Assembly (NCBI GenBank): GCA_016703005.1
Contig: JADJCX010000033.1
Span: 297,767-361,766 of the forward strand
Direction of reading: 5' to 3'
Origin: Flavobacteriales bacterium
GTDB taxonomy: Bacteria; Bacteroidota; Bacteroidia; Flavobacteriales_F; PHOS-HE28
Length of the DNA stretch: 64,000 nucleotides
Shown here: piece after piece, positions 1 to 64,000 of the stretch
Layout of the letters: every line of letters starts with the position of its first letter
Position numbering within the stretch: the first letter of the stretch is position 1
The notes under the pieces: model-generated
The model's database searches: none
What the model saw: only the letters and a program-made list of their open reading frames with translations
What the model was told of the DNA's origin: nothing
Position numbers and translations under genes: made by a program

Positions 1-715
1 GGAGCCTGTCCGCCGTTCATGGCCATCACGATCGGGCCGTTGAAGTAGAGCGTGTTGCCGGTCATGGCGCTGCCGATCAGGTTGCCGGGGTTCTGCATCA
101 TCGTGAGCGGGCCGTCCTGTTGATCGCTGAGGAAGCGATCGAAGATCCCCGGGAGCGTGTCGAGCTCGGGCCATGGGAAGCTGGTGGTGAGGGGAAAGAA
201 ATCCGCCATCTCCAATAGCCCGAACGAACCTTGGTTGCCGACCTTTTACTCAGGCCAACGAATCCGAGACCATGCCCCAGTTCATGCAGCGCAACGGAAA
301 CGAAATCGTGCTGGCCGGCACCGGGTGTGCCGCTGGTATCGGTGTACCAGTTGGCGCCGTTGCTGAAGAAGATATCGATGTCGTTCTCGCCGGGGTTCAG
401 GTCCACCCCCGCGATGCTGTTAGCGAGTGATGAAGCGTACCAAGTATCAGCGTAGGGCGCACCCGGAAAGTCGCGACGACCGTTGGGGAATGTGATGCCG
501 AGCGCGTTGGCGCCGAGCGGATAGAAACTCACGTTCACCTTGATCGGCACGGATGACATGAGCAGCTGCGACCAGATATCGGCCGCATGGTCGAAAGCGG
601 TGACCAACGCAGGCGGCACACTGTTGTAGGTGATGTTGAACTGAGCGGTCTGCGCGCCACCAGCAAGAAGCGAAAAGGAGAAAGCGAGAGTGATGAAGAA
701 ACGTTGGCTTCGCAT
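1..715 (-). CDS. Secreted zinc metallopeptidase (HEXXH, metzincin-like), N-terminal part. A frameshift lies near 245-248 and the 3' end runs past the window start.
   Basis: Signal peptide MRSQRFFITLAFSFSLLAG, then the HELGHGLGF zinc-binding motif. After ...GLSK the reading frame turns to low-complexity junk. The +2 frame continues with plausible protein (VGNQGSFGLLEMADFFPLTTSFPWPELD...) to position 1, and one extra A in the A4 run restores the frame. Confidence 0.5.
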
Positions 716-725
716 GCCAGCGAAC

Positions 726-1709
726 TTACACCGCCAACATTTGCACCAACCGGAAGAGGTCGGGCTCGATGGACTTCTTCTGCGTTATCGCATCGGCATG
801 CGGCGTGAACGTGATCTCGCCCTTGACGATGCCGACCACGCAGTTGTGCTTGTTGTCCTTCAAGCCCTCAACGGCAGCGGAGCCGAGTCGCGCCGCTAGC
901 AAACGATCGGCCATGGTGGGGTTACCACCGCGTTGCAAGTGACCGAGCACGCTGACGCGGATGTCGAATTGCGAGCAACGCTTTTTGACCTGCTCGGCGA
1001 GTTTGAATGCACCGCCCTCTTGATCGCCCTCAGCGACCACCACGATGCAACTGCCTTTCTCCTTCGAGCGGTTCTCCAGCACGCGCACCAGTTCCTCCAC
1101 GTTCTCCTTGCGTTCGGGAACCATCACGTACTCCGCACCCGCTGCAATGCCCGTGTGCATGGCGATGAAGCCGGTATCGCGTCCCATGACTTCCACGAAG
1201 AAGATGCGACCATAGCTCGACGCCGTGTCGCGCAAGCGGTCCATGGCTTCCAGCGCCGTGTTGCACGCCGTGTCGAATCCGATGGTGCGATCACTACCGC
1301 CCAGATCGTTGTCGATGGTGCTCGCGATGCCGATCACGCGCACGTCCTGTTCCTGTGCGAGTTGATGTGCACCGGTCTGTGTGCCGCCGCCGCCAATGCA
1401 GATCAGCGCATCAATGCCCGCATCACGCAGATTCGTTGCAGCCTGCGCACGGCCCTCCGGCTTCATGAACGCTTCGCTCCGCGCGCTGCGCAGGATGGTG
1501 CCGCCGCGCTGCACGATGTTCTTCACATCGCGCGGGCCGAGGTCGATGAAGTTCTTCTTCACCAGCCCATCATAGCCGTCCAGAATACCGGTGGTCTTGA
1601 TACCGTGGAAGTGGGCGGTGCGGACCACTGCCCGGATGGCGGCATTCATGCCGGGAGCATCACCGCCGGAGGTGAGAAGGGCGATGTGTTCGATGGGCAT
1701 GTTCAGCAT
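726..1709 (-). CDS. pfkA: ATP-dependent 6-phosphofructokinase
   Basis: 327 aa with the canonical PFK motifs LTSGGDAPGMNAAIRAVV, GDGS-like IGGGGT and MGR. Confidence 0.93.
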   Translation of the reverse strand: MLNMPIEHIALLTSGGDAPGMNAAIRAVVRTAHFHGIKTTGILDGYDGLVKKNFIDLGPRDVKNIVQRGGTILRSARSEAFMKPEGRAQAATNLRDAGIDALICIGGGGTQTGAHQLAQEQDVRVIGIASTIDNDLGGSDRTIGFDTACNTALEAMDRLRDTASSYGRIFFVEVMGRDTGFIAMHTGIAAGAEYVMVPERKENVEELVRVLENRSKEKGSCIVVVAEGDQEGGAFKLAEQVKKRCSQFDIRVSVLGHLQRGGNPTMADRLLAARLGSAAVEGLKDNKHNCVVGIVKGEITFTPHADAITQKKSIEPDLFRLVQMLAV

Positions 1710-1772
1710 TCGGGTGCCGGGCGGTTGTTCACTTTCACGACCTGCTACGGAACGGATCGTAGTGCAGCCTTG

Positions 1773-3476
1773 TCAGCCTCCTTCGCCGAAATGTACCAGT
1801 TGCGATCCACCAGAGGAATTGTTCCCGCAGGAGTGCTGCTGTACAAATGGATCCAGTCGGTCCCGACCGACCCTTTTCCCGGTCTCTCCATTAATGGCAA
1901 GGTTCACCGGCATGGTGAACCCGGGGATGCAGTTGGTCCATCGCACCCATAGACGCTTCTTCTTGATCGTGTACTCCAGCACTGGTATTTGTACGGTCCG
2001 CAAGTACTGATCGAAGATGCTCTTGTTGAGCAGCGTCTTGGTTCGCTCGCTGAAGTTGATCATGAATTCCTCGATCTCGGTGCTCGTTACGGTCTTGTGG
2101 AAGAACCGCCGGTTCATTTCCAGCAACATCGCCTTGAAGGTGCTGTCTCCGACGATGTGGCGGACCATGTGGATGAGGTTCGCGCCCTTGTTGTACATGT
2201 CGCCGCTGCCTTCCTGATTCACCCCGTAAGGGCCGATCAACGGCTTGTCGTTCGAGATGTCAGCGCGCAAACCGACCACATACTCTTCGGCGGCCTGTTT
2301 CCCGCTTTGGCATTCGGTGTAGATCGTTTCCGTGTAGTCGGTGAAGCCCTCGTGGATCCACATGTCCGCGATATCAGCCGTTGTGATGCTATTGCCGAAC
2401 CACTCGTGACCGCTTTCGTGGATGATGATGTAATCCCACTTCAGGCCGTGACCCGACTTGCTGCGATCCGTGCCGAGGTATCCGTTCATGAACTTGTTGC
2501 CATAGGCAACAGCACTCTGGTGTTCCATGCCCAAGTGGGGTGATTCCACCAGCTTGTAGCCATCCTTGTAAAACGGATATGGCCCCAGCCATTCTTCGAA
2601 GCAGTTCAACATCAACGGCACTTGCATGAAGTGCTCTCGGGCTTTCGTTTCGTTGTAGGCAAGCACCCAATAGTCGAGATCGAGTTTGCCCTGCACACCG
2701 GCGTACACTTCGCCGAAGTGCGCGTACTTCCCGATGTACGGAACGAGGTTGTACGAATTGATCGGGTTGCTCACCGCCCAGTTCCAAGTTGTGGTGCCGT
2801 TGTTATTGTGCGACTTCCCACGCAAGCGCCCATTGCCGATAGCCTCTAAGCTGTCGGGGACGGTGATATGCAATGCGGCGCTGTCGGGTTCATCGCTTTG
2901 GTGGTCTTTGCACGGGTACCACACGCTAGCGCCAAGGCCTTGGCAGGCAACGCTCATCCAAGGGTTGCCCTGCTCATCGGTCCTCCAGATCCAGCCGCCA
3001 TCCCACGGTGGGTTCTTCGCGGCGCGCGGTGTCCCGTGGTAGTAAACCGTGATGGAAGAAACTTCGCCCGCGATCATGGGGGTTGGAAGTTCAACCCACA
3101 GCACGTTGCCGTTGCGCGTGCTTTGGATCGCTTGCTCCGTGATGAGGAAATCACCGTCTCGGAAAGTCGCGACGCTGGTGGTGATGCTGTCCATCACAAG
3201 CGGTTCTTGGAGATCCACCTGCATGCGCTTGCCCTCAAGGTTCGCTGAGAACGAGATCGTCGTGATGCCAACGATCGACTTGCTCTGGAAGTCCGGGGTC
3301 ACGCTGACATCGTAGTGCGTCACATCCCACCACGCCCGGTATGGGCCAATGCTCCCGCGCAGCGAATCAGTCCGCGTGAAGTGTTGCTGGCCATCGCCCA
3401 ATTGAGCACAGGCAAGAATTGGGCAACTGAGCAGTGCGAAAGAGAGCGTACGCAGCAAGGGTGCTTGACGGGTCAT
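1773..3476 (-). CDS. Secreted M1-family metallopeptidase (aminopeptidase N-like)
   Basis: Signal peptide, a GMEHQ (GAMEN-like) exopeptidase motif and HESGHEWFGN (HEXXH) with the downstream Glu spacing typical of M1. Confidence 0.75.
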   Translation of the reverse strand: MTRQAPLLRTLSFALLSCPILACAQLGDGQQHFTRTDSLRGSIGPYRAWWDVTHYDVSVTPDFQSKSIVGITTISFSANLEGKRMQVDLQEPLVMDSITTSVATFRDGDFLITEQAIQSTRNGNVLWVELPTPMIAGEVSSITVYYHGTPRAAKNPPWDGGWIWRTDEQGNPWMSVACQGLGASVWYPCKDHQSDEPDSAALHITVPDSLEAIGNGRLRGKSHNNNGTTTWNWAVSNPINSYNLVPYIGKYAHFGEVYAGVQGKLDLDYWVLAYNETKAREHFMQVPLMLNCFEEWLGPYPFYKDGYKLVESPHLGMEHQSAVAYGNKFMNGYLGTDRSKSGHGLKWDYIIIHESGHEWFGNSITTADIADMWIHEGFTDYTETIYTECQSGKQAAEEYVVGLRADISNDKPLIGPYGVNQEGSGDMYNKGANLIHMVRHIVGDSTFKAMLLEMNRRFFHKTVTSTEIEEFMINFSERTKTLLNKSIFDQYLRTVQIPVLEYTIKKKRLWVRWTNCIPGFTMPVNLAINGETGKRVGRDRLDPFVQQHSCGNNSSGGSQLVHFGEGG

Positions 3477-3530
3477 GCCGAAATGTAGGAGGGCGGTCTG
3501 AGAGCGGTACCCGAAGCGGCGGTCAATGGT

Positions 3531-3941
3531 TCAAGGCTTGGTGGCCGGTATCGGAGCTGGTGCATCCGGGCTCTTCACCTCCGGCACGGAGTGGCCCGCT
3601 GGCGGCCATTGGTCCACGACCTTCCCATCGGTAGAGGTCACCTTCACGGCCAGCTTTCGCTGCGCGTACTTGTTCAGCAGCACCTTTTGGTTGTTCAGTG
3701 CCTCTTCGCGTTCCGTGAAGAGCAGCAGATCGGTATCGGTGATGTCCTTGAAGGATGCGTACTCAGCTTTCACTCGCGCCATGATCTGTTCGGTGGTGAA
3801 CTGTTCGGTGGTCTCGAACACTTCGGTCATCTGAACCGTTGGCCCGTTGCGCCAGTTGCCGATAGCGTATGCATAGATCGTTTTCTGCGCGAGCAAGGCT
3901 TGGGAGCTAAGGAGCAGGAGAGAGGCGATGAGGGTTCTCAT
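3531..3941 (-). CDS. Hypothetical secreted protein
   Basis: 136 aa with an N-terminal signal peptide (MRTLIASLLLLSSQALLAQ). No recognisable domain. Confidence 0.35.
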   Translation of the reverse strand: MRTLIASLLLLSSQALLAQKTIYAYAIGNWRNGPTVQMTEVFETTEQFTTEQIMARVKAEYASFKDITDTDLLLFTEREEALNNQKVLLNKYAQRKLAVKVTSTDGKVVDQWPPAGHSVPEVKSPDAPAPIPATKP

Positions 3942-3963
3942 TATCCGTCAAAGTTGTGCGCTG

Positions 3964-6255
3964 TCAGTGGATGTCGATCTCGTCAAGGAACAACCATGCC
4001 GGACTACCGGCACCGGCTAGGCCATCAGGGATCCGCGCAACGTTCTTCACAACGAACCGCACGTAGCGTGCGCCAACGGCCTGGTCGATCGCGAACTGCG
4101 TGTTCCCGCTCGCGTCGGGTGCGGGTAATACAGCGCCGAGCACTTCATACTTCACGCCATCGGTGCTGGTGCTCATCGTCACTTTCTCGGGCAAGTGGAT
4201 CCACGACGTGTTCTCCTCCAAGGCCCCGATGCCGATGTGGTTGAGGTCCTGCGCGCTACCCAGATCCACTGTTATCGTTACATCCGTTCGCCAGCCCAGC
4301 CACTCATAATTCACGCGGCGTTCACCTGCCTTGATACCATCCACCAAGGTGAAGGGGCCGCCTTCCTTGTAGCGGTCGTTCGGCAACGGGTCACAGGTGA
4401 TCTTCCGGGCAGTGGCTTTGTTGAACACGAACCGGCGTGTTGCGATGGGGCCGGTCTTGTCTTCATTCATGAACCATCCGCGCACTTCCCGGTCGCTGTT
4501 GATCAGTAGTGGCTCGTTATACCGACTGAGTTGGCCCGTTGACGGATCAAAGGGCGGTTTCAGTTCCGTGTAGGACAAGCCAAGCCCAAGCCCCGACTTC
4601 AGTTCCACCAGCACCTCGCCTGGCTTAGGACCACGCAGGGGTGTTATGGTGACTTGGTACAAACTCCGGCTCGCATTCACATGCAACGAATCCAATCGTG
4701 GGAACTCGGCTTCCAAGCGCTTGATGAAATCCTTCTCGTCGCGCTTCTCCTTCGGGCTCCACAGCACCTCCGCCAGCGCCAGCATGCGCGGCGCGGCCAT
4801 GTATTCCACATGCTCCGGAGTATGGATGTACTCCGTCCACATGTTGCCTTGCGCACCGAGGATGTACTTGCCTTCTTCCGCGGTCAATTCCGCAGGGATC
4901 GGCTCGAAGCCGTAGACCTTTTGCAAGCTGGTGAAACCCCCAATGGCCAACGGCTCTTGCGCGGGATCGCCTTGGTAGTGATCGAAGTAGCAGTGCGTGC
5001 CGGGGCTCATCACCACGTTGTGATTCTGCTTCGCTGCTGCAATGCCGCCTTCAGTGCCGCGCCAGCTCATCACGGCCGCGTTGGGCGCCAAGCCGCCTTC
5101 CAGGATCTCGTCCCACCCGATGATCTTGCGGCCTTTGCTGTTCACGAACTTCTCGATGCGCTGAATGAAATAGCTCTGCAACTCGTGTTCGTCCTTGAGG
5201 CCTTCGGTCTTTATGCGGGCTTGGCATTTGGCGCACACTTTCCAACGGTCCTTAGGGGATTCATCGCCACCGATGTGGATGTACTCGCTCGGAAAAAGCG
5301 CCATCACTTCGGTAAGAACATTCTCCAAAAACGCGAACGTGCTGTCGGTGGGGCAGAAGACATCCTCAAATACGCCCCAGCCTCGCTCCACCGCGAAGGG
5401 ACCGCCCGTGCAACTGAGCTCCGGATAGGCTGCCAACGCCGCCATCGCATGTCCGGGCATTTCGATCTCGGGCACAACGGTGATGTGCCGCGCAGCAGCA
5501 TACTTTACGATCTCGCGCACTTCGTCCTGCGTGTAAAAGCCGCCGTAGCGCAGGCTGTCGTACTGCCGCTCGCGGTAGTGGCCCACCATACTGCCGTTGC
5601 GCCAGCCGCCTACTTCGGTCAGTTTGGGGTAGCGCTCGATCGCGATCCGCCAGCCTTGGTCGTCGGTCAGGTGCCAGTGGAAGGTGTTCATCTTGTACCG
5701 AGCAAGCAGGTCGATGTACTTCTTGATGAAGCTGGCCGGCATGAAATGCCTGCTCACATCCAGGTGCATACCCCGCCACGCGAACCGCGGTTGGTCGCTG
5801 ATCATTACACATGGGATGGTCGGGACCTCTGTGCCGGGCTCAGGCAGCAATTGCAGGAACGTTTGTATGCCCCTGAACACACCGGCTTCATCCGTGCCGT
5901 AGATCGAGGCGCCTTCGGGCAGTACTGTCAACTCGTAGCCTTCCGCCTTCAACCCTTTGTTCGGCGCCAAGCCCACCGCGATCACCAAGCCCATTCCCCG
6001 GTGCACGGGTTGAATGGTGGTTTCCACACCAATGGCCTTCAACCCTGCTTGAAGGAATCGGGCCTTGTCGCCCAGTTCATTCTTATAGAGGGCAATGCTC
6101 ATCCCGTTCACCAAGCCGAAGCGCCCCTCGGTCCATTGAATGCGCTCTGGCTGCGGGATCAACGGGGGATGGATGGAGTCCTGACCGGAAACCGTTCCTG
6201 AGATCAATATGGCACCGATCAGGGCCGCGCACGTGCTTGTTCCCATACCCATCAT
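3964..6255 (-). CDS. Beta-N-acetylhexosaminidase (GH20) with a C-terminal F5/8 type C (discoidin)-like domain
   Basis: 763 aa, signal peptide, GH20 catalytic region (HIGGDE, WHLTDDQGWR), discoidin-like C-terminus. Confidence 0.88.
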   Translation of the reverse strand: MMGMGTSTCAALIGAILISGTVSGQDSIHPPLIPQPERIQWTEGRFGLVNGMSIALYKNELGDKARFLQAGLKAIGVETTIQPVHRGMGLVIAVGLAPNKGLKAEGYELTVLPEGASIYGTDEAGVFRGIQTFLQLLPEPGTEVPTIPCVMISDQPRFAWRGMHLDVSRHFMPASFIKKYIDLLARYKMNTFHWHLTDDQGWRIAIERYPKLTEVGGWRNGSMVGHYRERQYDSLRYGGFYTQDEVREIVKYAAARHITVVPEIEMPGHAMAALAAYPELSCTGGPFAVERGWGVFEDVFCPTDSTFAFLENVLTEVMALFPSEYIHIGGDESPKDRWKVCAKCQARIKTEGLKDEHELQSYFIQRIEKFVNSKGRKIIGWDEILEGGLAPNAAVMSWRGTEGGIAAAKQNHNVVMSPGTHCYFDHYQGDPAQEPLAIGGFTSLQKVYGFEPIPAELTAEEGKYILGAQGNMWTEYIHTPEHVEYMAAPRMLALAEVLWSPKEKRDEKDFIKRLEAEFPRLDSLHVNASRSLYQVTITPLRGPKPGEVLVELKSGLGLGLSYTELKPPFDPSTGQLSRYNEPLLINSDREVRGWFMNEDKTGPIATRRFVFNKATARKITCDPLPNDRYKEGGPFTLVDGIKAGERRVNYEWLGWRTDVTITVDLGSAQDLNHIGIGALEENTSWIHLPEKVTMSTSTDGVKYEVLGAVLPAPDASGNTQFAIDQAVGARYVRFVVKNVARIPDGLAGAGSPAWLFLDEIDIH

Positions 6256-6393
6256 GCCGCAATACTACCCGCTACCACCGCGACTTTCTCACCCTTGTCA
6301 TCTTTCAGGTCATTCCAGCACATTTCCCCGTACGGGTCATCCGGTTACATTCGCAGCCCCTTAACAAAGAGGGGACCTAAAACACAACGCGAC

Positions 6394-6972
6394 ATGCCAA
6401 CTCGCATCCGCCTTCAGAGGAAAGGCAAGAAAGGCCGGCCATACTACCACATCGTGGTGGCCGATCAGCGCGCTCCGCGCGACGGTAAGTACATCGAGCA
6501 GATCGGTGCTTACGACCCGAACCAGAACCCTGCGTTCGTGGAGATCAACAGCGAAAAAGCACTGGATTGGATGCAGAAAGGCGCACAGCCTTCTGACACC
6601 TGCCGTGCCATCCTGAGCTACAAAGGCTTGGTGTTCAAGAACCACCTGCTCAATGGTGTGAAGAAGAACGCGTTCACACAGGAAGAAGCCGATCGTCGCT
6701 TCGATATCTGGATGAACGAGAAGAACGCGAAGGTGGAAGCCAAGCGTAGCAAGCTGGGCCAGGCTGCCGATACTGAACTGCGTACGCGTATTGCCGACGA
6801 AACGAAGAAGGCAAAGGACATGGCTGCCAAGCTCAGCGCGAAACTGGCTGAAGCCAGCGCCGCTGCGGCTGCTGCCGCTGCCCCTGTTGTTGAGGCTGCT
6901 GCTGAAGTCACGCCCGAGGCGCCTGCTGAAGCCGCCGCTGAAGCTGCTCCGGAAGCACCAGCTGCCGAGTAA
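6394..6972 (+). CDS. rpsP: 30S ribosomal protein S16 with an Ala/Glu-rich C-terminal extension
   Basis: MPTRIRLQRKGKKGRPYYHIVVADQRAPRDGKYIEQIGAYDP is canonical S16. The annotated start is moved to the ATG at 6394 from the track's upstream ORF start. The long charged tail is common in Bacteroidota. Confidence 0.93.
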   Translation: MPTRIRLQRKGKKGRPYYHIVVADQRAPRDGKYIEQIGAYDPNQNPAFVEINSEKALDWMQKGAQPSDTCRAILSYKGLVFKNHLLNGVKKNAFTQEEADRRFDIWMNEKNAKVEAKRSKLGQAADTELRTRIADETKKAKDMAAKLSAKLAEASAAAAAAAAPVVEAAAEVTPEAPAEAAAEAAPEAPAAE

Positions 6973-6995
6973 GACAAACACACCATCGATAGCGA

Positions 6996-7035
6996 GGCCT
7001 CCGATCATTCGGGGGCCTCGTTCGTTTTGTTGGAC
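6996..7035 (+). terminator. Putative rho-independent terminator or attenuator between rpsP and rimM
   Basis: GC-rich hairpin CGAGGCCTCCG...CGGGGGCCTCG followed by TTCGTTTTGTT. Confidence 0.4.
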
Positions 7036-7093
7036 CATTTTCGCACGAGGAGCCACAGGAGCGGCGTCGCCGACGCCCCACTACATTCACGCC

Positions 7094-7654
7094 ATGGACC
7101 GCGACAGCCTGCACCGCCTCGGCCGCCTTGGGAAACCTTGGGGGCACCAAGGCGATCTGTGCGTGCACTTGGAGACCGTGGAGCCCGAGGAGATCCAGCA
7201 TGCAGGTTCCTTGTTCGTGGACATTGAAGGCCAGTTGGTGCCGTTCTTCTTCACCAAACTGCGCGACAAGGGGCGGGAACTCCTGATCAAGTTCGACGAG
7301 ATCGAAGACCCGCAAGCGGCAAGCGTTCTGGTGGGTAGGGACATTTATGCGCCACCTGGCCACTTGGCCGATGGAAGCGACGAAAGCTGGGACCCGGAAG
7401 AGTTCATTGGTTGCATCGTAATGGACGATGAACACGGGGAACTAGGAGAGGTGACCGGCCTGGAAGGAACCGACGAAAACCCGGTGCTGGTGGTGCTGCA
7501 TGGCGAGAAGGAAGTGCTTATACCGGTCACGGACGATATCATCATAGGTCTCGACCCGGAGCAGAACATCATTCAGGTGCGCACACCAGCCGGGCTTGGT
7601 GGATTTCTATCGGGGGCAGAAGTAGCGCCGCACTGTATCCGTTCGACAGCCTGA
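7094..7654 (+). CDS. rimM: 16S rRNA processing protein RimM
   Basis: RimM N-terminal and PRC-barrel pattern (LGRLGKPWGHQGDL...) immediately downstream of rpsP. Start trimmed to MDRDSL. Confidence 0.8.
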   Translation: MDRDSLHRLGRLGKPWGHQGDLCVHLETVEPEEIQHAGSLFVDIEGQLVPFFFTKLRDKGRELLIKFDEIEDPQAASVLVGRDIYAPPGHLADGSDESWDPEEFIGCIVMDDEHGELGEVTGLEGTDENPVLVVLHGEKEVLIPVTDDIIIGLDPEQNIIQVRTPAGLGGFLSGAEVAPHCIRSTA

Positions 7655-7674
7655 GCTAGGATCACACCAGCGAC

Positions 7675-8376
7675 ATGGAGCCTTTCCACTTCAAGCAATT
7701 CAGTGTGCGCCACGATCGCAGTGCGATCAAGGTGGGCACCGATTCCGTGTTGTTGGGTGCGTGGACGAACTACAACAAAGCGGAACGCATCCTCGATATC
7801 GGCACCGGTTGCGGAGTGTTGGCGTTGATCGCTGCACAGCGCAATGGAACGGCTCGCATAGACGGCATCGAGATCGATACCGCATCTGCCGAGGAAGCTA
7901 GGGCGAACGCGGCGGTAAGCCCATGGAATGATCGCCTGCGGATCCACAATATGGATGCGCGTAAGCTCGTGTCCAGTGACCGCTATGATCTCATCATCAG
8001 CAATCCACCGTTCTATGCCGGTGAGGAAGCTTCTCCGGACTCGCGCAGAAGCGTAGCCAAGCACAGTGGCGAATTGACGTTCAACGAATTGCTCTGTGCT
8101 GCGGATAAGTTGCTGGCTGCGGATGGGCGCATCAGCGTGGTGTTGCCCCTGAACAGGGAAAAAGACTTCCTGACTGACGCCGCGTTATTCGGATTGAAGC
8201 CGAACCGGCGATGCGTCGTGCGCTATCTGGGAAGCCGGCCGCCCAAACGCGTGATGCTGGAACTGGGCCGAAGAGCAGAGGAATTGGAACAGGAGGAGAT
8301 CACCGTGGAGAGCACACAGGGCGAGTTCTCAGCCGGGTACCGAACGCTGCTCAGCGATCTGCTGATGAAGTTCTGA
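7675..8376 (+). CDS. tRNA1(Val) (adenine37-N6)-methyltransferase-like small-domain methyltransferase (YfiC/TrmN6 family)
   Basis: SAM-binding DIGTGCGVLALI and the N6-adenine MTase motif NPPF. Confidence 0.65.
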   Translation: MEPFHFKQFSVRHDRSAIKVGTDSVLLGAWTNYNKAERILDIGTGCGVLALIAAQRNGTARIDGIEIDTASAEEARANAAVSPWNDRLRIHNMDARKLVSSDRYDLIISNPPFYAGEEASPDSRRSVAKHSGELTFNELLCAADKLLAADGRISVVLPLNREKDFLTDAALFGLKPNRRCVVRYLGSRPPKRVMLELGRRAEELEQEEITVESTQGEFSAGYRTLLSDLLMKF

Positions 8377-8386
8377 GCAGGAAGGT

Positions 8387-9724
8387 CTATCGGGCTGCTG
8401 TTTCAGAGAACACGATTCCGTGTTGCTCCAATTCATCGAGAATAGGGTCGTAGATCTCTGCATCAAGCGGCATCAGCACACCGCGCTTCGTGATCCGGCC
8501 GTTCAGCACCAGCTTGGCGGCGATGGCGACAGGCAGGCCAACGGTTTTGGCCATCGCGGTGTAGGTTTGGTCCTGCCCGATCGCAGTGAGCGAGGCATGG
8601 AGCTCATGCTGCTTTCCCGCGTTCGTGTACACGAAGCGATGCCACATCACCACTAGGTCCTTGTCGGTGGGCATCAACTTCCACCGCTGCTCCAACAAGT
8701 GTTGCAGCAAGCCTGCTGGCGAAAGCCCCGATCGGCCGATCGGCTCCTCGCCGAACAGGCCCAACTCATCCAACTTTTGCATGATGCCACCTTGCGGATC
8801 GAGGTTGAGGTAGTAAGCCAGGTTGAGCCTTGTACTACGGCCGGCATCCGGTGGCAAGAACGCGTTGACGTAATCCGCCCAAGTAGCGGTAGCGCCCAGT
8901 TCCATGATGAAACTGTCGTCGGTGCACCCGAGCTGTACGAAAGTGTCCCATGCGATGCAGAAGCCCGCCTTGCGTAGCGTGCCCCGTTTCAATGTCGGAA
9001 TACCGTCCAAACCGTAATGTGAGCGGTACTTCAGCGAATCCCTGTTGGCGTAACCGTCAAAGGCACCGAAGCCGGGCACGGAGACGTTCACCGTGCGTTG
9101 GAAAAGCTTGTTGTAGGGGATGTACCGCGTAATGCCTTGGTCGATGTACTTCGCCGAACCGCCTTGGCCGGCAAGGATCACGTTGCGTGGGTTCCAACTG
9201 AACTTATACCCCCAAGAGTTCGTGTCGCTTTCGGGCGCGACAAGTCCACCGCAGTAGCTCTCGAATGCATCGAAGGAGCCACCGTCCTTTTTGATCCGAT
9301 CGATGATGCGCATGGCGCTCATGTGATCGATGCCGGGGTCCAGACCGAGTTCATTCAGCAGCACAAGGCCGGCGGCCTTAGCTTCGGCATCCAGCGGCCA
9401 CATGGCATCGGGTACGTAGCTCGGCGTCAGCACGTGCTTCTTCAACCGGATGCAGTCCTTCACAACGTCCATGTGCATGAAGGCCGGCAGCATGCTGATC
9501 ACCAGATCATGCTTGGCGATCTCCGCGCTCCGCGCTTCAGCGTTCGTGGCGTCGAGGGCCATGGCCTTTGCTACGTCACTAGCCCCTTTCAAGAGTGAAG
9601 CTGCGTGTTGCACTTCGCGATCGGCCACAACGATGGTCCATTGCTCGTGTTGAGCGTGATCGACCAAATACTTGATGAGGGAAGAGGCGGAACGGCCAGC
9701 CCCGAGGATGAGTATGGAACGCAT
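8387..9724 (-). CDS. Saccharopine dehydrogenase family protein (NADP-binding)
   Basis: Rossmann-fold N-terminus MRSILILGAGRSASSLIKYL. Length about 445 aa after moving the start to MRSIL. Confidence 0.75.
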   Translation of the reverse strand: MRSILILGAGRSASSLIKYLVDHAQHEQWTIVVADREVQHAASLLKGASDVAKAMALDATNAEARSAEIAKHDLVISMLPAFMHMDVVKDCIRLKKHVLTPSYVPDAMWPLDAEAKAAGLVLLNELGLDPGIDHMSAMRIIDRIKKDGGSFDAFESYCGGLVAPESDTNSWGYKFSWNPRNVILAGQGGSAKYIDQGITRYIPYNKLFQRTVNVSVPGFGAFDGYANRDSLKYRSHYGLDGIPTLKRGTLRKAGFCIAWDTFVQLGCTDDSFIMELGATATWADYVNAFLPPDAGRSTRLNLAYYLNLDPQGGIMQKLDELGLFGEEPIGRSGLSPAGLLQHLLEQRWKLMPTDKDLVVMWHRFVYTNAGKQHELHASLTAIGQDQTYTAMAKTVGLPVAIAAKLVLNGRITKRGVLMPLDAEIYDPILDELEQHGIVFSETAAR

Positions 9725-9830
9725 TGCGCGAATGTGGAGATGAGGGCGATGTGGAAATCTGAACGGGCGCAAAGATGCCGCTGGGAGCACACTCGTCCGG
9801 CGCGCTTCGCGATCTCCTTTCTTAGCGCAC

Positions 9831-11081
9831 ATGGAGAGAAAGGTGTGGCTGCTCGTGATCGTGGCATCGCTGGGCTACTTCGTGGACATCTACGACCTGG
9901 TGCTGTTCAACGTTGTGAAGAAGGAAAGCCTTGAAGCCATTGGTCTTTCCGGTGCAGCGCTGGTCGACTACGACACGTTCCTCTTCAATTGCCAGATGGG
10001 CGGTATGTTGTTGGGCGGGCTGCTATGGGGCATTCTCGGCGATAAGCGGGGGCGGGTGCAGGTGCTGTTCGGTTCCATCCTGTTGTACTCACTGGCGAAC
10101 GTGGCCAATGCGTTCGTGGTGGACACGTTCTGGTATTCGGTGTGCCGCATTGTAGCCGGTATCGGTTTAGCTGGTGAACTCGGCGCGGGCATCACCTTGG
10201 TGGTGGAGAGCATGCCTCGAACAAAGCGGGGATGGGGTACGATGATCATTGTGACGTTCGGCGCATTGGGTGCCGTCGTGGCCAGTTTGGTTGGAGGTAA
10301 GGGTGCGGCCATCGCGGCTGCGCTGGGTTTGGATGTGATGGGTTGGCAGATGGCCTATATCGTTGGCGGGGTGCTGGGCTTGGTGCTGCTGGCGCTCAGG
10401 GCTGGAGCCTTCGAAAGCGGCATGTTCAAACACGCCCAAGAGCTCACGGATATTCAGAAGGGCAACTTCTTCGCTTTGTTCCGCAGTCGGGCGAGTGCCC
10501 TGAAGTATGTGGCCTCCATCGCCATCGGCTTGCCGGTGTGGTATGTGATCGGTGTGTTGGTCAACAAAAGCAACTTGCTCGCGCCGGCGCTCGGTGTTCA
10601 GGGCGAGGTGAAGGTGGGAGAGAGCGTCATGTGGAGCTACATCGGGCTGAGCATCGGTGACCTCTTGAGCGGTGTGCTCAGTCAACTGTTGCGTAGCCGT
10701 AAAAAAGTGATCCTGCTCTATTTGGTTTTCCTGTCCGTTGCCGTTGTCGCATTTCTCTTCGACCGCGACATGTCGCTGCCATGGTTCTACATCATGTGCT
10801 TGATACTGGGTACCACCACCGGCTTTTGGGCGCTGTTCGTCACGGTCGCATCGGAACAGTTCGGAACGAACCTCCGCAGCACCGTCACCAATACGGCGCC
10901 CAACTTCGTTCGTGGGGCTGTGATCCCGATCACCTTGTCGTTCATGGCGTTGCGCGAAGGGCTCGGTGATGTGCCTGCCGCGTTGATCGTCGGGGCGGTT
11001 TGCATCGGCCTGTCGCTCTGGGCAACGCTGCATGTGGAAGAGACCTTCCACAAGGACCTGGACCACGTGGAGCCGCATTGA
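9831..11081 (+). CDS. MFS transporter
   Basis: 416 aa with about 12 predicted TM helices and an MFS-like GDKRGR motif between TM2 and TM3. Confidence 0.75.
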   Translation: MERKVWLLVIVASLGYFVDIYDLVLFNVVKKESLEAIGLSGAALVDYDTFLFNCQMGGMLLGGLLWGILGDKRGRVQVLFGSILLYSLANVANAFVVDTFWYSVCRIVAGIGLAGELGAGITLVVESMPRTKRGWGTMIIVTFGALGAVVASLVGGKGAAIAAALGLDVMGWQMAYIVGGVLGLVLLALRAGAFESGMFKHAQELTDIQKGNFFALFRSRASALKYVASIAIGLPVWYVIGVLVNKSNLLAPALGVQGEVKVGESVMWSYIGLSIGDLLSGVLSQLLRSRKKVILLYLVFLSVAVVAFLFDRDMSLPWFYIMCLILGTTTGFWALFVTVASEQFGTNLRSTVTNTAPNFVRGAVIPITLSFMALREGLGDVPAALIVGAVCIGLSLWATLHVEETFHKDLDHVEPH

Positions 11082-11176
11082 TGGTTCCCACCACTGGGCG
11101 TGGAAAGTCTGGCCGTGGCACAGCCCTTGCCTTCCGGGGGCCATCCTACTTTCGCCACCCTCAAAGTACCCCCCAC

Positions 11177-12193
11177 ATGAAACGTCTGTCCTCCTTGGTG
11201 ATCGCCCTTGCCATTCCTGCTTTCGGGCTTTTCGCGCAGACCTCCGATCTGGTCTTCTTCAGTGATGACGGTGCCGAGTTCACGTTGATCATAGACGGCG
11301 ACCGCAAGAACATGGAACCGGCCAGCCGCGTGGTGGCCACGGGCATCCGCACCGAATCACCGGTCGTGGTCATCAGCTTCGAGGACGGCAACATCCCGGA
11401 GTTGCGCAAGCCCGGCTACTTCCCGCTGGGAAAGGAGTACACCATCATGATCACCACCAACAAGAAGGGCCAGAAGGTTCTGCGCCCCACGGGAGAAGCA
11501 GTTTTGGGTACGGCCGTGAAGACCGAGCCAGCGAAGATCAAGCCCGTCGATTTCGTTGATGACAGTGTGAAGCCGGCCTCTACGGTCGGTACCACCACGA
11601 CCAGCGGTGGCGTGCAGACCACGCAAACCACCACCATCCAGCAAACCGATGCCAGTGGCGACAATGTGAACATGAACGTGGGCATCGACGTGAACGCGGT
11701 CGGTTTTGACATGAATGTGAACGTGACCGAGGGCAACGGCTCTGGCACCACTACAACCACCACCACAACTTCCACTACGACCACCGCCGTGCCGACCACA
11801 ACGGCTGTGCAGCAGCCTCGCCCGGATAAGCCGGTGCCAGTAGCTGTGCCGGTGCCTGAGCCCGTGTACTCAATGCCGGGCTACACTGGTGCTGTTGGAT
11901 GCCCTTGGCCGATGAACGACTCGGAGTACGCGAGCATGAAAGGCTCCATTGAGAGCAAGACGTTCGAAGAGAGCAAGATGACCTTGGCCAAGCAGATGCT
12001 GAAGGACCGGTGCATGACCGTTGCGCAAGTGAAGGGCTTCATGGGTCTGTTCACGTTCGAGGACAGCAAGCTCGATCTTGCCAAGTACGCCTACGACCGT
12101 ACCTACGACATCGGCAACTACTACCAGGTCAACGACATGTTCACCTTCGAGGCCAGCATCGACGAACTGAACCAGTACTTGGAGAGCAAGTAA
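11177..12193 (+). CDS. Secreted DUF4476-domain protein with a Thr-rich linker
   Basis: Signal peptide MKRLSSLVIALAIPAFGLFAQ and a poly-Thr linker. The C-terminal block (MTLAKQMLKDRCMTVAQVKGFMGLF...YQVNDMFTFEASIDEL) matches the Bacteroidota DUF4476 pattern. Confidence 0.55.
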   Translation: MKRLSSLVIALAIPAFGLFAQTSDLVFFSDDGAEFTLIIDGDRKNMEPASRVVATGIRTESPVVVISFEDGNIPELRKPGYFPLGKEYTIMITTNKKGQKVLRPTGEAVLGTAVKTEPAKIKPVDFVDDSVKPASTVGTTTTSGGVQTTQTTTIQQTDASGDNVNMNVGIDVNAVGFDMNVNVTEGNGSGTTTTTTTTSTTTTAVPTTTAVQQPRPDKPVPVAVPVPEPVYSMPGYTGAVGCPWPMNDSEYASMKGSIESKTFEESKMTLAKQMLKDRCMTVAQVKGFMGLFTFEDSKLDLAKYAYDRTYDIGNYYQVNDMFTFEASIDELNQYLESK

Positions 12194-12217
12194 GGGCCTT
12201 GATGAACTCATAGGAAC

Positions 12218-13603
12218 ATGCGCTCCATTCTGCATATCACCTTCGCTGCAGCCTGCGGAACACTGCTGCTGGTTGCCTGCAACGGCTCGAAGAGCTTGGC
12301 CAAGAAAGCGGCGCAACTCGAAGCCGGCGGCATGTACGCCGAAGCCGCTGACATGTACCTGCAATCGGTGCAACGCAGCAACACGAACGTCGATGCCAAG
12401 ATCGGCTTGAAGAAGAACGGCCAGCAGTTGTTGAACGACAAGTTGAGCACGTTCTGGAAATCAGTGAATGCCGGTGGGCAGAAGGGGGAGGCTGTTGATG
12501 CCTACCTCGCCGCCAAAGCCTATTCGGACAAAGTGGGTCGCCTTGGGGTACAGTTGGAGATCCCCGAGAATTACACCACGGATTTCAATAAGGTGAAAAG
12601 CGAGTACGTCTTGGAACTGTACGAAAAGGGGCAGGTGATGCTCGAGAACAAAGACTACGCGAACGCCGAGAAGGTCTTTGCCCGCATAGGTGAATTGGAG
12701 CCAGGTTACAAAGACACCGGAAGCCTGCAAGCAGTAGCCTATTTGGAGCCGCTATATCGGAGTGGCAAAGATGCTCTTGCGGCTGGGCAATACCGCAAAG
12801 CATACGGCGATCTCGGAAAGGTCACAGCCAAGGATGCCACGTACAAGGATGCGGCTGCATTGCGCAAAGAGTCGGTGGAGAAGGGCCGATACACCATAGC
12901 CGTTTTGCCGTTCACAGGCAATGCGAAGCAGAAGGCATTGAATGACAAGCTGCTCGCCTACGCCACCACGGCTCTTACGGAAGTCAACGATCCCTTCCTG
13001 AAGGTCGTCGACCGCGAGAACCTGCAGCGCATCCTCGACGAGCAGCGCCTCGGTTTGAGCGGAGTGGTGGATGAACAGACCGCGGTGAACGTGGGTAACC
13101 TGATGGGTGCGAAGGCCGTGTTGATGGGTACGCTGATCGACTATCGCGAAGAGACGGGTACGTTGAAGACAAGTACCAAGAGCGGGTTCGAGAGCTACCG
13201 CGTGCGCCAGTTGAACAAGGAAACCAACACTTACGAGACGATCGTGAAGTACCGCCCGGTGAAGTACACCGAGAACTTGCAGGAGAACAAGGTCGTCTTA
13301 TCGTTCAGCTACAAGATAGTCTCGTTGGAAACGGGTGAGGTACTCTTCAGCAAAGTGGTTGACGCCACTAAAGACGATCACATGTACTACGCCAGTTACG
13401 ATGGCGACAAGAACAGCTTATTGCCGGCCGGCCAGAACGGTACCGTCGACCCGAACGACGCAGCGCGGCGCAACCTGGTGCAACTGTTGAACGCGCCACG
13501 CGAGATCAAGCCCACGGCCACGCTCGGCAGCGATGCGTTGCGCGAAGGCGCGAATAACATGGCCGCAACTATCCAAGCGCAAGTGGCCAGTATCCAACAG
13601 TGA
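12218..13603 (+). CDS. CsgG/LpoB-like lipoprotein with an N-terminal TPR-like region
   Basis: Lipobox LLVACNG. The C-terminal region (LPFTGNAKQKALNDKLLAYATTALTEVNDPFLKVVDRENLQRILDEQRLGLSGVVDEQTAVNVGNLMGAKAVLMGTLIDY) resembles the CsgG/LpoB fold. Confidence 0.55.
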   Translation: MRSILHITFAAACGTLLLVACNGSKSLAKKAAQLEAGGMYAEAADMYLQSVQRSNTNVDAKIGLKKNGQQLLNDKLSTFWKSVNAGGQKGEAVDAYLAAKAYSDKVGRLGVQLEIPENYTTDFNKVKSEYVLELYEKGQVMLENKDYANAEKVFARIGELEPGYKDTGSLQAVAYLEPLYRSGKDALAAGQYRKAYGDLGKVTAKDATYKDAAALRKESVEKGRYTIAVLPFTGNAKQKALNDKLLAYATTALTEVNDPFLKVVDRENLQRILDEQRLGLSGVVDEQTAVNVGNLMGAKAVLMGTLIDYREETGTLKTSTKSGFESYRVRQLNKETNTYETIVKYRPVKYTENLQENKVVLSFSYKIVSLETGEVLFSKVVDATKDDHMYYASYDGDKNSLLPAGQNGTVDPNDAARRNLVQLLNAPREIKPTATLGSDALREGANNMAATIQAQVASIQQ

Positions 13604-15000
13604 CCGGCACGAAGCACATAGCGTGGGCAGTGATCCTGTCGGCTTCGGTGTTGCCCGGCTGTAAGAACCGGCAGAGCACGGGCACAACTGAAACCCCTGT
13701 CGAACAAGGTGCGCGTCCTGCTTGGGTGCAACAGCGTCCGTCCGGAGGCTTCGACTATATCGGTATCGGCACGGCGAACAAGAGCAGGCCTGACTGGCAG
13801 GAAGCAGCGAAGAAGAACGCGCTGAACGATCTGGCCAGCGAGATAAGCGTGAACATTGAAGGGAACTCCTTGCTCTACACCTTGGATCGGAAGTCCTCAT
13901 TCGATGAAACGTACACCAGCACGATCCAAGCGACTACGCGTGAGCAGTTGGAGGGCTACGAATTGGTAGAGACCTGGGAGAACGGTACCGAGTATTGGAC
14001 CTACTACCGGTTGGACAAGTCGAAACACGCTGCCATCAAAGCGGAGAAGAAGCGCCAAGCGTTGGCCCAAGCCTCCGACTACCACACGCGGTCGCTGGCG
14101 AGCCAAGCAGCAGGCGACCTGAAGACGGCATTCGATCTTGACATCAGGGGTTTGTTGGCGATGCATGAGTATTGGGGTGAAAGCGATATGGCCGACGTGC
14201 AGGGTAAACCAGTACCATTGGCCAATACCATCTTCGGGGACTTGCAGCAGATCACGAGCAATGTCCGCTTTCAGATACTGCCGGAGCGATGCGAGCTCAC
14301 CTTCGATAAGGATTTCCGCCGCGAAATGCTGATCAGCGCGGCACTGGTGCGGAACGGCGGGAGCACGGAACTGGCGCAGTTGCCTTTGAGTATCGTCTAT
14401 CCTGGTTCCACAGGCAAGGTGACCGAAAAGAAGAGTACCGATACGGAAGGGCGGACGCAAACCACCGTTCAGCGTGTTCAGCTGGATGCAACAGCCCCCG
14501 AACTCTTGGTGACCTTGGACATGGACGCACTGGTGAGCAAGGATCTTGATCCCGCATTCGTACGCCCGTTGCTCGCAAGCCTCACCGTACCCGAGAAACG
14601 CGCTGTTATTGAATTGCGGATGCCACGCGTGTACTTGCAAGCCGGCGAGAAGAATTTCGGCGTGGCGATGGCTGACGGCGGTTCGGCTCTGGTGTTGAAA
14701 GAAGAACTGACCAAGCGTGGATTCAGATTCGTGGAAAAGGAAAGCGAGAGCGATATGGTCCTTCGGTTGACAGGGAACACGCGCGAGGGTGGTGAGGCCA
14801 ATGGCTTCCATACCGCGTACTTGGACCTGTCCATCGCATTCAGCGAACGCCGTTCAGGTGACGTCGTTTATGAGGGTGGAAAGCAGAGCATCAAAGGTGT
14901 TCAGCTCGACTACCAGCGTGCCGGGATGGACGCATACAAGAAAGCCGGGCAGGACCTACGGAAGGAGATCATACCCGCGCTGCTTGATGCGCTGCTCTAG
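13600..15000 (+). CDS. LPP20-like domain lipoprotein (large)
   Basis: Lipobox VLPGCKN and an LPP20-like N-terminal region (WVQQRPSGGFDYIGIG...KKNALNDLASEISVNIEG). The stop overlaps the preceding gene. Confidence 0.5.
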   Translation: MTGTKHIAWAVILSASVLPGCKNRQSTGTTETPVEQGARPAWVQQRPSGGFDYIGIGTANKSRPDWQEAAKKNALNDLASEISVNIEGNSLLYTLDRKSSFDETYTSTIQATTREQLEGYELVETWENGTEYWTYYRLDKSKHAAIKAEKKRQALAQASDYHTRSLASQAAGDLKTAFDLDIRGLLAMHEYWGESDMADVQGKPVPLANTIFGDLQQITSNVRFQILPERCELTFDKDFRREMLISAALVRNGGSTELAQLPLSIVYPGSTGKVTEKKSTDTEGRTQTTVQRVQLDATAPELLVTLDMDALVSKDLDPAFVRPLLASLTVPEKRAVIELRMPRVYLQAGEKNFGVAMADGGSALVLKEELTKRGFRFVEKESESDMVLRLTGNTREGGEANGFHTAYLDLSIAFSERRSGDVVYEGGKQSIKGVQLDYQRAGMDAYKKAGQDLRKEIIPALLDALL

Positions 15001-15075
15001 CTGTTCAATGACGCAACCGACTTTGGCACACCTTTGGAAAGCCCAACACAGACGAAACACACAAACGTCCTACAC

Positions 15076-15675
15076 ATGAGAACTCCCTCCACCTTCCGCA
15101 CCGTAACGGTACTCTTCTCTGCCCTGTTGCTGTCCGGCGCGATGACCTCTTGCAAGAGCAAGAAGAAAGCCGCCGAAGCAGAAGCCAAGAACCCACCCAG
15201 CGGCGAGACCGAGGTGAAGGTGATGTGCAGCGGCCCGGAGTTCTTCACGAACAACGAATTCTTCCGTGCGAACGCAGTGGGCGAAAGCATGGACCAAATG
15301 ACATCGAAAAGCAAGGCCATTACTGCGGCCAAAGGCCAGCTCGCGAGCGACATCAACAGCAACATCAAGCGGGTGATCGACCAGTACGTTAACAGCCGCG
15401 AACTGAACAACCGCGAGGAAGTTTCCGAGCGGTTCGAGGGCCTTACCCGCGAAGTGGTGGATCAGAAGCTGAGTGGTGTGCGCACCATCTGCGAGAAGCA
15501 GGTAACGGTGAACGCCAACGGCAACTTCAAGACCTACATCGCCATCGAGTTGAGCGCCCAGGAACTGCTCGCTGCATACAACGAGCGCTTGAGCAACGAC
15601 GAGCGTCTGCGTGTGGACTACGACTATGAGAAGTTCAAGGAGACCTTCGAGAAGGAGATGGAGAAGATGAAGTAA
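15076..15675 (+). CDS. LPP20 family lipoprotein
   Basis: Lipobox MTSCKS and an LPP20 signature (EFFRANAVGES...SKAITAAKGQLASDINSNIKRVID). Confidence 0.55.
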   Translation: MRTPSTFRTVTVLFSALLLSGAMTSCKSKKKAAEAEAKNPPSGETEVKVMCSGPEFFTNNEFFRANAVGESMDQMTSKSKAITAAKGQLASDINSNIKRVIDQYVNSRELNNREEVSERFEGLTREVVDQKLSGVRTICEKQVTVNANGNFKTYIAIELSAQELLAAYNERLSNDERLRVDYDYEKFKETFEKEMEKMK

Positions 15676-15697
15676 GGGCGCCCAGAGCAAGAGGAAG

Positions 15698-15732
15698 AAG
15701 CCCCACCGGATCCCGGTGGGGCTTCTTTTTTC
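15698..15732 (+). terminator. Rho-independent terminator
   Basis: Hairpin AAGCCCCACCGG-atc-CCGGTGGGGCTT followed by TCTTTTTT. Confidence 0.75.
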
Positions 15733-15841
15733 GTTCCCGGCGCGCCATTCAATGCGCGTGTGGATAAGCAGCGCTTCGATGCGGATCCGGTCAGTGTCAA
15801 AGCCGGGGCATACAGCATCTTCGCAGCGCGATCCTAACTCG

Positions 15842-16234
15842 ATGAACAAGCGCACTCTGGCATTCGCTTCTTTGGTCCTCCTATTGGCTGTTGTCATGGG
15901 TGCTTTCGGGGCACACGGCCTCAAGAGCAGGATAGCCCCCGAAGCGCTGGCGAACTGGAAGACCGCCGTTGAGTACCAGTTCTACCATGGAATTGCCCTG
16001 CTTTGGCTGGCGGGCATCGACGCGCGGCTCACGACGAGGGTTGTCACGCTGTGTCGGACCCTGTTCCTTGGTGGGATCATCTTATTCTGTGGTTCGCTCG
16101 CGCTCTTGGCTACACGGGAGGTGTTGGGAACCTATGGCCTGACCCCGGTCCTAGGTCCGATCACCCCGCTCGGCGGCTTGTTTTTCATCGGCGGCTGGGG
16201 CGTGCTGTTGGTCGCGGCCTTGCGCAAGGGGTGA
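15842..16234 (+). CDS. DUF423 (YgdD-like) small membrane protein
   Basis: 130 aa with four TM helices and the GAFGAHGL motif. Confidence 0.65.
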   Translation: MNKRTLAFASLVLLLAVVMGAFGAHGLKSRIAPEALANWKTAVEYQFYHGIALLWLAGIDARLTTRVVTLCRTLFLGGIILFCGSLALLATREVLGTYGLTPVLGPITPLGGLFFIGGWGVLLVAALRKG

Positions 16235-16267
16235 CTTTGCGCATGGACGTCCGTTCGGTACCCGATT

Positions 16268-16276
16268 ACATTTGCC
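16268..16276 (+). promoter_or_regulatory. Bacteroidota-type -7 box (TACATTTG, TAnnTTTG consensus) upstream of pckA
   Basis: Motif about 55 nt upstream of the pckA ATG, followed by a short hairpin CGGGACGAACGTTCCCG in the leader. Confidence 0.3.
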
Positions 16277-16330
16277 GCCCGCTTTCGGGACGAACGTTCC
16301 CGGGCATACGAAGAACCAATCCACCACATC

Positions 16331-17944
16331 ATGAACGAGTTCGGTAACAAACCGAAGAACGCGGACCTGGCCAGCTTAGGACTGGGGCGTGTAGGCGAGA
16401 TCTACTGGAATCTTGAACCAGCTGAGCTGATCGAGGAGTCTATTTCCACCGGTCAGGGCATGTTCGCCGACAGCGGGGCTTTGGCGATCGATACCGGTGA
16501 ATTCACCGGCCGCAGCCCCAAGGACAAGTTCTGCGTGAGGGACACCAATACGGAGAACAGTGTGTGGTGGGGAGACGTCAACATCCCTTTCGATACTGCG
16601 AAGTTCGACTTGCTCCAGAGCAAGCTTTGCGCGTATTTCCAGGGTCGTCCGGTGTACGTGAAGGATGCCTATGCATGCGCTGATCCAAGTTTCAAACTCA
16701 ATATCCGGGTGATCGCTGAACAACCCGCCAGTGCACTATTCGCCAGCAACATGTTCCTGCGTCCGAAACGCGAAGAGATCGACAGCTTCGCCCCGGACTG
16801 GAACATCATCTGCGCGCCCGGATTCTGCGCGGATCCGGCCGTTGATGGTACGCGCCAGCACAATTTCGCGATTCTCAACTTCAGCAAGAAGACCATCCTG
16901 ATCGGGGGTACGGGTTACACCGGGGAGATCAAGAAAGGCATCTTCACCGTGCTCAACTATGTGTTGCCTCACGAGAAAGGGGTGCTAAGCATGCACTGTT
17001 CGGCCAACATCGGAAAGAGTGGTGATACTGCTGTGTTCTTCGGTTTGAGCGGCACCGGAAAGACAACATTGAGCGCCGACCCGGAACGTCACCTCATCGG
17101 CGACGATGAGCACGGTTGGAGCGCACATGGCGTATTCAACTTCGAAGGTGGTTGCTATGCGAAGTGCATCGACTTGAGCCGCGAGAAGGAACCCCAGATC
17201 TGGGATGCCATCAAATTCGGCGCATTGTTGGAGAACGTTGTGTTCAAAGAAGGAACCACCGAAGTGGACTTCGCCGATGGATCGAAGACGGAGAACACCC
17301 GTGTCAGCTACCCTATCGAGCACATCAGCAATATCGCGGTGCCCAGCAGCGGTGGGCATCCGAAGAACATTTTCTTCTTGACCTGCGATGCCAGCGGCGT
17401 TCTGCCGCCGATCAGTAAGCTCAGCGCGGGACAGGCCATGTACCACTTCATCAGTGGCTATACGGCGAAGGTTGCTGGCACCGAAGCCGGTATCACGGAG
17501 CCGAAGACAGTGTTCAGCGCCTGCTTCGGCGCACCCTTCTTGCCATTGCACCCGGGTAAGTACGCCGAGATGCTGGGTAAGAAGATGAAGGAGCACGATG
17601 TGCACATCTGGTTGGTGAACACAGGGTGGAGCGGCGGAGCCTATGGCACCGGCGAACGCATGAAGCTGAAGTTCACACGGGCGATGATCACATCGGCATT
17701 GAACGGTGAACTGGACAAGGTGGAGTACAAGCAGCACCCCGTATTCGGTGTCAGCGTCCCGACCTCATGTCCCAACGTGCCCGTTGAAGTGCTGGACCCG
17801 CGCAACACGTGGAAGAACAAGGAGGCCTACGATCAAGCAGCCGACAAGCTGGCCAAGGCGTTCAACGACAACTTCAAGAAGTACGCTGACGGTGTTAGCG
17901 CGGAGATCCTTGGCGCCGCCCCGAAGAGTGCTGTGAAGGCGTGA
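16331..17944 (+). CDS. pckA: Phosphoenolpyruvate carboxykinase (ATP)
   Basis: 537 aa with the P-loop GLSGTGKTTLS and kinase-1a region characteristic of PEPCK-ATP. Confidence 0.93.
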   Translation: MNEFGNKPKNADLASLGLGRVGEIYWNLEPAELIEESISTGQGMFADSGALAIDTGEFTGRSPKDKFCVRDTNTENSVWWGDVNIPFDTAKFDLLQSKLCAYFQGRPVYVKDAYACADPSFKLNIRVIAEQPASALFASNMFLRPKREEIDSFAPDWNIICAPGFCADPAVDGTRQHNFAILNFSKKTILIGGTGYTGEIKKGIFTVLNYVLPHEKGVLSMHCSANIGKSGDTAVFFGLSGTGKTTLSADPERHLIGDDEHGWSAHGVFNFEGGCYAKCIDLSREKEPQIWDAIKFGALLENVVFKEGTTEVDFADGSKTENTRVSYPIEHISNIAVPSSGGHPKNIFFLTCDASGVLPPISKLSAGQAMYHFISGYTAKVAGTEAGITEPKTVFSACFGAPFLPLHPGKYAEMLGKKMKEHDVHIWLVNTGWSGGAYGTGERMKLKFTRAMITSALNGELDKVEYKQHPVFGVSVPTSCPNVPVEVLDPRNTWKNKEAYDQAADKLAKAFNDNFKKYADGVSAEILGAAPKSAVKA

Positions 17945-17963
17945 TCATATGCGACCGATCGAA

Positions 17964-17996
17964 AGCCCCTGCCCGACCGGCGGGGGCTTTTTTGTG
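17964..17996 (+). terminator. Rho-independent terminator after pckA
   Basis: AAAGCCCCTGCCCGACCGGCGGGGGCTTTTTTG. Confidence 0.65.
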
Positions 17997-18088
17997 CGTT
18001 GCCATATCCAAGTCGGCGCTTCACACGACGCCCTCGGGGGTATGACAACAATGCGGTTCTCCACCGACTAACTTTCGCCGACCCACCA

Positions 18089-19546
18089 ATGCTTGATCCG
18101 CTCCGCTGGTTGATCCTTGTTGCTGCGTTCGCGGCTGTATCCGGAGCGTGTGTCGGTCAAGGCGTTGGCGACCGCACGTACTATCCGGAGGAACTGCGCG
18201 AGATCTTGAGCTGTTGCGGACCACGCATCCACGAGGCACATGCCGATCCGTACCGGTACGTGAGCCGCGCGGAGCTCGATAGGCTTTTCGATCGGTTGCG
18301 TGATGGGTTGGGTACGACGCTTTCGGTCAGTTCGTTCATCGATTCGGTTGAAGTGGTACTGCGTGCGATCGGCGATGGACACACATCGTGCGAACTGCCT
18401 CTGGAGGATGCCGCGAGACTGGAAAGGCGGATCCCGATCATGCCGATGGAACTGTCGGTTATCGATGGTGGACTATATGTTCGCCGGGATAAGATGGACT
18501 TCCGGAGCATCGCACCGGGTTCCAGGGTGCTATCGATCGATGGTATTGCTGCCGAAGAGATCATCCGGACCTTGATGGACGAAGCGATCTGCGATGGTCG
18601 ATCAAGGAACGGCGCATTGCGCTTGGTCGAGAACGACTTTGCGATCCTTCACGGAATGCGCTTCGGGTTCCGCACGGAACACAAGCTCGTTTGTGAGAAT
18701 GTACATGGCGTTCTGGAACAAGTGGTCGTGCATTCGTTGACAGGTGAAGAGATGGCCGCCACGAGGCCATCGCAAGAAGAACTGCTGCCTTGGCGTGTTA
18801 CTTTCCATGAGGACCGCTCGCTCGCTTGGGTGGAAATGACCACGCTCGATGCGATGGCGCTTGCCGATGCCGATCAGCGACCCGAGAAATTCTTGGGCGA
18901 GCTCTTGCGGGAACTGGAAAAGAAGGAAGTCGGAATACTCGTGCTCGACTTGCGTGGCGCCGCGGGCGTAGACCTTGGGATGGCCGAACAGGTGTTCGCC
19001 TTGGTTGCCCAGAAACCATTCCGTGTAGTGCAGAGCATGGCCGTGCGATCGATCACGGTGCCCACTTGGTACCGCCGCGCCGTACCGCTGGATGACTTCT
19101 ATGCTTCAGCTGGTGGCCGGTTCGCACTGGAGGAGGCGGGTCTCTATGTATTGCATCCGAACGACGAGCGCTTGAAGGACCTTCCTGCGAGCTATCGCCG
19201 GTTCGAAGGCGGGGTGTATGTGCTACAGGATGGGCTCACACGGGAAGCCGCTGCTGCCGTTGGGATCCTGGCGAAGCGCAGCGGACGTGGCAAGCTGCTG
19301 GGTGAAGAGGCTGGCACGAATTCTTTCTCGTACTGCGGAGGAAGGGAATTGCTTATAACGGCACCCAATACGGGAGTGCGGTTCACGGTGCCATTGATCC
19401 GATATGTCTTCGACGGTGCAGCATCGGGCCCCAATGAACTGGGTGAATTGCCGGACATCACGCTCCAACCCGATGCCGGTAGTCTTGTTACCGGGGAAGA
19501 TGGTATCCGCAAAGCCGCGTTGACGGTCATCGAAGGACTACGATGA
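18089..19546 (+). CDS. Secreted S41-family (C-terminal processing/tricorn-like) peptidase homolog
   Basis: Signal peptide, a PDZ-like segment (VLSIDGIAAEEII) and an S41-like core. Domain recall only. Confidence 0.45.
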   Translation: MLDPLRWLILVAAFAAVSGACVGQGVGDRTYYPEELREILSCCGPRIHEAHADPYRYVSRAELDRLFDRLRDGLGTTLSVSSFIDSVEVVLRAIGDGHTSCELPLEDAARLERRIPIMPMELSVIDGGLYVRRDKMDFRSIAPGSRVLSIDGIAAEEIIRTLMDEAICDGRSRNGALRLVENDFAILHGMRFGFRTEHKLVCENVHGVLEQVVVHSLTGEEMAATRPSQEELLPWRVTFHEDRSLAWVEMTTLDAMALADADQRPEKFLGELLRELEKKEVGILVLDLRGAAGVDLGMAEQVFALVAQKPFRVVQSMAVRSITVPTWYRRAVPLDDFYASAGGRFALEEAGLYVLHPNDERLKDLPASYRRFEGGVYVLQDGLTREAAAAVGILAKRSGRGKLLGEEAGTNSFSYCGGRELLITAPNTGVRFTVPLIRYVFDGAASGPNELGELPDITLQPDAGSLVTGEDGIRKAALTVIEGLR

Positions 19547-20659
19547 GGGATCGATTTTGGTGGGGCGCACTTGCGCTGATCAGCTGCGGTACGCCGGAAC
19601 CCGATCGTGCGTTGACGGGGGAATGGATCGAGCATCGTCCTGAGGTAGCGCAACATTTCACGGTGCTCCTGAGCGGAGCACAACGTCGATTGTTGGTGTT
19701 CGCCGATCCGCAACGTGGCGATACCATCTGATCTTGTCGTTGGGGGCAAGATCCGGGAGGGTGGTCGCTTTGCCGTTCTCAGTACTACTTACTTGCCGTA
19801 CATCACTGCACTTGGGCGTACCGGTCAAGTGTCTGGTGCAGCGCATCTGGACAAAGTGCGGGATACAGCTGCGATGCGGCTCCGCGACCTTGGAAGGATC
19901 ACCGACTTGCGTACAGCCGACGGCGTTGACCGCGAAGCGATCATGGCGATTGCTCCCGACCTGGTACTTGGCTACCCCTTCGGTCGAGAGGATGGTGTCG
20001 GGACTATCGCAGGTGTCCCGTATGTAATGGTCGCAGAGTACTTGGAGGCACATCCTTTGGGCCGAGCTGAGTGGTTGAAGTTCTTCGGGGCTTTGTTGGG
20101 GAAGGAGCGGGATGCCGATAGTCTATACGCCGGGATCGCAGAGCGCTATGCCGTTGCGAAGGCCCTGCCTGGTGGCGCGGATCGCCCCAAGGTTCTTTTC
20201 GGAAGTCAATGGAACGGACAGTGGTGGGTTCCGCCGAGCAACAGCTACATGGCGCAGTTGATCACCGATGCAGGTGGCGACTACGTCTTCGCCGACATGC
20301 AAGGAAAAGAGAACATCGCGGTGGATATGGAGACCATCCTCGCACGCGCCAGTGATGCTGATGCATGGGGTATGATCGCGGAATTGCCCCGGCATCCCAG
20401 GGTTGCTGACTTCACCGGGGGTGATGAACGCCTTCTGGTGTTGAAAGCAGTGCACGAGAACAAGCTGTTCCTTGGGAACACTTCGCGATCCGACCTTTTC
20501 GGGCAGGCGATCATTGAGCCTGATATCGTGTTGGCCGAGCTGCGGGAGATCATGCAGCCGTTTCCAGGGATCACGGATCCCAGCGGGCGGAGGCCCAAGT
20601 ACTTTGAATGGCTCAGCGGTCACATTCCCCCACCTCCCGAACAGGAGCAGGGTCAGTAA
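19543..20659 (+). pseudogene. Periplasmic binding protein of an iron-siderophore/B12-type ABC transporter (BtuF/FecB-like), frameshifted
   Basis: The lipoprotein signal peptide (MRDRFWWGALALISCG) is in frame 1 (19543-19731). The binding domain (RFAVLSTTYLPYITALG...) is in frame 2 starting at GTG 19715, with a stop in that frame at 19670. Confidence 0.55.
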
Positions 20660-21120
20660 GGAATACCCAAGCGCTTGTACACCTTCACCAGAAGCCACGC
20701 TGGTCCAACCAAGAGAAAGGCCAAGTCCTTCAAGAAACTGGGCTTCTTGCCTTCAACCTTGTGGCCATAGAACTGGCCCACCCAAGCAACAGAGAAGATC
20801 ACAAGGCATATGGCCCACAGCGGCCATGGGGCATACTCATCCAGCCAGCGCACGGCCACTATGCACAGGTAGCTGACGAGGGCCATGCCGATCATGATGC
20901 TGATCGAGAGCCTCACGTAGAACAGGAGAAGGGCAAATGCGATCACCAGTTTGGCCCACGGCACTTGCCCAAGCCATGGAAATTCGGCAGGAGGGATGCT
21001 CCCCAACAAGCCGATAACACTGAAGAAGATCGCGGGCACGCACACCCAATGGATGGCGATGTTGGTTGCGTTGCCGTGGTTCTCGCTGTATTCGCCGAAC
21101 CAGCTTTCTGCGCTGCGCAT
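20653..21120 (-). CDS. DUF962 (Mpo1-like) membrane protein
   Basis: 155 aa with four TM helices and a conserved HxxxGxxxH-like pattern. Confidence 0.55.
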   Translation of the reverse strand: MRSAESWFGEYSENHGNATNIAIHWVCVPAIFFSVIGLLGSIPPAEFPWLGQVPWAKLVIAFALLLFYVRLSISIMIGMALVSYLCIVAVRWLDEYAPWPLWAICLVIFSVAWVGQFYGHKVEGKKPSFLKDLAFLLVGPAWLLVKVYKRLGIPY

Positions 21121-21124
21121 AACG

Positions 21125-21640
21125 CTACAGGTATCGTTCGCGGATAACCCCGGCGTGGTGCACCGCGTGCCCTGCGATGATCCAGCCCAAAGCGCGCACG
21201 CTCACGTTCTGACCGTTCGCCGTGCCCTGACGCAGCAACATGTCCGGACTGAAGCTCTCGAAGAGCTTCTCGGTCGAACTGCGGACGATGTCATGTTCCT
21301 CCAACAGATCCGCCACGCTGCGACGCTCCGTGCTGCTGCTTGCCACGTATTCGTTCTCGTCGAACCCGGGAAGCTCCGTGCCGTCCTGTCGGGCGAAGCG
21401 CATGGCACGGTATGCGAACACGCGCTCGCTATCGATCAGATGTTGCAGGATATCCTTGATCGTCCACTTTCCTTCGGCGTAGCGGTATTCGGCCTTATCG
21501 GCCCTTACACCCTCCACGGTTTTGTGCAGGAGCGCGGATGCATGGCCGAGGGCATGGTGTATGCTCACCCCATCGGCACGCTGGATGTAGTTCAAATAGT
21601 ACGACGCGGCTTCGTCCGGGCCGGGTTTGCTGCTGGGCAT
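21125..21640 (-). CDS. DinB-family (DinB_2) metal-dependent hydrolase-like protein
   Basis: 171 aa with the conserved His triad pattern of DinB/YfiT-like proteins. Confidence 0.7.
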   Translation of the reverse strand: MPSSKPGPDEAASYYLNYIQRADGVSIHHALGHASALLHKTVEGVRADKAEYRYAEGKWTIKDILQHLIDSERVFAYRAMRFARQDGTELPGFDENEYVASSSTERRSVADLLEEHDIVRSSTEKLFESFSPDMLLRQGTANGQNVSVRALGWIIAGHAVHHAGVIRERYL

Positions 21641-21681
21641 GGTCTTCGGTTAAGGCGCACCAAGGTGCGGTCCCGCCGGGA

Positions 21682-22950
21682 TCATTCCAAAATGATCCGC
21701 AAGGCAGTCGCGCTGTTCACCGGAACAAGTCGCGCAACGAACGCCCCGTGAAGATCTTCAGGAAGCGGGATCGTCGTAGTGGCCGACGAATGCTTCAAGG
21801 CGTGCTGAAATACAACGCGTCCGCTCACGTCCAAAAGTGTCAACACCGCAGGGCTGGGGCAATGCGAGATCCGCACACCCCGACCGGTCTGCGTGATCGA
21901 AATGGCGACCGGCGCTGCGGATACCTGTGGAGGAACCCCGAGTACCGCGCTAGTTGCAAGCCTCATGGTTATGGGCAGGTGATCGCTCATGTAGTAAAGC
22001 TTTCGCAGGATGTGATACGGCGTTTGGAGGGTACTGCACCCGGTAATGTTCCCGTTCCAGCAGGTTCCGCTATTTCCCAACGGTCGGTATGATCCGGGCA
22101 CCATTTGCAGGCTGGCCCCGCCATTCACCATGTCGTCGCTGATCAGCAGCATGTCGAACCGATCGTCCAATCCTCCGCCCGCACCATCGCCGAAAAGGGT
22201 GTTCACCCGCGTGCTTTGGGTATGGATATCGGCGAACCCCGATCCACTCCAGTTGGATCCCTCAAGGTCGAGCGGATCAGCGATCTGGATATCGCCGGCA
22301 GGCGCCAGTAGTGTGGTAAATGCCGGTTCAGTGCCGGTGTAAATGTTGAAGTCGCCTCCGATGATCACTTGCCGACCGGCCGGTAGTGTTGCCAAGTGGT
22401 CCCAAAGTGTTTGGGCCATGTCCGTGCGATCGTCGATGTCCGGCTGGCTGTTGCTCGCTTTCAAATGCAGCGCGCATAAAGTGAGGAAGGTGGTGTCGCC
22501 TTGGAAGATCCCGTTATCGCGCAGATACAAGGTGTACACATTGATGTCCCTGACGTCCGTGTACAACAACATCTGGTCCCGAAGGCCCAGTTTGTTGTGG
22601 TCATAGAAAATGGTTTGCGCCAACTTGATGGTCGCCCAAGGTGCACTTTGCTGCGGCACGAAAGCGGCCATGCTGAACCGATCGACCCCGCTCGTGTTCA
22701 GCGCTTCATCCAGAACCAATTGAGCAGCGGCAGCGGTATGGATCTCTTCGGCAATGAGCAGGTCCACCGGATGCCATGCAAGTATTCCGGCCAGCGTATC
22801 AACCTTGCCGAACGGGTTCGGATCAGGGAAGTTGAGCAGGTTGTAGCTCATCACCCGAAGCGTATCCTGAGCGCGCGCTACACTGGTAATGGCGAAGGCG
22901 AGGACAGTGATGTAGCGGAGCACGATATTGTTCGGTGGGCGGGGCAGCAA
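21682..22950 (-). CDS. Secreted endonuclease/exonuclease/phosphatase (EEP) family protein with a T9SS C-terminal sorting domain
   Basis: Signal peptide, an EEP fold (VMSYNLLNF...) and a Por-secretion tail (...GAFVARLVPVNSATALRIIL). Confidence 0.7.
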   Translation of the reverse strand: MLPRPPNNIVLRYITVLAFAITSVARAQDTLRVMSYNLLNFPDPNPFGKVDTLAGILAWHPVDLLIAEEIHTAAAAQLVLDEALNTSGVDRFSMAAFVPQQSAPWATIKLAQTIFYDHNKLGLRDQMLLYTDVRDINVYTLYLRDNGIFQGDTTFLTLCALHLKASNSQPDIDDRTDMAQTLWDHLATLPAGRQVIIGGDFNIYTGTEPAFTTLLAPAGDIQIADPLDLEGSNWSGSGFADIHTQSTRVNTLFGDGAGGGLDDRFDMLLISDDMVNGGASLQMVPGSYRPLGNSGTCWNGNITGCSTLQTPYHILRKLYYMSDHLPITMRLATSAVLGVPPQVSAAPVAISITQTGRGVRISHCPSPAVLTLLDVSGRVVFQHALKHSSATTTIPLPEDLHGAFVARLVPVNSATALRIILE

Positions 22951-22951
22951 G

Positions 22952-23884
22952 TTACCGGACCACTTCCACCGCCCGGGCTTCTTGGCTCCCGGCGATCTCC
23001 TTCAGCATCAGGTACCAACCTTTCTTCGACTTCCACCAACCGCTCTCCGGGCATTCCGGGTCGGGTATGGAGATCACACCGACGGAGACATCGTCCCCCA
23101 GTGCTTCCTTGTATAGCGCACGTGATCTGCGAGCATGCACTCCGAGGGTAACAACATCGAGCGCCGTGATCCCCTTTCCGTTCAAGTGGAACGCCAATGT
23201 TGATGCATTGGCCCATGATCGACTGATGGGGTCGCCACCGGCAGGCACCGGTGTGATAGCCGTGCCCGAGATGCCGGTCCCTTCAAGGATATGCGCACTA
23301 TGTTCAGCATAGGTCAGATCACCATCGCGTGAGGAACTGTCGGGCGAAACGATGCGGATACGTATGCCGAGTTCATGAGCGCTGATCCCATCGAACCGCA
23401 GTGAGTGGATGAACACGGAAGGTGGCCCTGGTTGGGGATATTGCGGGTCGGCGATGATGCGAAGGTCAGTAAGAGCAACGCTGTGATCGACCCCATGGGT
23501 CGTGATCCGATCGGTCATGGGTACATGGAGCAGCGTATCCTCACCGGACTTCACCACGGCGCTGCAACCCGGCAACCCGGCCAAACCGATCTCGAAGCCT
23601 TTCGCCGTGTTCGGCAGACCGGAAACATCAAGTCGATCGCCGGGTGCCAGGTAGTAGGCGAAGGGTCGGGTGGTTCCAGTTGTGTAAATGCGCTCATAGC
23701 CGCCGGTCGTAAAGAGCCTTGCAGCTTGCTCAATGGCGTCATCGTCCATCCAGCCTTCCACCACCAGCACTTTGCCTCCGCTGCGTTCGGTGATCGCGAG
23801 CCATGGATGTGCGAAGAACAGCAGCACCAAGCCAACAACACTCACCACTACCAGCGTGAACAATATCCTTCTCATCCACTTCAT
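22952..23884 (-). CDS. DUF218 (ElyC/SanA/YdcF-like) membrane-anchored protein
   Basis: N-terminal TM helix and a C-terminal region with the GVHARRSRALYKEAL motif resembling DUF218. Confidence 0.45.
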   Translation of the reverse strand: MKWMRRILFTLVVVSVVGLVLLFFAHPWLAITERSGGKVLVVEGWMDDDAIEQAARLFTTGGYERIYTTGTTRPFAYYLAPGDRLDVSGLPNTAKGFEIGLAGLPGCSAVVKSGEDTLLHVPMTDRITTHGVDHSVALTDLRIIADPQYPQPGPPSVFIHSLRFDGISAHELGIRIRIVSPDSSSRDGDLTYAEHSAHILEGTGISGTAITPVPAGGDPISRSWANASTLAFHLNGKGITALDVVTLGVHARRSRALYKEALGDDVSVGVISIPDPECPESGWWKSKKGWYLMLKEIAGSQEARAVEVVR

Positions 23885-24117
23885 TCGAACGCCTCCATCA
23901 AGGTGTTGCGCAACTCGTTCAACTCTCCGCGCGCTTTTCGATCAGCGTTCACCAAGCATTGCAGCATGCCCGCTTCACAAGCCGCAACAGCTTCCATCGT
24001 TCGCCCAACATCTGCAAGCTAAACGCTTGTGTTCAAGGGCTATAGCGTATCGCAGGAACACATCGTGAGGTTCTTCGGCAAGCATGGCTTGCAACTGCGT
24101 CATCCGGTCGGTGCTCA
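23880..24117 (-). CDS. Small TPR-like protein, apparently frameshifted near 24017
   Basis: MSTDRMTQLQAMLAEEPHDVFLRYAIALEHKRL (frame A) continues plausibly only in frame B (...ADVGRTMEAVAACEAGMLQCLVNADRKARGELNELRNTLMEAFE*). The stop overlaps the downstream ATG as ATGA, indicating translational coupling. Not in the ORF track because the fragments are under 60 aa. Confidence 0.35.
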
Positions 24118-24125
24118 TTGAGTGA

Positions 24126-24809
24126 TCAATGAAGAACAGGAGAGGCACCCTGTTGAAGCACCGAACCGTTGCTCATTTCCACGATGCGATCGGCAATGTG
24201 CGCGGCGTCCTGCGCATCGTGACTAACGATCACTGCCGTCATGCCCAGCCGCTTCAATAGGTGTTTCACTTCGCTGCGTACGGTTGATCGCGTGGCGCTG
24301 TCGAGATCGCTGAACGGCTCGTCCATCAGCAGCAGTTTGGGCTTTCGTGCCAGCGACCGGGCAATGGCCACGCGCTGTTGTTGGCCGCCGCTGAGCTGAT
24401 GCGGATAGCGGTCCCCGAGTTCTTCCAGCCCGAGCAGTTCAAGGTGTTCCTCTACCACTTTGTTCCTTTCGGACTTGTCGAGATGCCGGAGCCCGAAGGC
24501 GATATTCCGCTGGACCGTTAGGTGCGGGAACAAAGCATGGCCTTGGAACACGTATCCCACAGGACGGTCTTCGGTGGGCACCATACGACCCGGGCTACTG
24601 AGGACAGCGCCATCAAGCAGAATGGTTCCGGCAGTGGGTACCTCCAGGCCCGCGATCAACCGCAGCAATGTGCTTTTACCGCAACCGCTGGGACCGGTCA
24701 GAACAAGGATCTCGTGCGCATCGACGCCGATGCCAGCAGATCGAAGCACAGGCTTTCCGTTCGGGTACGAGAAAGAAAGCCCTGTGATCCGAAGTAATGC
24801 GTTGCTCAT
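24126..24809 (-). CDS. ABC transporter ATP-binding protein (FbpC/CysA-like, no TOBE domain)
   Basis: Walker [13 protein letters not shown] signature [13 protein letters not shown] and Walker B LLLMDEP. Confidence 0.85.
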
Positions 24810-26374
24810 TGGCGGGGCCGTCCATGAAGGCGGTCGAGCGCCAACACGGGAACCAGTGCGCAAAGTACGATCGCTAAGGCTGGTAGGGCAGCCTCACGTA
24901 CCTGCTCGATCCGTGTGTAGCGATGTACCGACGTGCTCAGCGTATCGAAGTCGAACGGTCGCATGATCAGCGTGAGCGGGAGTTCCTTCATCACCTCAAG
25001 CACGACCAACAGGACCGCGGCGATGAGCGCTGGGCGGAGCAGGGCAGGTTCACGCTGAAGAACGGCGCATGGGAGGCCCCCAAGGAGCGTGCGGACTCAT
25101 CTAGTGCTATGGATTGTTGTGCAAGGCCAGCATTGATGGGTTGGGCGGCGACCGCGAGGAACCGCACGCTGAACGCATATACAAGCAGGGGCAGGGTGCC
25201 GATCATCATCAGCCTGCTGCTTATGCCCATGGTCGCGAGTTGTGTATCAAGGCCACCAGCCAAGCCCATTACGCCCACGGCGATAACGGCCCCTGGAACG
25301 ACGTAACCCAGCCGCGCCAACCAAGACAACCAGCCACGTTGCCTTTGCGAAGCGCTCACTCCATGCCAGGACCAACGCGATGAGCAACGTAATAGCCGCG
25401 GCCCATGCGCCCACATGAAGGGTGTTCATGGTCGCAATGCCCAGTTCGGATATGAGGCTCATATTCACCACGTCGACGGCATCACGGATCAACACTCCAA
25501 TGGGCAACGCGCTGCTGAAGAAGAACAACAGGATGCAAGCGGCAATGACCAACCAACGCTGTTTTCCGCACAATGCGGTCCGCTTCATGGGGCGATGGTC
25601 CGCGTTGCGCAAGCCCTTTCGGCGCAACATCCGTTCGGTGATCAACAAGGTGGCCACCAAGACCAGCAATACAGTTGCCAGCCGCATTGCGCTGCCCTGA
25701 TCGTAAAGCCCTCCCCAGCTGCGGAAGATGCCCGTTGTGAGCGTCGCAGCACCGTAGTGTTTCACTGCCCCGTAGTCGTTCAATGATTCCATGCAGACCA
25801 GAACCGCCCCGCCGACGATCGCTGGTCTTGCCAAGGGCAGGGCGATCGCTACAAAGCGCCGGAACGGTGAAGCGCCCAACGTTCTTGACGCTTCGAACGC
25901 ATCCGTAAGACCTCCGCTGAACGCTGCACGTGCGGGCAGATACACGTAAGGGAAGAGCACTACTGCCAACACGATGCATAGGCCGGGCAGGTTCATGATG
26001 TCCATGCGCACTCCGAGGAGATCGTTGAATGCCAAGCTCCACGTGCCCGTCGCACCGAGTACGCCCGCATAGGCCAACGCGCTGATGTAGGTGGGCAGCG
26101 CCAGCGGCAACACGAAGGCCCAACTGAAGAACCGACGGCCCGGAAAATCGAACATCGCAATACACCATGCGCTGCCCACGCCCAGTAACGTGGCCAGCGT
26201 TACAGTGCCCGCCAGCAGTATGAGGGTCCCGGCAAGATGCTGCCAGAGGAAAGCACCGCCGACGTAATCCCATTGAGGAGCAGTGATGTGGAAGGGTGCC
26301 ACCAGAACAACCAGTATAGGAAGGCACAGCAACAATGCTGCAATTGCGGCAATGATGCTGAGCGCGCGCGTCAT
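24806..26374 (-). pseudogene. Fe(3+)-type ABC transporter permease (FbpB-like, two-domain), disrupted by two frameshifts
   Basis: Three consecutive ORF fragments (26374-25247, 25416-24991, 25009-24806) together span a single ~520-aa double permease. The shifts are at about 25305 (GGGTTAC) and about 25042 (G/C run). The last fragment carries the conserved ELPLTLIMRPFDFDTLST C-terminus. Confidence 0.7.
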
Positions 26375-26423
26375 AGTGAATGGAAGGCCGGTTGGCTATG
26401 CATCGGGCCGGGACTGGAACCCA

Positions 26424-27470
26424 TCACTTCCAGCCCGCTTCGCCCATGACTTTCACGGCCTCGGCGTTGAACTCGTCAAGCTTACTCAGCTCAAGACTGT
26501 CCTGCACCAACGTGCCGAAAGCCTACAAGGCGGGTGCAGCAGCCACACCGGATTTCACAGGGAATTCCATGTTGCCTTCGGCGAAAACGCGTTGCGCAAC
26601 ATCGCTGCTCAGGAACTCGATGAGCTTGATCGCGTTCTCCTTGTTATTCGCGTGCCGCGCAACGCCCGCACCGCTAACGTTCACATGTGTTCCAGTGGAT
26701 CCGCCCAGGCCCGGGTATGACACGGCGATCACATCTCTTGCTTTCTGCTTTGCACTTGTGGTGTCCGTCAGCAGCTTGCCGATGTAGTAGCTGTTCACCA
26801 GTGCCACTTCGCCCAAGCCTTCTCCAATAGCCAGCATCTGGTCGGTATCCCCGCCTTTTGGGTCGCGGGCCATATTGGCCACGATGCCTTTGCACCAATC
26901 CAAGGTCTTTTCACGGCCGAAGTGCGCGATCATGGCGGCTACAAGGCTCTGGTTGTACGTGTTCTCGCTGCTGCGCACCAACAACTTGCCCTTGAAGCGC
27001 GGGCCAGTGAGCGCATCGTAGCTCGCTACTTCCGTTGGCTTCACCCTGTTCTTGTCGTAGGCGATCACGCGGGCGCGCATGCTCAGGCCGTACCAATTGT
27101 GTTCAGCGTCGCGCAAGTGCTTTGGAACATTCGCATCCAGCACTTCGCTCCGCACGGGTTGAAGGAAACCAGCTTGTTTGCACAGACCCAAGCGACCGGC
27201 ATCGCTGGTGAGGATCACATCGGCTTGGCTATTGGGGCCTTCAGCCGCAAGCCGGGAGAGCAATTGGTCATCGTCGGCGTCGATCACGCGCACCGCGATC
27301 CCTGTGGCCTCCTCGAAATCGGCGAAGAGCTGTTTGTCCACATCATAGTGGCGATGGCTGTACACGTTCACAACCTGAGGTTCAGGCACGTTACCGACCG
27401 GTTCGGGTTGTGTTCCGCATGCAGCGATGAGGGCGGCGAGCGCAACGGGGAAGTGGAAGTTCTTGAACAA
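26424..27470 (-). pseudogene. Fe(3+) ABC transporter substrate-binding lipoprotein (FbpA/AfuA-like) with an in-frame TAG
   Basis: Lipobox LIAACG. The ORF stops at TAG (26521-26523), but the same frame continues with the expected FbpA C-terminus AFGTLVQDSLELSKLDEFNAEAVKVMGEAGWK* for 32 more codons. The TAG sits where a Lys (AAG) would be expected. Confidence 0.65.
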
Positions 27471-27642
27471 GATCTGTTGTTATATGGGGCGAAACTATCC
27501 CCGGCGATGGTGGTATGGAATACTGCGATCATGGTATTCTGGCCCGGTACGGGAACAACGTCTGCTGGGCCGGGAGCAGATCCGCGTTGACTTGTCCACG
27601 GACCATGCGAACCCGACGGGGGGGCGTGCGTATCAAGCCCGT

Positions 27643-28662
27643 ATGAAGTCGCTTACCCAACCCTTCACCAAACTGGCTTGTATCTTGGCAGCTACGGCCA
27701 CTGCCTTTGCGTTCGTTGAGCAATCTGCGGTTGTTCCGGTGCTGCTCTGCATGGCCTATGGAGCCCTGTGCATCGAATTCAGGACCCATACCGGCTACGT
27801 CCAGTTCATTCTGATGGTATTGGTGGGTGCAGCGATCGGTCTTTCGTTGGACATGCGGTACGGTTCGGCCCCCCTGACCACAACGGCAACCGTGCTCAGT
27901 GCCTTGGCCACGGTGTTGCGTCAGGCGTTCATGCAGCGGTTCACGTACGTACGCTATCTCTTGTTCGAGCCGGTGCTGATGATCTTGGCGATCGGCTGTC
28001 AGGTGGCAGCCATGGTCTCAACGGCCTTCACTTGGGATCTGTGGTTGCTCCCGTTCCTGCCCATAGTCTCCGCCGGTGTGCTCGTGGCGAACTATGCCTA
28101 CGACGGCATGGTGATGAAGCGCCGAACACAATTCGGCTACCGCATCCAGGTCGGCCAGCCGGCCCCGGCCATTGAACTCCCCGATCAGGACGGCACCCTT
28201 GTGCAACTTGCTGCTTATCGCGATCTGCACCCTGTGCTCTTGATCTTTGTGCGGGGTGATTGGTGCCCCGGTTGCCATATGATGTTGCGCACCTACGAAC
28301 GCAACCGCGAGGTGTTCCTCCGCAAGGGTGTGCATGTGCTGGCCATCGGGCCCGATAGCATAGATGTGAACAAGGACATGGTCGAGCGCCTCGGGGTAGG
28401 GTACAAGTTGCTCAGTGATCATGAGCAGCGCGTAAGCCGCCAGTTCGGTGTGGTATACAACAATCCGCTACTCGAACATGGCCTCGACTATGCTCAGGGC
28501 ATTCCGTTGCCGGCGTCCTTCCTCGTGGACAAGAAGGGAGTTATCCGCTACGTAAGCCGTCCTGATCGTGTGGGCGAATTCCTGAACCCCGAACTCATTT
28601 TCGGTGTGCTGGAAAGCATGCCCGACACAGCCAGCGAAGCATGGGTGCAGAAACGGGCCTGA
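27643..28662 (+). CDS. Membrane-anchored thioredoxin-fold redoxin (CxxC)
   Basis: About 5 TM helices N-terminally, and a C-terminal redoxin/AhpC-TSA-like domain with the WCPGC motif. Confidence 0.6.
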   Translation: MKSLTQPFTKLACILAATATAFAFVEQSAVVPVLLCMAYGALCIEFRTHTGYVQFILMVLVGAAIGLSLDMRYGSAPLTTTATVLSALATVLRQAFMQRFTYVRYLLFEPVLMILAIGCQVAAMVSTAFTWDLWLLPFLPIVSAGVLVANYAYDGMVMKRRTQFGYRIQVGQPAPAIELPDQDGTLVQLAAYRDLHPVLLIFVRGDWCPGCHMMLRTYERNREVFLRKGVHVLAIGPDSIDVNKDMVERLGVGYKLLSDHEQRVSRQFGVVYNNPLLEHGLDYAQGIPLPASFLVDKKGVIRYVSRPDRVGEFLNPELIFGVLESMPDTASEAWVQKRA

Positions 28663-29927
28663 TCTGGATCGTCCTGTCGGTTGTCCTGTTGCTCTCAACC
28701 GTGGGACTGGGTTTCGCCTATCGCCGTGCGCAAGAGACCACGGCAACCTTGACGAACGACTTGAGCGCTTACGCGCAGGTCATCGAGGGCAGCAACGATG
28801 CAGTGCTGGTGATCGATTTCGTTGATGGAAGGATCCTGCGGACGAATACCAGGGCCGCTGGTTTGCTCGGTCACACCAAGGAACGGCTGTTGGCCCTTAC
28901 CGTATTCGATCTGCACGCGCCGGAGCATTTGGCACAAAGCGCTATGCGTATTGCCGATGCATGGGAGAAGAAGGGGACCGTGTATTCGGACATTCCGTTC
29001 CGTTCCGCAACAGGCGACACCATTGCCGTTGAGTGCAGTACCACCGTTACCTATCATGGAGAGCGACCGGCCGTGGTGCTCTTCGCACGCGACATACGGG
29101 AGCGGTTGCAGTTGCAGCGCGCGGTGGAGGAGCAACAGCACCTGGTGCGCAGCAAGAGCGACGAGGTGCTCGCGAGCCTCCGGTATGCCAGCACGATCCA
29201 GTATGCCTTGCTTCCCACCGAAAATGCACTGCGCTCCTTGTTCAGCGATGCGTTCGTCCTGTTCAAACCGCGCGACATTGTCAGTGGTGATTTCCACTGG
29301 ACAGCGCGCGTTGGTGACACCGTACTTGTCGCGGTCGCCGACTGCACAGGCCACGGTGTCCCGGGCGCATTCCTCAGCGTGATCGGCAATTCACTGCTGC
29401 GCAGCATCGTGCTCGAACAAGGCATTACCGACCCAGCCTCCGTGCTAGGCCGATTGCGTGAAGGGATCGTTCAGGCTTTGCGCGGACCGGAACAAGGAAC
29501 GCACTTACGCGACGGCATGGACATCGCGTTGGTAGCTGTGGATCTGCGCACGCGTGCGGCCCGTTTCGCCGGTGCCATGAACCCCTTGTATGTGATCCGC
29601 AGGGTAGGGGACGCCCAGGAGCCGATCGAAACCAAAGGCGATCGGCTGCCGATCGGGTTCATCGATGGAATGGCCAAAGCGTTCACCACCCATTCAATGC
29701 AGTTGCTCCCGGGCGACAACCTGTACATGTTCTCCGATGGTTTTGCGGATCAGTTCGGCGGCGCCGAAGGCAAGAAGATCAAACCGGTCGGGTTCAAGCG
29801 CCTGTTGCTGGAAACCAGCAACCACGACATGGCGCAACAGCGGTCGGCCTTGGACAAGGCCTTCAGCGATTGGAAGATCGACCACGACCAAGTGGACGAT
29901 GTTCTGCTGGTAGGATTACAGGTCTGA
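28641..29927 (+). CDS. PAS-domain PP2C-type serine phosphatase (SpoIIE/RsbU family)
   Basis: TM helix, a PAS-like region and a PP2C/SpoIIE core (SGDFHW, DCTGHGV, DGFADQ). Confidence 0.8.
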   Translation: MGAETGLIWIVLSVVLLLSTVGLGFAYRRAQETTATLTNDLSAYAQVIEGSNDAVLVIDFVDGRILRTNTRAAGLLGHTKERLLALTVFDLHAPEHLAQSAMRIADAWEKKGTVYSDIPFRSATGDTIAVECSTTVTYHGERPAVVLFARDIRERLQLQRAVEEQQHLVRSKSDEVLASLRYASTIQYALLPTENALRSLFSDAFVLFKPRDIVSGDFHWTARVGDTVLVAVADCTGHGVPGAFLSVIGNSLLRSIVLEQGITDPASVLGRLREGIVQALRGPEQGTHLRDGMDIALVAVDLRTRAARFAGAMNPLYVIRRVGDAQEPIETKGDRLPIGFIDGMAKAFTTHSMQLLPGDNLYMFSDGFADQFGGAEGKKIKPVGFKRLLLETSNHDMAQQRSALDKAFSDWKIDHDQVDDVLLVGLQV

Positions 29928-30854
29928 GGCCCCCGCGCTATCGCGATCGACCACGGCGATCATGGCGGCGATATCGGTCGGTGCGATCCAGTTCCAATCA
30001 TCATTCCTCCGCATCCAGGTCATTTGGCGCTTCGCGAAGTTGCGGGTGTGCTGCTTGGCCATGGCTATGGCCTCCGCAAGCGTGAGCGCGCCATCGAAGT
30101 GCGCGAACAGCTCTTTGTAGCCAACTGTTTGCAGGGCGTTCAACTCGCGATGCGCCAGCAGACCGCGTGCCTCCTCGACAAGTCCTGCTTCGATCATTGC
30201 GTCGAATCGCGCATCGATGCGGGCGTAAAGTTCTGCTCTCGGTAGTTGCATTGCGATCCGCACGGTGTGCCACGGTCGCTTCTTGGCGTGTCCAATGCGC
30301 TGCGCGCTGAAGGGCCTGCCGCTGGCCAGACAAACCTCCAACGCACGGATGACACGGTGCGGATTGTGGGTGTCGATGCGCTCAATGATCGCCGGATCCA
30401 ATTGTGACAACCGTTCCAGCAACGGATCGAGCCCATGTTTGCGGAACCGGTCCTGGAGCTCAGTGCGGATGCGGTTATCGCCAAGCGGCATCGGATCCAA
30501 CCCGTTCACCACCGCATCGAGGTATAAGCCGCTTCCTCCGACCAGCACTGCGCTACCGTATTTGCTCAGCAGCTCCTCGATCACCGGAACCGACACGCGT
30601 TCATAAGCGCCCGCGCTCATGGAACCCGTAATTGCAAGGTTTCCGATGAAGTGGTGGGGCACCTGCTGCAGCTCATCAGCGCTTGGAAGCGCGGCACCAA
30701 TGCGCAGTGCATGGTAGAACTGCCGTGCATCGGCGCTTACCACTTCGGTCTTGAAGTGCTGTGCCAGTGCAACAGCAGCTGACGTTTTGCCGCTGGCGGT
30801 CGGGCCGCCGATCACGATGAGCGTTCCCAGCAGGCGCTCGTTGGCGGACATCAC
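29916..30854 (-). CDS. miaA: tRNA dimethylallyltransferase
   Basis: P-loop IGGPTASGKTS and MiaA core motifs. Confidence 0.9.
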   Translation of the reverse strand: MMSANERLLGTLIVIGGPTASGKTSAAVALAQHFKTEVVSADARQFYHALRIGAALPSADELQQVPHHFIGNLAITGSMSAGAYERVSVPVIEELLSKYGSAVLVGGSGLYLDAVVNGLDPMPLGDNRIRTELQDRFRKHGLDPLLERLSQLDPAIIERIDTHNPHRVIRALEVCLASGRPFSAQRIGHAKKRPWHTVRIAMQLPRAELYARIDARFDAMIEAGLVEEARGLLAHRELNALQTVGYKELFAHFDGALTLAEAIAMAKQHTRNFAKRQMTWMRRNDDWNWIAPTDIAAMIAVVDRDSAGASDL

Positions 30855-30863
30855 TTGGTGGGG

Positions 30864-31475
30864 TCAGTATTCCTCGGGCAACTGTTCGTGGCCGCTCAAG
30901 CCATCGTCCTCGCCGTGACCGAATTCATCGTGCTCCTCGCCTTCATCGGCACCGTGGCCCATGTCCTCATCGGCATCATAGATCTCCTCGGCTTCCTCCC
31001 GCATGTTCTCGCCTTCATCATCGGTGTCGTTGCCGGGCAGTAGGAGCGGATCCATGCGGCTCATTTCACCGGGGGCTTCGCCTTGGCTTAGGACCACTTG
31101 CGGGTAGCGTTTGCCCTTCACCGGTTCGGCGGCATGCACCAGTTCCACCATGAAGTTCCAGTTGAGCAGGAAGTCGTACACATAGATGTAGCGCTGCTTG
31201 GTGCTGCGCATATGGTCGCTGATCAGCACTTCGTGCATCAGCGCGGGCACAGGGCCGCCATCTTCCCCGAACCCCAGATCGGCCAACGGGATCTCAGTGC
31301 CTCTTCCCCAACCATCATCGCTCACGTAGAAACTGGCCATCTCCTCGCCCTTGAAGCCGAAGGCCTTCTTGATCGCTTTGTGCAGGTCTAGGAACGACTG
31401 CTCGTTGCGGATCTCGATGTCGCGGAAAGCCTCGCTCTTGTCTTCGATCAGAACACGGAACCGGTAGATGCGCAT
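30864..31475 (-). CDS. Plasmid pRiA4b ORF-3-like family protein with an acidic C-terminal tail
   Basis: MRIYRFRVLIEDKSEAFRDIEI...YIYVYDFLLNWNF pattern. Family recall only. Confidence 0.5.
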   Translation of the reverse strand: MRIYRFRVLIEDKSEAFRDIEIRNEQSFLDLHKAIKKAFGFKGEEMASFYVSDDGWGRGTEIPLADLGFGEDGGPVPALMHEVLISDHMRSTKQRYIYVYDFLLNWNFMVELVHAAEPVKGKRYPQVVLSQGEAPGEMSRMDPLLLPGNDTDDEGENMREEAEEIYDADEDMGHGADEGEEHDEFGHGEDDGLSGHEQLPEEY

Positions 31476-31568
31476 AGGTAGTGCGAGTGGCAGTGAACAG
31501 CAGCGTGGAATGGTCGGGGCCGCCGCGAAACTAATCCGGGCAGGCACTGGCGGAAGCACTCTTCGGGT

Positions 31569-33008
31569 TCAGTGGCCCGGGTAGGCACTGGAACCTTGCG
31601 CGAGCGTCAGTCCCAAGCGTCGGCCTTCTTCCACCATCAAGCCCCATGCTTGCGCCCGGTCGTTCTGGATCTTGCCGTCCAGGATCGCGTCCTTGATCAC
31701 CGTCTTAATGTCGCCGATGAACTTGCACGGGGGGATGTTGAAGGCCGCCATGATATCCTGCCCGGTGATCGGTGGTTGGAAGTTGCGCACGCGGTCTTTC
31801 TCCTCCACTTCGGCCAGTTTGCGCATCACCAACTCGTAGTTGCGCAGGTAGCGTTCCTTCTTCTTCTCGTTCTTGCTGGTGATATCGGCTTGGCACAGGA
31901 TCATCAGCGCGTCGATGTCGTCGCCGGCGTCGAAGAGCAATCGGCGTATGGCACTGTCCGTAACGATCTCCTTGGTGAGGGCGATGGGTCGCAGGTGGAG
32001 CGCAACGAGTTTCTGGACGAAGCGCATCTGATCATCGAGCGGAAGCTTCAACCGCCGGAAGATGGTGGGCACCATGCGCGCGCCTTTGTCCTCGTGCCCG
32101 TGGAAAGTCCAGCCGTGCTCCGCATCGAACCGTTTGGTCTTCGGCTTGGCGATATCGTGCAGGATCGCAGCCCAGCGCAACCACAGGTCGTTGCTCTTCG
32201 CGCACACGTTGTCGAGCACCTGCAACGTGTGGTAGAAGTTGTCCTTGTGCCCGATGCCGAACTTCTCCTCGGCGCCTTGCAGCTCAAGGAATTCGGGGAA
32301 GAAGCGCACCAGCAGCCCGCTGTCCCGAAGGAGCAGGAATCCGGTGCTTGGTATGGGGCAGAGAATGATCTTGTTCAGTTCCGTGTGGATGCGTTCGGCG
32401 CTGATGATGTCGAGCCGGTCCGCGTTCCTGATGATCGCCTCGAAACTCTCGCGCTCGATGGTGAAGCCGAGCTGCGTCGCGAAACGCACCGCGCGCATCA
32501 TGCGCAACGGGTCGTCGCTGTAGGTAATGTTCGGGTCGAGCGGTGTGCGTAGGATGCCACGCTCCAGATCGAGTATGCCACCGAAGGGATCCACCAAAGC
32601 GCCGGTGCTGCCAGCGTTGAGCGAGATGGCCAATGCATTGATGGTGAAGTCCCTACGCTCTTGGTCGTCGCGTATGGTGCCCGGCACCACTTCCGGCTTC
32701 CGGCTGTTGCGGCTATAGCTTTCCTTGCGCGCCCCTACGAATTCCACCTGTACTTCGCCGTGCATGAACATCGCCGTTCCGAAGTTCTTGAACACGTGCA
32801 CCGGGCCTGAGGAAAGTCGTGCCGCCACGGCCTCGGCGAAGGCGATGCCGTCCCCTTCAACAACGAAGTCGATGTCCTTGCAGGGGCGGCCGAGGATGAG
32901 GTCGCGCACGTAACCACCGATGGCGAACGCTGGAATGTCTTGGGCTTTGGCTTCGGCCATCACGGCAGCGAACAGCGGTTGCTTCACGACGCCGTCCAGC
33001 CTGGACAT
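31569..33008 (-). CDS. cca: CCA-adding enzyme / tRNA nucleotidyltransferase with an HD domain
   Basis: PolyA-polymerase head (GGYVRDLILGRPCKDIDFVV) and an HD domain (HGHEDKG). Confidence 0.85.
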   Translation of the reverse strand: MSRLDGVVKQPLFAAVMAEAKAQDIPAFAIGGYVRDLILGRPCKDIDFVVEGDGIAFAEAVAARLSSGPVHVFKNFGTAMFMHGEVQVEFVGARKESYSRNSRKPEVVPGTIRDDQERRDFTINALAISLNAGSTGALVDPFGGILDLERGILRTPLDPNITYSDDPLRMMRAVRFATQLGFTIERESFEAIIRNADRLDIISAERIHTELNKIILCPIPSTGFLLLRDSGLLVRFFPEFLELQGAEEKFGIGHKDNFYHTLQVLDNVCAKSNDLWLRWAAILHDIAKPKTKRFDAEHGWTFHGHEDKGARMVPTIFRRLKLPLDDQMRFVQKLVALHLRPIALTKEIVTDSAIRRLLFDAGDDIDALMILCQADITSKNEKKKERYLRNYELVMRKLAEVEEKDRVRNFQPPITGQDIMAAFNIPPCKFIGDIKTVIKDAILDGKIQNDRAQAWGLMVEEGRRLGLTLAQGSSAYPGH

Positions 33009-33117
33009 ATCGAGGATGAAGGAGTGCTGGCGCTGTTCCACGGATCGGGCGGCGAAAGTAGAGGGCGGGGATCGCCGTGCTGCGAACGCTAGATTCGGAT
33101 CCCCAACCGTATTGTTC

Positions 33118-34506
33118 ATGACCGCGCGCAACCTCTTGATCGGTGTATTCTGTTCCGCAGTGACACTGGCCAATGGCCAGCAGATCACCAACGGCGCGTT
33201 CGAGTCGTGGACGGATCTGGTCGCATACCGGGACATCGACGTGTGGCGGGACGGGAACTACCAGATACCGGGCACTTCCACTACGACCCGCGTGAGTGGC
33301 CAGATCGGCCAATACGCCGCGCGCATGGAAACGGTGACCGCTGGCGGCACTACGACATTCGGCTTCATCGTGCATGGGGAGTTCGCTGGTCAGACCGCTA
33401 CGGAAGGTGTACCGTTCACCACTGCCGTTGATGCCATGGAAGGCTGGTACCGGTACAGCTTAACGCCCGATGATTCGGCCATGATCTATTTGCTGTTATG
33501 GAACAATGGGGTGGCCTTGGATACCATCGTTCATTTGATCGGTGGTACCCAATCGCAATGGACGGCATTCAGCCTGCCGGTGAACGGTGGCGTGCCCGTT
33601 ACTCCGGACAGTGTTGTGGTAGCTGTTACCAGCAGCAACCCGTTCGCGCTTACCGGCATGGCGGCTGGTTCGTGGATCGAAGTGGATGATCTGCAACTCA
33701 CCAGTACCACCGTCCTTAACCCTGACCTTCTCCCGAACAACGGCATGGAGGATTGGACGGACATCACCACAGAGGAACCCGATGGGTGGACAACCTTCAA
33801 TCCGCTGCTGGCACAATTGGGCTATACGCCTGTCACCAAAAGCACCATGGCCCACGCGGGGACGTATTCCATCCGCATGGAAACGATCGACCTCGGCGGC
33901 GATACGCTGCCGGGCATCATTACCAATGGCGATCTGTTCGGTGCCGGGCTGTTCTCCGGTATCCCATACAACGACACTCCTTCGTTGATGACCGCGTTCT
34001 ACCGATACGCACCCGTTGGTACGGACACGGCGGGCGTGGCCGCGCTCTTCATCAAGAACGGGTTGCTATTGGAGCAAGCCTACTTGCAGATCACCAGTGC
34101 TGCGGCGGTATGGACCTTCACCGGTGCGCCTATCCTGCTGTTCCAAGAACCCGATACACTGGTGATCCAGATTTACGCGGGATCGAATCCAGGATCGGTG
34201 CTGTACTTGGATGACTTGGCGTTCTCGGGCATCAGCACGGGCATTTCAACCGCCACCATGAGCGCCATACGCGCATGGCCGCAGCCCGCAACGGATGTGT
34301 TGAATGTTTCACTTGGCGATATCGGAACGACCGGCACCACCACACGCGTGCTGGATAGAATGGGTCGCGTGGTGCTTGAGGGCAGTGTTGGCAGTAGAGC
34401 AGCAGGACAGCTTGTTCTGCCCATGCAAGGGCTCACCTCCGGCCACTACATACTTGAGGTGCGCAGCGGTGACCGCGTTGAGCGCTTGCCGTTCGTGAAA
34501 GGCTGA
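33118..34506 (+). CDS. Secreted protein with a T9SS type A C-terminal sorting domain
   Basis: Signal peptide, two internally repeated about 150-aa modules and a Por-secretion tail (HYILEVRSGDRVERLPFVKG). Confidence 0.65.
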   Translation: MTARNLLIGVFCSAVTLANGQQITNGAFESWTDLVAYRDIDVWRDGNYQIPGTSTTTRVSGQIGQYAARMETVTAGGTTTFGFIVHGEFAGQTATEGVPFTTAVDAMEGWYRYSLTPDDSAMIYLLLWNNGVALDTIVHLIGGTQSQWTAFSLPVNGGVPVTPDSVVVAVTSSNPFALTGMAAGSWIEVDDLQLTSTTVLNPDLLPNNGMEDWTDITTEEPDGWTTFNPLLAQLGYTPVTKSTMAHAGTYSIRMETIDLGGDTLPGIITNGDLFGAGLFSGIPYNDTPSLMTAFYRYAPVGTDTAGVAALFIKNGLLLEQAYLQITSAAAVWTFTGAPILLFQEPDTLVIQIYAGSNPGSVLYLDDLAFSGISTGISTATMSAIRAWPQPATDVLNVSLGDIGTTGTTTRVLDRMGRVVLEGSVGSRAAGQLVLPMQGLTSGHYILEVRSGDRVERLPFVKG

Positions 34507-34507
34507 G

Positions 34508-35509
34508 CTAGCTGACCAGCTGCGGCACATCAACGAGGGCACACCTGAAATGCCCCTTTGGACACTTTGGGTGCCCATGCAACCCGCAAGGCCTGCAATC
34601 CAGTTCCTCACTGGTCTCTGCAATGCGCCCGTTCCCGCGTAGCGGCCCGAAACCAAATGCGGGTACTGTGCTACAGAAGATGGCGGTGACCGGTGCATTC
34701 ATGGCCGAAGCGATGTGCAGCGGAGCGCTGTCGTTCACATAGTTCATGTGTGCACCCTGCATGAGGGCCGCGGTGCCGAGGAGGCTGAGCTTCCCGGCCA
34801 GCACTTCACCACGCCCAGCATTTGCGGTGATCGCCTGGCATAGCGGCGTATCGCCGGGCGCACCGATCAGCAAGACGCGAACATCCGCGGGCAATTGTTT
34901 GATCAGTTCCACCCACTTGGCCGCCGGCCACTGCTTGGTGAACCACACGGAGGCCGGAGCGATGCACACGTATTTCGAGGGTCGGTTGCCGGTCAGCGCG
35001 TCGCGGTCGGCGATGTCCTTCGGGGTAGGGTACAATGCCGGCAGCGGCCTCGACCTGTCCGTGATGTGTTCGATCAGCGCGTTCAGGCGATCCACTTCGT
35101 GCAGGCCGTCGGGGCTGCGTTTCTCCAGACCACCGGGGATCACGTGCGCCACAATGCGGGAGAACAGGAAGCTGAGCGGATTCTTATCGTAGCCGACTTT
35201 CTCTTTTGCCCGCGCAAGCGCGGTCATCAACCCGGAGGAGGAGTGCCGGTGGCAGTTGATCACATGATCGTACTGCGACTTCCGCAAGTCGCCGATCAAG
35301 CGGAAGAGGTTGGTGGTCTTGTTGGTCTGTTTATCCCAGACGAACAGCTTCCCCAGGAATGGATGACCCGTGAACAAGCCCTCGTTCCCCTTTCGCACCA
35401 CCATGTCGATGGCCGCAACCGGGAAGAAGGCATGCAACTTCTCCAGCACTGCGGTGGCCAGCACCGCATCGCCCAAGAAGGCGGTCTGTATGACCAGGAA
35501 TCGCTTCAC
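34508..35509 (-). CDS. Glycosyltransferase family 9 (ADP-heptose:LPS heptosyltransferase-like)
   Basis: GT9 pattern (VLATAVLEKL...GDLRKSQYDHVIN...NDSAPLHIASAMNAPVTAIF). Probable GTG start about 35508 overlapping the dapD stop. Confidence 0.8.
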   Translation of the reverse strand: MKRFLVIQTAFLGDAVLATAVLEKLHAFFPVAAIDMVVRKGNEGLFTGHPFLGKLFVWDKQTNKTTNLFRLIGDLRKSQYDHVINCHRHSSSGLMTALARAKEKVGYDKNPLSFLFSRIVAHVIPGGLEKRSPDGLHEVDRLNALIEHITDRSRPLPALYPTPKDIADRDALTGNRPSKYVCIAPASVWFTKQWPAAKWVELIKQLPADVRVLLIGAPGDTPLCQAITANAGRGEVLAGKLSLLGTAALMQGAHMNYVNDSAPLHIASAMNAPVTAIFCSTVPAFGFGPLRGNGRIAETSEELDCRPCGLHGHPKCPKGHFRCALVDVPQLVS

Positions 35510-36321
35510 ACCGCCACGTTGTGCTCGCGCAGGGCGTCGTTGAGCGAGGTCTTCTTGTCCGTGCTCTCTTTGCGCGTGCCGATGATCAGCGCGCACGGTA
35601 CACCGAACTCGCCGGCGGGGAATTTCTTCGGGATGGAACCCGGGATGACGACGGAACGCGGCGGCACATAGCCCTTCGTTTCCTTCGGCTCCGGACCGGT
35701 GACGTCAATGATGCGCGTGCTGCCCGTAAGCACCACGTTGGCACCGAGCACGGCTTCCTTGCCGACGCGGACGCCTTCCACCACTATCGCACGCGATCCG
35801 ATGAAACAGCCGTCCTCGATGATCACCGGCGCGGCCTGCACCGGTTCCAGTACACCACCGATACCGACACCACCGCTCAAGTGAACTCCTTTGCCGATCT
35901 GCGCGCAGCTACCCACAGTGGCCCACGTATCCACCATCGTTCCCTCGTCCACATACGCACCGATGTTGACGTAGCTCGGCATCAGGATCACTCCTCTTGC
36001 GAGGAATGCACCGTAGCGCGCAACGGCATGGGGCACAACGCGCACGCCCAGTTGGGCATAGCCGTGCTTCAACTTCATCTTATCGTGGAACTCGAGCGGC
36101 CCCATTTCCATGGTCTGCATTTGGCGGATGGGGAAGTACATGATCACAGCCTTCTTCACCCAATCGTTCACTTGCCACCCATCACCCGCAGGTTCGGCAA
36201 CACGGATCTCGCCCCGGTCCAGCTTGGCGATCACCGCTTCAATATGGGCCACCACGTCGGCGTCGCGCAGCAGGTTGCGGTCGTTCCACGCCAGTTCGAT
36301 CATTTCATGCATGTGGTACAT
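35506..36321 (-). CDS. dapD: 2,3,4,5-tetrahydropyridine-2,6-dicarboxylate N-succinyltransferase
   Basis: Hexapeptide-repeat left-handed beta-helix and a DapD-specific N-terminal region. Confidence 0.88.
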   Translation of the reverse strand: MYHMHEMIELAWNDRNLLRDADVVAHIEAVIAKLDRGEIRVAEPAGDGWQVNDWVKKAVIMYFPIRQMQTMEMGPLEFHDKMKLKHGYAQLGVRVVPHAVARYGAFLARGVILMPSYVNIGAYVDEGTMVDTWATVGSCAQIGKGVHLSGGVGIGGVLEPVQAAPVIIEDGCFIGSRAIVVEGVRVGKEAVLGANVVLTGSTRIIDVTGPEPKETKGYVPPRSVVIPGSIPKKFPAGEFGVPCALIIGTRKESTDKKTSLNDALREHNVAV

Positions 36322-36401
36322 CCCGGTCTTGTCGGGAGGGCGAAGTTGGTGATCCCGGTCGGCTGACCAGCTTTGTGGCCCCGGAGCATCGGGTTGAAGA
36401 C

Positions 36402-36824
36402 ATGGGCCAAGTGATCGGAGTTGATTTCGGGATGAAGCGCACCGGCTTGGCGGTCACCGACCCGGCGGGCATCATCGCGTCGGCCTTGGATACCGTGCCC
36501 ACGGTGGAGGTCATGGCCTGGTTGGAGCGGTATTGCAGCGCACACACCATCGAAGGGTTCGTAGTAGGCCTACCGCTGAACCTGAACGGAACACCTACGG
36601 ATGTCACGCCGAACGTATTGGCATTCATGGAAGCCCTCAAGAAGAAATTCAGTGGCCAGTGGGTCGTTTCCGTTGACGAGCGCTTCAGCAGTTCCATGGC
36701 CCAACAAACGCTCTTGGCCAGTGGTAAAGGGCGAATGGCACGGCGCGACAAGGGGCAGATCGACCGGATCAGCGCCACCATACTGCTGCAAGGTTGGCTT
36801 GAGCAACGGCAGCGCAACGGCTAG
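36402..36824 (+). CDS. ruvX: Holliday junction resolvase-like protein RuvX (YqgF)
   Basis: VIGVDFGMKRTGLAVTD motif. Start trimmed to MGQVIGVD. Confidence 0.85.
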   Translation: MGQVIGVDFGMKRTGLAVTDPAGIIASALDTVPTVEVMAWLERYCSAHTIEGFVVGLPLNLNGTPTDVTPNVLAFMEALKKKFSGQWVVSVDERFSSSMAQQTLLASGKGRMARRDKGQIDRISATILLQGWLEQRQRNG

Positions 36825-36883
36825 GTCCTCCGTGTATTTTCGCCCGCCGTTCACGGACCGCTTCACCGCTACACTGCTTCACG

Positions 36884-37465
36884 ATGATCCTACCGATCCG
36901 CGCCTTTGGCGATCCCGTCCTCAAGAAAGTGGCCAAGGACATTGAGAAGGGGCATCCCGGCCTTTCGGAACTGATCGCCGATATGTACGAGACGATGTAC
37001 GAGGCGAGCGGTGTGGGCTTGGCCGCGCCGCAGGTCGGCAAGAGCATCCGGTTATTCATCGTGGATGCCTCACCGTTCGCCGAGGACGAGGAATTGGAGC
37101 AGGAAGAGCGCGACTTCCTCAAGACCTTCAAGCGGGTCTTCATCAATCCGTACATCGTGGAAGAGGACGGCGAGCCTTGGCCTTTTGAAGAAGGCTGCCT
37201 GAGCATTCCCGGCATCCGCGAGGAAGTGAAGCGACAGGAGACCATCGTGCTGCAATGGCAGGATGAGAAGTTCAAGGAGCACGAAGAGGAATTCAGCGGG
37301 TTCGCGGCGCGCGTGATCCAGCATGAGCACGACCACCTCGACGGAAAACTGTTCATCGATAAGCTGCCCGTGCTGAGGCGCACCATGCTGAAAGGCAAAC
37401 TGCGGGACATCAGCCAAGGCAAGACGGACGCCAAGTACAAAATGCGATTCACTCCATTGAAATGA
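36884..37465 (+). CDS. def: Peptide deformylase
   Basis: Motifs GVGLAAPQ, EGCLS and QHEHDHLDG. Confidence 0.93.
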   Translation: MILPIRAFGDPVLKKVAKDIEKGHPGLSELIADMYETMYEASGVGLAAPQVGKSIRLFIVDASPFAEDEELEQEERDFLKTFKRVFINPYIVEEDGEPWPFEEGCLSIPGIREEVKRQETIVLQWQDEKFKEHEEEFSGFAARVIQHEHDHLDGKLFIDKLPVLRRTMLKGKLRDISQGKTDAKYKMRFTPLK

Positions 37466-38112
37466 AGAAGCTCATAGCGATCACGATACCCATAGTACTG
37501 CTGTTCTCGGCATGCGGTGGTGGACAGACCGAGGAACCGAAAGCCGCTGACGCCAGCAACGGCGCTCAGTTGATGCAGGCCCGCATCGACAGCATGCGCC
37601 TTTCCATGGAGGACGATACCATCTACAATGCGCGCGGCGCACAGGAATTGTTGGATGTGTACAAGGCGTATGCGAAGGCCTATCCGCTGGACAGTCTTTC
37701 ACCCGAGTTCCTTTTCCGCGCTGCCGGCCTTAGCGATCCGTTGGGCCGTCCGGATGAGAGCGTGGTGCTCTACGATCGCGTGATCAAGAGCTACCCCGCA
37801 TGGCCGCGCTTGGTGGACTGCTACTACTTGAAGGCCTTGACCATTGACAAAATGCAGCGCAAGGGCGAAGCGCGAATGGCCTACGAGGAAGTGATCAACC
37901 GGTTCCCGGATCACCAGTTCGCGGCGGATGCGAAGCAGATGATCGAGAACCTCCAGTACACGGATGAAGAACTGATCGAGAAGTTCCGCATGCAGAACGG
38001 TCTCGAGGCGCAGGCAGCGACCAACGCCTCGCAGGCACCTGCATTGAGCAAGGCGGAACAGTCCGCAGCCGACAAAGCTGCCACTGAAGCGAAGGAGAAG
38101 GCCAAGGGGGGA
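37462..38112 (+). CDS. TPR-like lipoprotein. The track ORF runs on to 38649, probably through a G-homopolymer frameshift.
   Basis: Lipobox LLFSACGG and a TPR-like body. With G5 instead of G6 at 38106-38111 the protein ends ...ATEAKEKAKGE*. As assembled it reads antisense through pyrC. Confidence 0.5.
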
Positions 38113-38183
38113 ATGAACTTTTGGGACCGAGGGGCGGCGCGCCCATACACCGGAACGGGGCAGTGGGCGACAGACTGGGGCGA

Positions 38184-39473
38184 TCACCGCGCCATTTCAA
38201 CGGCCTTTGCCAGTACGGCTTTTCCGTTCGCTACGATACCGAGTGGGCGCCCCACGAAATGCTGGCCGATGAAGGGCGTGTTCTTGGACCGACTGACGAT
38301 ATCCGCAGCGCTGAAGGTCCAGTCGCAATTCGGGTCGAAGAGTGTGAGATCGGCGAGAGTGCCTTCGGTGATGTGTGATGTAGGCAGCCCGAGCACCGCA
38401 CGCGGGCCGTGGCTGAAACGCTCCACGATCCTGCGCAAACTCATATGTCCCTTGAGGGCGGTATTTGCAACAGCGAAGGCCGTCTCCAAGCCGATCATAC
38501 CGAATGCGGCATGTGCGAACTCCAGCTTTTTGTGCTCCACATCCTCCGGACGGTGGTCGCTCACCACGGCATCGATCGTACCGTCCTTCAACCCATCGCG
38601 AAGCGCATCTATGTGCGTGCGGTCGCGTAGGGGCGGCAGCACTTTGTAGTGGGTGTCGAAGCCGCGCAGACAGCCATCGTCCAACAACAGATTGTGCGCG
38701 GCCACAGAGCAGGTCACCTTCATCTTCTTCGCCTTGGCGGCTTTGATGAGGGCAACGCTTTCAGCGGTACTGATGGCGGCCACGTGCATGCGGCCTCCGG
38801 TATACTCGAGCAGTGACAAGTCGCGCTGTAGCGCGATGGTCTCGGCCATGGGTGTCAGTCCGCGCATGCCGAGCCGAACGCTCATGGGGCCCTCGTGCAT
38901 CATGGTACCCACGCCGAGGTCCGCATCGTGCGGGAAAGCGAACACGGTACCATCGAAGTTGCGGCAGTACTGGAGCGCAAGCATCATCAGGCGCGTGTTG
39001 GGCACGGGGCTCTGATCGTCGGTGAAGGCCACGGCACCGGCTTGGTGCAGATCGTAGAGTTCCGCCAACTGTTCGCCTTTCAAACCCTTGGTAAGGGCGC
39101 CGAGCGGCAGCACGCGTACCGCGTGGCCGTTCGCCTTGCTCAACAGGTATTCGATCCCGGCGCGCGCGTCCAGCACCGGTGTTGTGCTCGGCAGCACGGC
39201 CACGGCCGTGAAACCACCAGCGGCGGCGGCATCGAGCCCATTGGTCAGGCCTTCCTTCCATTCTTCGCCGGGGTCGCGGAAATGGACGCGCAGGTCCACC
39301 CAGCCAAGGCTCACGTGCGCGCCGGGGATTTTCCATTCGCGGGCTTCGCCCTTGGGCAAACGCGCACCGATGCGGACGATCTTGTTGCCGCTGATGAGCA
39401 TATCCACCTCCGCCTCGTGATGCTCGCCGCCGGGGTCGATCACCGTGATGTTGCGGAGCAGGAGGTCCTTCAT
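38184..39473 (-). CDS. pyrC: Dihydroorotase (type I, multifunctional-complex-like)
   Basis: Amidohydrolase fold with VDLRVHFRDPG (HxH-like region) and AFTDD. Confidence 0.8.
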   Translation of the reverse strand: MKDLLLRNITVIDPGGEHHEAEVDMLISGNKIVRIGARLPKGEAREWKIPGAHVSLGWVDLRVHFRDPGEEWKEGLTNGLDAAAAGGFTAVAVLPSTTPVLDARAGIEYLLSKANGHAVRVLPLGALTKGLKGEQLAELYDLHQAGAVAFTDDQSPVPNTRLMMLALQYCRNFDGTVFAFPHDADLGVGTMMHEGPMSVRLGMRGLTPMAETIALQRDLSLLEYTGGRMHVAAISTAESVALIKAAKAKKMKVTCSVAAHNLLLDDGCLRGFDTHYKVLPPLRDRTHIDALRDGLKDGTIDAVVSDHRPEDVEHKKLEFAHAAFGMIGLETAFAVANTALKGHMSLRRIVERFSHGPRAVLGLPTSHITEGTLADLTLFDPNCDWTFSAADIVSRSKNTPFIGQHFVGRPLGIVANGKAVLAKAVEMAR

Positions 39474-41509
39474 TTCAGCAGCCGGAGGAATGCGACTTCA
39501 AGCGAGAGGAAGATCAGCGCGAGGACCACGAACCACGTCCAGAGTTTCCGCCCGTGATCCAGCGCGGCCAAACTTACGGAAAGGGCTTCGCCGCCCGGCT
39601 CCAGCACTTCGAAGGCGGTTAGCCCGCGCTGTTCTATGAGGGTGCGTAGTTCGGCAGCGGTGTAGGCCGATGGGTCGCTTTCGGTGCGTGGTGTGTTCAG
39701 GGCGATGTGGCGCACCGTGTCGTTGCCGAGCGTTACGGCGTACGCACCGGCGGGCATCGCTTCATCGTGCATCAACAGGGCGTGGGCATCGGCGGAGCGG
39801 CGCAACTCGGGCACGCGGTCCACGCCATCGGGGCCTATCATGTGCGGTACGCGGTCGCCTTCGATCACCACACCGTCCAAGGGTATGCGGGCGTCGTTGC
39901 CGATGTTGTGGTACAGCGCTCCCATGGGGCGGCTCAACTCGGCCATGCGCAGCAAGCTGGTAACGAACAACGCGTGGCGGGTGAAACTTCCCCCGACATC
40001 GCTGAGCGGTGCCGCGCACACGTTCACCACGCCCTTGCCGCTGTTGGTGCGGGTAAGGAAGGCGTTGCCATCCTGCATGCGCAAGAGCGTTTCCGCCCCG
40101 GCCACGCTGTTCAACCGCAGGCGTTGGCGCACCAGCGGCAGGTCCACGTTCGAGGGCACATCGCTGAACACGTCGCGGTAGAAGGGGAGGCGCAGGTCGA
40201 TGCCAGCGACCTTGATGGACGCGGTATCGAGTTGGCCGTATTGCCCGGCGCCGAGCTGTGCGAGGAAGCCGTTCACGCTGGTCGTTTCCTGCTCCAACGA
40301 CGGGAACACGGCCAAGCTGCCACCACTTTTCACGAAGTTGACCAGCGCTTGCGCGAAACCGCTGGACACTTCGGGCAGCGCGTTGAGGATGAGCAGATCG
40401 GTACTGGTGAGCGATGCAAGGTCGATGTTGCCAGAGGGCGTCACCGTCAATCGGAACGAACTGTCCGCGGCGAAGACACTGGCCACCGCTGCGTCGCTTG
40501 TCTCATCGCCGCCGCTGAGCAACTGCACGCGCAACGCGCTGCTCACTTCCCACGCCACGAAGAGTTTGTCATCGAAGGTGATCGGCCGGTCGCTGATCGA
40601 GATCTCGCCCCAATGCGCGCCCGGCCCGTCGCTAGTGAAGTGCAGCACCGTATCGGTGAACGCCTCGGCTTCCACGGAGAAGGTGGCGAGCGCACGTTGT
40701 TGGCCGTTGATCGCCAAACGCAGCGGCACATCCTTCAACGCCGCCGACCCGAGATTGCGGATGCGCACGTGCAGGGCTTCGGCTTGCCCGGCGCGGCGCA
40801 CCGGCGTGGCGAACCACGCTGAATCGACGGAGAGGTTGGCGGCATCGGCGGGTGCCAATGGCACGATCACTGTGCGCACGGTGGTATCGTTCACCCAGTT
40901 TTCCACGTCGGTGGTGGAGCGCTGTAGATCAGTGAACAGGACCGCCCGTTTGCGCGGCGCGGCGCTGCGGGCCAAGGCTTCCTGCTGCCGGGCCAACACC
41001 AACGAGATCTTGCGGCTGAAAGGACCGGCCTCCACCTGTCCGGCCGCGTCCAGCGCTTCGTCGCGGCCGATCAGCAGTTGCTGCCGACCATCGAGGCGGC
41101 TGGTGAGCACTTGGAACTCGGTGGTGGGTTCGTAGGCCAGTACGGCATCCTGCGCGCTCTTGCGGGCTTGGTCCAGCAGACGGCCTTCGGCATTCTGGGC
41201 ATCCATGCTCCAGCTATCATCCAGAAAGAGGCTAACCGCCTGCTTGCCGGTGGGTGTGGTACCTGCTGAAGCGGGTATGTAGGGCTGCGCGAACGCCAAC
41301 ACCAACGCGGCGATGGCCAAGCAGCGCGCCAGGAGCGTCAGCCAGTGCTGCACCTTCTTGCGTGCGCGGGTCTGCTGGCTGACGGCTTGCAGGAAGCGGA
41401 CGTTGGGGAAATCGATGCGCTTGAAACGGCGCAGCTGGAACAGATGGATGGCGATGGGGATGGCCAGCGCGGTAAGCGCCCATAGAAAGGAAGGGTAGAG
41501 AAAAGCCAT
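39470..41509 (-). CDS. BatA-like protein with an N-terminal double-transmembrane domain (TIGR02226-type)
   Basis: MAFLYPSFLWALTALAIPIAIHLFQLRRFKRIDFPNVRFL is the hallmark N-terminus. A C-terminal TM helix is present. 4-nt overlap (ATGA) with pyrC. Confidence 0.55.
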   Translation of the reverse strand: MAFLYPSFLWALTALAIPIAIHLFQLRRFKRIDFPNVRFLQAVSQQTRARKKVQHWLTLLARCLAIAALVLAFAQPYIPASAGTTPTGKQAVSLFLDDSWSMDAQNAEGRLLDQARKSAQDAVLAYEPTTEFQVLTSRLDGRQQLLIGRDEALDAAGQVEAGPFSRKISLVLARQQEALARSAAPRKRAVLFTDLQRSTTDVENWVNDTTVRTVIVPLAPADAANLSVDSAWFATPVRRAGQAEALHVRIRNLGSAALKDVPLRLAINGQQRALATFSVEAEAFTDTVLHFTSDGPGAHWGEISISDRPITFDDKLFVAWEVSSALRVQLLSGGDETSDAAVASVFAADSSFRLTVTPSGNIDLASLTSTDLLILNALPEVSSGFAQALVNFVKSGGSLAVFPSLEQETTSVNGFLAQLGAGQYGQLDTASIKVAGIDLRLPFYRDVFSDVPSNVDLPLVRQRLRLNSVAGAETLLRMQDGNAFLTRTNSGKGVVNVCAAPLSDVGGSFTRHALFVTSLLRMAELSRPMGALYHNIGNDARIPLDGVVIEGDRVPHMIGPDGVDRVPELRRSADAHALLMHDEAMPAGAYAVTLGNDTVRHIALNTPRTESDPSAYTAAELRTLIEQRGLTAFEVLEPGGEALSVSLAALDHGRKLWTWFVVLALIFLSLEVAFLRLLK

Positions 41510-41674
41510 CGGCGGGCGAAGATGCTGATCGGCAACGGAAACGGCCGCGACTTATGCGTTCGCTGTGGCGTGGGGTTGTGAAAAGATGTGAGGGAGGGCG
41601 CAGGCCCGATACCTGACAAAACCACTTGTTCACTTGCCGCGAACAGCGTTTCTTTCGGTCATCAACCCAGCGCT

Positions 41675-42724
41675 ATGAAACACCTCATCCTTTCCGCAGC
41701 ATTTTGTGCACTTGTTGGCCATGCCAACGCCCAGGCCTTGGTAACACAAGTACGCCAGGCCGGTAACGAGTTCTGGGGCTACATGGACAACACGGGCAAC
41801 ATGGTGATACCGCCCAAGTACAAACACAACTTCCCCTTCGGGCCAAGTGGCTACGCGGCGGTGAAGGACGGTGCCACCGACAAGGCCGGGTTCATCAACA
41901 TCAAGGGCGAAGCGTTGGCCACCGAGGTAGCGGACTTCACCCTTATCAGTGGCATGGTGAAGGATGCACAAGGCTTCAGTTGCGGACTTGCGCCGGTGCG
42001 CATCGGCGAGGTGTGGGGCTTCATGAACACCCAAGGCAAGTTGGCTATTGCCGCCAAGTACGATAAGGTTGAAGCCTTCGAGGAATGTCTTGCTGTGGTA
42101 ATGATCGGCAAGAAGCAGTACATCCTCACTCCAGAAGGAAAGGAGACCGCCGTTGTCGACCCGAACATCGTCGACGTGAAAGGTTTTCAAGGTGGATTGT
42201 CGCCCTTCAAGCAGAAGGACAAGATGCACGGCTTCATGGACGGCAACCAGAACGTGGTGATCCCCGCCACCTTCCTTAGCGTGGGCTACTTCTCCGGCGA
42301 TCTGGCGTGGGCCAAGACCAAGGACGCAAAAGTGGGCTACATCAATAAGAAGGGCGAATGGGTGATCACACCGCAGTTCGATGATGCCAAGGACTTCGAC
42401 CCGACCAGCGGCATGGCACGGGTGAAGCAAGGAGACAACTGGATGTACGTGGCCAAGGACGGTACCATCATGCGCGTGACCGATACCACCGTATGGGGCG
42501 ACTTCTCCGAAGGACTGGCCAAAGGCAAGAAGGGCGAACTCATCGGCTTTTTCGACAAGAGCGGCAAGTGGGTGATCGAACCGCAGTTCAACAACGTGCG
42601 CGAATTCAAGAACGGTTACGCCGCCGCCCGCCAAGGAGAGCTCTGGGGCTTCATCGACAAAACCGGCAAGTGGGTGATCGAACCGAAGTTCGAGGCGGTG
42701 AAGGATATGGAGAAGGTGAAGTGA
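41675..42724 (+). CDS. Secreted WG-repeat (KWG) protein
   Basis: Signal peptide, then about 10 repeats of the form G.KWG(F/Y)I(D/N)..GK..I.P.F. Confidence 0.7.
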   Translation: MKHLILSAAFCALVGHANAQALVTQVRQAGNEFWGYMDNTGNMVIPPKYKHNFPFGPSGYAAVKDGATDKAGFINIKGEALATEVADFTLISGMVKDAQGFSCGLAPVRIGEVWGFMNTQGKLAIAAKYDKVEAFEECLAVVMIGKKQYILTPEGKETAVVDPNIVDVKGFQGGLSPFKQKDKMHGFMDGNQNVVIPATFLSVGYFSGDLAWAKTKDAKVGYINKKGEWVITPQFDDAKDFDPTSGMARVKQGDNWMYVAKDGTIMRVTDTTVWGDFSEGLAKGKKGELIGFFDKSGKWVIEPQFNNVREFKNGYAAARQGELWGFIDKTGKWVIEPKFEAVKDMEKVK

Positions 42725-42736
42725 ATGCCGAATGCG

Positions 42737-43175
42737 GCTGCAGGCTTCAGGCCCCAAGCCACAGGCTTTTCTGAGTGCTATTCCCCGCTTCGCGCTGCCT
42801 GTGGTTGTCATGCGGCGGTTGTTCCGCTGAATTCAGGTCGGCGACCAGCCTGAGGCTTGGGGCCTGAAGCCTGCGGCCCTATGGTTTCAACACCGACATG
42901 AACCCGGATAGCATTTTCTGCTCCCGCTCCAAGGCTTGGATCAGTAATTCGACCTTGTCCTTTGGGCACCACGGGCGGCGTTGCGCCGAATCTCGCGTTC
43001 GTGCATACCTGTGGTTGTCGATCGATGCGGCGGTTGTTCAACGCGCTGAATTCAAGGAGTCGCAGTGACCAGCCTGAGGCCTGAAGCCTGTGGCCTGAGG
43101 CCATCCAATGCGCAGAGTTCAAGCAGTCGCAGTGACCAGCCTGTGGCCTGAGGCCTGTGGCTTGAAGCCTACTTT
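42737..43175. repeat. Intergenic cluster of direct and inverted GC-rich repeats (REP/MITE-like)
   Basis: About 3 copies of a ~70-90 bp unit (CCTGTGGTTGTC..ATGCGGCGGTTGTTC..GCTGAATTCA.G..GCGACCAGCCTGAGGC(C/T)TG..GCCTG). An inverted copy sits at 42737-42767 versus 42847-42877. Short GCCTG(A/T)GGCC sub-repeats. Confidence 0.6.
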
Positions 43176-43181
43176 TGGCCC

Positions 43182-45239
43182 ATGCACAACGTGATGGAAG
43201 ACCGCCAGCTACGGTTCGAGCGCGGCACCCTCAAGGATGACTTCCTGCTGAAGACCTACCGCGCGCTCGTGAAGCCGCGCATCATCGAGGAGAAGATGCT
43301 GAGCCTGCTGCGCCAAGGCAAGATCAGCAAGTGGTTCAGCGGCATCGGGCAGGAGGCGATCAGCGTAGGTGCCACGCTCGCGCTGCGCGACGACGAGTAC
43401 ATCCTGCCGATGCACCGCAACCTCGGTGTGTTCACCACGCGCAACATGCCGTTCAGCAAGTTGTTCGCGCAGTGGCAAGGCAAGGCCACGGGCTACAGCA
43501 AGGGCCGCGAGCGCAGCTTCCACTTCGGCAGCCAGGAGCACAAGGTGGTGGGCATGATCAGCCACCTCGGCCCGCAGATGGGCATCGCCGACGGCATCGC
43601 GCTGGCGCACAAACTGAAGAAGGAGAACCGCTGCACCATCGTCTTCACCGGCGATGGCGCCACCAGCGAAGGCGACTTCCACGAGAGCGTGAACGTGGCC
43701 GCCGTGTGGGACCTGCCCGTGCTCTTCATCATCGAGAACAACGGCTACGGACTCAGCACGCCCAGCAGCGAGCAGTTCCGCATGAAGAACTTCGTTGACA
43801 AGGCCATCGGCTACGGCATCGAAGCGCAGATGATCGCCGGCAACAACATCCTGGAGGTCTACACCAACCTCGCCCGTATTGCGGACAGCATCCGCGAACG
43901 CCCGCGACCTGTCCTGGTGGAGTGCATCACCTTCCGCATGCGCGGACATGAGGAAGCGAGCGGAACGAAGTACGTGCCCAAGGAGCTGTTCGAGGAATGG
44001 GGTAAGAAGGATCCCGTTGCCAACTACGAGAACTGGCTGCTGAAGCAAGGCATCCTCACCGAGCAATTGCGCGACAGCATCCGCGCCGAATTCAAGGACG
44101 AGATCGAAGACGGTTTGGCGGTGGCTTTTGAGGAACCCGAACCGGTGGCTGTGGAAGCCGATGAGGTGCGGGACGTTTATGCACCGTTGGCCACGAGCCA
44201 TGAGCCACGAGCCTTGAGCCAAGAGCTCGAAGCTCGCGGCTCGAAGCTCGGGGCCTCTTCAGAGAAAAGGTTCATCGACGCCATCAGCGACGGCCTTGCG
44301 CAAAGCATGGAGCGCCACCCGAACCTGGTGCTCATGGGGCAGGACATTGCGGAGTACGGCGGTGCGTTCAAGATCACCGAAGGGTTCGTGGAGCGCTTCG
44401 GCAAGGACCGCGTGCGCAACACGCCGCTATGCGAGAGCGCCATCCTCGGCGCGGGGCTCGGGCTCAGCATTAAGGGCATGAAGGCGATGGTGGAAATGCA
44501 GTTCGCCGATTTCGTGAGCGAGGGCATGACGCAGATCTGCAACAACATGGCGAAGGCCCACTGGCGCTGGGGACAGAACGCCGATGTGGTGGTGCGCATG
44601 CCGACCGGCGCGGGCGTGGGGGCGGGTCCCTTCCACAGCCAGAGCAACGAGATGTGGTTCGTGAAGACGCCCGGACTGAAGGTGGTTTACCCCAGCACGC
44701 CCTTCGATGCCAAGGGCCTGCTCATGGCCGCGTTCGACGACCCGAACCCGGTGATGTTCTTCGAGCACAAGAACCTGTACCGCAGCCTCACCGAAGCCAT
44801 CCCCGATGCGCCCTACGCCGTGGAGATCGGCAAGGCGCGCACGGTGCGCGAGGGGAATGCGATGAGCATCATCACCTACGGCATGGGTGTGCATTGGGCG
44901 CTCGAAGCGGTAGAGACCCTTCGCTCCGCTCAGGGTGACAATGCTGTGGATGCAGAGATCATCGATCTGCGCACGCTGGTGCCCATGGACACCGAAGCGA
45001 TCTACAACAGCGTGCGGAAGACCGGTCGCGTGCTGGTGCTGCACGAGGACACGCTGACCGCAGGCCTCGGCGGCGAGATCAGCGCCCTCATCAACGAGCA
45101 TTGCTTCCAACACCTCGACGCGCCCGTGATGCGCCTGGCCAGTTGGGATACGCCCGTGCCCTTCGCCATCCCGCTGGAGCAGGGTTTCCTGCCTAAGGCG
45201 AGGGTGGGAGAGGCGATGAGGAAGGTGATGGGGTATTGA
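43182..45239 (+). CDS. Fused 2-oxoacid (branched-chain/pyruvate) dehydrogenase E1 component, alpha and beta subunits
   Basis: TPP-binding alpha region (GDGATSEGDFHES) and a beta/transketolase-like C-half, joined by a repetitive linker (ATSHEPRALSQELEARGSKLGAS). Confidence 0.88.
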   Translation: MHNVMEDRQLRFERGTLKDDFLLKTYRALVKPRIIEEKMLSLLRQGKISKWFSGIGQEAISVGATLALRDDEYILPMHRNLGVFTTRNMPFSKLFAQWQGKATGYSKGRERSFHFGSQEHKVVGMISHLGPQMGIADGIALAHKLKKENRCTIVFTGDGATSEGDFHESVNVAAVWDLPVLFIIENNGYGLSTPSSEQFRMKNFVDKAIGYGIEAQMIAGNNILEVYTNLARIADSIRERPRPVLVECITFRMRGHEEASGTKYVPKELFEEWGKKDPVANYENWLLKQGILTEQLRDSIRAEFKDEIEDGLAVAFEEPEPVAVEADEVRDVYAPLATSHEPRALSQELEARGSKLGASSEKRFIDAISDGLAQSMERHPNLVLMGQDIAEYGGAFKITEGFVERFGKDRVRNTPLCESAILGAGLGLSIKGMKAMVEMQFADFVSEGMTQICNNMAKAHWRWGQNADVVVRMPTGAGVGAGPFHSQSNEMWFVKTPGLKVVYPSTPFDAKGLLMAAFDDPNPVMFFEHKNLYRSLTEAIPDAPYAVEIGKARTVREGNAMSIITYGMGVHWALEAVETLRSAQGDNAVDAEIIDLRTLVPMDTEAIYNSVRKTGRVLVLHEDTLTAGLGGEISALINEHCFQHLDAPVMRLASWDTPVPFAIPLEQGFLPKARVGEAMRKVMGY

Positions 45240-45304
45240 TGTTCCAAAGGCTTTCGAGGGGAACCAAGGACACTAACCCACACTAGGGTTGAAGAGCCAG
45301 ATGT

Positions 45305-45589
45305 TCAAACCCCAGCAACTTTCGAGGATAAAAGCTCTCGTACTCCCATCGAGGTAAGTTTCTTTTGCCGGTTTGAAACTGCTCCAAGTACTGTTTCTAG
45401 GTCTTTCGGTGAATCAATGCCCAGCAACACTTTGACCCTATCGAAGTACGCCTTCGACACCGATCGAGCAAACACTTCAAATGCTCCACCGTAGTGTCCG
45501 ATGAATATCAGTGTGTCGGGCCACCAGCCCGAATAAGCATCCTTCGTATGCATTTCACTCCTCATGAAGAGGATAAAATCGGCTTGCAT
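45305..45589 (-). CDS. Hypothetical protein, possibly a remnant, in a low-GC segment
   Basis: 94 aa with no recognisable domain. Lies in AT-richer DNA (~48% GC) immediately beside the IS element. Confidence 0.3.
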   Translation of the reverse strand: MQADFILFMRSEMHTKDAYSGWWPDTLIFIGHYGGAFEVFARSVSKAYFDRVKVLLGIDSPKDLETVLGAVSNRQKKLTSMGVRELLSSKVAGV

Positions 45590-45653
45590 CAGGAACTGGA
45601 ATTCTATTCCTGAACTCGCTGCCCGTGTAAGCTTCCCCTAAAGTCGGGCCAGC

Positions 45654-46850
45654 GATAACTGGAGGTCTCAGGAGCATGTGGGTTAGAGTTGGATGGGCAC
45701 TGGCGGCCGGTAACCGAGTGCTTTGTGAGGTCGAAGATGGTTGTAATCGTACATCCATTCGGTGGTGCGCAAGCGAACCTCATCGAGGGTACGGAAGACG
45801 TATGCGCTGAGCACATCACGGCGCAGGGTTCCGTTGAGCCGTTCGATGTAAGCGTTTTGCGTGGGCTTGCCCGGTTGGATGAAGGTGAGGGTGATCTTTT
45901 GGAGCTTGCACCAGTGATCGAGTTTGGCGCTGATGAACTCCGGTCCATTGTCCACGCGGATCATGGTCGGTAGCGGACGATGTTCCTTGATCTGTTCAAG
46001 GGCACGTATCACGCGCTGAGCAGGCAGTGAGGTGTCCACCTCGATGGCCAGTACCTCGCGGTTGTAGTCGTCCAGGATATTGAGCAGTCGGTACGTGCGA
46101 CCGTCCCAGAGGCTGTCGTGCATGAAGTCGATGCTCCACACCTGATCAGGGGCTTGTGGTTGGAACAACGCCTGCTTCACGCGGGCAGGCAGGCGCTTCT
46201 TGGCCCTGCGCCGGATGTTCAGGCCCATGGCCGTGTACACCCGGTACACGCGCTTGAAGTTCCAGCGTTGACCCGTCAAACGCATGCGGTGATGGCTCTG
46301 CCACACGCCGATGGCCGGATGCCGCTGGGTGAGTTCGCCCAAGGCTTGGATGATCGCCGTGTCATCGGGTGGGTGCTTGAGGTACTGCGCGGTACTGCGA
46401 GCAAGGCCCACACAACGGCAAGCCTGCCGCTGTGTAAGTCCGTGTTCATTGCTCATCGCCTGCACGATTTCGCGCTTCTCGTCAGGCGCCCCACTTCTTT
46501 TCCACCACCTGCTTCAATGCATCGTGCATCATGCTCAGCTCGGCATACATGCGTTTGAGGCGTCCGTTCTCCTCCTGCAGTTCCTTCATCTGCTTGAGTT
46601 GGCTGGCGTCCAGACCACCGTACTTGGCCTTCCACTGGTAGAACGTGGCGTTGCTGATGCCGTGCTCGCGACAGATGTCGGCGACCTTGGCTCCAGCGTC
46701 ATGCTGCTTGAGCATCGAGACGATCTGATGCTCGGTGAACTTGCTTTTCCTCATGGCTACTACTTGTGTTGAAAGTAGCCCCTGACCGGTCAACGGGATT
46801 TTTCCCCAGGCCTGATGGGCCGGGAAAAATCCCGTTGACCTCCACTATCA
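45654..46850 (-). mobile_element. IS3-family insertion sequence (about 1.2 kb). orfA runs 46482-46754 and orfB (DDE integrase core) 45683-46465.
   Basis: orfA has an HTH region (MRKSKFTEHQIVSMLKQHDAGAKVADICREHGISNATFYQWKAKYGG). orfB has the rve/DDE core (...DNGPEFIS...[12 protein letters not shown]...). Imperfect terminal IRs about GATA(A)nTGGAGGTC at both ends. orfB overlaps orfA by about 33 nt but in the +1 rather than the usual -1 frame. Confidence 0.8.
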
Positions 46851-46872
46851 CATGGCCGAAGATTGGGGAAGC

Positions 46873-47973
46873 TTACACCGATCCTTTGCATATCTGCCCG
46901 CATAGAAAGTCGCTTGGCCTGGAGTCTTTGATTTCGATGCCGAAGGACTGCATCCTTCGATAAATGGTTTCGAAACCCACCATCGAAGGTTTGCCGTATT
47001 CAGCATTCACAGGTATATAGAATGGCTTGGTGAGAACATCGGCGGCTTCGCTGAAACGCTCATGCTTTATAAGGACCGCCAAGGAGAAAAGAAACAACTC
47101 ATGAATGAGAAATCTGTAGTTGTCAAACTCCCAGTCCTGCCAAGAATTCAAATTGGGTGACTTGTCCATATACGGAATGATGTCTTCAAAGAACCGATGA
47201 AGGCGATTAATGATTGCCTCACTCGGGTGATACTGGGCGATAGCCACGAAGAGATGAAGCATCTCGTTTCGTTGCGGAAGAAAGTCTCCAATGCTCGCTA
47301 CTACTGCCTCACCGAATTCTCCAGCCGGGTTCACTAATCTGATTCGCTCAAGGTTCTTGGCAAACGTTGTGCAGTACTCATCAAAGGCACCTTCAGCGTA
47401 GCTTTTATGGTCCCTTAGACCTTCCAGGCACCTTTTGAACAATAGAGAGGTGCCCAATGATGCATGCTCGCCCTCGTTCAAGAACGTGGGCATGGTACCT
47501 ATTTCGGGCTTCACATAAAGGGGTTTGTCAAAAATCCATCGGAGCAGCCGTTCAAGGTTGTCCGAGTACCGGTCCAATTCACTGAGGTCGATGTAGATTC
47601 TGGCCTTGTAGTATGTAGGAAGAAAGGGTTTGTCATTTGCGTCTTTATGGCTCACAACAGCAACGAACTTGTTTTGGTCTTGTCTGTCGTAAACTTCCTT
47701 AGAGATGATTTGCGTTTCAGTTCCAACACCACCCGATCGACCGTCCGCCTTACTCGCGTATTTCTCATCGCAGATAATAACCACCTTCTTAATGTCTGGA
47801 TTGGTGACCATTTGCTCCATGAAGGCCACCGCATCATGCCCTTCCCTCAAATCCCATTTGTCCAGAATCACATCCACTCCAGCCGACCGCAATTGAGTTG
47901 CAAGATCAATGACCCATTGTTCGTGATCCGGGCTGGACCAGCTGTATGAGATGAAGAGTTTTGGGGCGGACAT
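46873..47973 (-). CDS. TIR-domain protein with an uncharacterised ~230-aa C-terminal domain
   Basis: N-terminal TIR-like block KLFISYSWSSPDHEQWVIDLATQLRSAGVDVILDKWDLREGHDAVAFMEQMVTNPDIKKVVIICDEKYASKA. Low-GC (~45%) coding sequence. Start trimmed to MSAPKLF. Confidence 0.6.
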   Translation of the reverse strand: MSAPKLFISYSWSSPDHEQWVIDLATQLRSAGVDVILDKWDLREGHDAVAFMEQMVTNPDIKKVVIICDEKYASKADGRSGGVGTETQIISKEVYDRQDQNKFVAVVSHKDANDKPFLPTYYKARIYIDLSELDRYSDNLERLLRWIFDKPLYVKPEIGTMPTFLNEGEHASLGTSLLFKRCLEGLRDHKSYAEGAFDEYCTTFAKNLERIRLVNPAGEFGEAVVASIGDFLPQRNEMLHLFVAIAQYHPSEAIINRLHRFFEDIIPYMDKSPNLNSWQDWEFDNYRFLIHELFLFSLAVLIKHERFSEAADVLTKPFYIPVNAEYGKPSMVGFETIYRRMQSFGIEIKDSRPSDFLCGQICKGSV

Positions 47974-48142
47974 CCGATTATGAGTATGAGGCAAAGATGG
48001 CTCCCACTTGTCGCGTGATGGGCTGACGCTCGCCTTCGACTCGCTTAATTGCAAGTCAGCATTGCAGCGATTGGCTACATTCGCATCATGCGAGCTATGA
48101 CGCGGCGAATATGGATATGTGGCTAAGCCACTATCTCATTAT

Positions 48143-48216
48143 GGCCCCGTAGCTCAGTCGGTCAGAGCATCTGCCTTATACGCAGCCGGTCGCAGGTTCA
48201 AGTCCTGCCGGGGCTA
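48143..48216 (+). tRNA. tRNA with anticodon UAU (Ile-AUA decoding) on an ileX-like (tRNA-Ile2) backbone
   Basis: Cloverleaf: acceptor GGCCCCG/CGGGGCT, D-arm GCTCAGTCGGTCAGAGC, anticodon stem-loop TCTGC-CTTATAC-GCAGC, T-arm GCAGGTTCAAGTCCTGC, discriminator A, no encoded CCA. Near-identical architecture to E. coli ileX except the anticodon is TAT instead of CAT. Confidence 0.75.
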
Positions 48217-48348
48217 CTGATATTCCATCTCACCTTCATCACATGCACCCGCTCGCGCATTGCAGACGCTCGCCTTCGGCGAGTGTCCGAGCGGTGTACC
48301 AGCATGTGGTAAAGATCGGATACAAGATGAACTCTGGATATTAGAGCC

Positions 48349-48585
48349 ATGAAGACTCAATGGGCATACTATGATTTTAGGACGGAGATTGTCACGGACA
48401 ACGTAGGTGGCTCCGTCGCCGTTCAATTGCATAGGACAGGCACATCGGGAGAAGAAGTGTTGGCAGCGGCGGTAACCTACTGGGACGCGGATGGTCAGTT
48501 CCAGGTTAGTGTTTATGTCAAGCAAGTGCCAGTGACCATTCTTGAAGTAGTCATTGCTGAGGCTCGGGCCGCTGTTCCAACCTAG
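48349..48585 (+). CDS. Hypothetical small protein
   Basis: 78-aa ORF with no recognisable domain. Confidence 0.25.
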   Translation: MKTQWAYYDFRTEIVTDNVGGSVAVQLHRTGTSGEEVLAAAVTYWDADGQFQVSVYVKQVPVTILEVVIAEARAAVPT

Positions 48586-48665
48586 ATGCCGGCTTGCGCC
48601 GTTCGGGTTACTGCGCACCGATCGCGTGAATCGCTGACGTCCCGACAAGTCCGGATGTCCTTCGG

Positions 48666-49058
48666 TCAAGGCCTGTGGCCCGCCTTACCGATCCCCGTCG
48701 GCTGTATCGCGCTGGTCTCCACCATCAACACCACGGTCTTCTTGGGTGCGCGCGGGCGGTGCATTACGCCCTTGGTGATGGTGACACCCTGTTGGGGGTT
48801 CAGTTCGATGGTGCGGTCCTCGAGGTCTATGAGCAGTTGGCCTTCAAGCACCAGGAAGAACTCATCGTCGTTGTCGTGCTTGTGCCAGTGGAACTCGCCC
48901 TCCAGCATGCCCAAGCGCACCACGCTGTCGTTCACCTGGCTCAGGGTGCGGTTGGCCCACTTCTCCTTGGTGGCAGCCACAACAGCGGGAATGTCGATCT
49001 TCTCGAGGTGTGCGAACTGCACACCGAGGTCAATGTCGTAGGTGGTCTTGGGTTCCAT
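48666..49058 (-). CDS. Cupin-domain protein
   Basis: 130 aa. The two-His motif region (GEFHWHKHDNDDEFFLVLEGQLLIDL) and a later H are typical of the cupin_2 fold. Confidence 0.65.
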   Translation of the reverse strand: MEPKTTYDIDLGVQFAHLEKIDIPAVVAATKEKWANRTLSQVNDSVVRLGMLEGEFHWHKHDNDDEFFLVLEGQLLIDLEDRTIELNPQQGVTITKGVMHRPRAPKKTVVLMVETSAIQPTGIGKAGHRP

Positions 49059-49195
49059 TGGGCTTGGGCGTCGATCAAATCTAGCTTGGCGCTGCGTCTA
49101 TAAGTAAGGAACGCGCGCGCGGCTTACGATGGAGAGGTACAAGGGTTTCACCTTTCATTCTCCTTGATCTGCTGGCCACGAGTAGGGATATTTCG

Positions 49196-49448
49196 GAAGC
49201 TGATAGAGACATGTTCAGCGCAGACATGGGCATGTTGAAGTTGAACAGAGACCTGTTGGCCACGAACAGGGACATGATCGCCGCTGAAAGAGACATGTCG
49301 GCGGCCGATAGAGACATGTTAGCCGCTGAAAGAGGCATGATAGCGGCTGACAGAGACATGTTAGCCGCTGAAAGAGGCATGTTAGCGGCCGACAGAGACA
49401 TGTTAGCCGCTGACAAGCATGTTGATCGCTGACATGTACATGTCAGCC
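49196..49448. repeat. Tandem array of about 11-12 21-bp repeats (alternating GCCGCTGAAAGAGGCATGTTA and GCGGCCGACAGAGACATGTTA) ending in a perfect 20-bp palindrome GCTGACATGTACATGTCAGC
   Basis: Direct reading of 49196-49448. The 21-bp period equals two helical turns. Every unit contains an ACATGT-like core. Both strands stay open in several frames, as expected for a period that is a multiple of 3. Confidence 0.85.
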
Positions 49449-49584
49449 GTAAAAAGAGGCGTACGGAAGTCAAGCTTTTACTCTGACGGAGGTGTTTCCT
49501 CGCATCCGATCGCAGGTCAGCAGCCTTCGGTGTGTGTCATTCAGTCAAGGGCCTGTGGCCCGCCGCATGCATTAGCTTGAACCC

Positions 49585-50244
49585 GTGTTCCCTGCCACCC
49601 TAAATATCACTGTCTTCTGCGGCGCATTGCTGGTCGCTTGCGTCGTTGCTGCCCAGCCGCCGAAAGAGCCGGGGTCGTTCAGGCCACCCGACCTGGTGGA
49701 GATCGTGAAGCTGGATAAGACCATCAAGCTCGACATCCGCTACGCCACGAAGAACAATTTCCTGGGGCGACCGGTGTACAAACATGCACGGGCCTTTTTG
49801 CAGCGCCCGGCCGCCGAGGCACTGGTGCGCGTGCACCAAGCGCTGAAGGCGCAGGGCTTCGGGCTGCTGGTCTTCGATGGCTACCGGCCGTGGAGCGTTA
49901 CCAAGGTTTTTTGGGACAGCACACCCAACGACAAGAAGAGCTACGTGGCCGACCCCGCAGTAGGCTCGCGGCACAACCGCGGATGCGCGGTGGACCTCAC
50001 CTTGTTCGACCTCAAGACAGGTCGCGCTGTAACGATGCCCAGCGAATACGACGAGATGACGGAACGGTCGCATGCGGACCATTCCGGTGCAACGCCGGAG
50101 GCCACGCGCCTGCGCGATCTGCTCATCGCGGCCATGCAAGCGCAAGGCTTCACGGTCTTCGCCACCGAGTGGTGGCACTTCGACTACAAGGACTGGAAGG
50201 AGTATGCGATCCTGGATGTTCCGTTCAAGGAGATCGGGAAGTAG
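49585..50244 (+). CDS. ddpX: D-alanyl-D-alanine dipeptidase (M15 family, VanX/DdpX-like), secreted
   Basis: Signal peptide and M15D motifs (...SRHNRGCAVDLTLFD...EWWHFDY). Confidence 0.8.
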   Translation: MFPATLNITVFCGALLVACVVAAQPPKEPGSFRPPDLVEIVKLDKTIKLDIRYATKNNFLGRPVYKHARAFLQRPAAEALVRVHQALKAQGFGLLVFDGYRPWSVTKVFWDSTPNDKKSYVADPAVGSRHNRGCAVDLTLFDLKTGRAVTMPSEYDEMTERSHADHSGATPEATRLRDLLIAAMQAQGFTVFATEWWHFDYKDWKEYAILDVPFKEIGK

Positions 50245-50336
50245 ATGTCATTGGAATGTGAGTCGGAACCGCATAGGCCAAGAGCCGGGAGGCAACGCGC
50301 GTTCCGTCCTGCGTCTACTTTCGGCATTCTACCCCC

Positions 50337-51623
50337 ATGCGTGCACATACCCGTTCCTTCCTGCTATCCTGCGCTCTCGCATTCGCCCCGCTGGCACAGG
50401 CGCAGGACTTCTTCTGGGACTTCGAAGGAGCGAACGGCCTCGATGGATGGCACATGTATGATGGCAGTTCGATGCAGACGGGACCAGGTGCGGCCAGTGC
50501 GACCAGCGTGCGTTTGCAGAGCGGACCGCCCCTTAACAGCGGATCGTTCGATTCGGCCATGTTCTTCTACCATGTTGTGCCGTACGACCCTAACGTCTTT
50601 TACAACATTACAGTTGGGTGCATGACACTCGACCCCGATGTGTACCCGATGGTATACCTCGGTTGGCTCGATACGCTGACCCAGCCCGCATTCCTGAACG
50701 CCGCGAACACCAGCATGACCGTTTCGACGGGCCCCTCCAGCTGGGCCATCGCCGAATTGCTGGATGAGTATCCCATCACCGGAACGGGCGCGTACTGCAT
50801 CATCATTTCGGCTTCATCGTTGATCCCGGGCGAAGCCCTGTTCGACAACATTTCCGTTGAGATGATACCGCAGGGCTCGGCCATGCTCCGCGCGCCAAGG
50901 CTGTTCCTGGGCGGCAACTTCGATAGCGGCATCAACCGGATGGGCCACCATCTCAACGACCTGGGATTAGTGCCGGCCACGGAGCCATACACGGCCATGG
51001 GTTACCAGCAGATCGGCGGTGGTGGGGAGATGTGCACACCCTTTGTGATGGAACCGAGCTTCAACTTCAACGCCGTGGATTGGGTGCGCCTCGAATTGCG
51101 TTCGGCCTTGGACCCGACCGTGGTGGTGGCCACGCGGCAGCTCATGCTCACTTCACTCGGTCTTACGTGCGGCCCCAATGGGCAACTGAACCTGCACTTC
51201 GATCTGCCGGCCGGCAACTATTACGTGGCCGTGCGCCACCGGAACCATCTGGGTGCGATGACCGCCACGCCGGTGGCGCTGCCAAGTCCATTTCCATGGT
51301 GGGCGGTGGATTTCCGCTCGCCTTCGCTTGCCACATGGGGCAGCAATGCGCGCAAGGCGGTGGGGGCGAACATGGTGCTATGGGAAGGCGATGTCACAGG
51401 CGACCACTTGCTCAAGTATGTGGGTATGAACAACGACCGCGACCCCATTCTCGTGGCCATTGGTGCGTTGCCCATCGCTACCCTCACCGGTCAGTACCGC
51501 AAAGAGGATGTGACCATCGATGTCGTCGTGAAGTATGTCGGGGTGAACAACGACCGTGACCCCATCCTTGTGAATATCGGCGGTAATACGCCCAATGCCG
51601 TGCGCGTGGAGCAGGTGCCATAG
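50337..51623 (+). CDS. Secreted protein, paralog A of a novel family, with C-terminal dockerin-like Ca-binding repeats
   Basis: Signal peptide. Shares long blocks with 53834-55138 (FEGANGL.GW, EPYTAMGY.Q.GGGGE, VDWVR.ELRS..DPT..VATRQ, NYY.AVRHRNHLG.MTA.PV). Repeats of the form GD.TGD..LKYVG.NNDRDPILV.IG. Confidence 0.6.
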   Translation: MRAHTRSFLLSCALAFAPLAQAQDFFWDFEGANGLDGWHMYDGSSMQTGPGAASATSVRLQSGPPLNSGSFDSAMFFYHVVPYDPNVFYNITVGCMTLDPDVYPMVYLGWLDTLTQPAFLNAANTSMTVSTGPSSWAIAELLDEYPITGTGAYCIIISASSLIPGEALFDNISVEMIPQGSAMLRAPRLFLGGNFDSGINRMGHHLNDLGLVPATEPYTAMGYQQIGGGGEMCTPFVMEPSFNFNAVDWVRLELRSALDPTVVVATRQLMLTSLGLTCGPNGQLNLHFDLPAGNYYVAVRHRNHLGAMTATPVALPSPFPWWAVDFRSPSLATWGSNARKAVGANMVLWEGDVTGDHLLKYVGMNNDRDPILVAIGALPIATLTGQYRKEDVTIDVVVKYVGVNNDRDPILVNIGGNTPNAVRVEQVP

Positions 51624-51717
51624 GGGGTTACGAACTGGCGCGGGCCTTTCTAAGCGTCCATCGCAGAGTCGCTTGTGCGCGAGTCCTACGCATGAGGCCG
51701 CAGGGGCTCGCAGGCCG

Positions 51718-51820
51718 AGGGCTTCACCGTCTTCGCCACCGAGTGGTGGCACTTCGACCACAAGGACGGGAAGGAGTATGCGATCTTCGATGTGGAGTTC
51801 GGCAGGATCAAGGGTCAGTA
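51718..51820 (+). pseudogene. Fragment (~100 bp) of the ddpX 3' end
   Basis: ...GFTVFATEWWHFDHKDGKEYAIFDVEFGRIKGQ* is about 80% identical in DNA to 50140-50244. Confidence 0.7.
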
Positions 51821-51830
51821 GTTCCCCCGC

Positions 51831-53387
51831 CTATTCCTTCACTATGCGCAGGCAGGTCAAACCTTCATTGGAAGTCACCTGCAGGACGTAGGGTCCTGAA
51901 GGGAGAATACTCAGGTCAACAAGGGAGCCGCCAACGCGAAAGTGCCCAGTTTGCACTGTCGCACCCAAGGTGTTGATGACCACATAGACTGCGTTACTGC
52001 CTATGTCGCCGGTGATCCTGAAGACGCCGTTGCTCGGGTTCGGTGTGGCAGTGAGTCCCGGTGCTGGCAGTGATGGGTCCACCGCTGTGCTGAAATCCTC
52101 CTCACCGAGTTCAACAAGCCATACATCGCGCACGCCTATGAAGTCCTGGACGTCGCCATCATTCGATTGTGCATGCCCGGCCATCATGAAGTGGCCGTTG
52201 GGAAGTGCGACGATCGCCGAGCCGCCGTCAAAGTCGGTGCCGCCCATTGTTTTCTGCCACAGGAGATCCCCGAACGGGTCCAGACGTACAACCCAAGCAT
52301 CGGACCAGCCTTGGTTGCTGGTCACGTCGCCATCGGCAGAGCGTGTGTTACCGGTGAAAATGAACCCACCGTCATAGAGCTGGTCCATGTCGATCGGGGT
52401 GTCGAACAGAGAGCCACCGATACAATGCTGCCACTGCAGGTTGCCCAGTGAGTCCAGCTTCACGATCCAAGCGTCCTCATCGCCGTGGAGGCCGCTCACG
52501 TCGCCATCATTGGACGAGGTTCTCGCGGCGATCACATAGCCACCATCCGAGGTGAGCGCCAGATCGAACGGGTTTTCGGACCACGTGCCGCCAAAGGACT
52601 GCTCCCAGAGGATCGCACCGACGCTGTCCACCTTCACCAACCACACATCGTTGGCGCCGAGGTTCTGGGAAACGTCGCCATCGGAGGACAAAGAACTGGC
52701 CGCGAAGACATAGCCGCCGTCCATGGTCCTGGTGATGGACCAACCCACTTCGGCCAAGCTGCCGCCGTAGCACCGCTGCCATTCCAACCCGCCAGTGCTG
52801 TCGAGCTTCACCACCCATGCGTCGTCCGCACCGTGATTGCCGCTCACGTCGCCGTCGTTCGAGGTGGTGCGCGCTATCAGTATGCAGCCACCGTCCGGCG
52901 TGCCTTCAATGCACGCCACGGTCTCGTTGCTCGATCCACCGAGGTCGATGTTCCACTGTACGTTCCCACCGCTATCGAGCTTTACCACCCCGATGTCCGA
53001 GTAAAGCACCGGATACGGCGTGATGTACCCGGTAAGGAAGTAACCACCGTCAGCGGTTGGTGCGAGACCATGGGCATCATCCCAACTAACACCGCCCAGC
53101 GTTTGCTGCCATAGCAGCGTTCCGGTGCTATCGATCTTGAATACCCACATGTCGTGATCGCCGTTCTGCCCCGAAATGTCGCCATCGACCGAGGTTGTGA
53201 ACCCGGAGACAACGAAGCCGTTGTCAGCCGTGCGCAGGAGGTTGCGCCCCATCTCGTCATGCGATCCTCCATAGGTCTCCTGCCATACAATGGGCGGTGC
53301 TATCTGGCCGATGATGGTGCCGCGCAACACAAGAACCGCAACAGGGATGATCGTCCAACGAAAGAAGCGGGCGACTGAGCTTTGCAT
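51831..53387 (-). CDS. Secreted beta-propeller-repeat protein with a T9SS type A C-terminal sorting domain
   Basis: About 8 repeats of about 50 aa (DGGY...G.T.S.DGDVSGNHG.DDAWVVKLDS.G.L.WQ...GG) and a Por-secretion tail (...GPYVLQVTSNEGLTCLRIVKE). Confidence 0.7.
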   Translation of the reverse strand: MQSSVARFFRWTIIPVAVLVLRGTIIGQIAPPIVWQETYGGSHDEMGRNLLRTADNGFVVSGFTTSVDGDISGQNGDHDMWVFKIDSTGTLLWQQTLGGVSWDDAHGLAPTADGGYFLTGYITPYPVLYSDIGVVKLDSGGNVQWNIDLGGSSNETVACIEGTPDGGCILIARTTSNDGDVSGNHGADDAWVVKLDSTGGLEWQRCYGGSLAEVGWSITRTMDGGYVFAASSLSSDGDVSQNLGANDVWLVKVDSVGAILWEQSFGGTWSENPFDLALTSDGGYVIAARTSSNDGDVSGLHGDEDAWIVKLDSLGNLQWQHCIGGSLFDTPIDMDQLYDGGFIFTGNTRSADGDVTSNQGWSDAWVVRLDPFGDLLWQKTMGGTDFDGGSAIVALPNGHFMMAGHAQSNDGDVQDFIGVRDVWLVELGEEDFSTAVDPSLPAPGLTATPNPSNGVFRITGDIGSNAVYVVINTLGATVQTGHFRVGGSLVDLSILPSGPYVLQVTSNEGLTCLRIVKE

Positions 53388-53439
53388 GATGCAATGTAAA
53401 CCTCCTTCCATAGGCCCAAAGCGCTCGAGGCGGAACAGT

Positions 53440-53722
53440 TGTCCGCGCGGCACAACCGCGGCTGCGCGGTGGATCTCACACTCTTCGACCTCAAGACCGG
53501 TCAGGCCGTGACGATGCCAGCGAACACGATGAGATGAACGAACGGTCCTACCCGACCTATTCAGGTGCTGCTCCGGAAGCCACGCGCATGCGCGATCTGC
53601 TGATCGCGGCGATGCAGGCGGAGGGCTTCACGGTCTTCGCCACCGAGTGGTGGCACTTCGACTATAAGGACTGGAAGGAGTATGCGATCTTGGATCTACC
53701 GTTCAAGGAGATCGGGAAGTAG
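53440..53722 (+). pseudogene. Fragment (~280 bp) of the ddpX 3' half, frameshifted
   Basis: Aligns to ddpX from ...HNRGCAVDLTLFDLKTG to the stop. A 1-nt deletion lies near 53518. The last 62 codons remain open as ORF 53534-53722. Confidence 0.75.
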
Positions 53723-53833
53723 TGGGCCATAGCTGGTGAGGTGGCGGCCTTGGCACGGTAGTCCTGATCCATCGGACCACAAGGCAACACTTCGCCGCAT
53801 ACCCCGTCTATCCGGTACATCATTTCCCTGCGC

Positions 53834-55138
53834 ATGCTATCCCAGTTGGTTCGTTGTGCCTCGGTAGGCATTTTTGTCATCGTCGGGAACACGGCTGCCT
53901 CGCAGACCTACAGCTTCAATTTCGAGGGTGCGAACGGCCTTTCGGGTTGGGTGCAGAACGACGGCCAACCCATTGGCACGGGGGCAGGTGCAAGCGGTAG
54001 CACGGCGTTGTCCATTTCCGTGGACCAGGTCAACTGGGACCGTCGTGTTTACCATCCCATTCCGTTCGACCCGACCAAGGTCTATCGGTACTCGGCCTGG
54101 ACGAAAGTGGGGCAACTCTCGACTACCACATCGGTAAGGCTCGCGTGGGTCGACTTCAGCACCGGACAGCGCATCTACACCGATACCTACTATCTGAACG
54201 GAAATTATGGCGCATGGCGGCCAGGGGGTATCCCGCCTCATCTCATCCCGACGGCCGACTTCTCGTCGAACCCGAACGCACAGTTCTGCATCGTGCTCGA
54301 AGCATTCGATGGTCTTACCGGCATCGCATGGTTCGATGATGTGGTGGTGACGATGAGCGACGTTTCCTCCACTGCGTTCATCAGTGCGCTTGTGATGTTG
54401 GGCGGTACGTACACCAACGGCTACATGCCTGCCAACCTGCGCTTGCAGAACCTGCTGCCTGTGCTGGAACCGTACACCGCGTTGGGCCATGTGCAAGTGG
54501 GTGGTGGCGGTGGCGAAACGGCGCCGGAAGCATGGTGGAACTTCAACAACCTGGACGGGCCGGTGGATTGGGTGCGGGTTGAATTGCGCTCTCCGATCGA
54601 CCCGACCATCATCGTGGCCACGCGGCAAGGGCTGGTGAGCAGCATCGGCTCGATCACCGAGGTGGACGGCGGCAGTGCCCTTGGTTTCAGTGTTGCACCG
54701 GGCAATTATTACCTGGCGGTGCGGCACCGCAACCACCTCGGGTGCATGACCGCCTCGCCGGTTTTCGTGCAAGGTGCCATCACGGTTCCGTGGTCGGCTT
54801 ATGGTTTCGTGGACTTCACTGCGGCCGCTACCCCTGTTTGGGGGACCGATGCGCGGAAGCACGGTGACAACACTTACAACTACAAGGTGCTATGGCCCGG
54901 TGACACCAATGGCGATGGTGTGGTGAAGTACACCGGTGCCAACAATGACCGCGATCCCATTCTGCAAGCGATCGGCGGCGTCCTGCCGACCAATACGTTG
55001 CCCAGCGTTTACAACATACATGACGTGGGCATGGACGGCACGGTGAAATACACCGGGTCCTTCAACGACCGCGATCCGATCCTGCAGACCATCGGAGGTG
55101 TTATTCCCACGTTGACGCGCGCGGCGCAGTTGCCTTGA
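53834..55138 (+). CDS. Secreted protein, paralog C of the novel family, with dockerin-like repeats
   Basis: Signal peptide. Conserved blocks shared with 50337-51623. Repeats DTNGDGVVKYTGANNDRDPILQAIGG and GMDGTVKYTGSFNDRDPILQTIGG. Confidence 0.6.
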   Translation: MLSQLVRCASVGIFVIVGNTAASQTYSFNFEGANGLSGWVQNDGQPIGTGAGASGSTALSISVDQVNWDRRVYHPIPFDPTKVYRYSAWTKVGQLSTTTSVRLAWVDFSTGQRIYTDTYYLNGNYGAWRPGGIPPHLIPTADFSSNPNAQFCIVLEAFDGLTGIAWFDDVVVTMSDVSSTAFISALVMLGGTYTNGYMPANLRLQNLLPVLEPYTALGHVQVGGGGGETAPEAWWNFNNLDGPVDWVRVELRSPIDPTIIVATRQGLVSSIGSITEVDGGSALGFSVAPGNYYLAVRHRNHLGCMTASPVFVQGAITVPWSAYGFVDFTAAATPVWGTDARKHGDNTYNYKVLWPGDTNGDGVVKYTGANNDRDPILQAIGGVLPTNTLPSVYNIHDVGMDGTVKYTGSFNDRDPILQTIGGVIPTLTRAAQLP

Positions 55139-55254
55139 AGTGATCCAGTGGCCCATTGAAGGGGGCCCGTGATGGGCTGACGGTCGCTTCCGGCAAGTGT
55201 CCTTTGGTCCGGGGCCTCATACCCGTCTCCCTATTTTCAGCGCCGTTCCCCATC

Positions 55255-55656
55255 ATGAATACTCCCTTCCTTATCGGCCTCATCATCTTCCTGCTCTGTG
55301 CGTTCGGCGCGCGCTTCATATCCGAGCGTGCCATGCGTTCGTTGCCCGCTGAGCAGAAGTTGAAGCTCATCGATGCGTTTTCCGGGATGCGGATGTACGG
55401 GCTGCTATGGACCATCGGTTTGCTCGGCGCCTACTTTGCTTTGCCCACGCTGCTGCCGAACGCACCAATGCTTTCGTTGTCCATCAGCTTGGGGCTGGCC
55501 GTCATCTTTCTTGTGGTTCGACAAGTCATGGTCCGGAAAAAGTTGAACGCGCTGGATGTCGACGCCGCCTACAAGCGCAAGGTGAAGATGGCCCAACTGC
55601 TCATCGGCTTGGGCTTGGTGGTCTTTATCGGGTGCGTGTTGGCGGGGGTAATGTGA
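55255..55656 (+). CDS. Hypothetical small membrane protein
   Basis: 133 aa with 3-4 TM helices. Start trimmed to MNTPFL. Confidence 0.4.
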   Translation: MNTPFLIGLIIFLLCAFGARFISERAMRSLPAEQKLKLIDAFSGMRMYGLLWTIGLLGAYFALPTLLPNAPMLSLSISLGLAVIFLVVRQVMVRKKLNALDVDAAYKRKVKMAQLLIGLGLVVFIGCVLAGVM

Positions 55657-55743
55657 CATCGCTTCACCTCTTTCCAGCATCGTCCGATCGCATGATGCAC
55701 GACCGTATGGCGATGGTAGTTTTGGTCGCCCAACGCTACCGAC

Positions 55744-57211
55744 ATGAACGCTCGTTACTTACTGCTCTTTCCCATTTGCGCAATGGCCCTCCAAGCCACC
55801 GCCCAAGTGGATCCCTTGGACCCCGGTTTCGGCACCAATGGCATCGTTAGCATCCCCGGCACCTATGCGCAGGTCGGCGAGTTCGTGTTGCCGTACGACG
55901 ACGGCCGTCTGTTGGTGGTAAGCTCGCTGCTGCCATGGATGGCGCCGACACAACGAGTGCAGTGTACACGCTTGTTGCAGGATGGAACGTTGGATGCGGG
56001 TTTCGGCACTGGCGGCACCGTGGAGTTGTACCTGATGGGCGAGAAGTTCACGGCCACTGATGGCGCGTTGCTGCCCAATGGAGCCATCGTATTGTGCGGG
56101 TATTTGGGCGATATCGCGGGCGGCGTTCTGATGAAGCTGTTGCCGGACGGAAGTCCCGACCCGCTGTTCGACTCGGATGGCATTGCGGTGTTTCCCGGTC
56201 TGGATGTGCTCCACTCGGTATTGGTGTTGGCCGACGGCTCCATGATCGCATCTGGAGAAACCATTGAGCCGGTGATCTTGAAGGTGAACGCGTTCGGCGA
56301 ACCTGACGCCGCTTTCGGCAACAGCGGTTTTCTCTACCCCTCCGGTACGGGCGCCATTACCCATCTGGAGCGCACGCCCGGTGGCGATGTGGTGGGCGCA
56401 GGTTACATCAACATCATGTTCGACCTCTTCTTTGTGAAGTTCACCACAACAGGCGACCTCGTTTCGACCTTCGGCACCAATGGCGAAGCAATCGTTCCGC
56501 TGCTGCCATCCAACGACGCTCCGCGCGCGCTGCAGATCCTGGACGATGGCCGCATGATGGTGGCGGTGAACGGTGATGGGGCTGATTCGTACATGGTGCG
56601 GCTCAACGCCGACGGAACCCTGGACCCGAGCTTTGGCGTCGGTGGTGTTGTAGCAGGTGCCTCGTTACCCAACGGCGATTTCCTCTTCACCAGTTCGGTT
56701 ACCACGCCGCAAGGCACCACCATAGCGGGCTACAGGGCGTTGACGCCGGGCATTGCCTACGTGGTGCGCTTGGATGCCAGCGGAAGTCCGGTGCTGGGCT
56801 TCGGCAACAACGGCACGTACACGCTCGACCCTGATACCTCCTACTTGCATGGCGCCTGTGTAACAGCGTTGGGCCAAGTGGTGGTAACAGGGGGTGAAGC
56901 TGTTCGGCCCGAACATGGGCATTCTCGTTGCGCGGTTGTCGGCCAGCCCCGAAGGCATCGAACAACTTGCTCCCGGTGTTGAACCGCTTTCCATCATCCG
57001 CATTGCAGCTGATGCTGTGCGCGTAACCGCGGGCGATCGCGTTCTGGAGTGTTGGGTGTTCGACGCGGCCGGTAGAACGGTGCAGCACCTCAACGGCAAT
57101 GGAACGGCTGTGGTCGATATCGGCACCGGCGGCATCAGCACAGGGGCATACGCGGTAGTGGTGCGCACACAAAGCGCAACCGTGGCAGGGCGCTTCGTGC
57201 AGAGCGAGTAG
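55744..57211 (+). CDS. Delta-60-repeat protein with a T9SS C-terminal sorting domain, interrupted by a frameshift near 56890-56894
   Basis: Signal peptide, then repeats of the form .DGSLD..FG..G (LDAGFGTGG, PDPLFDSDG, PDAAFGNSG, LVSTFGTNG, LDPSFGVGG, PVLGFGNNG). The Por-secretion tail is in ORF 56894-57211. G4 instead of G5 at 56890-56894 joins the two ORFs (...VVTGVKLFGPNMGILVARL...). Confidence 0.6.
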
Positions 57212-57289
57212 CGGCTGAACGATCCAGGCGTAGAGGGCGCTATGGGGTCCGCAACGCCAAGGCCCGAATGAACTGCCTGCATATCGCTA

Positions 57290-58927
57290 TCAGAACTTCA
57301 TGATGCGCCCACTGGCAGTGTGCGCAGCGGCATTTACACGGATCGTGTAAAGTCCCGGCGCAAAGGAGCTCAGATCGACGGCATGATGAAGGGCAGTTTG
57401 GCCATACAGCACCAACCTACCTGAACTGTCGAACGCCTGGTAGGTGAGAGGGCCAGCGATCGCTGCGAAGCCGCTTCCAGTGATCGTCAGTATTCCGTTG
57501 TCCTGGTCCCAAAGCAGTGTGAAAACCGCCTCTGGTTGTGGCGTGCCATCCACCACTGAGATGATCTCGCCGATCCGCGCCATGTAATGATCGGCGCTGG
57601 AGATGGACGTTATCGGCAACGCACCGAACACTGCTTGCTGGTCGTAGCCTCCATTGATGTAGATACCGTCCTGGGTATCGACCGTCACCTTTGCTGCGGG
57701 GTCGTAGTTAAGACCTCCACCAGCCAAAGACCAGAGGCCTGCACCGGTGGTGTCGTAGGCCGCAACGAATACATCCACACCACCTGATGTGCTGAGCAAC
57801 GTACCGCCGAAAGTTCCTGAGCCGCTGAAGTTGCCGGTGACAATTGGTTCGTTCTTAGTGTTCAATGCAATTCCGGTTCCTTGATCCACATCGGTGCCGC
57901 CGGTGGTGATCACCCAGTCGAGGTTCCCCAATGCGTCATAGCGCGCCAGCACAACGTCCTCTAATACTCCGTTCGTGATCAGTGTAGCACCATCGAAGAC
58001 CACGGTATCGCCGTTCACCCAGCCCACCACGTAGCTGTTGCCGAGGGCATCCACTGCTACATCGTTGCCTTGATCGCTGGTGCCGCCGCCGCCATTGCGC
58101 GCCCAGAGGCATGTGCCGCTGGGATCGTACTTCGCGAGGAACATATCCGCGCCTCCGTTCGTCGGTAAGCCGATCGGCCCGAAATACGTCAACCCACTGC
58201 TGCAGAAACCCGTAACGAATGCATTTCCCAATGGGTCGGTGGCGACCGCTAGCGCTTCTTCACCTCCGATGCCACCGGCCTTCGTTGCCCACAGGTAGTT
58301 GCCGTTCGCATCGAGTTTCGCCAGAAAAGCATCCCGGTTGCCCGAGCTGGTCAAACTGAACGCTCCGAATGAGGCGGTGTTGCGGAAATAGCCGCAGACG
58401 AACACATTGCCCGCTGCATCCACGCTCACCGCGCGGCCTTCGTCATCGAGCAGGCCACCTCCGTGCGCAACCCATTGTTGCACGCCGTTGGTGTTGTACT
58501 TCACGATGAACATGTCGGCCATGCCATTGGTTGGAATGGAAGTGCCGCCGAAGTTGGCCACCGAGGTGTAGGAGCCGGTGATGTACGCATTACCATTCAC
58601 GTCAGTGGCAATGCCCTGGCCCACTTCATCGCCTTGTGGGCCACCGTCGATGAAGGACAGCAGGCAGTTTCCGAGGCCGTCCAGCTTGACCACGGAGACG
58701 TCCGCTCCGCCGATGCCGTTCAATGTTGAGCAATCGCTGGTGGACGGCCCGATCACGTAGCCTGTGGACCAGACGTTGCCGCTCCCATCCACTTGGATAT
58801 CCTTGGCTTGATCATAGTCACTACCGCCCAATGATCGCACCCACTGGAAGCTTTGAGCGGTGTTGATGAGTGGACATATCGTGATCAACACGAATGAAAG
58901 TAGGCGTTTTGAGCGACAGAGCTTCAT
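57290..58927 (-). CDS. SBBP (beta-propeller) repeat protein with a T9SS type A C-terminal sorting domain
   Basis: Signal peptide. About 8 SBBP-like repeats (GG.GSDYD.A..I..D..GN.Y.TG.T.S..F). C-terminal tail ...APGLYTIRVNAAAHTASGRIMKF. Confidence 0.7.
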   Translation of the reverse strand: MKLCRSKRLLSFVLITICPLINTAQSFQWVRSLGGSDYDQAKDIQVDGSGNVWSTGYVIGPSTSDCSTLNGIGGADVSVVKLDGLGNCLLSFIDGGPQGDEVGQGIATDVNGNAYITGSYTSVANFGGTSIPTNGMADMFIVKYNTNGVQQWVAHGGGLLDDEGRAVSVDAAGNVFVCGYFRNTASFGAFSLTSSGNRDAFLAKLDANGNYLWATKAGGIGGEEALAVATDPLGNAFVTGFCSSGLTYFGPIGLPTNGGADMFLAKYDPSGTCLWARNGGGGTSDQGNDVAVDALGNSYVVGWVNGDTVVFDGATLITNGVLEDVVLARYDALGNLDWVITTGGTDVDQGTGIALNTKNEPIVTGNFSGSGTFGGTLLSTSGGVDVFVAAYDTTGAGLWSLAGGGLNYDPAAKVTVDTQDGIYINGGYDQQAVFGALPITSISSADHYMARIGEIISVVDGTPQPEAVFTLLWDQDNGILTITGSGFAAIAGPLTYQAFDSSGRLVLYGQTALHHAVDLSSFAPGLYTIRVNAAAHTASGRIMKF

Positions 58928-59044
58928 GGATCAGGCGTTGTGCGCACAGACGCATAGTACTGACCGACCGTGCCGGAAAGGGTGATGGGCTGTTGAACCG
59001 GCAACCGATGGTGCTCATGTGTTGACCGTAGTCGTACGCCACGT

Positions 59045-60414
59045 TCAGCGCACCAGCGCCACATGCCCGAGCAACTCGCGGCGTTGCGTCGGTTCCGCCA
59101 ACAGCTGCGCCTTCACCTGCACCACATAGATGCCACTGGGTACTTCATCGGCACTCCATGATGCACCCGATGTGCCGTTGAAGAGCGCCTGCCCCCAACG
59201 GTCGAAGACCACGAACTCCAAGGACCAAACGCGCGGGTCGTAAACGGGTGCGAAGTTGTCGTTCATGTCGTCGTGGTTCGGGGTGAAGGCGTTGGGCAGG
59301 TAGATGCCGTCCGGACATTCCTCGCTGACGACCAGCACGCTATCGATAGCGCCTCCGCAGGTGTTGCTCACCGTGGCGTAGTACAGCCCGGGCCCGTGGA
59401 TGGTGCGGTCGGTGCCAATAGTACCATCATCCCACACCACCGTGGTTCCGGCATCGGCAAACGCATGCAGCACATCGTTCGTTCCGCTGCACAGTGTACG
59501 GTCAGCACCGAGTTCCAAGTAGGGGAGCGGCACCAGCCCCACCACCACGGTGTCCGTGAATTCACAATCGCCCACGCTCACCTGCACGCTGTACGTGCCC
59601 GGACTTGTCACGGTACGTTGCGCGGTGGTGACGCCGTCGTTCCACAGCGTTGCCGTTGCACCCGGCACGGTAGCATCCAGTATATAGGAGCCGCCGCAAA
59701 GGGCAGTGTCGGGCCCCAAGTCCAGCTCATCGAGCACGGGCACCAGCGACACATCATCCACCAAGAGGTAGGCTTGCTCCGTAACCACACACCGGGGTTG
59801 AACATCGCCCAGGTGGTGTTCGCATCGTTGCGGAAGTTGCCGATGGTAAGGTGTGTTTCGCCGCCACCGGCCGTGTACGTGCCGCTGACTTCCGTCCAGC
59901 CCAGCGTATCGGTTATGAGCACGCCAAGCGGGTGGTCGATCTGTGGTGTCAGCGCCAAGACAAAGGGACTATTGCTGCTCACGGGTCCTACGCTGAAGTG
60001 CGCCCCGATACCATCGCAGGCCAGTTCGAATTCGTTCGGCATGTTCACGTACATGCTGAAGGTGTAACACGAGCCGGCCACGAGGGGTTGCAACAACGGC
60101 ACTTCGATGTACTCGCGCATTTGCGGCACACCCACGCGGAAGGTGTAGATGCCCGCAAAGCCTACACCCGTCCGCGCATACTGAAAACCGCCGCTGTAGT
60201 TGAGCGGCACCCCAGCGAAATCGCCGTTCGGCGCGCAGCCGTGGTAGAGCTCCGGCGTGCCTTGCGTGGGGTTGTACCACGGCGCGGCAAGGTTCAGCAT
60301 GCTTGCGAACGTGGGGCAGCTGGTAACGGTCTCGAAGCTGGGGTTGGGCACCAGATTCTGCGTGCGCGCACCCAGCGCGCAGAACAAGCCTGCCGAAAGA
60401 GCCACGTACCGCAT
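59045..60414 (-). CDS. Secreted protein with a T9SS type B (gliding-motility-associated, CHU_C) C-terminal sorting domain, with a frameshift near 59794-59797
   Basis: The N-terminal ORF (60414-59608) has a signal peptide. The C-terminal ORF (59788-59045) ends in IYLPNAFTPNHDDMNDNF...SGIYVVQVKA. One extra G in the G4 run at 59794-59797 fuses them (...AMFNPRCVVTEQAYLLVDDVSL...). Confidence 0.6.
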
Positions 60415-60471
60415 TCGGCAAGAAGACGCTGCTACTTCCCCGATCGTTGCCGAAGGGTGATGAACTGTTGT

Positions 60472-61236
60472 CTAATGCAGCCCTTTCAGGAATCCACGCA
60501 CAGCATCGTTGAACACCCGAGGCGCTTCCACGTTGCTCAGGTGCGCCACATCGGGGATGACGAGCAGGTTGCTCCCGGGGATGGCCTTGGCCATCGCTTC
60601 GCTTTCGCTGGGCGGTATGGCCGTATCGGCCGTGCCGGTGATGATGAGCGTTGGCACCCTGATGGTCGCCAATTGCGGTGTCCGGTCGGGCCGCGCAGCG
60701 ATGCCGCGCAATGCGGCGACAATACCGGCCGGTGGTTGTCGCGCCATCATGTACTTGGTGGCGGCGGCTATCGCCGGTTGCGTAGTGATGGTCGCAGCGG
60801 TGAGCATCTTCGGTAGCATGGCTTCGGCGAGCGGGGCCGAACCAGCTTTCTCGACGTTCTCCGCAGTGACCGCTCGGCCTGCGCGTGCCTCGTCGTTGTC
60901 CGGGGTTGCGCGGGTATTGCAGAGGATCAAGCCTTTCACCGCATCGGGGTAACGCGCGTGGAAGGCGAGCGCGATATAGCCGCCCATCGACAGGCCGCAG
61001 ACCACCGCTTGCTTGATGTCCAACTTGTCCAGGAGATCCTTCAGGTCCGTGGCATAGTCGTCCATGCTCATGGTGTCCAGCGCCGCGCCCGATGCACCGA
61101 AACCGCTCAGGTCGGGTGCGATCATACGGGCCACATCCGGCAGGCCATCAAGCTGCGGTTGCCACAGCGAGCGGTCGTGCGGGAACCCATGAATGAGGAG
61201 GAGCGGAGTGCCTTGGCCTTGGTCGGTGTATTCCAT
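60472..61236 (-). CDS. Alpha/beta-hydrolase fold protein
   Basis: HGFPHD N-terminus and the nucleophile elbow GLSMGG. Confidence 0.8.
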   Translation of the reverse strand: MEYTDQGQGTPLLLIHGFPHDRSLWQPQLDGLPDVARMIAPDLSGFGASGAALDTMSMDDYATDLKDLLDKLDIKQAVVCGLSMGGYIALAFHARYPDAVKGLILCNTRATPDNDEARAGRAVTAENVEKAGSAPLAEAMLPKMLTAATITTQPAIAAATKYMMARQPPAGIVAALRGIAARPDRTPQLATIRVPTLIITGTADTAIPPSESEAMAKAIPGSNLLVIPDVAHLSNVEAPRVFNDAVRGFLKGLH

Positions 61237-61401
61237 GTTGGTACGTCAATGCTACGCACGGAACCACCAGTTCAGGCCCGTTCATTCGCCGACTGCCGTT
61301 CCCGCATGCCTTGTCAGGCGCTGCGTTGAGCCACCATGGCTCATGGTTCCCCCTGCCTGTCATGCCGAACACGGGGCACCATTGTTGGCCGAACAGGCGC
61401 A

Positions 61402-62517
61402 ATGAACGACCCACGCTATATCACCACGGAGCCTTGGCAGAAGCAATTCGCCAGCACGGTGCGCAAGAATGTCAACACGTACTTCAAGGAGCGCGGTCTG
61501 TCCACGAAAGGGGATGGGCGCTTGGTGGTGAAGACCATTGCCATGCTCGCGATTTACCTCGTGCCGTTCGTGCTGTTGCTCACCTTGCCCATCAGCGGGT
61601 GGTGGGCGCTGCCGTTCGCGGCGCTCATGGGCATCGGCATGGCAGGCATCGGTATGAGCGTGATGCACGATGCCGTGCACGGCTCGGCCAGCAGCCATCA
61701 ATGGATCAACAAGATGATGGGCAGCAGTATGTACCTGCTCGGCAGCAACGTGCTCACTTGGAAGATCCAGCACAATGTGAAACACCACACGCACACCAAC
61801 GTGAGCGAGATGGACCACGACATCGATTCGCGCGGCCCGCTGCGGTTCAGCGAACATGTGAAACTGCGGTGGATACACCGGTTCCAGCATGTGAGCGCAT
61901 TCTTCCTGTACGGCCTGCTTACGTTGGCCAAGTTGGTGAACGACTTCTTCATGCTCGTTCAGTTCGGCAAGGAAGGGCACCTCGCGAAGCAGGGCAAGGA
62001 CACGCGCCGAGAGGTGGTGAAGCTCGCCTTCATGAAGGCCGGTTACCTGGCCATCTTCATCGGCTTGCCGCTCATCTTCTCAGCACTCGCCTGGTGGCAG
62101 GTGTTGCTCGGCTTCCTCATCATGCACATCATTGCCGGTGTCATCCTTGGCGTCGTGTTCCAATTGGCGCACGTGGTGGAAGGCGCCGACCAGCCGGTGC
62201 CTGATGAGAACGATACGATCCACACGGATTGGGCTGTCCACGAAGTGCTCACCACCGCCGACTTCGCGCGCAACAACCGCTTCCTGAACTGGTACGTCGG
62301 TGGTCTCAACTTCCAGATCGAGCACCATCTCTTCCCGCACATCTGCCATGTGCACTACCGAAAGATCGCGCCCATTGTCGAACGTACTGCGCGCGAATTC
62401 GGCTTGACGTACAATCTGAAGCCTACGCTCTTCGCTGCGCTCGCATCGCATGTGCGCCGCTTGAGGACGCTCGGTCGACCGCAGTTGGTCCCGGTGGTCG
62501 TGCCATCAAAGGGCTGA
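61402..62517 (+). CDS. Membrane fatty-acid desaturase family protein
   Basis: His boxes HDAVHG, HNVKHH and QIEHHLFP, with four TM segments. Start trimmed to MNDPRY. Confidence 0.85.
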   Translation: MNDPRYITTEPWQKQFASTVRKNVNTYFKERGLSTKGDGRLVVKTIAMLAIYLVPFVLLLTLPISGWWALPFAALMGIGMAGIGMSVMHDAVHGSASSHQWINKMMGSSMYLLGSNVLTWKIQHNVKHHTHTNVSEMDHDIDSRGPLRFSEHVKLRWIHRFQHVSAFFLYGLLTLAKLVNDFFMLVQFGKEGHLAKQGKDTRREVVKLAFMKAGYLAIFIGLPLIFSALAWWQVLLGFLIMHIIAGVILGVVFQLAHVVEGADQPVPDENDTIHTDWAVHEVLTTADFARNNRFLNWYVGGLNFQIEHHLFPHICHVHYRKIAPIVERTAREFGLTYNLKPTLFAALASHVRRLRTLGRPQLVPVVVPSKG

Positions 62518-62582
62518 TCCTGGCCGAACGCTGACGTCCGCTGTTTGAAGACGTGTTGATCGGCACTTCACATCCGAAGTCG

Positions 62583-62999
62583 TCAACGCCGCGATGCCTC
62601 GAGCCGCGCTTGCAGATCTTGCGCTGCTTCGGGACTTGTCCCGATCTTGATGAAGTCCTCTTGCAGAACCCCGTTCAGGAAGCGCAGTATGAACCCATCG
62701 TGCGTTGGTTCAATGGTTTTCACCTTCGGGAACGGGACATGGAACGATGGACCGAAGTCGAAGCGTAGTGCATTGTACAGCTTGAAACAACCCAAGCCGA
62801 TAAGGCCCACGGTCAACATGAACGAGTACCCGAAATGGCTGCTTTCGTTCAACCCGATCACCAGCCCACCGCCTAGCACCAGTGCCGCTCCGATGGCGAC
62901 GTGGACCCCGTGCAGCGCAGTTTTTCCGGCGGTCCGTTCAGGTGCTTGTTCAGCCTCCTGCCAATTGCCCGAGCGCGTGAAGCAGATGCGGTCGTCCAT
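62583..62999 (-). CDS. Hypothetical membrane protein
   Basis: Track ORF trimmed to MDDRICF. Two TM helices (GVHVAIGAALVLGGGLVIG and FMLTVGLIGLGCF). No recognisable domain. Confidence 0.3.
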   Translation of the reverse strand: MDDRICFTRSGNWQEAEQAPERTAGKTALHGVHVAIGAALVLGGGLVIGLNESSHFGYSFMLTVGLIGLGCFKLYNALRFDFGPSFHVPFPKVKTIEPTHDGFILRFLNGVLQEDFIKIGTSPEAAQDLQARLEASRR

Positions 63000-63064
63000 C
63001 AAGTTGATGAAGCCATGCGCGTGCTTGTGGTAGGAGCGGGGCATGGCCGCAAAGGAAGCCCGGT

Positions 63065-63466
63065 CTACGGTTTCGGTGGCGTCGTCATGGAGCAGCCCGA
63101 CGGCTTGCGGTGCTTCAGGAAGAGTTCCACATCCATGAGTTCCTGCCGCGAGATGAAGGTCTCGTGCAATGGCTTGCGGTGCGAAGGGTAGCGCATGCGC
63201 AGCATGTAGCCGATCAGTTGGTCGCGCGTGAAATCGGGAATGACCTTCTTGCCGTTCACCACTTGGGTATGGCAACCGGAGCAGTTGATCTCATACAGCG
63301 CATGGCCGCGCTGGAACTGCTCATCGAAGGCCGGTCGCATCTCCGCGGTCACCACCTTGGGGTAGGTGAAGGGCACTTCCTTTTTGCCGGCGCATTGCTG
63401 CAACGCGAGCATCACCGTCAGCACGCTGATCGTGCAGATCGCTTTGGTGGTGCGGGTGCGTTGCAT
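63065..63466 (-). CDS. Mono-haem cytochrome c family lipoprotein
   Basis: Lipobox-like MLALQQCAG and the haem-binding motif CSGCH. Confidence 0.5.
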   Translation of the reverse strand: MQRTRTTKAICTISVLTVMLALQQCAGKKEVPFTYPKVVTAEMRPAFDEQFQRGHALYEINCSGCHTQVVNGKKVIPDFTRDQLIGYMLRMRYPSHRKPLHETFISRQELMDVELFLKHRKPSGCSMTTPPKP

Positions 63467-63476
63467 GCTACAAAGG

Positions 63477-64000
63477 TCAGTAGAGGCCACCGGGCTTTCG
63501 TGCGTTCAGCGCCTTGTTCTTCGAGGCGGGCAACGTTGCAGGCACCGTTTCCTTCGGCACAGCTTCGGTAAGGGAGTTCATGAAGATGCGCAGTTGCCGC
63601 TTCTCCAGTGGCGTCAGGTGCAGCGAGTCCGATGAGAGCGTCTGGTTCGGCACATCGAGTCCATGACCGGCACCACCACCGGCGTCGTAGAAGTCGATCA
63701 CTTGGTCCAATGTGCGGAAGGCGCCGTTGTGCATATAGGGCCCGGTGTATTGGTTGTTGCGCAGCGATCCCGTGCGGAAGGCGCGATGCGTTTCGGGTGC
63801 AGGATTGACGCCGAATCGGCCGAGATCGTTGCTCAGTGCCGTTCCGGTGCTGTCGCTCGGTGTCCCCAGCACTTCGAACTCGCTGCCCACGAACGGCGGC
63901 TTCACGCCATTGAACTGCGGTACGAAATGACACGTGGCGCACTGCGCTTTGCTCATGAAGAGGTTAAAGCCCGCGTGCGCATCGGGGCTGATGGTGCCAC
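63477..64000 (-). CDS. Di-haem cytochrome c peroxidase (CCP/MauG family), C-terminal part; the 5' end lies beyond the window
   Basis: Second haem site CATCH and the conserved CCP C-terminal region (...GPYMHNGAFRTLDQVIDFYDAGGG...). The frame remains open to position 64000. Confidence 0.8.
   Translation of the reverse strand, partial: GTISPDAHAGFNLFMSKAQCATCHFVPQFNGVKPPFVGSEFEVLGTPSDSTGTALSNDLGRFGVNPAPETHRAFRTGSLRNNQYTGPYMHNGAFRTLDQVIDFYDAGGGAGHGLDVPNQTLSSDSLHLTPLEKRQLRIFMNSLTEAVPKETVPATLPASKNKALNARKPGGLY

Follow-up and report, generated by a model that had tools for sequence, protein, structure and literature searches.

A tRNA-Ile(UAU) gene within a low-GC accessory block of a Flavobacteriales genome

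How would AUA be read in an uncultured member of the Flavobacteriales that carries a tRNA-Ile gene with a UAU anticodon, and where might such a gene have come from? The first-pass annotation of this locus had recognized the anticodon on a scaffold like that of the lysidine-dependent tRNA-Ile2(CAU), had placed the gene at the edge of an acquired island, and had proposed that it would change how AUA is read or could compensate for foreign codon usage. The class of tRNA in question, tRNA-Ile(UAU), is named tRNA-Ile3 in tRNAscan-SE 2.0. We examined the gene within a window of 64 kb (the whole stretch of DNA analyzed, 64,000 nucleotides), in which its position is as follows:

48143-48216, plus strand: tRNA-Ile(UAU) gene, 74 nt, without encoded CCA (ARAGORN, Rfam RF00005, minimum-free-energy fold, sequence)
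48175-48181, plus strand: anticodon loop CUUAUAC, that is C32 U33 U34 A35 U36 A37 C38 (sequence)

The 74 nt of this interval, GGCCCCGTAGCTCAGTCGGTCAGAGCATCTGCCTTATACGCAGCCGGTCGCAGGTTCAAGTCCTGCCGGGGCTA, are a real tRNA-Ile gene with the uncommon UAU anticodon. The one tRNA that ARAGORN called in all 64 kb is a tRNA-Ile (anticodon tat) at 48143-48217 (+). Rfam RF00005 matched 48143-48216 (+) over its full length (model positions 1-71 of 71; E = 2.3e-13), scoring 70.5 bits where the gathering threshold is 29. The cloverleaf is also the minimum-free-energy fold of the 74 nt, and U27xC43 is the sole non-standard pair flagged in the Infernal alignment. The anticodon TAT (U34 A35 U36) occupies 48177-48179 in a 7-nt loop, with U33 before it and a purine at position 37 (A37 at 48180, followed by C38 at 48181), and none of the tools (ARAGORN, Rfam, folding) gave an alternative register. 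Thus, the UAU anticodon is upheld in its normal register, by the ARAGORN call as well as by Rfam and by folding. Position 1:72 is a G.U pair, and the gene has A73, C4:G69, C5:G68 and U12:A23; CCA is absent from it, as the 3' end reads ...GGGGCTA followed by CTG.

Among 5,426 E. coli genomes, the best matches are annotated tRNA-Ile genes with CAT (76% identity). The best chromosomal one is ileX, beside rpoD-mug; another belongs to a lambdoid prophage, where the antiterminator and the holin flank it. The window tRNA and ileX have in common the GGCCCC acceptor, C4:G69, C5:G68, U12:A23 and A73, and the T arm, GGTCGC(A/T)GGTTCAAGTCC(T/A)GC, is nearly whole in both. In contrast, the two differ at 27:43 (U x C in the window tRNA, G.U in ileX), at 29:41 (U:A versus C:G), at 31:39 (C:G versus A:U), at 38 (C versus A) and at 1:72 (G.U versus G:C); moreover, ileX has C34 where the window tRNA has T, a D loop that is one base shorter, and an encoded CCA. 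The first-pass description of the cloverleaf as almost superimposable on tRNA-Ile2(CAU) is therefore borne out to the extent that the acceptor, D and T arms are Ile2-like, but does not hold for the anticodon arm or for 1:72.

The acceptor stem, in which GGCCCCG pairs with CGGGGCT, has the C4:G69 and C5:G68 pairs of Ile2(CAU), and Ikeuchi and colleagues are said to have identified these pairs in 2005 as TilS determinants in E. coli. The anticodon loop departs from that of the lysidine-dependent Ile2(CAU), having T at 48177 rather than C34 and lacking the form CUCAUAA with A38. The E. coli IleRS reportedly recognizes A35, U36, A37, A38, A73, C4:G69, U12:A23 and C29:G41 (a set ascribed to Nureki and colleagues, 1994). 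From this set, which may not be that of the host, the window tRNA has A35, U36, A37, A73, C4:G69 and U12:A23, with A38 replaced by C38 and C29:G41 by U29:A41.

These likenesses raise the possibility that we are dealing with an original or duplicated copy of the tRNA-Ile2(CAU) gene native to the host, in which C34 became T through a recent mutation, as a population variant or as an assembly error; the Ile2-like acceptor, D and T arms, in which both presumed TilS determinants are kept, speak for such an origin. We compared the window tRNA with two samples of viral tRNAs, obtained with one generic body pattern carrying either TAT (L006-L125) or CAT (L148 onward); each sample had at least 120 matches, was not a census, and was clustered at 85% identity to give 48 clusters. 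Among the matches listed, A38 was found in all CAU-type sequences (110/110, 48/48 clusters), whereas position 38 in the 48 UAU-type clusters was A in 31, C in 10 and T in 7, such that C38 occurred in 10/48 UAU-type versus 0/48 CAU-type clusters (Fisher p 0.001). Among the same listed matches, G1.U72 was present in 16/48 UAU-type versus 0/48 CAU-type clusters (Fisher p 7e-6) and U72 overall in 27/48 versus 5/48 (Fisher p 3e-6), and C31-G39, which recurs in UAU-type phage tRNAs, was found in 0/48 CAU-type clusters, the CAU class having A31-U39. The window tRNA carries all three of the UAU-class marks: C38, C31-G39 and G1.U72. As none of the CAU-type clusters listed has these marks, neither an error in sequencing nor a recent replacement of C34 by T in a canonical Ile2 gene is likely; because the differences from that class are several, several independent changes would have been needed, not one.

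Measures of the whole body gave a less clear answer. Excluding position 34 as well as the nearest family, we obtained a position-weight log-odds of -0.3 bits for the window tRNA, intermediate between the class means of +10.6 (UAU) and -10.7 (CAU) among the matches listed; this intermediate score is a point in favor of a mutated Ile2. The best identity to it among the matches listed was 61/73 for UAU-type and 58/73 for CAU-type viral tRNAs. As judged from sequence, the scaffold thus appears to be mixed, with Ile2-like acceptor and T arms, and with marks in the anticodon arm and at position 72 that, among the matches listed, were seen in the UAU type alone. C or U at 38 together with U72 might characterize, as a class, the AUA decoders that do not depend on lysidine; possibly, U72 and the non-A38 marks tune IleRS recognition or ribosome binding, or evade anticodon nucleases.

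Where do tRNAs of this kind occur? A pattern with the GGCC..GGGCTA acceptor (with fixed loops, unconstrained stems and either T or C at position 34) matched 4 contigs in IMG/VR, 15 contigs in JGI metagenomes and 0 of 185,579 species-representative genomes, while a looser body restricted to TAT matched 2 of the 185,579 (both short MAG contigs with different acceptor stems) and a generic TAT pattern gave at least 120 matches in IMG/VR; all of these tRNA patterns are exact-match filters, by which diverged orthologues would be missed. The rarity that the first-pass annotation had ascribed to a genomic UAU isoacceptor is in agreement with the 0 and 2 species genomes of these scans and with the literature, in which tRNA-Ile(UAU) is rare in bacterial genomes (19 species in tRNADB-CE) (PMC4013482) and replaces Ile2 in 17 genomes (PMC8450103). 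No case of a Bacteroidota tRNA-Ile(TAT) is named in the literature examined.

The 19 matches of the acceptor family all have TAT, all encode CCA and are identical to the window gene at 59-62 of 74 positions, and the nearest relatives found by pattern scan come exclusively from marine phage-like contigs. In the four IMG/VR contigs (L016, L051, L095, L124), the family tRNA is in clusters of the form Ile(TAT)-Leu(TAA)-Arg(TCT)/Lys(TTT), and L095 also has PHROG-matching genes. The company of Leu(TAA), Arg(TCT) and Lys(TTT) is the usual make-up of those phage tRNA arrays that serve A/U-ending codons. Like the window gene, these phage tRNAs, those of the 15 metagenome contigs included, have the GGCC..GGGCTA acceptor with G1.U72, A73, TAT, G39, in most cases a non-A38 base, and the T arm GGTC(A/G)CAGGTTCAAGTCCTG. 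They encode CCA, which the window gene does not; the window gene is also solitary, carries C38 and C31, and lies in a neighborhood free of phage genes.

Overall identity was rejected as a guide to origin: about 82% identity to the window tRNA is also reached by annotated phage tRNA-Lys, tRNA-Arg and tRNA-Met, the log-odds score is intermediate, and the diagnostic positions alone are informative. The pattern scan of viral contigs yielded no CAT version of the G1.U72 scaffold. We note that the human gut phage scaffold MT835553 (L145, 5001-5076) has a CAT tRNA, called Met by ARAGORN, with the GGCC..GGGCTA acceptor (G1.U72, A73) and 81% identity to the window tRNA. Thus, the GGCC..GGGCTA scaffold exists with both anticodons in phage DNA, and this tRNA is a further point for a change at position 34. 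Against that origin are the existence of a whole family of TAT tRNAs on this acceptor and the foreign, low-GC DNA in which the gene lies (see below), in addition to the three class marks. Together, these observations make a mutated host Ile2 very improbable.

Mobile tRNA-Ile genes are also found among the E. coli matches. In the lambdoid prophage of E. coli FAM21845 (L143, 1501-1809), tRNA-Ile(CAT), tRNA-Thr and tRNA-Gly follow one another between the antiterminator and the holin. The tRNA-Ile of the antiterminator-lysis gene interval of lambdoid prophages resembles the window gene in that it is a mobile, extra decoder of the rare codon AUA, as the window gene would be; it differs in that it keeps CAT, and thus needs the TilS of its host, while the window gene has TAT.

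The window gene lies in a short accessory block with the following parts:

45240-48665, no strand: low-GC accessory block of about 3.4 kb, composed of the bSEFIR pseudogene with an IS3 element, the tRNA gene and a unique tail of 450 nt (synteny, GC)
45286-45627, minus strand: bSEFIR C-terminal remnant, residues 366-478, with an extra frameshift near 45387 (tblastn; weak PADLOC match of a 94-aa ORF)
45628-46877, minus strand: IS3-family insertion sequence inside the bSEFIR gene (Pfam rve, rve_3 and HTH_Tnp_1; inverted repeats)
46881-47973, minus strand: N-terminal part of a bSEFIR (SEFIR/TIR) anti-phage defence gene, residues 1-365 of a 478-aa family, 48% GC

Comparison by blastn with the loci of relatives (L001-L005) bounds this block by the conserved E1 dehydrogenase gene and by a cupin gene common to the relatives. 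GC content is 48% in bSEFIR, 50% in the spacer before the tRNA, 54% in the 450 nt after it and 58% in the IS3 element, compared to at least 60% in the flanking host genes and about 59% in the whole window. We reached the relatives' loci through their E1 homologues (89% aa identity in L001; about 80% in L003, L004 and L005). E1 and the genes upstream of it are kept in all four of these relatives. In L001 the conserved order extends downstream to the M15 peptidase and the fatty-acid desaturase. The DNA between the synteny anchors differs in every genome compared. No tRNA is present at the syntenic loci of the relatives (L001-L005). The E1 dehydrogenase of the window is 100% identical to a protein from a Flavobacteriales MAG, and all its close homologues come from MAGs of that type. 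The first 45 kb of the window are taken up by core genes (PFK, PEPCK, RimM, MiaA, a CCA-adding-type nucleotidyltransferase, BatA), and window proteins have type IX secretion-type tails, which fits the Bacteroidota.

The gene at 46881-47973 matches Pfam SEFIR and TIR_2 and the PADLOC bSEFIR model (E = 6.5e-102). Its full-length homologues are 478 aa long, the best is 66% identical, and the named ones are mostly proteobacterial. When one homologue (P0128) was aligned by tblastn, its residues 1-344 fell at 47973-46942, residues 366-455 at 45625-45356, and the last 34 in another frame. The intervening IS3 element has orfA at 46482-46793 and orfB at 45683-46465, 33-nt imperfect inverted repeats with ends TGTAAGC...GCTTACA, and a 3-bp target duplication, CCG. 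An intact SEFIR/TIR protein of about 478 aa is thus not encoded: IS3 splits the gene at residue 365/366, and a frameshift follows. Because of this split and frameshift the gene is dead, and we conclude that bSEFIR (45286-47973, minus strand) is a freshly inactivated, horizontally acquired defence gene. Furthermore, since its halves join at 365/366 and share the CCG duplication, the assembly across the block is sound.

We found no phage or integration machinery around the tRNA. A search of the window for its 22-nt 3' end, tolerating as many as 3 mismatches, gave no other copy, no integrase domain occurs in the ORFs tested around it, the neighboring ORFs have no PHROG match, and the DNA 3' of it has no match in phage DNA. 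What the block matched in plasmids was confined to SEFIR genes and to unrelated segments the size of a tRNA. We therefore rejected a tRNA-anchored genomic island, having found neither an integrase nor a repeat of the tRNA 3' end, and likewise a phage tRNA array in the window itself, in which the tRNA is the single one in 64 kb and its neighboring ORFs lack PHROG matches. A travelling cassette of bSEFIR plus tRNA is also unsupported: the bSEFIR homologues are at most 66% identical, and the one context examined (L146) has an integrase nearby and no tRNA. The placement of the gene at the edge of an acquired island thus survives in part: the DNA is accessory, low in GC and missing from the syntenic relatives, but it is not a classical island anchored in a tRNA.

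Two further features lie beyond the tRNA. A 130-aa ORF (49081-49473, minus strand, 52% GC) is made up nearly entirely of about ten 21-nt (7-residue) tandem repeats and has no Pfam, PHROG or PADLOC match. Farther on, the 3' end (49970-50244) of the M15 (VanX-like) dipeptidase gene recurs as a 275-bp second copy (53448-53722), 3.2 kb downstream of the intact gene, with the same terminal TAG and a 1-nt deletion. This arrangement suggests that the M15 gene received, at its 3' end, an insertion of 50245-53447, whose two ORFs include one with a type IX secretion tail, and that the insertion brought or displaced a replacement end of that gene.

If the gene were the only means of reading AUA in this organism, then the lineage, like Mycoplasma mobile, Bifidobacterium and Neorickettsia, would have lost both tilS and tRNA-Ile2(CAU). 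A decoder is certainly required: in 41 background genes, AUA amounts to 4.2 per 1000 codons and 8.3% of Ile codons and is present in 33 of the 41. Since AUA occurs in so many of these genes, the host must already decode it genome-wide. Replacement of Ile2 and tilS by a UAU tRNA is documented in three clades, those of the three organisms just named (PMC3575796, PMC8450103). There is no tilS within the 64 kb window, an observation that carries almost no weight for its loss. Conversely, an essential gene would be unexpected in a low-GC accessory block that is missing at the locus of the closest relative (E1 89% identical), and the species-representative genomes, Flavobacteriales included, had no match to the acceptor pattern and, with the looser one, the 2 short MAG contigs. 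As far as is known, tilS is near-universal in bacteria. We therefore find it very improbable that the window gene is the sole decoder of AUA.

In M. mobile (PMC3575796) and in Bifidobacterium and Neorickettsia (PMC8450103), a UAU anticodon serves AUA on an Ile2-like body with A37, as the window gene would. The difference is one of setting: there the tRNA gene is a core gene that replaces TilS, with a co-adapted IleRS (Arg865 in M. mobile) and ribosome, while the window gene is part of an accessory block. An E. coli-type IleRS charges the UAU anticodon at about 1% of the rate of LAU; a single change of Trp to Arg or Lys in the zinc-binding domain of IleRS raises UAU charging, and the eukaryote-type IleRS of some bacteria may accept UAU (PMC3575796). 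On E. coli ribosomes the unmodified UAU anticodon also reads AUG, which it does not on M. mobile ribosomes (PMC3575796). A system of the M. mobile type would have an IleRS with Arg or Lys at the equivalent of E. coli W905, or a eukaryote-type IleRS2; the 64 kb window has no ileS.

Not all bacteria with tRNA-Ile(UAU) have dispensed with TilS: some are without tilS, and others have retained the gene, so that AUA decoding is presumed to be redundant in them (PMC3575796). Lactobacillus casei and plantarum, Cyanothece PCC 7424 and Ferrimonas balearica have an extra tRNA-Ile(TAT) beside tilS (PMC3575796), and the situation of the window gene would be the same, although the coexistence with tilS is shown in those organisms, which belong to other phyla, and is an expectation for the window genome. 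The proposal that the tRNA would change how AUA is read is overstated: the meaning of AUA would be unchanged and the decoding route alone would differ.

The idea that the tRNA compensates for foreign codon usage has weak support. AUA was more frequent in the accessory block than in the background (9.2 versus 4.2 per 1000 codons), but the enrichment is marginal (p = 0.055), and the genes to be served amount to one dead defence gene and an IS. Since the block is too small and too dead, we find a compensating role unconvincing.

Is the gene expressed at all? It might have come with foreign DNA and now be a silent relic, unexpressed or uncharged in its host and decaying like the bSEFIR gene next to it, which has been split by IS3 and frameshifted. 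The DNA on either side of the tRNA has the following features:

47974-48142, no strand: divergent spacer from the bSEFIR start codon to the tRNA, 169 nt, 50% GC
48025-48038, plus strand: upstream copy of a 14-nt direct repeat, GACGCTCGCCTTCG (exact-copy search of 64 kb)
48244-48298, plus strand: strong hairpin 28 nt 3' of the tRNA (-32 kcal/mol, z = -3.9)
48265-48278, plus strand: downstream copy of the same repeat, which makes up the 5' arm of the hairpin just named

The 169-nt spacer upstream has neither a sigma-70-like site on the plus strand nor the Bacteroidota motif TAnnTTTG, which would fit silence, although both scans were crude consensus searches. A consensus terminator scan 3' of the tRNA was likewise negative, because the hairpin has no T-run: its core stem (48265-48287), GACGCUCGCC-UUC-GGCGAGUGUC, is not followed by a U-tract. 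The hairpin is nonetheless strong, which argues against a relic, and it is a possible terminator or processing signal. The two copies of the 14-nt repeat, which bracket the tRNA, are its only exact copies in the 64 kb and extend to 17 nt with one mismatch; a scar of insertion, an att-like core and a shared motif are all conceivable explanations.

The body of the tRNA can be read both ways. U27xC43, G1.U72 and C38, together with the lack of the C29:G41 and A38 elements of the E. coli IleRS, would fit a tRNA in decay, as would the roughly 1% efficiency with which an E. coli-type IleRS charges UAU (PMC3575796). However, 70.5 bits in Rfam is what a sound tRNA would score, all stems are intact bar one pair, and G1.U72 and C38 recur in UAU-type phage tRNAs (among the matches listed) and so are not random damage. 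On balance we regard a silent relic as unlikely, if a more serious contender than either a mutated Ile2 or a sole decoder.

Because the gene lacks CCA, a CCA-adding enzyme would be required, and the window has a candidate, probably a host gene:

31569-33236, minus strand: CCA-adding-type tRNA nucleotidyltransferase with PolyA_pol head, RNA-binding and HD domains (Pfam)

MiaA (IPP transferase; 29916-30854, minus strand) is nearby, separated from the nucleotidyltransferase gene (31569-33236, minus strand) by a PRiA4_ORF3-like gene, and the two are 15-18 kb from the tRNA. Both are core genes, and their nearness to the tRNA is probably a coincidence.

We consider that the window gene is best explained as a horizontally acquired accessory tRNA-Ile(UAU) of the phage-array type, stranded with a decaying bSEFIR gene, through which AUA would be read redundantly if the tRNA is expressed; we give this reading a probability of roughly 60%. 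Acquisition is indicated because the block is low in GC (48-54%, compared to 59%), the bSEFIR homologues are mostly proteobacterial and the relatives have no tRNA there, and also because the tRNA has the UAU-class marks and its relatives by pattern are in phage clusters and in 0/185,579 species genomes. The CCA-adding-type enzyme in the window and the strong hairpin 28 nt downstream support a working tRNA. Counting against this explanation are the lack of phage genes, an integrase or an att-type repeat near the tRNA; the failure of identity to discriminate (about 82% for other phage isotypes) and the intermediate log-odds of -0.3 among the matches listed; and the absence from the window gene of both the CCA that its phage relatives encode and a recognized promoter.

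If the accessory tRNA is in use, then its gene would be transcribed and the precursor trimmed, CCA would be added by the host enzyme, and A37 would be converted to t6A, as in all ANN-reading tRNAs. Charging by IleRS would proceed through A35, U36, A37, A73, C4:G69 and U12:A23, and U34 would pair with the third-position A of AUA. The tRNA would thereby read AUA without any need for lysidine, redundantly with the TilS/tRNA-Ile2(CAU) system that the host presumably has. The window gene is probably such a redundant, accessory sub-type with a mobile or phage origin, and it may be the first tRNA-Ile(UAU) noted in the Flavobacteriales. We consider it a long shot that the lysidine pathway has been, or is being, abandoned in this lineage, with a captured phage-type tRNA-Ile(UAU) as the working AUA decoder, or that U72 and the non-A38 bases are a functional signature.

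The finding is a modest one, as tRNA-Ile(UAU) is an already described rare class that is common in phages, and a solitary accessory gene, with putative expression and beside a dead defence gene, leaves the current understanding unchanged. Genomic UAU isoacceptors bypass the otherwise essential TilS, and thus bear on the rewiring of the AUA/AUG split and on the essentiality of TilS. If the lysidine pathway had been dropped in this lineage, it would be the first such case for the Bacteroidota and a live example of the transitional state of Taniguchi et al. (PMC3575796). The contrast between an invariant A38 in CAU-type tRNAs and the frequent C/U38 and U72 of UAU-type tRNAs, among the matches listed, provides a small, testable lead. 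As a Bacteroidota case whose apparent source is mobile or phage DNA, the window gene is in keeping with the view that bacteria can acquire lysidine-independent AUA decoders from a reservoir of phage tRNA arrays.

Follow-up and report, generated by a model that had tools for sequence, protein, structure and literature searches.

The 64,000-nucleotide stretch of DNA from an uncultured Flavobacteriales bacterium analysed here, referred to as the window, includes a tandem array with a period of 21 bp, about 12 periods of which fall within positions 49196-49448. The question raised by this locus is whether so regular an array is a set of binding sites for a protein, part of a gene for a heptad-repeat peptide, or a minisatellite, with or without an effect on the genes beside it. 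The first-pass annotation, made from the sequence alone, had described twelve 21-bp direct repeats with a terminal palindrome, and had read them as plasmid or phage iterons or as a cooperative operator array. The description has held. Of the two interpretations, the iterons are rejected and the operator array is weakened, for reasons given below.

Tandem Repeats Finder reported a 21-bp period over positions 49199-49424 (8.8 copies, 74 % matches) and, with a higher score, a 42-bp period over the same positions (5.1 copies, 79 % matches), and a repeat search of the window recovered 10 copies at a spacing of exactly 21 nt. In the register that starts at position 49205, there are ten clear units (49205-49414, no strand assigned), which agree with the consensus AGAGACATGTTAGCCGCTGAC at 10 to 21 of the 21 positions. 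Two subtypes alternate in the last six of these ten, generating the 42-bp higher-order repeat that had been noted earlier. Two degenerate 21-bp units (49163-49204, no strand assigned) form the 5' edge of the array; they start at 49163 and 49184 and match the unit consensus at 9/21 and 13/21 positions, respectively, and by eye the first of them is approximately 14/21 identical to the unit at 49247. The ten clear units are followed by one of 19 nt and by the palindromic unit, and the total of about 12 periods in 49196-49448 agrees with the earlier count. The units are degenerate at the 5' end of the array and homogeneous at its 3' end, and the 5' units are the older ones. When up to 3 mismatches were permitted, the consensus was found six times in the window, always within the array (0.01 occurrences expected).

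Every one of these units is an imperfect palindrome of the form 7-N6-7. The ACATGT-type core that had been attributed to each unit is exact in seven, and the remaining units have GCATGT, ACATGA or ACCTGT. The best-conserved block within the units is AGAGrCATG, which takes in the proposed spacer but, of the right arm, no more than the first bases. CATG is slightly under-represented genome-wide (ratio 0.85), and a depletion this mild does not support the idea that the array is made up of restriction or methylation sites. The units abut head to tail, and the lack of spacers rules out a CRISPR array, as had been concluded previously. A dispersed repeat of the REP or MITE type was also dismissed, since within the window the array occurs at one place only. 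Head-to-tail units of between 10 and 100 bp, confined to one locus and differing in copy number from strain to strain, are what is found in a variable number tandem repeat (VNTR) or minisatellite. The array was also said to lie within a segment bracketed by direct repeats. A 16-nt direct repeat (about 27 nt with a gap) is indeed present at 48669-48684 and 49549-49564. However, it looks like a dispersed REP-like hairpin and not like the ends of an element.

The last unit is a perfect 20-bp palindrome, GCTGACA-TGTACA-TGTCAGC (GCTGACATGTACATGTCAGC; 49428-49447), which is in register with the units that precede it, as first described. It is the only perfect palindrome of at least 18 bp in the window, where 0.02 would be expected for a length of 20 bp, and it is identical in the two other sequences that carry this array (L001 and L003, see below). 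Relative to the consensus, the last unit has four substitutions and every one of them raises the symmetry (GAGACA to TGTACA and TGTTAGC to TGTCAGC). Changes of this sort are the mark of correction templated by a hairpin or, alternatively, of selection that favours a perfect dyad. A CsgG-like gene in the window was considered as the origin of the palindrome and rejected, as the identity extends over 13 nt (12346-12358) and about 0.5 such matches are expected by chance.

Folding of single strands is predicted to be strong, with z values of -7.4 and -4.8 for this array (type A) and of -7.3 and -12.9 for the unrelated array (type B) that is described below, and the better-folding strand is not the same in the two types. 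Covariation of the kind expected for a conserved hairpin was absent among the 17 distinct type A units, in which 80.7 % of the cells were paired versus 81.1 % in shuffles. No Rfam 15 covariance model reached its gathering score over either the type A or the type B array. The only match that did reach a gathering score is a tRNA at 48143-48216.

Two genes transcribed in divergent directions leave a gap of 526 nt, and the array is found in this gap. To the left, and transcribed away from the array on the minus strand, is a Cupin_2 gene (48666-49058; Pfam PF07883, E = 9e-11). To the right, on the plus strand, is a Peptidase_M15 gene (49585-50244; Pfam PF01427, E = 5e-38) for a VanX-type D-Ala-D-Ala dipeptidase, the N-terminus of which is hydrophobic and, by eye, resembles a signal peptide. 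If the array acts in cis, the dipeptidase gene is the likely target. Directly upstream of the cupin gene is a conserved segment (49059-49099, minus strand) that includes a Bacteroidetes-type -7 box, TAGATTTG (49083-49076), 17 nt before the cupin ATG. The counterpart of this box in the type B genome L086 is TAGCTTTG. The segment is likely to be the cupin promoter, and TAGATTTG, on the cupin strand, is the sole perfect Bacteroidetes -7 box in the gap. No convincing plus-strand promoter was found downstream of the array, and, together with the position of the -7 box on the cupin strand, this is compatible with the array lying within a long leader. At the other end of the gap, a conserved TAGCTTGAACCC (49573-49584, plus strand) is directly 5' of the dipeptidase start codon, and this is where homology with the type B genomes restarts.

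Beyond these two genes, a low-GC patch contains a tRNA-Ile(TAT) and a TIR/SEFIR gene, and the other neighbours are an IS3-family transposase, an E1 dehydrogenase, several cargo proteins of type IX secretion and incomplete copies of the dipeptidase gene. When the main ORFs between 41.6 and 61.2 kb were scanned against Pfam, the families detected were cupin, M15 peptidase, TIR/SEFIR, IS3 transposase, E1 dehydrogenase, T9SS cargo and hydrolase, and no Rep, Par or transcription-factor family was among them.

Two relatives of the locus have an array of the same type, namely L001, which is an ENA metagenome contig, and L003, which is from the metagenome-assembled genome (MAG) 'Bacteroidetes sp. RBC076'. 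The L001 array is shorter than that in the window by exactly 42 nt, or two units, and the non-repeat DNA nearest to the array is nearly identical. In a three-way alignment, the penultimate unit in the window (49415-49433) is only 19 nt long, owing to a 2-nt deletion relative to both L001 and L003, and L003 has an additional 1-nt indel. The non-repeat intergenic DNA around the array differs by 4-6 % between strains, whereas units 1-4 differ from those of L003 at only 1 of 84 positions. Eight substitutions in the tail that follows the array are split 4/1/3 by codon position (counted manually in the same alignment), a distribution that speaks against coding.

Further relatives were found by searching with the dipeptidase protein and then examining the contigs of the closest ones. 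In L086 (NCBI GCA_963851765.1, contig CAWKQT010000011.1), the gene order is the same as in the window, namely cupin, gap, dipeptidase and a gene for a 428-aa protein, and the nucleotide identities are 97 % for the cupin gene, 91 % for the vanX-like gene and 99 % for the 428-aa gene. However, the gap, which is 504 nt long and in which no genes were called, includes 13 copies of a 22-bp unit, GTCACAGTCGCACGACTGCATG (92 % matches), made up of a 16-bp palindrome, GCAGTCG(T/C)ACGACTGC, and 6 nt. L089, a wastewater metagenome contig that ends inside its array, has the same type B array as L086. Homology between the window and L086 extends from the cupin start through the conserved segment, stops at 49099 and restarts at 49573. 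The segment at 49100-49572, comprising a left flank, the type A array and a 125-nt right flank, is replaced wholesale by type B in L086 and L089. The cores of the two cassettes (473 nt in type A and 451 nt in type B) could not be aligned, with a local-alignment z of approximately 0 versus 16.8 for the conserved promoter piece. No residual homology was detected between the flanks of the two types (z again approximately 0), and the similarity of the two unit consensuses does not exceed that of shuffled sequences (p = 0.67). Replacement or strong divergence also affects the first ~55 nt of the dipeptidase gene in the type B genomes. Outside of the first ~110 nt of this gene, the window, L003 and L086 are roughly equidistant from one another. 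Because the genomes are roughly equidistant and the cores cannot be aligned, replacement of the whole cassette among close relatives, and not gradual divergence, is the simplest reading of these comparisons.

Despite the lack of any sequence relationship, the two cassettes share a design. Each has about 13 palindromic units of 21-22 bp, and the non-repeat flanks are of comparable length, with approximately 40-65 nt to the left of the array and 125-130 nt to its right. As a 22-bp period cannot encode heptads, the recurring feature of the locus is the geometry of the DNA and not a peptide.

The array is confined to a very narrow clade and to a single locus within it. Relatives of the dipeptidase gene with 80-85 % identity (L087, L088, L090, L091 and L092) have other genes upstream, and their gaps of 13-112 nt are too short to accommodate an array. 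The relative of the cupin gene with 92 % identity (L093 and L094) has a different neighbour and no array. None was found at 80 loci from soil and other metagenomes that include dipeptidase homologues of no more than 72 % identity; L007 has a 3 x 21-nt repeat, which was discounted as unrelated. A search for unique or dispersed copies of the unit had been proposed earlier. When a degenerate two-unit pattern was run against 185,579 species (one genome each), multiple matches were found only on one contig, from the RBC076 genome, and the other three hits were single chance matches. Neither a blastn search of the type A array against 72,556 plasmids and 50,697 phages nor a pattern scan of IMG/VR with the type A and type B units returned a match, and in MAG contigs of 50-219 kb the locus has a chromosomal setting.

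The array can be read as protein on both strands, and the heptads RDMLAAE on the plus strand and SLSAANM on the minus strand were correctly translated in the first-pass annotation. The two ORFs concerned, one of 73 aa with MLAAERD heptads (49211-49432, plus strand) and one of 130 aa (49081-49473, minus strand), are judged to be by-products of the repeat. The array is non-coding, and neither frame behaves like a gene. This conclusion is reached because an unrelated 22-bp array occupies the same locus in sister strains, the codons are not those of the host, indels shift the frame and repeat units are present 5' of the ATG. The type B period permits neither a heptad nor a fixed frame. The CAI of the plus-strand ORF is 0.46 and that of the minus-strand ORF is 0.40-0.45, both equal to the values for out-of-frame readings; in 23 long genes it is 0.68 +/- 0.05 with a minimum of 0.60. 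In those genes AGA and TTA each account for about 2 % of their codon family, yet they are dominant in the plus-strand ORF. The length of this ORF is 73 aa in the window versus 109 and 121 aa in L001 and L003, its C-terminus being altered by the 2-nt deletion in the window and the 1-nt indel in L003, and the 2-nt indel also moves the N-terminus of the antisense ORF. Since two degenerate units precede the first in-frame ATG, the array is not coextensive with the plus-strand ORF.

Nonetheless, there are observations that favour a product, and they were weighed. A small coiled-coil protein rich in rare codons (AGA, TTA and ATA), or a regulatory upstream ORF that might couple translation to expression of the dipeptidase, would account for a plus-strand ORF that is open in all three type A sequences, was called by a gene caller in one metagenome and, in L001 and L003, stops 4-8 nt short of the start of the dipeptidase gene. 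The MLAAERD heptad is also amphipathic, with hydrophobic a/d and charged e/f/g positions. By eye, about half of the variable positions in the units are third codon positions. However, the plus-strand and minus-strand ORFs share their wobble position, so that wobble-like variation cannot separate the frames. For the same reason, although the earlier conclusion that the periodicity resides in the DNA is upheld, the argument made for it from heptads on both strands is a weak one. A search of 5.8 billion proteins with the plus-strand ORF found one homologue, which is the same locus in L001. With phmmer, 130 matches were obtained, showing that many real proteins include xERDxLAx heptads, but these are generic or minisatellite-like heptads with no shared flanks, and none is an orthologue outside the locus. 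The plus-strand ORF had no Pfam match at the curated cutoff (a weak match to FAZ1_C was below it) and no NCBIfam or PDB match, and the antisense ORF had no family matches. Coding is therefore very improbable. The earlier note had allowed that many copies of the repeat might turn up in the genome within a real heptad-protein gene, and what was found is a single locus with ORFs that are not gene-like.

The remaining possibilities concern the DNA itself, and one of them is an array of sites bound by a sequence-specific protein, whether a cooperative operator, a decoy, a partition centromere or replication iterons, in which a dimer would sit on each dyad and along one face of the helix. The spacing of two helical turns, the 7-N6-7 dyads and a last unit in which this half-site forms a perfect palindrome are all as expected for such an array, as is the position between divergent genes, and at least 10 direct repeats are at exactly 21-bp spacing in helical phase, as in iterons. 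The architecture is like that of R6K (7 x 22 bp) and of sopC of F (12 x 43 bp with a 16-bp palindrome). Iterons of this kind are known from plasmids and phages, R6K gamma ori among them, and also from RK2, F, P1 and the lambda ori. However, among the main ORFs scanned between 41.6 and 61.2 kb there is no Rep or initiator, no Par-family protein to go with the dyad units of a centromere, and no transcription factor. A search for a nearby Rep or regulator had been proposed earlier, and none was found in this interval. There is no AT-rich region that could serve as an unwinding element, as the lowest GC content in 100-nt windows is 47 %, and matches to the DnaA box number 6 versus 6.9 expected, with the nearest ~1 kb from the array and no cluster. 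With a chromosomal setting and no similarity to any sequence in the plasmid, phage and viral collections, plasmid or phage iterons were set aside. For an operator, no DNA-binding family adjoins the array. The patterns GCTRACA-N6-TGTYAGC, TGTYAGC-N-GCTRACA and AGAGACATGT were found only inside the array in the 64 kb window, and in the RBC076 genome the motif is on only one contig. The block that is best conserved does not coincide with the proposed half-sites, as it covers the spacer and little of the right arm. The unit is not kept in L086, where the neighbours include no clear regulator and only a 461-aa protein with a below-cutoff match to Schlafen/AlbA_2. Because the sister array is unrelated in sequence, recognition of a specific sequence is unlikely unless the recognizing protein also differs between strains, and no matching change was seen nearby. 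A sequence-specific operator array is thus unlikely, and protein-binding arrays of all these kinds taken together are improbable, though the operator version, unlike the iterons, is a possibility that is weakened and not discarded.

The reading we favour, tentatively and with somewhat less than even confidence, is that the array is a hypervariable, lineage-specific and non-coding intergenic minisatellite (VNTR) cassette that may tune the dipeptidase gene in cis through its length or structure. Maintenance by slippage and unequal exchange is argued for by length steps of 42 bp, old 5' units, homogeneous 3' units and a last unit that has been made symmetrical. Copy number would shift in these 42-bp steps by slipped-strand mispairing or unequal recombination. 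Any function is suggested to depend on length and structure, as the same geometry recurs in two unrelated cassettes. The array could set how far the dipeptidase gene lies from the conserved cupin promoter segment, or the topology of the DNA between them. Alternatively, it could give the dipeptidase mRNA a 5' leader rich in hairpins. In either version a change in the number of repeats would tune expression, for which the clbR VNTR of Escherichia coli, described below, is a documented precedent. Points against tuning in cis are the very narrow clade, the absence of hairpin covariation and the difference between types A and B in which strand folds better. In addition, selection on geometry cannot be proved from only two alleles, and palindromic seeds may simply expand more easily. 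Nearly as likely, and a serious possibility in its own right, is a VNTR that is neutral, in which a palindromic seed was expanded by replication slippage and homogenized by unequal exchange with no effect on the neighbouring genes. Types A and B would then be either independent expansions or rapidly turned-over descendants that recombination had brought in. The narrow phylogenetic range, the variation in copy number, the two alleles with no sequence conservation, the lack of covariation and of a nearby regulator, and the gradient from degenerate 5' to homogeneous 3' units, which is typical of minisatellite dynamics, are all in accord with neutrality. What neutrality accommodates poorly is that, between flanks that are 91-99 % identical, two unrelated arrays are alike in period, copy number (~13), dyad units and position, which is an unlikely coincidence, and that units 1-4 have changed less than the adjacent intergenic DNA. 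Bacterial genomes also have a deletion bias, under which ~270 bp of perfect tandem palindromes should vanish soon if they do nothing. A stronger version of the functional reading is that selection acts on geometry itself, such that about 13 dyad units at two helical turns form a cis element in which the sequence is free to change and the cassettes are interchangeable alleles exchanged by homologous recombination. Such an element might be a supercoil or cruciform buffer between the divergent promoters, a leader of arrayed hairpins in the mRNA, or a platform for a protein that recognizes structure and not sequence. We regard this stronger version as rather unlikely.

As a plain intergenic VNTR, the array is of an ordinary and known kind. 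Its one unusual property is that it has a non-homologous allele of the same geometry in nearly identical genomes. Should further allele types of this geometry be found, this would point to a bacterial cis element selected for shape over sequence, and would supply a natural swap experiment. The locus also provides a caution, as a 21-bp repeat in the DNA can generate a perfect heptad ORF as a by-product, and here a gene caller accepted that ORF in one metagenome.

Comparison with known systems places the array closest to minisatellites. The translation MLAAERD resembles the LAAERDG-type repeats in the xERDxLAx coiled-coil segments of large proteins, but those are embedded in long multi-domain proteins, whereas the ORF here is 73 aa long, relies on the rarest codons, undergoes frameshifts from strain to strain and has a sister allele with a 22-bp period. 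Iterons are likewise direct repeats of ~17-22 bp in helical phase, and those of lambda are also dyad-symmetric and lie inside an ORF. However, the array has twice the usual number of copies with no initiator gene, AT-rich unwinding element or DnaA boxes, and it lies in an intergenic region of the chromosome that is flanked by metabolic or cell-wall genes. The sopC centromere of F has a similar number of tandem units (~12), each with an inverted repeat, but the array has no parA/parB-type neighbours and does not lie on a plasmid, and its unit has half the length of that in sopC. The MIRU minisatellites of mycobacteria are intergenic, vary in copy number between strains and include small ORFs that abut the flanking genes. 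They differ in being a dispersed family with units of 40-100 bp within operons, whereas the array is a single locus between divergent genes.

The other minisatellite considered is the VNTR between clbR and clbB in the pks island of Escherichia coli, which lies in a divergent gap and in a 5' UTR and, like the array, varies in copy number among isolates (PMC7364221). There, a change from 5 to 20 repeats alters expression approximately 2-fold, and no dedicated binding protein is needed for this effect of size (PMC7364221). The clbR unit is 8 bp and non-palindromic, whereas that of the array is 21-22 bp, dyad-symmetric and present in ~13 copies, with an effect on expression that is only proposed, and in the case described here the array is substituted in a sister strain by one that is unrelated.

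The dipeptidase gene downstream of the 21-bp array and its secreted 428-aa neighbour are partially duplicated within 49585-55138. The duplicated material comprises two C-terminal fragments of the dipeptidase gene (51710-51800 and 53446-53722) and a paralogue of the 428-aa gene (53834-55138), and a T9SS beta-propeller gene (51831-53453, minus strand) lies between the duplicated parts. A comparable layout of the duplicated dipeptidase region was found in the complete genome CP064979.1.

To the left of the cupin gene, a tRNA-Ile gene with the anticodon TAT is located at 48143-48217 (plus strand). This tRNA is uncommon among bacteria, where AUA is mostly decoded by a lysidine-modified CAT tRNA. 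Its neighbours are a low-GC TIR/SEFIR-domain gene (46873-48054) and an IS3-family transposase gene (45683-46465), both on the minus strand, and the GC content of this patch (45683-48054) is 47.6 %, compared to approximately 59 % elsewhere. The patch beside the tRNA gene looks like an acquired defence-type islet. In the corresponding flank of L086, a relative that carries the unrelated type-B array in the same gap, genes for a 461-aa protein and a 186-aa unknown protein are found instead, and the match of the 461-aa protein to Schlafen/AlbA_2 was weak and below the cutoff.

Further repeats and palindromes were found in the window. The type-A cassette has, at its left edge, the imperfect palindrome GTAAGGAACGCGCGCGCGGCTTAC (49104-49127), which includes a (CG)5 run that is Z-DNA-prone. 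A 67-bp repeat present twice at 43039-43169, with internal 14-nt sub-repeats (AGCCTGAGGCCTGA), occupies the gap upstream of an E1 dehydrogenase gene and is a further intergenic tandem repeat in the window, besides the 21-bp array. Within a CsgG-like lipoprotein gene, a 21-nt repeat (1.9 copies, 12319-12358) is translated as GGMYAEAADMY. This repeat and the terminal palindrome of the array have the 13-mer CGCTGACATGTAC in common and, since chance alone would yield approximately 0.5 such matches, the likeness is probably a coincidence. In L007, a soil-metagenome locus, an unrelated 21-nt repeat occurs three times in a row (199-262) and stops 16 nt upstream of the start of the tblastn match to the dipeptidase homologue (67 % identity). 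It was not linked to the array, being too short and too distant.

Because of its 16-bp palindromes, the entire 286-bp type-B array (L086, 2573-2858) is predicted to fold back as one long interrupted hairpin, with a folding energy of -192 kcal/mol (minus strand). The wastewater contig L089 ends within its copy of this array (1-80), probably due to an assembly break at the repeat.

The cupin gene and the 21-bp array are bracketed by a direct repeat of approximately 27 nt that includes the hairpin GGGCC-TGT-GGCCC (48658-48684 and 49525-49564), and only in the window strain does the cupin ORF terminate with codons supplied by the left copy. Hairpin-like matches were also found at two positions, one of which is intergenic, in L087, a dipeptidase relative without an array, and these matches suggest that the direct repeat is a small dispersed REP-like element.

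Follow-up and report, generated by a model that had tools for sequence, protein, structure and literature searches.

The 3' end of ddpX occurs three times in the 64-kb stretch of DNA analysed here as a whole (the window), and we put the chances slightly above even that this pattern records the serial insertion of single genes at the end of that gene, probably through homologous recombination with a single crossover, with each event leaving a decaying copy of the tail behind. For now, we regard the tail relics as an ordinary island-border scar in a bacterial genome and not as a duplicated gene block. The features concerned are the following:

49585..50244, plus strand: intact ddpX, M15D D-Ala-D-Ala dipeptidase
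49967..50244, plus strand: tail A, section of intact ddpX with copies further downstream; its last codon is the stop TAG
50291..50317, plus strand: ECF-sigma-like promoter motif of P1, GGCAAC-N15-CGTCTA, 20 nt upstream of P1
50337..51623, plus strand: P1, secreted protein of the P1 ortholog group, putative inserted cassette
51706..51821 (approximate), plus strand: tail C, decayed ddpX 3' end relic of ~115 bp with its own stop codon
51831..53387, minus strand: T9SS-sorted SBBP-type beta-propeller gene (518 aa when counted from Met23 of its ORF)
53446..53722, plus strand: tail B, 279-bp ddpX 3' end relic between the divergent beta-propeller gene and P2
53783..53810, plus strand: ECF-sigma-like promoter motif of P2, GGCAAC-N16-CGTCTA, upstream of P2
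53834..55138, plus strand: P2, secreted CBM-like protein of the P2 ortholog group
55156..55656, plus strand: small membrane protein, backbone gene and right edge of the inserted block

On its left, the insertion site is bordered by ddpX, a conserved backbone gene. Its product matches the Peptidase_M15 model PF01427 (4.6e-38, 131.5 bits against a cut-off of 27) and reaches 172.9 bits against the NCBIfam D-Ala-D-Ala dipeptidase model NF007557, just below the equivalog cut-off of 176. The protein starts with a signal or lipoprotein-like sequence, contains SRHNRGCAVD (H-x6-D) and EWWH (E-x-x-H), the zinc/catalytic motifs known from VanX, and is 78% identical both to its ortholog in CP064979.1 (locus L002), the closed genome of a related species, and to that of locus L091. 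Self-comparison of the window returned the ddpX tails as the sole repeats besides local tandem arrays. Tail B aligns with 49967-50244 at 87.1% identity over 279 columns with 3 gaps (blastn, E = 2e-85), which bears out the first-pass annotation in placing a frameshifted repeat of the last ~280 bp of ddpX at about 53.4 kb; the frameshift results from a 1-nt deletion near 53516. The repeat of the last ~100 bp that it had placed at about 51.7 kb is equally real: the 84-bp core of tail C (51710-51793) shares 93% identity with 50146-50219 in ddpX and 92.7% with 53614-53695 in tail B (blastn, E = 1e-24 to 1e-27). The last codons of tail C have diverged, its ending DVEFGRIKGQ before the stop codon being of the type found in L002 and L091, and a conserved Trp has become Gly. 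Tail C is also present in the related contigs L001 and L087, with Trp to Gly or Arg changes among the C copies.

Tails B and C are most likely displaced, non-functional relics. It seems to us very improbable that they are kept for a function, be it as promoter or leader of the downstream gene or as a small C-terminal DdpX fragment. A functional role would suit the state of tail B in strain L088, which is in frame through an extra C at 53516 and retains the zinc-ligand motifs, as well as the position of B in a divergent intergenic region between two genes and the ORF called over the relic in CP064979.1. Against this, the window copy of B has a frameshift and the Trp of C is lost, while the CP064979.1 relic has acquired 7-9 derived changes, as opposed to 2-3 in the intact gene, without preference for a codon position; the mismatches between A and C are likewise even (13/9/9). 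Tail B also changes about as fast as the adjacent non-coding spacer: the window and L088 copies differ by ~5% over 53590-53690, more than the most conserved parts of P2 do, and the neighbouring spacer and P2 start differ to about the same degree (14 mismatches in 53796-53895). Furthermore, searches of the tails for promoter, terminator or Rfam matches found none, the promoter-like motifs of P1 and P2 both lie outside the tails, and P2 orthologs of other species occur without a tail.

In P1, a signal peptide is combined with a CBM-like jelly roll, another beta-sandwich and, at the C terminus, a pair of dockerin-like repeats, and the N-terminal domain of P2 resembles CBM16, CBM22 and CBM4 folds in an AlphaFold model (pLDDT 78, TM about 0.7). 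The pair had been described as novel; in fact, it is part of a family with more than 1,850 proteins in the database, for which neither Pfam nor NCBIfam has a model. The two-part motif GGCAAC/CGTCTA, which we presumptively assign to an ECF sigma factor by its likeness to such consensus sequences, has 2 matches in the window against 0.02 expected, recurs upstream of the P1 ortholog in L002 (P1'), and in relaxed form precedes most family members examined.

As the first-pass annotation had noted correctly, the full ddpX and the fragment at 53.4 kb each end about 100 bp before one of the two paralogs (92 bp separate the ddpX stop from the ATG of P1, and 111 bp the B stop from the ATG of P2). From this it had derived a segmental duplication with the tail plus the secreted gene as its unit, a reading that would require P1 and P2 to have diverged in place while gene conversion kept the tails alike. 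The promoter-like motif shared by both paralogs speaks for such a duplication, as do the tail relic of L002, which likewise precedes a P-family gene, and some strain differences in C that match the A sequence and are compatible with conversion. We nevertheless consider it quite improbable, as divergence of tail, spacer and gene is not comparable between the copies. The tails are 87-93% identical in DNA, whereas P1 and P2 share 38% amino-acid identity (E = 2e-80) and about 64% in DNA; apart from the promoter-like motif, the spacers between tail and gene align no better than shuffled sequences (17/300 reach the score). In the alignment of tails A and B, homology is lost right at the stop codon of ddpX, dropping from 87% to the level of noise. 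That tail homology stays at 87% up to the stop while spacers and paralogs are far more diverged argues for serial insertion.

P1 and P2 are, moreover, not each other's closest relatives. P1 is 53% identical to P0006 of L002 and 50-53% identical to members in loci L083 and L084, whereas P2 is 71% identical to the product of 13446-14771 in L002 and 77% identical to P0014 of L091; identity amounts to 50-61% within the P1 group and to 71-77% within the P2 group. Since each paralog is closer to orthologs of other species, the split between P1 and P2 predates the split of these species, and their membership in separate ortholog groups again supports serial insertion over duplication. P2 orthologs in L002 and L091 lack an upstream ddpX tail, and duplication leaves unexplained why the same scars surround unrelated cargo (a toxin-antitoxin pair, PhoD, an acetyltransferase).

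The duplication reading had further assumed that a middle copy was overwritten by the beta-propeller gene; however, a remnant of a third paralog is absent from the window. The beta-propeller product is, as judged from its C-terminal Por_Secre_tail (TIGR04183, 31.5 bits against a cut-off of 23; PF18962 gives 26 bits, cut-off 27), a predicted T9SS type A cargo protein with orthologs P0121 (95% identity) and P0123 (68%, L002). More distant orthologs occupy unrelated loci without tails, while in both the window and L002 the gene sits between ddpX tails. As the ortholog in CP064979.1 lies between the full ddpX and a relic, the beta-propeller gene is better understood as an inserted cassette itself than as an overwriter.

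Comparison with relatives delimits the inserted block. In related uncultured Flavobacteriales (L090-L093), the backbone reads ddpX, small membrane protein, fatty-acid desaturase, and carries no extra tails. The small membrane protein gene of L091 directly follows ddpX; its 137-aa product matches 55255-55632 at 44% identity (tblastn) and is 82% identical to the L002 homolog. In the window, ddpX is instead followed by P1, C, the beta-propeller gene, B and P2 before the small membrane protein is reached, and this contrast between a backbone without tails and a window with inserts and tails favours serial insertion. So does the order in CP064979.1 (ddpX, beta-propeller gene, 138-bp tail relic, P1 ortholog), as does strain L087, in which P1 is flanked by two ~100-bp tails, the upstream one behind a different gene. 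Strain comparisons place one breakpoint inside ddpX (13% mismatch in 49821-49995, then about 0.3%) and another inside the beta-propeller 3' end (27% in 51832-52031, then about 0.4%), which is equally in line with serial insertion. The earlier description of an actively recombining and expanding locus can consequently be upheld for recombination, but not for an expanding duplicated block. An extra ddpX tail was found in 0/80 ddpX loci from other species, which, like the similar scars at other genes, favours serial insertion.

These scars occur as both 5' heads and 3' tails and affect unrelated targets; the counts are small, and the related loci were picked through homology to the cargo genes, which introduces an ascertainment bias. 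In L002, tails of an E1 dehydrogenase gene flank a ParE toxin-antitoxin pair; L086 carries scars of a Pirin tail and a Lactamase_B head, L083 an acetyltransferase head scar, and an acidobacterium an rpoC tail scar of like type. The intact E1 tail of L002 has about 7 derived changes against 3-4 in its relic, which suggests that the tail was imported.

The direction of these changes bears on a one-step insertion without homologous recombination, in which illegitimate recombination or template switching would duplicate 66-280 bp of the target. Such an event, which we hold to be rather unlikely, would account for the variable duplication lengths, for scars at many different genes, and for the L002 relic and intact ddpX tail, which are 94% identical and resemble one allele split in place with the relic being more derived. 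The more derived intact E1 tail points the other way, and the 3'-tail repeats examined end at the stop codon, for which differing neighbours in donor and recipient are a simpler cause than random breaks. A third argument comes from the A-B mismatches, whose third-position bias (11/3/22 over the codon positions) requires either a divergent donor allele or a later allelic replacement of ddpX.

Relic lengths range from ~101 bp (the L087 orphan tail) over ~115 bp (C) and 138 bp (L002) to 279 bp (B), as expected from homology-dependent rather than site-specific events. Site-specific integration, with the tails as attL/attR-type repeats, cassettes carrying a replacement tail, and a recombinase encoded elsewhere, therefore appears improbable. 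A gene 3' end repeated around an insert with the gene left intact is the signature of integrative islands; the start points of C and of the L087 orphan tail lie no more than about 12 bp apart, and the zone is variable, a tRNA gene and an IS3 transposase being close by. Yet the differing repeat boundaries (101, 115, 138, 279 bp) leave no constant crossover core, the other cases hit unrelated genes at heads as well as tails, and folding of all three tails as ssDNA on both strands gave no significant hairpin (z = -0.5 to -1.6). The annotated ORFs of 41.6-63.3 kb include no tyrosine or serine recombinase, and Pfam scans of the main ORFs in this interval detected no integrase, the IS3 DDE (rve) transposase at 45683-46465 being the sole mobile-element gene.

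All junctions are tiled by independent contigs, namely L001 from ENA (49822-52787, 97.8% identity) and, from JGI, L087 (50146-52115, 98.8%), L085 (51832-53418, 95.7%) and L088 (53296-54977, 97%); L085 and L087 are short-read metagenome contigs that may be chimeric at repeats. We conclude that the locus is not an assembly artefact, the one outcome that was to have undone the earlier annotation. Strain haplotypes that differ after ddpX and were chained through the shared tail are scarcely credible as a cause: the window is probably of metagenome origin, L085 stops 28 bp before tail B, as assemblers typically do at repeats, and several strains coexist within one sample, but the junctions recur with sequence variation in the independent ENA and JGI assemblies, the relics show decay in the form of a frameshift, a lost Trp and diverged ends rather than being alternative intact alleles, and the closed genome of a related species has a similar structure.

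Under serial insertion, the ddpX 3' end would form the left border of a region of flexible gene content in a clade of uncultured Flavobacteriales, to which secreted-protein genes, each under its own promoter, were added singly; P1, the T9SS beta-propeller gene and perhaps P2 would be such additions. Every insertion would fall within the last 100-280 bp of ddpX and leave the gene intact, shifting a partial tail copy to the far side of the insert. The likeliest route is a Campbell-type or 'ends-in' single crossover by homologous recombination, for which a related genome would have supplied DNA, either circular or homologous at its end, with part of the ddpX tail and the neighbouring gene on it; each relic would then be as long as the homology on the incoming DNA. 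How recombination proceeded, the involvement of a circular intermediate and the sequence of insertions are all inferred from these comparisons. Counting against this reading, neither a circular intermediate nor a donor arrangement was observed among the loci compared, and the third-position bias of B calls for a divergent donor allele or a later allelic replacement of ddpX. In the simplest nested model C is the younger relic, yet it looks more decayed than B and ends in a different allele type. The relic beside the beta-propeller gene precedes P1' in L002 and P2 in the window, which implies that the gene was inserted independently twice or that further rearrangements took place.

A bolder version of this idea, which we regard as unlikely, is that the bracketing gene-end repeats are working parts of an integrase-independent 'tail-anchored' cassette exchange with a rate well above background: host homologous recombination would excise a bracketed single gene as a circle, and the circle would re-insert at the same gene end in any related genome. 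If true, uncultured Flavobacteriales, and given the rpoC case perhaps other phyla, would shuffle secreted-protein, toxin-antitoxin and enzyme genes in this manner. Even in the serial-insertion reading, the repeats would mark the addition of whole genes beside a conserved gene, correcting a plausible but wrong duplication reading, and relics at differing stages of decay would provide a concrete, datable record of secreted-protein turnover in uncultured activated-sludge Flavobacteriales. Gene-end relics could then serve as markers for past single-gene insertions, and, should the pattern prove frequent genome-wide, host recombination alone would qualify as a cassette-moving process.

Several known systems share parts of this pattern. 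As in integron cassette arrays, small single-gene units are stacked at a fixed site, and a toxin-antitoxin cassette is found among the analogous cases (L002); in contrast to integrons, no intI, attI or attC-like folded site was found at the ddpX locus, orientation is mixed, the genes have their own promoters, and the repeats are copies of the neighbouring gene. In integrative islands, direct repeats of a gene's 3' end classically bracket the insert while the gene stays intact. The ddpX locus matches this, and as in prophages its 3' repeats bracket the inserts; tandem insertion of islands yields several copies, as with the ddpX tails. It departs from islands in having no integrase among the annotated ORFs, single-gene inserts of 1.3-1.6 kb, variable repeat boundaries, and analogous scars at many genes, 5' heads included. 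Neisseria 'minimal mobile elements' are variations in gene content between conserved flanking genes that arise by homologous recombination. They resemble the ddpX locus in offering different whole genes at the same site, in lacking a mobility gene and in relying on host recombination, but they involve a double crossover in both flanks and, unlike the ddpX locus, leave neither flanking gene partly duplicated.

Rhs 'C-terminal displacement' arrays (Jackson et al. 2009, PMC2935791) consist of an intact gene followed by fragments of its 3' region of variable length, and the ddpX locus likewise combines an intact gene with downstream fragments of a conserved 3' region that vary in length. The displaced Rhs pieces are variable toxin tips with immunity genes, the repeated part being the conserved core upstream of the tip, whereas at ddpX, which is no polymorphic toxin, the conserved tail itself is repeated up to the stop codon and entire unrelated genes, each with a promoter of its own, make up the cargo. 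In the Rhs model, new DNA enters from a circular intermediate by homologous recombination, and the former end is pushed downstream (PMC2935791); that the same mechanism has been proposed for these tip arrays lends further support to serial insertion at the ddpX 3' end.

Eight features carry the argument (window coordinates; strand where assigned):

49585-50244, + strand, ddpX, a D-Ala-D-Ala dipeptidase of the M15D (DdpX/VanX) family (PF01427, NF007557), whose own 3' end is A
50337-51623, P1, the secreted paralog behind ddpX
51706-51821, + strand, tail C, a copy of the last ~115 bp of ddpX
51831-53387, - strand, beta-propeller gene between C and B, with a T9SS type A sorting domain
53446-53722, + strand, tail B, a copy of the last 279 bp of ddpX
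53834-55138, P2, the secreted paralog behind B
55156-55656, homolog (44% identity) of a 137-aa membrane protein of related genomes
61336-62517, desaturase

Self-comparison of the window and alignments reproduced, within a few bases, the three ddpX 3' ends and the paralogs at ~100 bp described in the first-pass annotation, with stop-to-ORF distances of 92 bp after A (P1) and 111 bp after B (P2). Local tandem arrays aside, A, B and C were the sole repeats in the window. The intact gene matched Pfam PF01427 (4.6e-38) and NCBIfam NF007557 (172.9 bits; cut-off 176), and the beta-propeller gene matched TIGR04183 (31.5 bits; cut-off 23). Tail B aligned with the ddpX end at 87.1% identity with 3 gaps (E = 2e-85), one of them a 1-nt deletion that shifts the frame, and this A-B homology (87%) stops exactly at the TAG stop codon. 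The core of C (51710-51793, 84 bp) shows 93% identity to ddpX and 92.7% to B, and is followed by diverged final codons and a stop codon of its own.

The duplicated unit had been taken to be the ddpX tail plus the secreted gene, which the degrees of divergence contradict: the tails share 87% identity, P1 and P2 only 38% at the protein level (E = 2e-80; ~64% in DNA), and the tail-to-paralog spacers aligned no better than shuffled sequence (17 of 300 shuffles reached the observed score). Co-duplication of tail and gene was rejected, as tail and gene divergence are too unequal unless continuous homogenisation had kept the tails alike. P1 shares 50-53% identity with family members from the closed genome CP064979.1 (L002) and from two loci of relatives (L083, L084). 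For P2, identity to members from L002 and L091 reaches 71-77%, and identities between the two groups amount to 38-44%; on these sequence identities, P1 and P2 are two ortholog groups older than the species compared.

The exception within the spacers was a short common motif, GGCAAC-N15/16-CGTCTA, with 2 matches in the window against 0.02 expected, each ~20 nt before a paralog ATG. The sites upstream of P-family genes are:

50291-50317, window
53783-53810, window
9957-9983, L002

A relaxed form of the motif was found upstream of most P-family members examined. Its AAC and CGT elements are what we take to be hallmarks of ECF-sigma promoters, the assignment being made from the known consensus. 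As the motif lies outside the tails and recurs before family members, P1 and P2 therefore carry their own promoter outside the tails.

Both paralogs possess signal peptides and had no match by sequence in Pfam, NCBIfam or PDB. The description of the pair as novel did not hold at the level of this locus, since P1 and P2 are members of a family that counts more than 1,850 proteins across metagenome-assembled genomes of Flavobacteriales. Their C-terminal ~240 residues, for which Pfam and NCBIfam hold no model, are elsewhere fused to a PQQ sugar dehydrogenase, delta-60 repeat, EEP nuclease, peptidases and other N-terminal domains, and may act in surface anchoring or sorting as a Flavobacteriales module that has yet to be described. 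An AlphaFold model of P2, computed from a 34-sequence alignment (pLDDT 78, pTM 0.76), features an N-terminal jelly roll matching CBM16, CBM22 and CBM4 (target TM about 0.7), followed by a second beta-sandwich and a low-confidence C-terminus. Two VKYTGxNNDRDPIL repeats in the P2 C-terminus resemble, in our reading, dockerin-type calcium loops. P1 and P2 are thus secreted proteins without annotation that probably bind glycans.

Gene order in relatives, which were taken as uncultured Flavobacteriales on the names given by the sources, placed the window in context. Four loci (L090-L093) share the order P2 ortholog, ddpX, 137-aa membrane protein and fatty-acid desaturase, without an extra ddpX tail; together with the homologs in the window, this order identifies the backbone as ddpX, membrane protein and desaturase. 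The window holds five features (P1, C, the beta-propeller gene, B and P2) between ddpX and the membrane protein. L002 has the order ddpX, beta-propeller ortholog (68% identity), ddpX tail relic, P1 ortholog, secG, membrane protein, desaturase and P2 ortholog, its relic comprising 138 bp at 94% identity to the ddpX of that genome. The first-pass annotation had the middle copy overwritten by the beta-propeller gene, yet no remnant of a third paralog was detected under that gene (tblastn of P1 and P2 found those two genes only), and since the beta-propeller gene of L002 also lies between the full ddpX and the relic, it represents a separate insert. The more remote orthologs of this gene (55-63%) occupy unrelated loci without tails, and a conserved tail-beta-propeller-tail cassette in distant species was dismissed on the orthologs P0128, P0125 and P0139. 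A second ddpX tail was found at 0 of 80 ddpX loci from other species and is not a general property of ddpX loci.

An assembly artefact, raised in the first-pass annotation as the explanation that would undo its reading, does not account for the repeats: four contigs of other assemblies tile all junctions, with sequence variation. These are L001 (ENA ERZ27280354; 49822-52787 at 97.8%) and, from JGI 3300012533, L087 (50146-52115 at 98.8%), L085 (51832-53418 at 95.7%) and L088 (53296-54977 at 97%). Moreover, the relics are degenerate and do not represent alternative intact alleles, and the closed genome CP064979.1 shows a similar structure.

The same contigs bear out the view of a recombining locus. 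Compared with L001, the window carries 23 mismatches in 49821-49995 (13%) and 0 over the ~120 bp that follow, and the rate from P1 across C to the beta-propeller gene is about 0.3%, a pattern that places a breakpoint inside ddpX. Compared with L085, 54 mismatches fall in 51832-52031 (27%), within the T9SS sorting domain, followed by about 0.4%; the last ~200 bp of the beta-propeller gene thus differ by 27% between strains that are ~99.6% identical over the remaining gene, which suggests that sorting domains were swapped or that T9SS cargo genes recombined with each other. On the left side of the beta-propeller stop codon, the sequence of L085 is unrelated to the window. In L087, an orphan ~100-bp tail takes the place of ddpX before P1. 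This tail begins 15 nt past the stop codon of a gene that encodes an unrelated small membrane protein and for which a database homolog search gave no match; as ~100-bp tails flank P1 on both sides, a further insert between ddpX and P1 is suggested. Overall, the earlier interpretation stands in that the locus recombines and the tails mark rearrangements, and fails in its duplication unit and history.

The displaced copies show signs of decay to different degrees. Tail C has lost a conserved Trp (DWKEY to DGKEY), with a further Trp to Arg change in strain L001, and its mismatches to A fall about equally on the three codon positions (13/9/9). The terminal DVEFGRIKGQ* of C belongs to the type found in ddpX of L002 and L091, while A and B end in D[VL]PFKEIGK*. 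Tail B is frameshifted in the window and in frame in strain L088, so the frameshift in the window is recent. Between the window and L088, B differs by ~5% over 53590-53690, the following spacer and P2 start carry 14 mismatches in 53796-53895, at least matching the divergence of B, and the remaining P2 carries 0 to 7 mismatches per 100 bp; B hence appears to be free of constraint, although the bins are too uneven to rate it as faster than coding sequence. Differences between B and A are biased to third codon positions (11/3/22), from which it follows that some of the divergence between A and B dates from a time when each was a functional allele, and the diverged allele would be the source of either the in-gene tail or relic B. 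With outgroup polarising, 7-9 derived changes, evenly distributed among codon positions, were assigned to the L002 relic and 2-3 to the intact gene, a pattern as expected of a decaying scar. Polarising to tell the imported copy was clear for this L002 ddpX relic only, and suggestive but not significant for the tail of the E1 dehydrogenase gene in L002. As for a function of the tails themselves, consensus scans and Rfam gave no match in them to a promoter, terminator or RNA element, and attC-like folding was discarded because as ssDNA they folded no better than shuffles (z = -0.5 to -1.6).

Similar scars were observed at other genes. The E1 dehydrogenase gene of L002 has its final 137 bp repeated (2262-2398 / 2987-3123; 92.7%) just past an antitoxin/ParE pair inserted behind the gene; the displaced copy has lost its stop codon and is 94% identical to the E1 tail of the window, compared with ~87% for the whole L002 E1 gene. 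In L083, a P1-group gene lies between 92-bp repeats (8658-8749 / 10281-10372; 91%) derived from the 5' head of the acetyltransferase gene that follows. In L086, an 81-bp repeat of a Pirin 3' tail (11602-11681 / 12251-12330) brackets an acetyltransferase, and a 66-bp repeat comprising the promoter and head of a Lactamase_B gene (16881-16946 / 18691-18756) brackets a PhoD gene; the bracketing direct repeats of L083 and L086 measure 66-92 bp at 85-91% identity. The acidobacterial control locus L069 (Acidobacteriaceae MAG) contains a 104-bp copy (6749-6852 / 8016-8119; 95%) of the rpoC 3' tail, separated from rpoC by a 370-aa gene with no Pfam match. The pattern is therefore generic and not tied to ddpX. 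Clade loci totalling 151 kb gave 7 gene-end duplication events, and control loci totalling 1.16 Mb gave 17 repeat pairs counted irrespective of kind, a comparison that we distrust because the clade loci were picked via cargo genes, and no clade enrichment is claimed.

Between the E1 dehydrogenase gene and ddpX, a variable stretch of lower GC (0.53) extends over 45683-48217; the equivalent region of L002 contains different genes and no tRNA. It comprises:

45683-46465, - strand, IS3-family transposase
46873-48054, - strand, SEFIR/TIR-domain protein
48143-48217, tRNA-Ile, anticodon TAT

Located between the transposase and the TIR gene, a palindromic element (46784-46842), with a sub-threshold match on both strands to the unrelated Rfam family RF04341, is probably a hairpin terminator or IS end. 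Further repeats are a 67-bp unit in two tandem copies (43039-43169; 87%) just 5' of the E1 dehydrogenase gene, holding 14-nt sub-repeats (AGCCTGAGGCCTGA), and ~12 tandem 21-nt units at 49163-49450 (consensus AGAGACATGTTAGCCGCTGAA, containing the palindrome ACATGT), intergenic between a cupin gene (48666-49058, - strand) and ddpX, for which TRF reported periods of 21, 42 and 63 nt at 74-79% matches. Beyond P2, a DUF5122 (delta-60 repeat) beta-propeller ORF (55744-56982) with an odd Arg/Cys-rich tail is followed by ~300 bp of apparently non-coding sequence (region 55744-57282) and may be a frameshifted gene.

The scars share a common anatomy of an intact gene, an insert and a partial gene-end copy of variable length beyond the insert, and in the 3'-tail cases the copies end at the stop codon, where two genomes cease being homologous. 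Single-crossover (Campbell-type or 'ends-in') homologous recombination yields this anatomy; the incoming DNA would be circular or end-homologous and bear a gene-end piece plus a neighbouring gene. The same route, in two steps and via circular intermediates, has been proposed for arrays of displaced Rhs tips (PMC2935791). Tail-tail recombination could then excise the bracketed gene, and the circle could re-enter any related ddpX. The differing boundaries (about 101, 115, 138 and 279 bp) argue against a site-specific event. Annotated ORFs across 41.6-63.3 kb include no tyrosine or serine recombinase, the IS3-type transposase at 45683-46465 being the sole mobile-element gene there. Under the simplest nested model, in which inserts are progressively newer towards ddpX, C should postdate B, yet by appearance it is the older of the two and its end is of a different allele type; in addition, the relic beside the beta-propeller gene precedes P2 in the window and the P1 ortholog in L002. 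Contributions to this history could have come from inserts that entered independently, from a later exchange of the ddpX allele, as seen between the window and L001, and from patchy gene conversion.

The feature is most aptly classified as a group of insertion scars on the edge of a flexible region; that it reflects a recombination-driven, integrase-free cassette exchange anchored on gene-end repeats seems to us rather improbable. The ddpX feature resembles Rhs-type displacement as well as att-site duplications, and differs from them in that it has no dedicated recombinase among the annotated ORFs and its cargo consists of unrelated single genes.

Follow-up and report, generated by a model that had tools for sequence, protein, structure and literature searches.

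A dockerin-derived C-terminal module as a candidate docking unit of predicted secreted proteins in uncultured Flavobacteriales

Canonical dockerins are typically C-terminal, and in a secreted enzyme they usually come last. The type I dockerin (PF00404) is known from the cellulosomal enzymes of Clostridia. It is a duplicated segment with repeats of about 22 residues, each copy a calcium-binding loop followed by a helix. Loop positions 1, 3 and 5 hold D or N, and position 12 holds D. In the type II X-module-dockerin (XDoc) of scaffoldins (PDB 2B59, 4WI0 and 4FL4), an Ig-like beta-sandwich lies directly upstream of the dockerin. Cohesin- and dockerin-like modules were reportedly also found outside cellulosomes by Peer et al. 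in 2009 (FEMS Microbiol Lett 291:1), in many phyla and on proteins that are not CAZymes. The T9SS sorting tails (CTDs) of type A (TIGR04183/PF18962), type B (TIGR04131/PF13585) and type C (NF033708) also occupy the extreme C-terminus, and end in a compact Ig-like beta-sandwich of about 70–100 residues.

The window analyzed here is a stretch of 64,000 nucleotides from contig JADJCX010000033.1 of a Flavobacteriales bacterium, and all coordinates below refer to it. Two genes in the window, here named A and B, end in an abundant module that is a lineage-specific derivative of the "beta-sandwich plus type I dockerin" unit widespread among FCB-group bacteria. Neither this sandwich-plus-insert-dockerin module nor its expansion in Flavobacteriales was found described in the literature searched.

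Two paralogous fusion genes and a neighboring dipeptidase gene

Gene A (50337..51623, + strand) is an intact ORF for a protein of 428 residues that is exactly MBK6777496.1. Gene B (53834..55138, + strand) encodes 434 residues; it is an old paralog of A and shares its three-part architecture. The two proteins align end to end with 38% identity (BLASTP, E 2e-80). The long conserved blocks that a sequence-only reading of this DNA had quoted for A and a paralog all occur in both proteins, namely FEGANGL.GW, EPYTA[ML]G, VDWVR.ELRS and NYY.AVRHRNHLG.MTA. The database entries identical to A and B, IPG74_17195 and IPG74_17215 of a Flavobacteriales MAG, are each called "hypothetical protein". Genes of both the A type and the B type are also found in the relative CP064979.1.

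Protein A begins with a predicted Sec signal peptide, MRAHTRSFLLSCALAFAPLAQA (50337..50402, + strand), followed by QD. The prediction comes from inspection and a hydrophobicity heuristic, and on that heuristic A looks secreted, in agreement with the earlier reading. No Pfam, NCBIfam or PDB sequence family matched A or B, PDB being searched by phmmer and by profile, and these profile searches place them in no well-characterized family. Pfam and NCBIfam also detected no catalytic or peptidoglycan-binding domain in the A/B family. The description of A as a novel, unassignable family therefore stands as far as the missing database matches go. It does not stand for the protein as a whole, since A and B are not a single novel domain but a fusion of a signal peptide, a CBM-like jelly-roll and a C-terminal module of about 245 residues that is abundant elsewhere.

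The jelly-roll of A (50403..50888, + strand) is assigned by homology to the modeled domain of B, with which it shares 26% identity over this region (E 8e-12). The AlphaFold2 model of full-length B has a pLDDT of 91.9 and a pTM of 0.88. When this model was compared with the PDB by Foldseek, a check that had been proposed earlier, the N-terminal domain proved to be a beta-jelly-roll like those of CBM16, CBM22 and CBM4. The top match was 3oeb_A, a CBM16 (E 3.5e-6, TM(target) 0.71), and other matches were 2zex_A (TM(target) 0.74) and the CBM22 1h6x (TM(target) 0.69), the CBM structures as a set spanning E 3.5e-6 to 1e-5 and target-normalized TM 0.64–0.74. The likeness to CBM4, CBM16 and CBM22 is one of predicted fold and not of sequence; neither A, B nor the 49 aligned members matched any CBM family in Pfam. 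The domain opens with FEG..G..GW and closes with FDdV.V, motifs typical of this fold. From its predicted fold, the jelly-roll of about 155 residues is likely a glycan-binding head. A parallel with cohesin-sandwich-dockerin proteins of about 381 residues prompted the idea that this domain might be a cohesin; hhalign gave that a probability of 0.7%, no cohesin was among the top 50 Foldseek matches, and the idea was rejected.

A ddpX-like gene for an M15 D-Ala-D-Ala dipeptidase (49585..50244, + strand) lies beside A, as had been observed from the sequence. Its product has a hydrophobic N-terminus and matches Pfam PF01427 (E 4.6e-38; 131.5 bits against a cutoff of 27) and NCBIfam PRK10178 (E 5.7e-51; 172.9 bits, just below the cutoff of 176). 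Two partial copies of the gene are present. One, from the 3′ end, lies just downstream of A (51710..51800, + strand; 87% identical to 50136–50226), and the other, corresponding to the last 278 or so nucleotides of ddpX, lies just upstream of B (53446..53722, + strand; 86–87% identical, with an indel). The latter marks a rearrangement or duplication junction. The same arrangement recurs in CP064979.1 (L005), where a Peptidase_M15 fragment of 93 residues is followed by the gene of P0013.

The sequence-only reading had linked A to this dipeptidase and proposed a cell-wall or peptidoglycan function. A and B would then be a dedicated novel family that, together with the dipeptidase, acts on peptidoglycan or the cell wall in lysis or competition, and the presence of ddpX or its fragments beside A/B-type genes in the window, in L005 and in L002–L004 speaks for it. 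However, these three related loci are the only ones with that adjacency. They are syntenic, being flanked by E1 dehydrogenase and fatty-acid desaturase genes, and differ by local rearrangement, and no ddpX is near the family members P0005 (L001) and P0009 (L006). The adjacency is therefore the local synteny of close relatives, and functional coupling of A and B with ddpX was rejected. The neighbor is incidental and lies outside the module system. In addition to the absence of a catalytic or peptidoglycan-binding domain, the C-terminal 57% of the protein is a generic module carried by thousands of unrelated proteins. A peptidoglycan or competition role for A and B is thus largely refuted and, in our estimate, very improbable.

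Build of the C-terminal module

The module of A comprises about 244 residues (50889..51620, + strand; boundaries from family alignments), and that of B lies at 54380–55135 (+ strand, about residues 183–434). In A it runs from an arm (LFLGG...EPYTAMG...GGGGE) through a transthyretin-like beta-sandwich, which contains VDWVRLELRS and the HRNH hairpin, to two repeats and a terminal VEQVP. The same pieces make up the family: an arm of about 60 residues (LxGxY...EPY...GGGGE), a transthyretin/Ig-like beta-sandwich, two repeats of about 40 residues and a terminal ...R-x-[EQ]-Q-[LV]-P. In the AlphaFold2 model of B, the sandwich covers approximately residues 243–330 and the final 85 or so residues form loop-strand-helix repeats.

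The most conserved element of the family is the HRNH beta-hairpin, GNYYVAVRHRNHLGAMTA in A (51213..51266, + strand). Its counterpart in B lies at 54701–54754 (+ strand), with strands at residues 290–298 and 301–306 by DSSP of the AlphaFold2 model. Among 49 sequences, H298, R299 and H301 never vary, and N300 is kept in at least 90% (B numbering); D245, W246, E250 and E228 in the arm and sandwich are invariant as well. Across 251 modules the conservation of the motif is at least 90%, and HRNHL and VDWVxVELR are kept across very distant FCB relatives. The hairpin may form a site for a ligand or metal.

Weak Foldseek matches relate the sandwich to accessory domains of the transthyretin-like/CarboxypepD_reg type. 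An AlphaFold2 model of the module alone was unconfident in the repeats (pLDDT about 30–40), and with this model Foldseek gave nothing below E 0.2. Its best match was the XDoc 4wi0_B (E 0.2, probability 0.57, TM 0.39, the dockerin part being of low confidence), which is not significant. The module resembles XDoc in having a sandwich directly upstream of the dockerin part; XDoc lacks the HRNH and VDWV motifs and the N-terminal arm, and the two have no sequence similarity. No carbohydrate-binding module structure was matched by Foldseek for the module part.

The two dockerin-derived repeats of A are LWEGDVTGDHLLKYVGMNNDRDPILVAIGA (51378..51467, + strand; residues 348–377) and YRKEDVTIDVVVKYVGVNNDRDPILVNIGG (51495..51584, + strand; residues 387–416), and those of B lie at 54890–54979 and 55010–55099 (+ strand). 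The repetition is visible in the DNA of A, where 51385–51455 and 51502–51572 are 73% identical and both match the repeats of B. Each loop has an insert of about six residues (K-Y-T-G-x-x) before an invariant N-D-R-D and is about six residues longer than the canonical 12. Loop position 12 would be the last D of N-D-R-D, a mapping derived from the HMM alignment. Helices directly follow each NDRD in B (residues 374–379 and 413–419 by DSSP of the AlphaFold2 model).

The sequence-only reading had asked whether the calcium-ligand positions of these repeats are conserved. Across 251 modules, the predicted positions in repeat 2 are conserved, with D at position 1 in 100%, N at position 3 in 88%, D or N at position 5 in 98% and D at position 12 in 100%. 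Those of repeat 1 are conserved only in part. D or N stands at position 1 in 98% and at position 5 in 97%, with N in about 30% at each, while position 3 is variable (N in 31%) and position 12 is D in 99%. N-D-R-D and Y-x-G are 100% conserved in both repeats. In A itself the loop of repeat 2 (DVTIDV) is degenerate, with T at position 3 and V at position 6. The repeats may bind calcium.

Pfam Dockerin_1 finds no match in A or B at E <= 1 and touches only one of 29 and two of 49 family members, weakly, the best E being 0.0062. The connection is made by a distant relative, P0149, which has tandem sandwich units and a Dockerin_1 match above the gathering threshold (E 6e-8). HMMER aligns the WaGDvngDG and DvnlDG segments of the module to the two calcium loops of the P0149 dockerin (residues 438–486). 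Dockerin_1 is matched in the relatives P0292 and P0324 too, at about 1e-7. These sequence alignments show the module to be homologous, transitively through P0149, to a bona fide dockerin, and the dockerin-like repeats first noticed in the sequence-only reading are real.

Like the type I dockerin, the module has a duplicated segment in which each copy is a calcium-binding-type loop and then a helix, and its relatives pair with cohesins. The dockerin pattern of D or N at the first three ligand positions and D at the last is kept in repeat 2 and in part in repeat 1. Unlike it, the module has the longer repeats and the insert described above, and it is always preceded by the specific arm and HRNH sandwich and closed by the Q-[LV]-P end. 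Its hosts are MAGs of uncultured Flavobacteriales instead of Clostridia, and its passengers are mostly not CAZymes.

Distribution, passengers and cohesin context

The module family, which matches nothing in Pfam, NCBIfam or PDB, comprises 12,897 clusters at 50% identity with E <= 1e-3, and 3,628 with E <= 1e-30. In species-representative genomes, module genes occur at no fewer than 587 loci, and the 79 listed all lie in MAGs of uncultured Flavobacteriales/Bacteroidota, several per MAG. Many of these host MAGs were named by their depositors after activated-sludge plants.

One module is joined to dozens of unrelated passenger domains, and 880 matches to B share only its C-terminal 57% or so. The passengers include proteases, esterases, PQQ dehydrogenases and beta-propellers; among the domains found are PF07995, PF20009, PF17164, PF00135/PF20434, PF00082, PF03150, PF07731 and PKD, and further partners are M36 and S8 proteases, MopE repeats and HYR. 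Some proteins of about 280–320 residues consist of a signal peptide and the module alone. A signal-peptide-like N-terminus was found by the heuristic in 167 of 218 module proteins. The position of the module is strict. The stop codon directly follows its final P in every one of 99 genomic copies, and the final Q-[LV]-P is also the last part of the protein in 244 of 253 sequences. In two proteins, P0119 and P0133, the module is N-terminal and is followed by Fib_succ_major.

Cohesins are found in relatives of the module. In P0328, P0336 and P0368, a signal peptide is followed by a cohesin (Pfam E 8.5e-7 to 1.2e-8), then by the sandwich and a dockerin. At locus L089, a gene for a protein with two cohesins, PKD and Por_Secre_tail adjoins a gene for a BNR/Peptidase_C1/lectin enzyme that ends in the module, and the locus encodes three more proteins with cohesins, of which two also bear the module. 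To judge from its Por_Secre_tail, the double-cohesin protein would be T9SS-anchored. In the module clade itself, a small cohesin HMM detected no cohesin in the window and 86 loci (about 0.57 Mb, a weak test), which counts against docking. Clustering of neighboring ORFs at the 86 loci likewise gave no general partner gene comparable to PorP/SprF for type B CTDs. It returned tandem module genes, spurious antisense ORFs and one Reg_prop plus CTD protein accompanying two ortholog groups.

Docking, sorting or ligand binding

The module shares with the T9SS CTDs its phylum, the kinds of its passenger domains and its place at the C-terminus, and genes for cargo with a type A CTD adjoin A and B. The relation is clearest for the PQQ sugar-dehydrogenase passenger. 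Of its 120 closest homologues, 80 end in the module, 23 end in Pfam Por_Secre_tail and none has both; a further 15 of the set have tails that look CTD-like by eye. On these related passengers, the module is thus mutually exclusive with the type A CTD. On a neighbor-joining tree the exchange requires a single change, so that it counts as one observation and not as many, and the idea of repeated independent exchanges was dropped. The module is about three times as long as a type A CTD. It also differs from the CTDs in ending in loop-helix repeats and in being occasionally N-terminal. The T9SS profiles TIGR04183, TIGR04131, NF033708, PF18962 and PF13585 had no match in A or B at E <= 1. No CTD match was obtained in 29 modules with Pfam at E <= 10, or in P0121 and P0045 with NCBIfam at E <= 0.1.

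We consider it on balance probable that the module is a docking unit, an X-module plus dockerin that replaces the T9SS tail, and that A and B are non-catalytic glycan-binding surface proteins. A and B would be exported by Sec, and the jelly-roll head would bind glycan. The sandwich and dockerin would form a unit analogous to the cellulosomal XDoc, and the most likely mechanism would be calcium-dependent docking of the passenger onto a putative cohesin-like receptor at the cell surface, where A and B are presumably located. The module would thereby act as a general attachment or assembly handle for its passengers, and in this clade of uncultured Flavobacteriales it would have taken over the C-terminal place of the type A CTD. 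Several observations speak against docking: the ligand positions of repeat 1 and of repeat 2 in A are degenerate, the Dockerin_1 profile misses A and B, the XDoc match is not significant, the exchange of CTD for module is a single event in the PQQ-dehydrogenase family, and a docking domain gives no account of how a protein lacking a CTD crosses the outer membrane of Bacteroidota.

Alternatively, the module could itself be a new T9SS C-terminal sorting signal beyond types A, B and C, its dockerin ancestry being historical. The T9SS machinery would then carry the passenger over the outer membrane, and cleavage and anchoring might or might not follow. We know of no other route across that membrane for the module proteins. 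The conserved Q-[LV]-P end, the Flavobacteriales/Bacteroidota origin of all listed genomic copies, the type A cargo next to A and B and the exclusion of Por_Secre_tail on related PQQ-dehydrogenase passengers fit such a signal, and so do passengers of T9SS-cargo kinds such as delta-60/DUF5122 propellers, PKD, HYR, GEVED and M36/S8 proteases. The strict C-terminal position also fits it, yet cannot separate the two readings, because canonical dockerins share this position. Nor is the size of the module alone a bar, because for type B CTDs up to about 235 residues can be needed for efficient secretion (PMC12618676). Against a sorting signal stand the lack of HMM similarity to any of the five T9SS profiles, the loop-helix repeats in place of an Ig-like sandwich over the last 85 or so residues, the N-terminal modules of P0119 and P0133, and P0149, in which the canonical sandwich-dockerin unit is internal and tandem, ahead of a sub-threshold CTD-like tail. 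We regard a sorting signal as rather unlikely. A third possibility, less probable again, is that the module anchors its passenger by binding something other than a protein, which could be surface polysaccharide or LPS of the cell itself or else a substrate polymer. Binding would occur through the HRNH, D-W and E site of the sandwich, the dockerin repeats being merely a calcium-stabilized structural cap. The position of the most conserved residues in the arm and sandwich and not only in the repeats, their retention in very distant relatives, the existence of module-alone proteins, the degenerate ligand positions of repeat 1 and the weak resemblance of the sandwich to transthyretin-like/CarboxypepD_reg-type domains are consistent with this. 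However, the complete conservation of N-D-R-D and Y-x-G in both repeats argues for a function beyond capping, relatives are fused to or clustered with cohesins, and no known carbohydrate-binding module structure matches the module.

Under the docking reading, cohesin-dockerin biology would extend beyond Gram-positive cellulosome producers and scattered non-cellulosomal cases to a large expansion in Bacteroidota that does not mainly concern CAZymes. For the T9SS field, the question becomes by which route proteins whose CTD has been exchanged for the module leave the cell. More tentatively, and we think it rather doubtful, these uncultured Flavobacteriales could possess an unrecognized sorting or display system, either a fourth class of T9SS signal or a dockerin-based, CTD-independent route by which thousands of different enzymes would be exported and attached to the cell surface. 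If so, a Gram-negative secretome would be using a docking element of cellulosome type as its general address tag. Being compact and self-contained, the module might also find use in engineering as a tag, should a partner be identified.

In wastewater and natural waters, uncultured Flavobacteriales are abundant degraders of polymers. A module of about 245 residues that ends at least 12,900 protein clusters offers a handle for annotating their secretomes. In the MAGs, the genes ending in the module are called "hypothetical protein" or are named solely for the passenger domain.

Genes A and B and their shared C-terminal module

Gene A (50337–51623, plus strand) is an intact ORF of 428 codons and gene B (53834–55138, plus strand) encodes 434 residues; they match exactly the deposited hypothetical proteins IPG74_17195 and IPG74_17215 of the same Flavobacteriales MAG. 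The two proteins align end to end with 38% identity (BLASTP, E 2e-80). All the sequence blocks quoted in the sequence-only reading are found in A and also in B, and the two C-terminal repeats that it described are detectable already in the DNA of A (51385–51455 versus 51502–51572, 73% identity), each matching repeats of B. Both N-termini look like signal peptides by a purely heuristic judgement, in line with the proposed secretion. Neither protein matched Pfam, NCBIfam or PDB sequences. A third paralog in this MAG, P0025 (IPG74_09465), has the same overall architecture with a divergent N-terminal domain (a 439-aa subfamily), so that genes with the A/B-type architecture make up a small family in this genome.

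The earlier view of a single unassignable family did not survive the homology search. B retrieved 880 proteins, only about 40 of them similar over the full length; in the remainder the similarity is confined to the C-terminal ~57%, joined to other domains. The C-terminal part is thus a module shared with many unrelated proteins, not a family. Its passengers include PQQ sugar dehydrogenases, GEVED, delta-60/DUF5122 propellers, PKD, esterases, subtilases, cytochrome-c peroxidase, multicopper oxidase, M36 fungalysin, MopE repeats and HYR. Searching with the module profile gave 12,897 cluster representatives (50% identity) at E ≤ 1e-3, 9,719 at E ≤ 1e-10 and 3,628 at E ≤ 1e-30, and at least 587 loci in species-representative genomes (one per species). 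Among the matches listed, the loci come from uncultured Flavobacteriales/Bacteroidota MAGs in 79 of 79 cases, with up to five or more copies per MAG, frequently in tandem; the window holds two copies only, A and B.

The module's position is nearly fixed. It forms the protein end (EQLP, QQLP, EQVP, AQLP and similar) in 244 of 253 proteins, with one or two residues beyond it in four others, and a stop codon directly follows the final proline in 99 of 99 genomic copies. The metagenomic proteins P0119 and P0133 are exceptions, in which the module directly follows the signal peptide and precedes a Fib_succ_major-type domain; this order is a rare inversion, and the normally terminal QQVP motif is thereby internal.

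The full-length AlphaFold2 model of B, for which 49 sequences were aligned, has high confidence (pLDDT 91.9, pTM 0.88). Residues ~24–176 group with the beta-jelly-rolls CBM16, CBM22 and CBM4 (Foldseek, E 3.5e-6, TM about 0.7). The remaining ~250 residues comprise an arm (LxGxY...EPY...GGGGE), a seven-strand sandwich (VDWVRVELRS...GNYYxAVRHRNHLG), a linker, two repeats of ~40 aa, each with a short strand (VKY), the invariant Y-x-G-x-x-N-D-R-D and a helix, and the terminal R-x-[EQ]-Q-[LV]-P. A module-only model gave the repeats at low confidence, and its best Foldseek matches, XDoc (cellulosomal X-module plus dockerin) structures and transthyretin-like domains, were not significant (E 0.2). Over B residues 353–434, the dockerin-like repeats, pLDDT is about 85–96 in the full-length model (49 sequences) versus about 30–40 in the module-only one (29 sequences); the difference points to an effect either of alignment depth or of contacts made with the jelly-roll at the N-terminus.

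The module and type IX secretion tails

Type A C-terminal sorting domains (CTDs) of type IX secretion (T9SS) are carried by the neighbouring genes 51831–53453 and 57290–58927, both on the minus strand; the organism uses this type. A, B and other module proteins showed no match to any of the three types of T9SS sorting domain in NCBIfam or Pfam. We compared the 120 closest homologues (54–100% identity) of the PQQ-dehydrogenase passenger of module protein P0039, all from Flavobacteriales MAGs wherever the source is named. The module ends 80 of them (median length 626 aa), Pfam Por_Secre_tail ends 23 (median 539 aa), and none has both; 15 of the 17 others have CTD-like tails by eye. One change suffices to explain this distribution on a neighbour-joining tree. 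The module and the CTD are therefore alternative ends of related passengers, with a single swap recorded in the PQQ-dehydrogenase family.

A delta-60/DUF5122 beta-propeller gene (55744–56982) has an odd Arg/Cys-rich tail, and an ORF resembling a type A CTD of T9SS (56894–57211; TIGR04183, E 0.0055) continues it in another frame. The two are probably a single T9SS cargo gene broken by a frameshift, whether as a genuine pseudogene or through misassembly.

Dockerin loops, cohesins and a proposed docking model

The likeness of the repeats to dockerins was supported through P0149, one of two informative outliers of the profile search, although Pfam Dockerin_1 did not match A or B and weakly touched only 2 of 49 members. 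P0149 has five tandem arm-and-sandwich units, each followed by canonical GDxxxDGxVDxxD...DxxxxGxxDxxD segments, and its residues 438–486 match Dockerin_1 over the gathering threshold (E 6e-8). HMMER aligned LWaGDvngDGevkY and YsaeDvnlDGvv of the module onto its two dockerin loops, which identifies the NDRD repeats as dockerin loops. We infer an insert of about six residues (K-Y-T-G-x-x) after loop position 8, which would put N-D-R-D at positions 9–12. Over 251 modules the predicted Ca-ligand positions are conserved in repeat 2 (position 1, D 100%; position 3, N 88%; position 5, D 82% or N 16%), with G at position 6 in 96%. In repeat 1 position 3 is variable (N 31%); position 1 is D in 65% or N in 33%, position 5 D in 69% or N in 28%, and position 6 G in 59%. 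NDRD is present in 100% of repeats 2 and 99–100% of repeats 1.

A canonical unit from P0172 retrieved 238 proteins from, where named, Calditrichia, KSB1, Ignavibacteria (hydrothermal-vent metagenome), Rhodothermales, Bacteroidales and unclassified Bacteroidetes. Almost all of them are 'hypothetical' proteins of 200–380 aa, several with Dockerin_1 matches. In a subset, P0328, P0336, P0368 and P0260, the signal peptide is followed by a Pfam Cohesin domain (E 1e-8 to 2e-4), the sandwich and a dockerin, and the proteins end in QVPD/QVPN. P0328 lies in a gene cluster on a Bacteroidota-like contig other than the window (L089:1909–10263). The cluster encodes, in this order, a protein of 597 aa that carries two cohesins (Pfam 5.1e-15), PKD_6 and a type A CTD of T9SS (2.2e-9); a 1066-aa BNR/Peptidase_C1/lectin enzyme with the module at its end (...ASLVPY); P0328 itself, with cohesin and module; a double-cohesin protein; and a second cohesin and module protein. 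The cluster looks like a compact, non-cellulosomal cohesin-dockerin assembly system tethered via T9SS, in which the enzyme-borne module would play the dockerin role. No cohesin was found within about 0.57 Mb of DNA of the Flavobacteriales clade.

An XDoc-like docking module is the best-supported model. The module would tether secreted proteins of many kinds to a putative cohesin-like surface receptor in the Flavobacteriales clade, probably depending on Ca; A and B would be members without catalytic activity, with jelly-roll heads that may bind a glycan. Docking by itself does not account for the passage of these CTD-less proteins across the outer membrane. The main rival reading makes the module a new T9SS signal in its own right; it fits the module's position and its mutual exclusivity with the CTD as well as docking does, but accounts less well for internal and N-terminal modules and for the cohesin context. 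In a third reading, the module may instead bind a ligand through the conserved HRNH/DW/E site on its sandwich. Dockerin-type docking modules are an already known kind of element. Four features of this one appear undescribed in Pfam, NCBIfam, PDB and the literature searched: its obligatory HRNH sandwich, its loop insert, its fixed C-terminus and its very large Flavobacteriales expansion replacing the T9SS CTD.

The ddpX locus and adjacent features

The gene upstream of A (49585–50244) does encode an M15 D-Ala-D-Ala dipeptidase, ddpX (PF01427, E 4.6e-38; PRK10178, E 5.7e-51). No evidence was found for the suggested functional coupling with it or for a peptidoglycan role, and no ddpX lies near the family members at two other loci, L001 and L006. 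The 3′ end of ddpX is present in three copies with 86–89% mutual DNA identity: in the intact gene and in truncated copies at 51710–51800 and 53446–53722, on either side of the minus-strand T9SS cargo gene 51831–53453, before B. These fragments are far more alike than A and B (38% at the amino acid level), and hence are no remnants of the duplication that produced A and B; their sequences suggest recent recombination or gene conversion at the fragment junction. In a relative with a complete genome (CP064979.1), ddpX, a minus-strand gene, a ddpX fragment and an A-type gene (53% identical to A) are followed 2 kb beyond by a B-type gene (71% identical to B); in other relatives a B-type gene precedes ddpX. 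The ddpX-linked loci share an E1 dehydrogenase and a fatty-acid desaturase as flanks. These shared flanks and shifting ddpX arrangements indicate that A and B are old paralogs in a rearrangement-prone syntenic patch.

Just upstream of ddpX, nt 49199–49424 form an imperfect tandem repeat, with about 9 copies at a period of 21 nt and about 5 at 42 nt. The repeat is enclosed by a minus-strand ORF of 130 aa (49081–49473) that has MSLSAAN-like heptads and no family match. The segment 45683–48054 has a GC content of 0.527 versus about 0.59 in adjacent windows, and contains, beside a TIR/SEFIR-domain protein (PF08357, 4.4e-18; PF13676, 7.3e-18), a transposase of the IS3 family in two frames (NF033516, E 5.5e-68). 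The segment resembles a small insertion, mobile or defence-related, that separates the E1 dehydrogenase gene from the ddpX locus.
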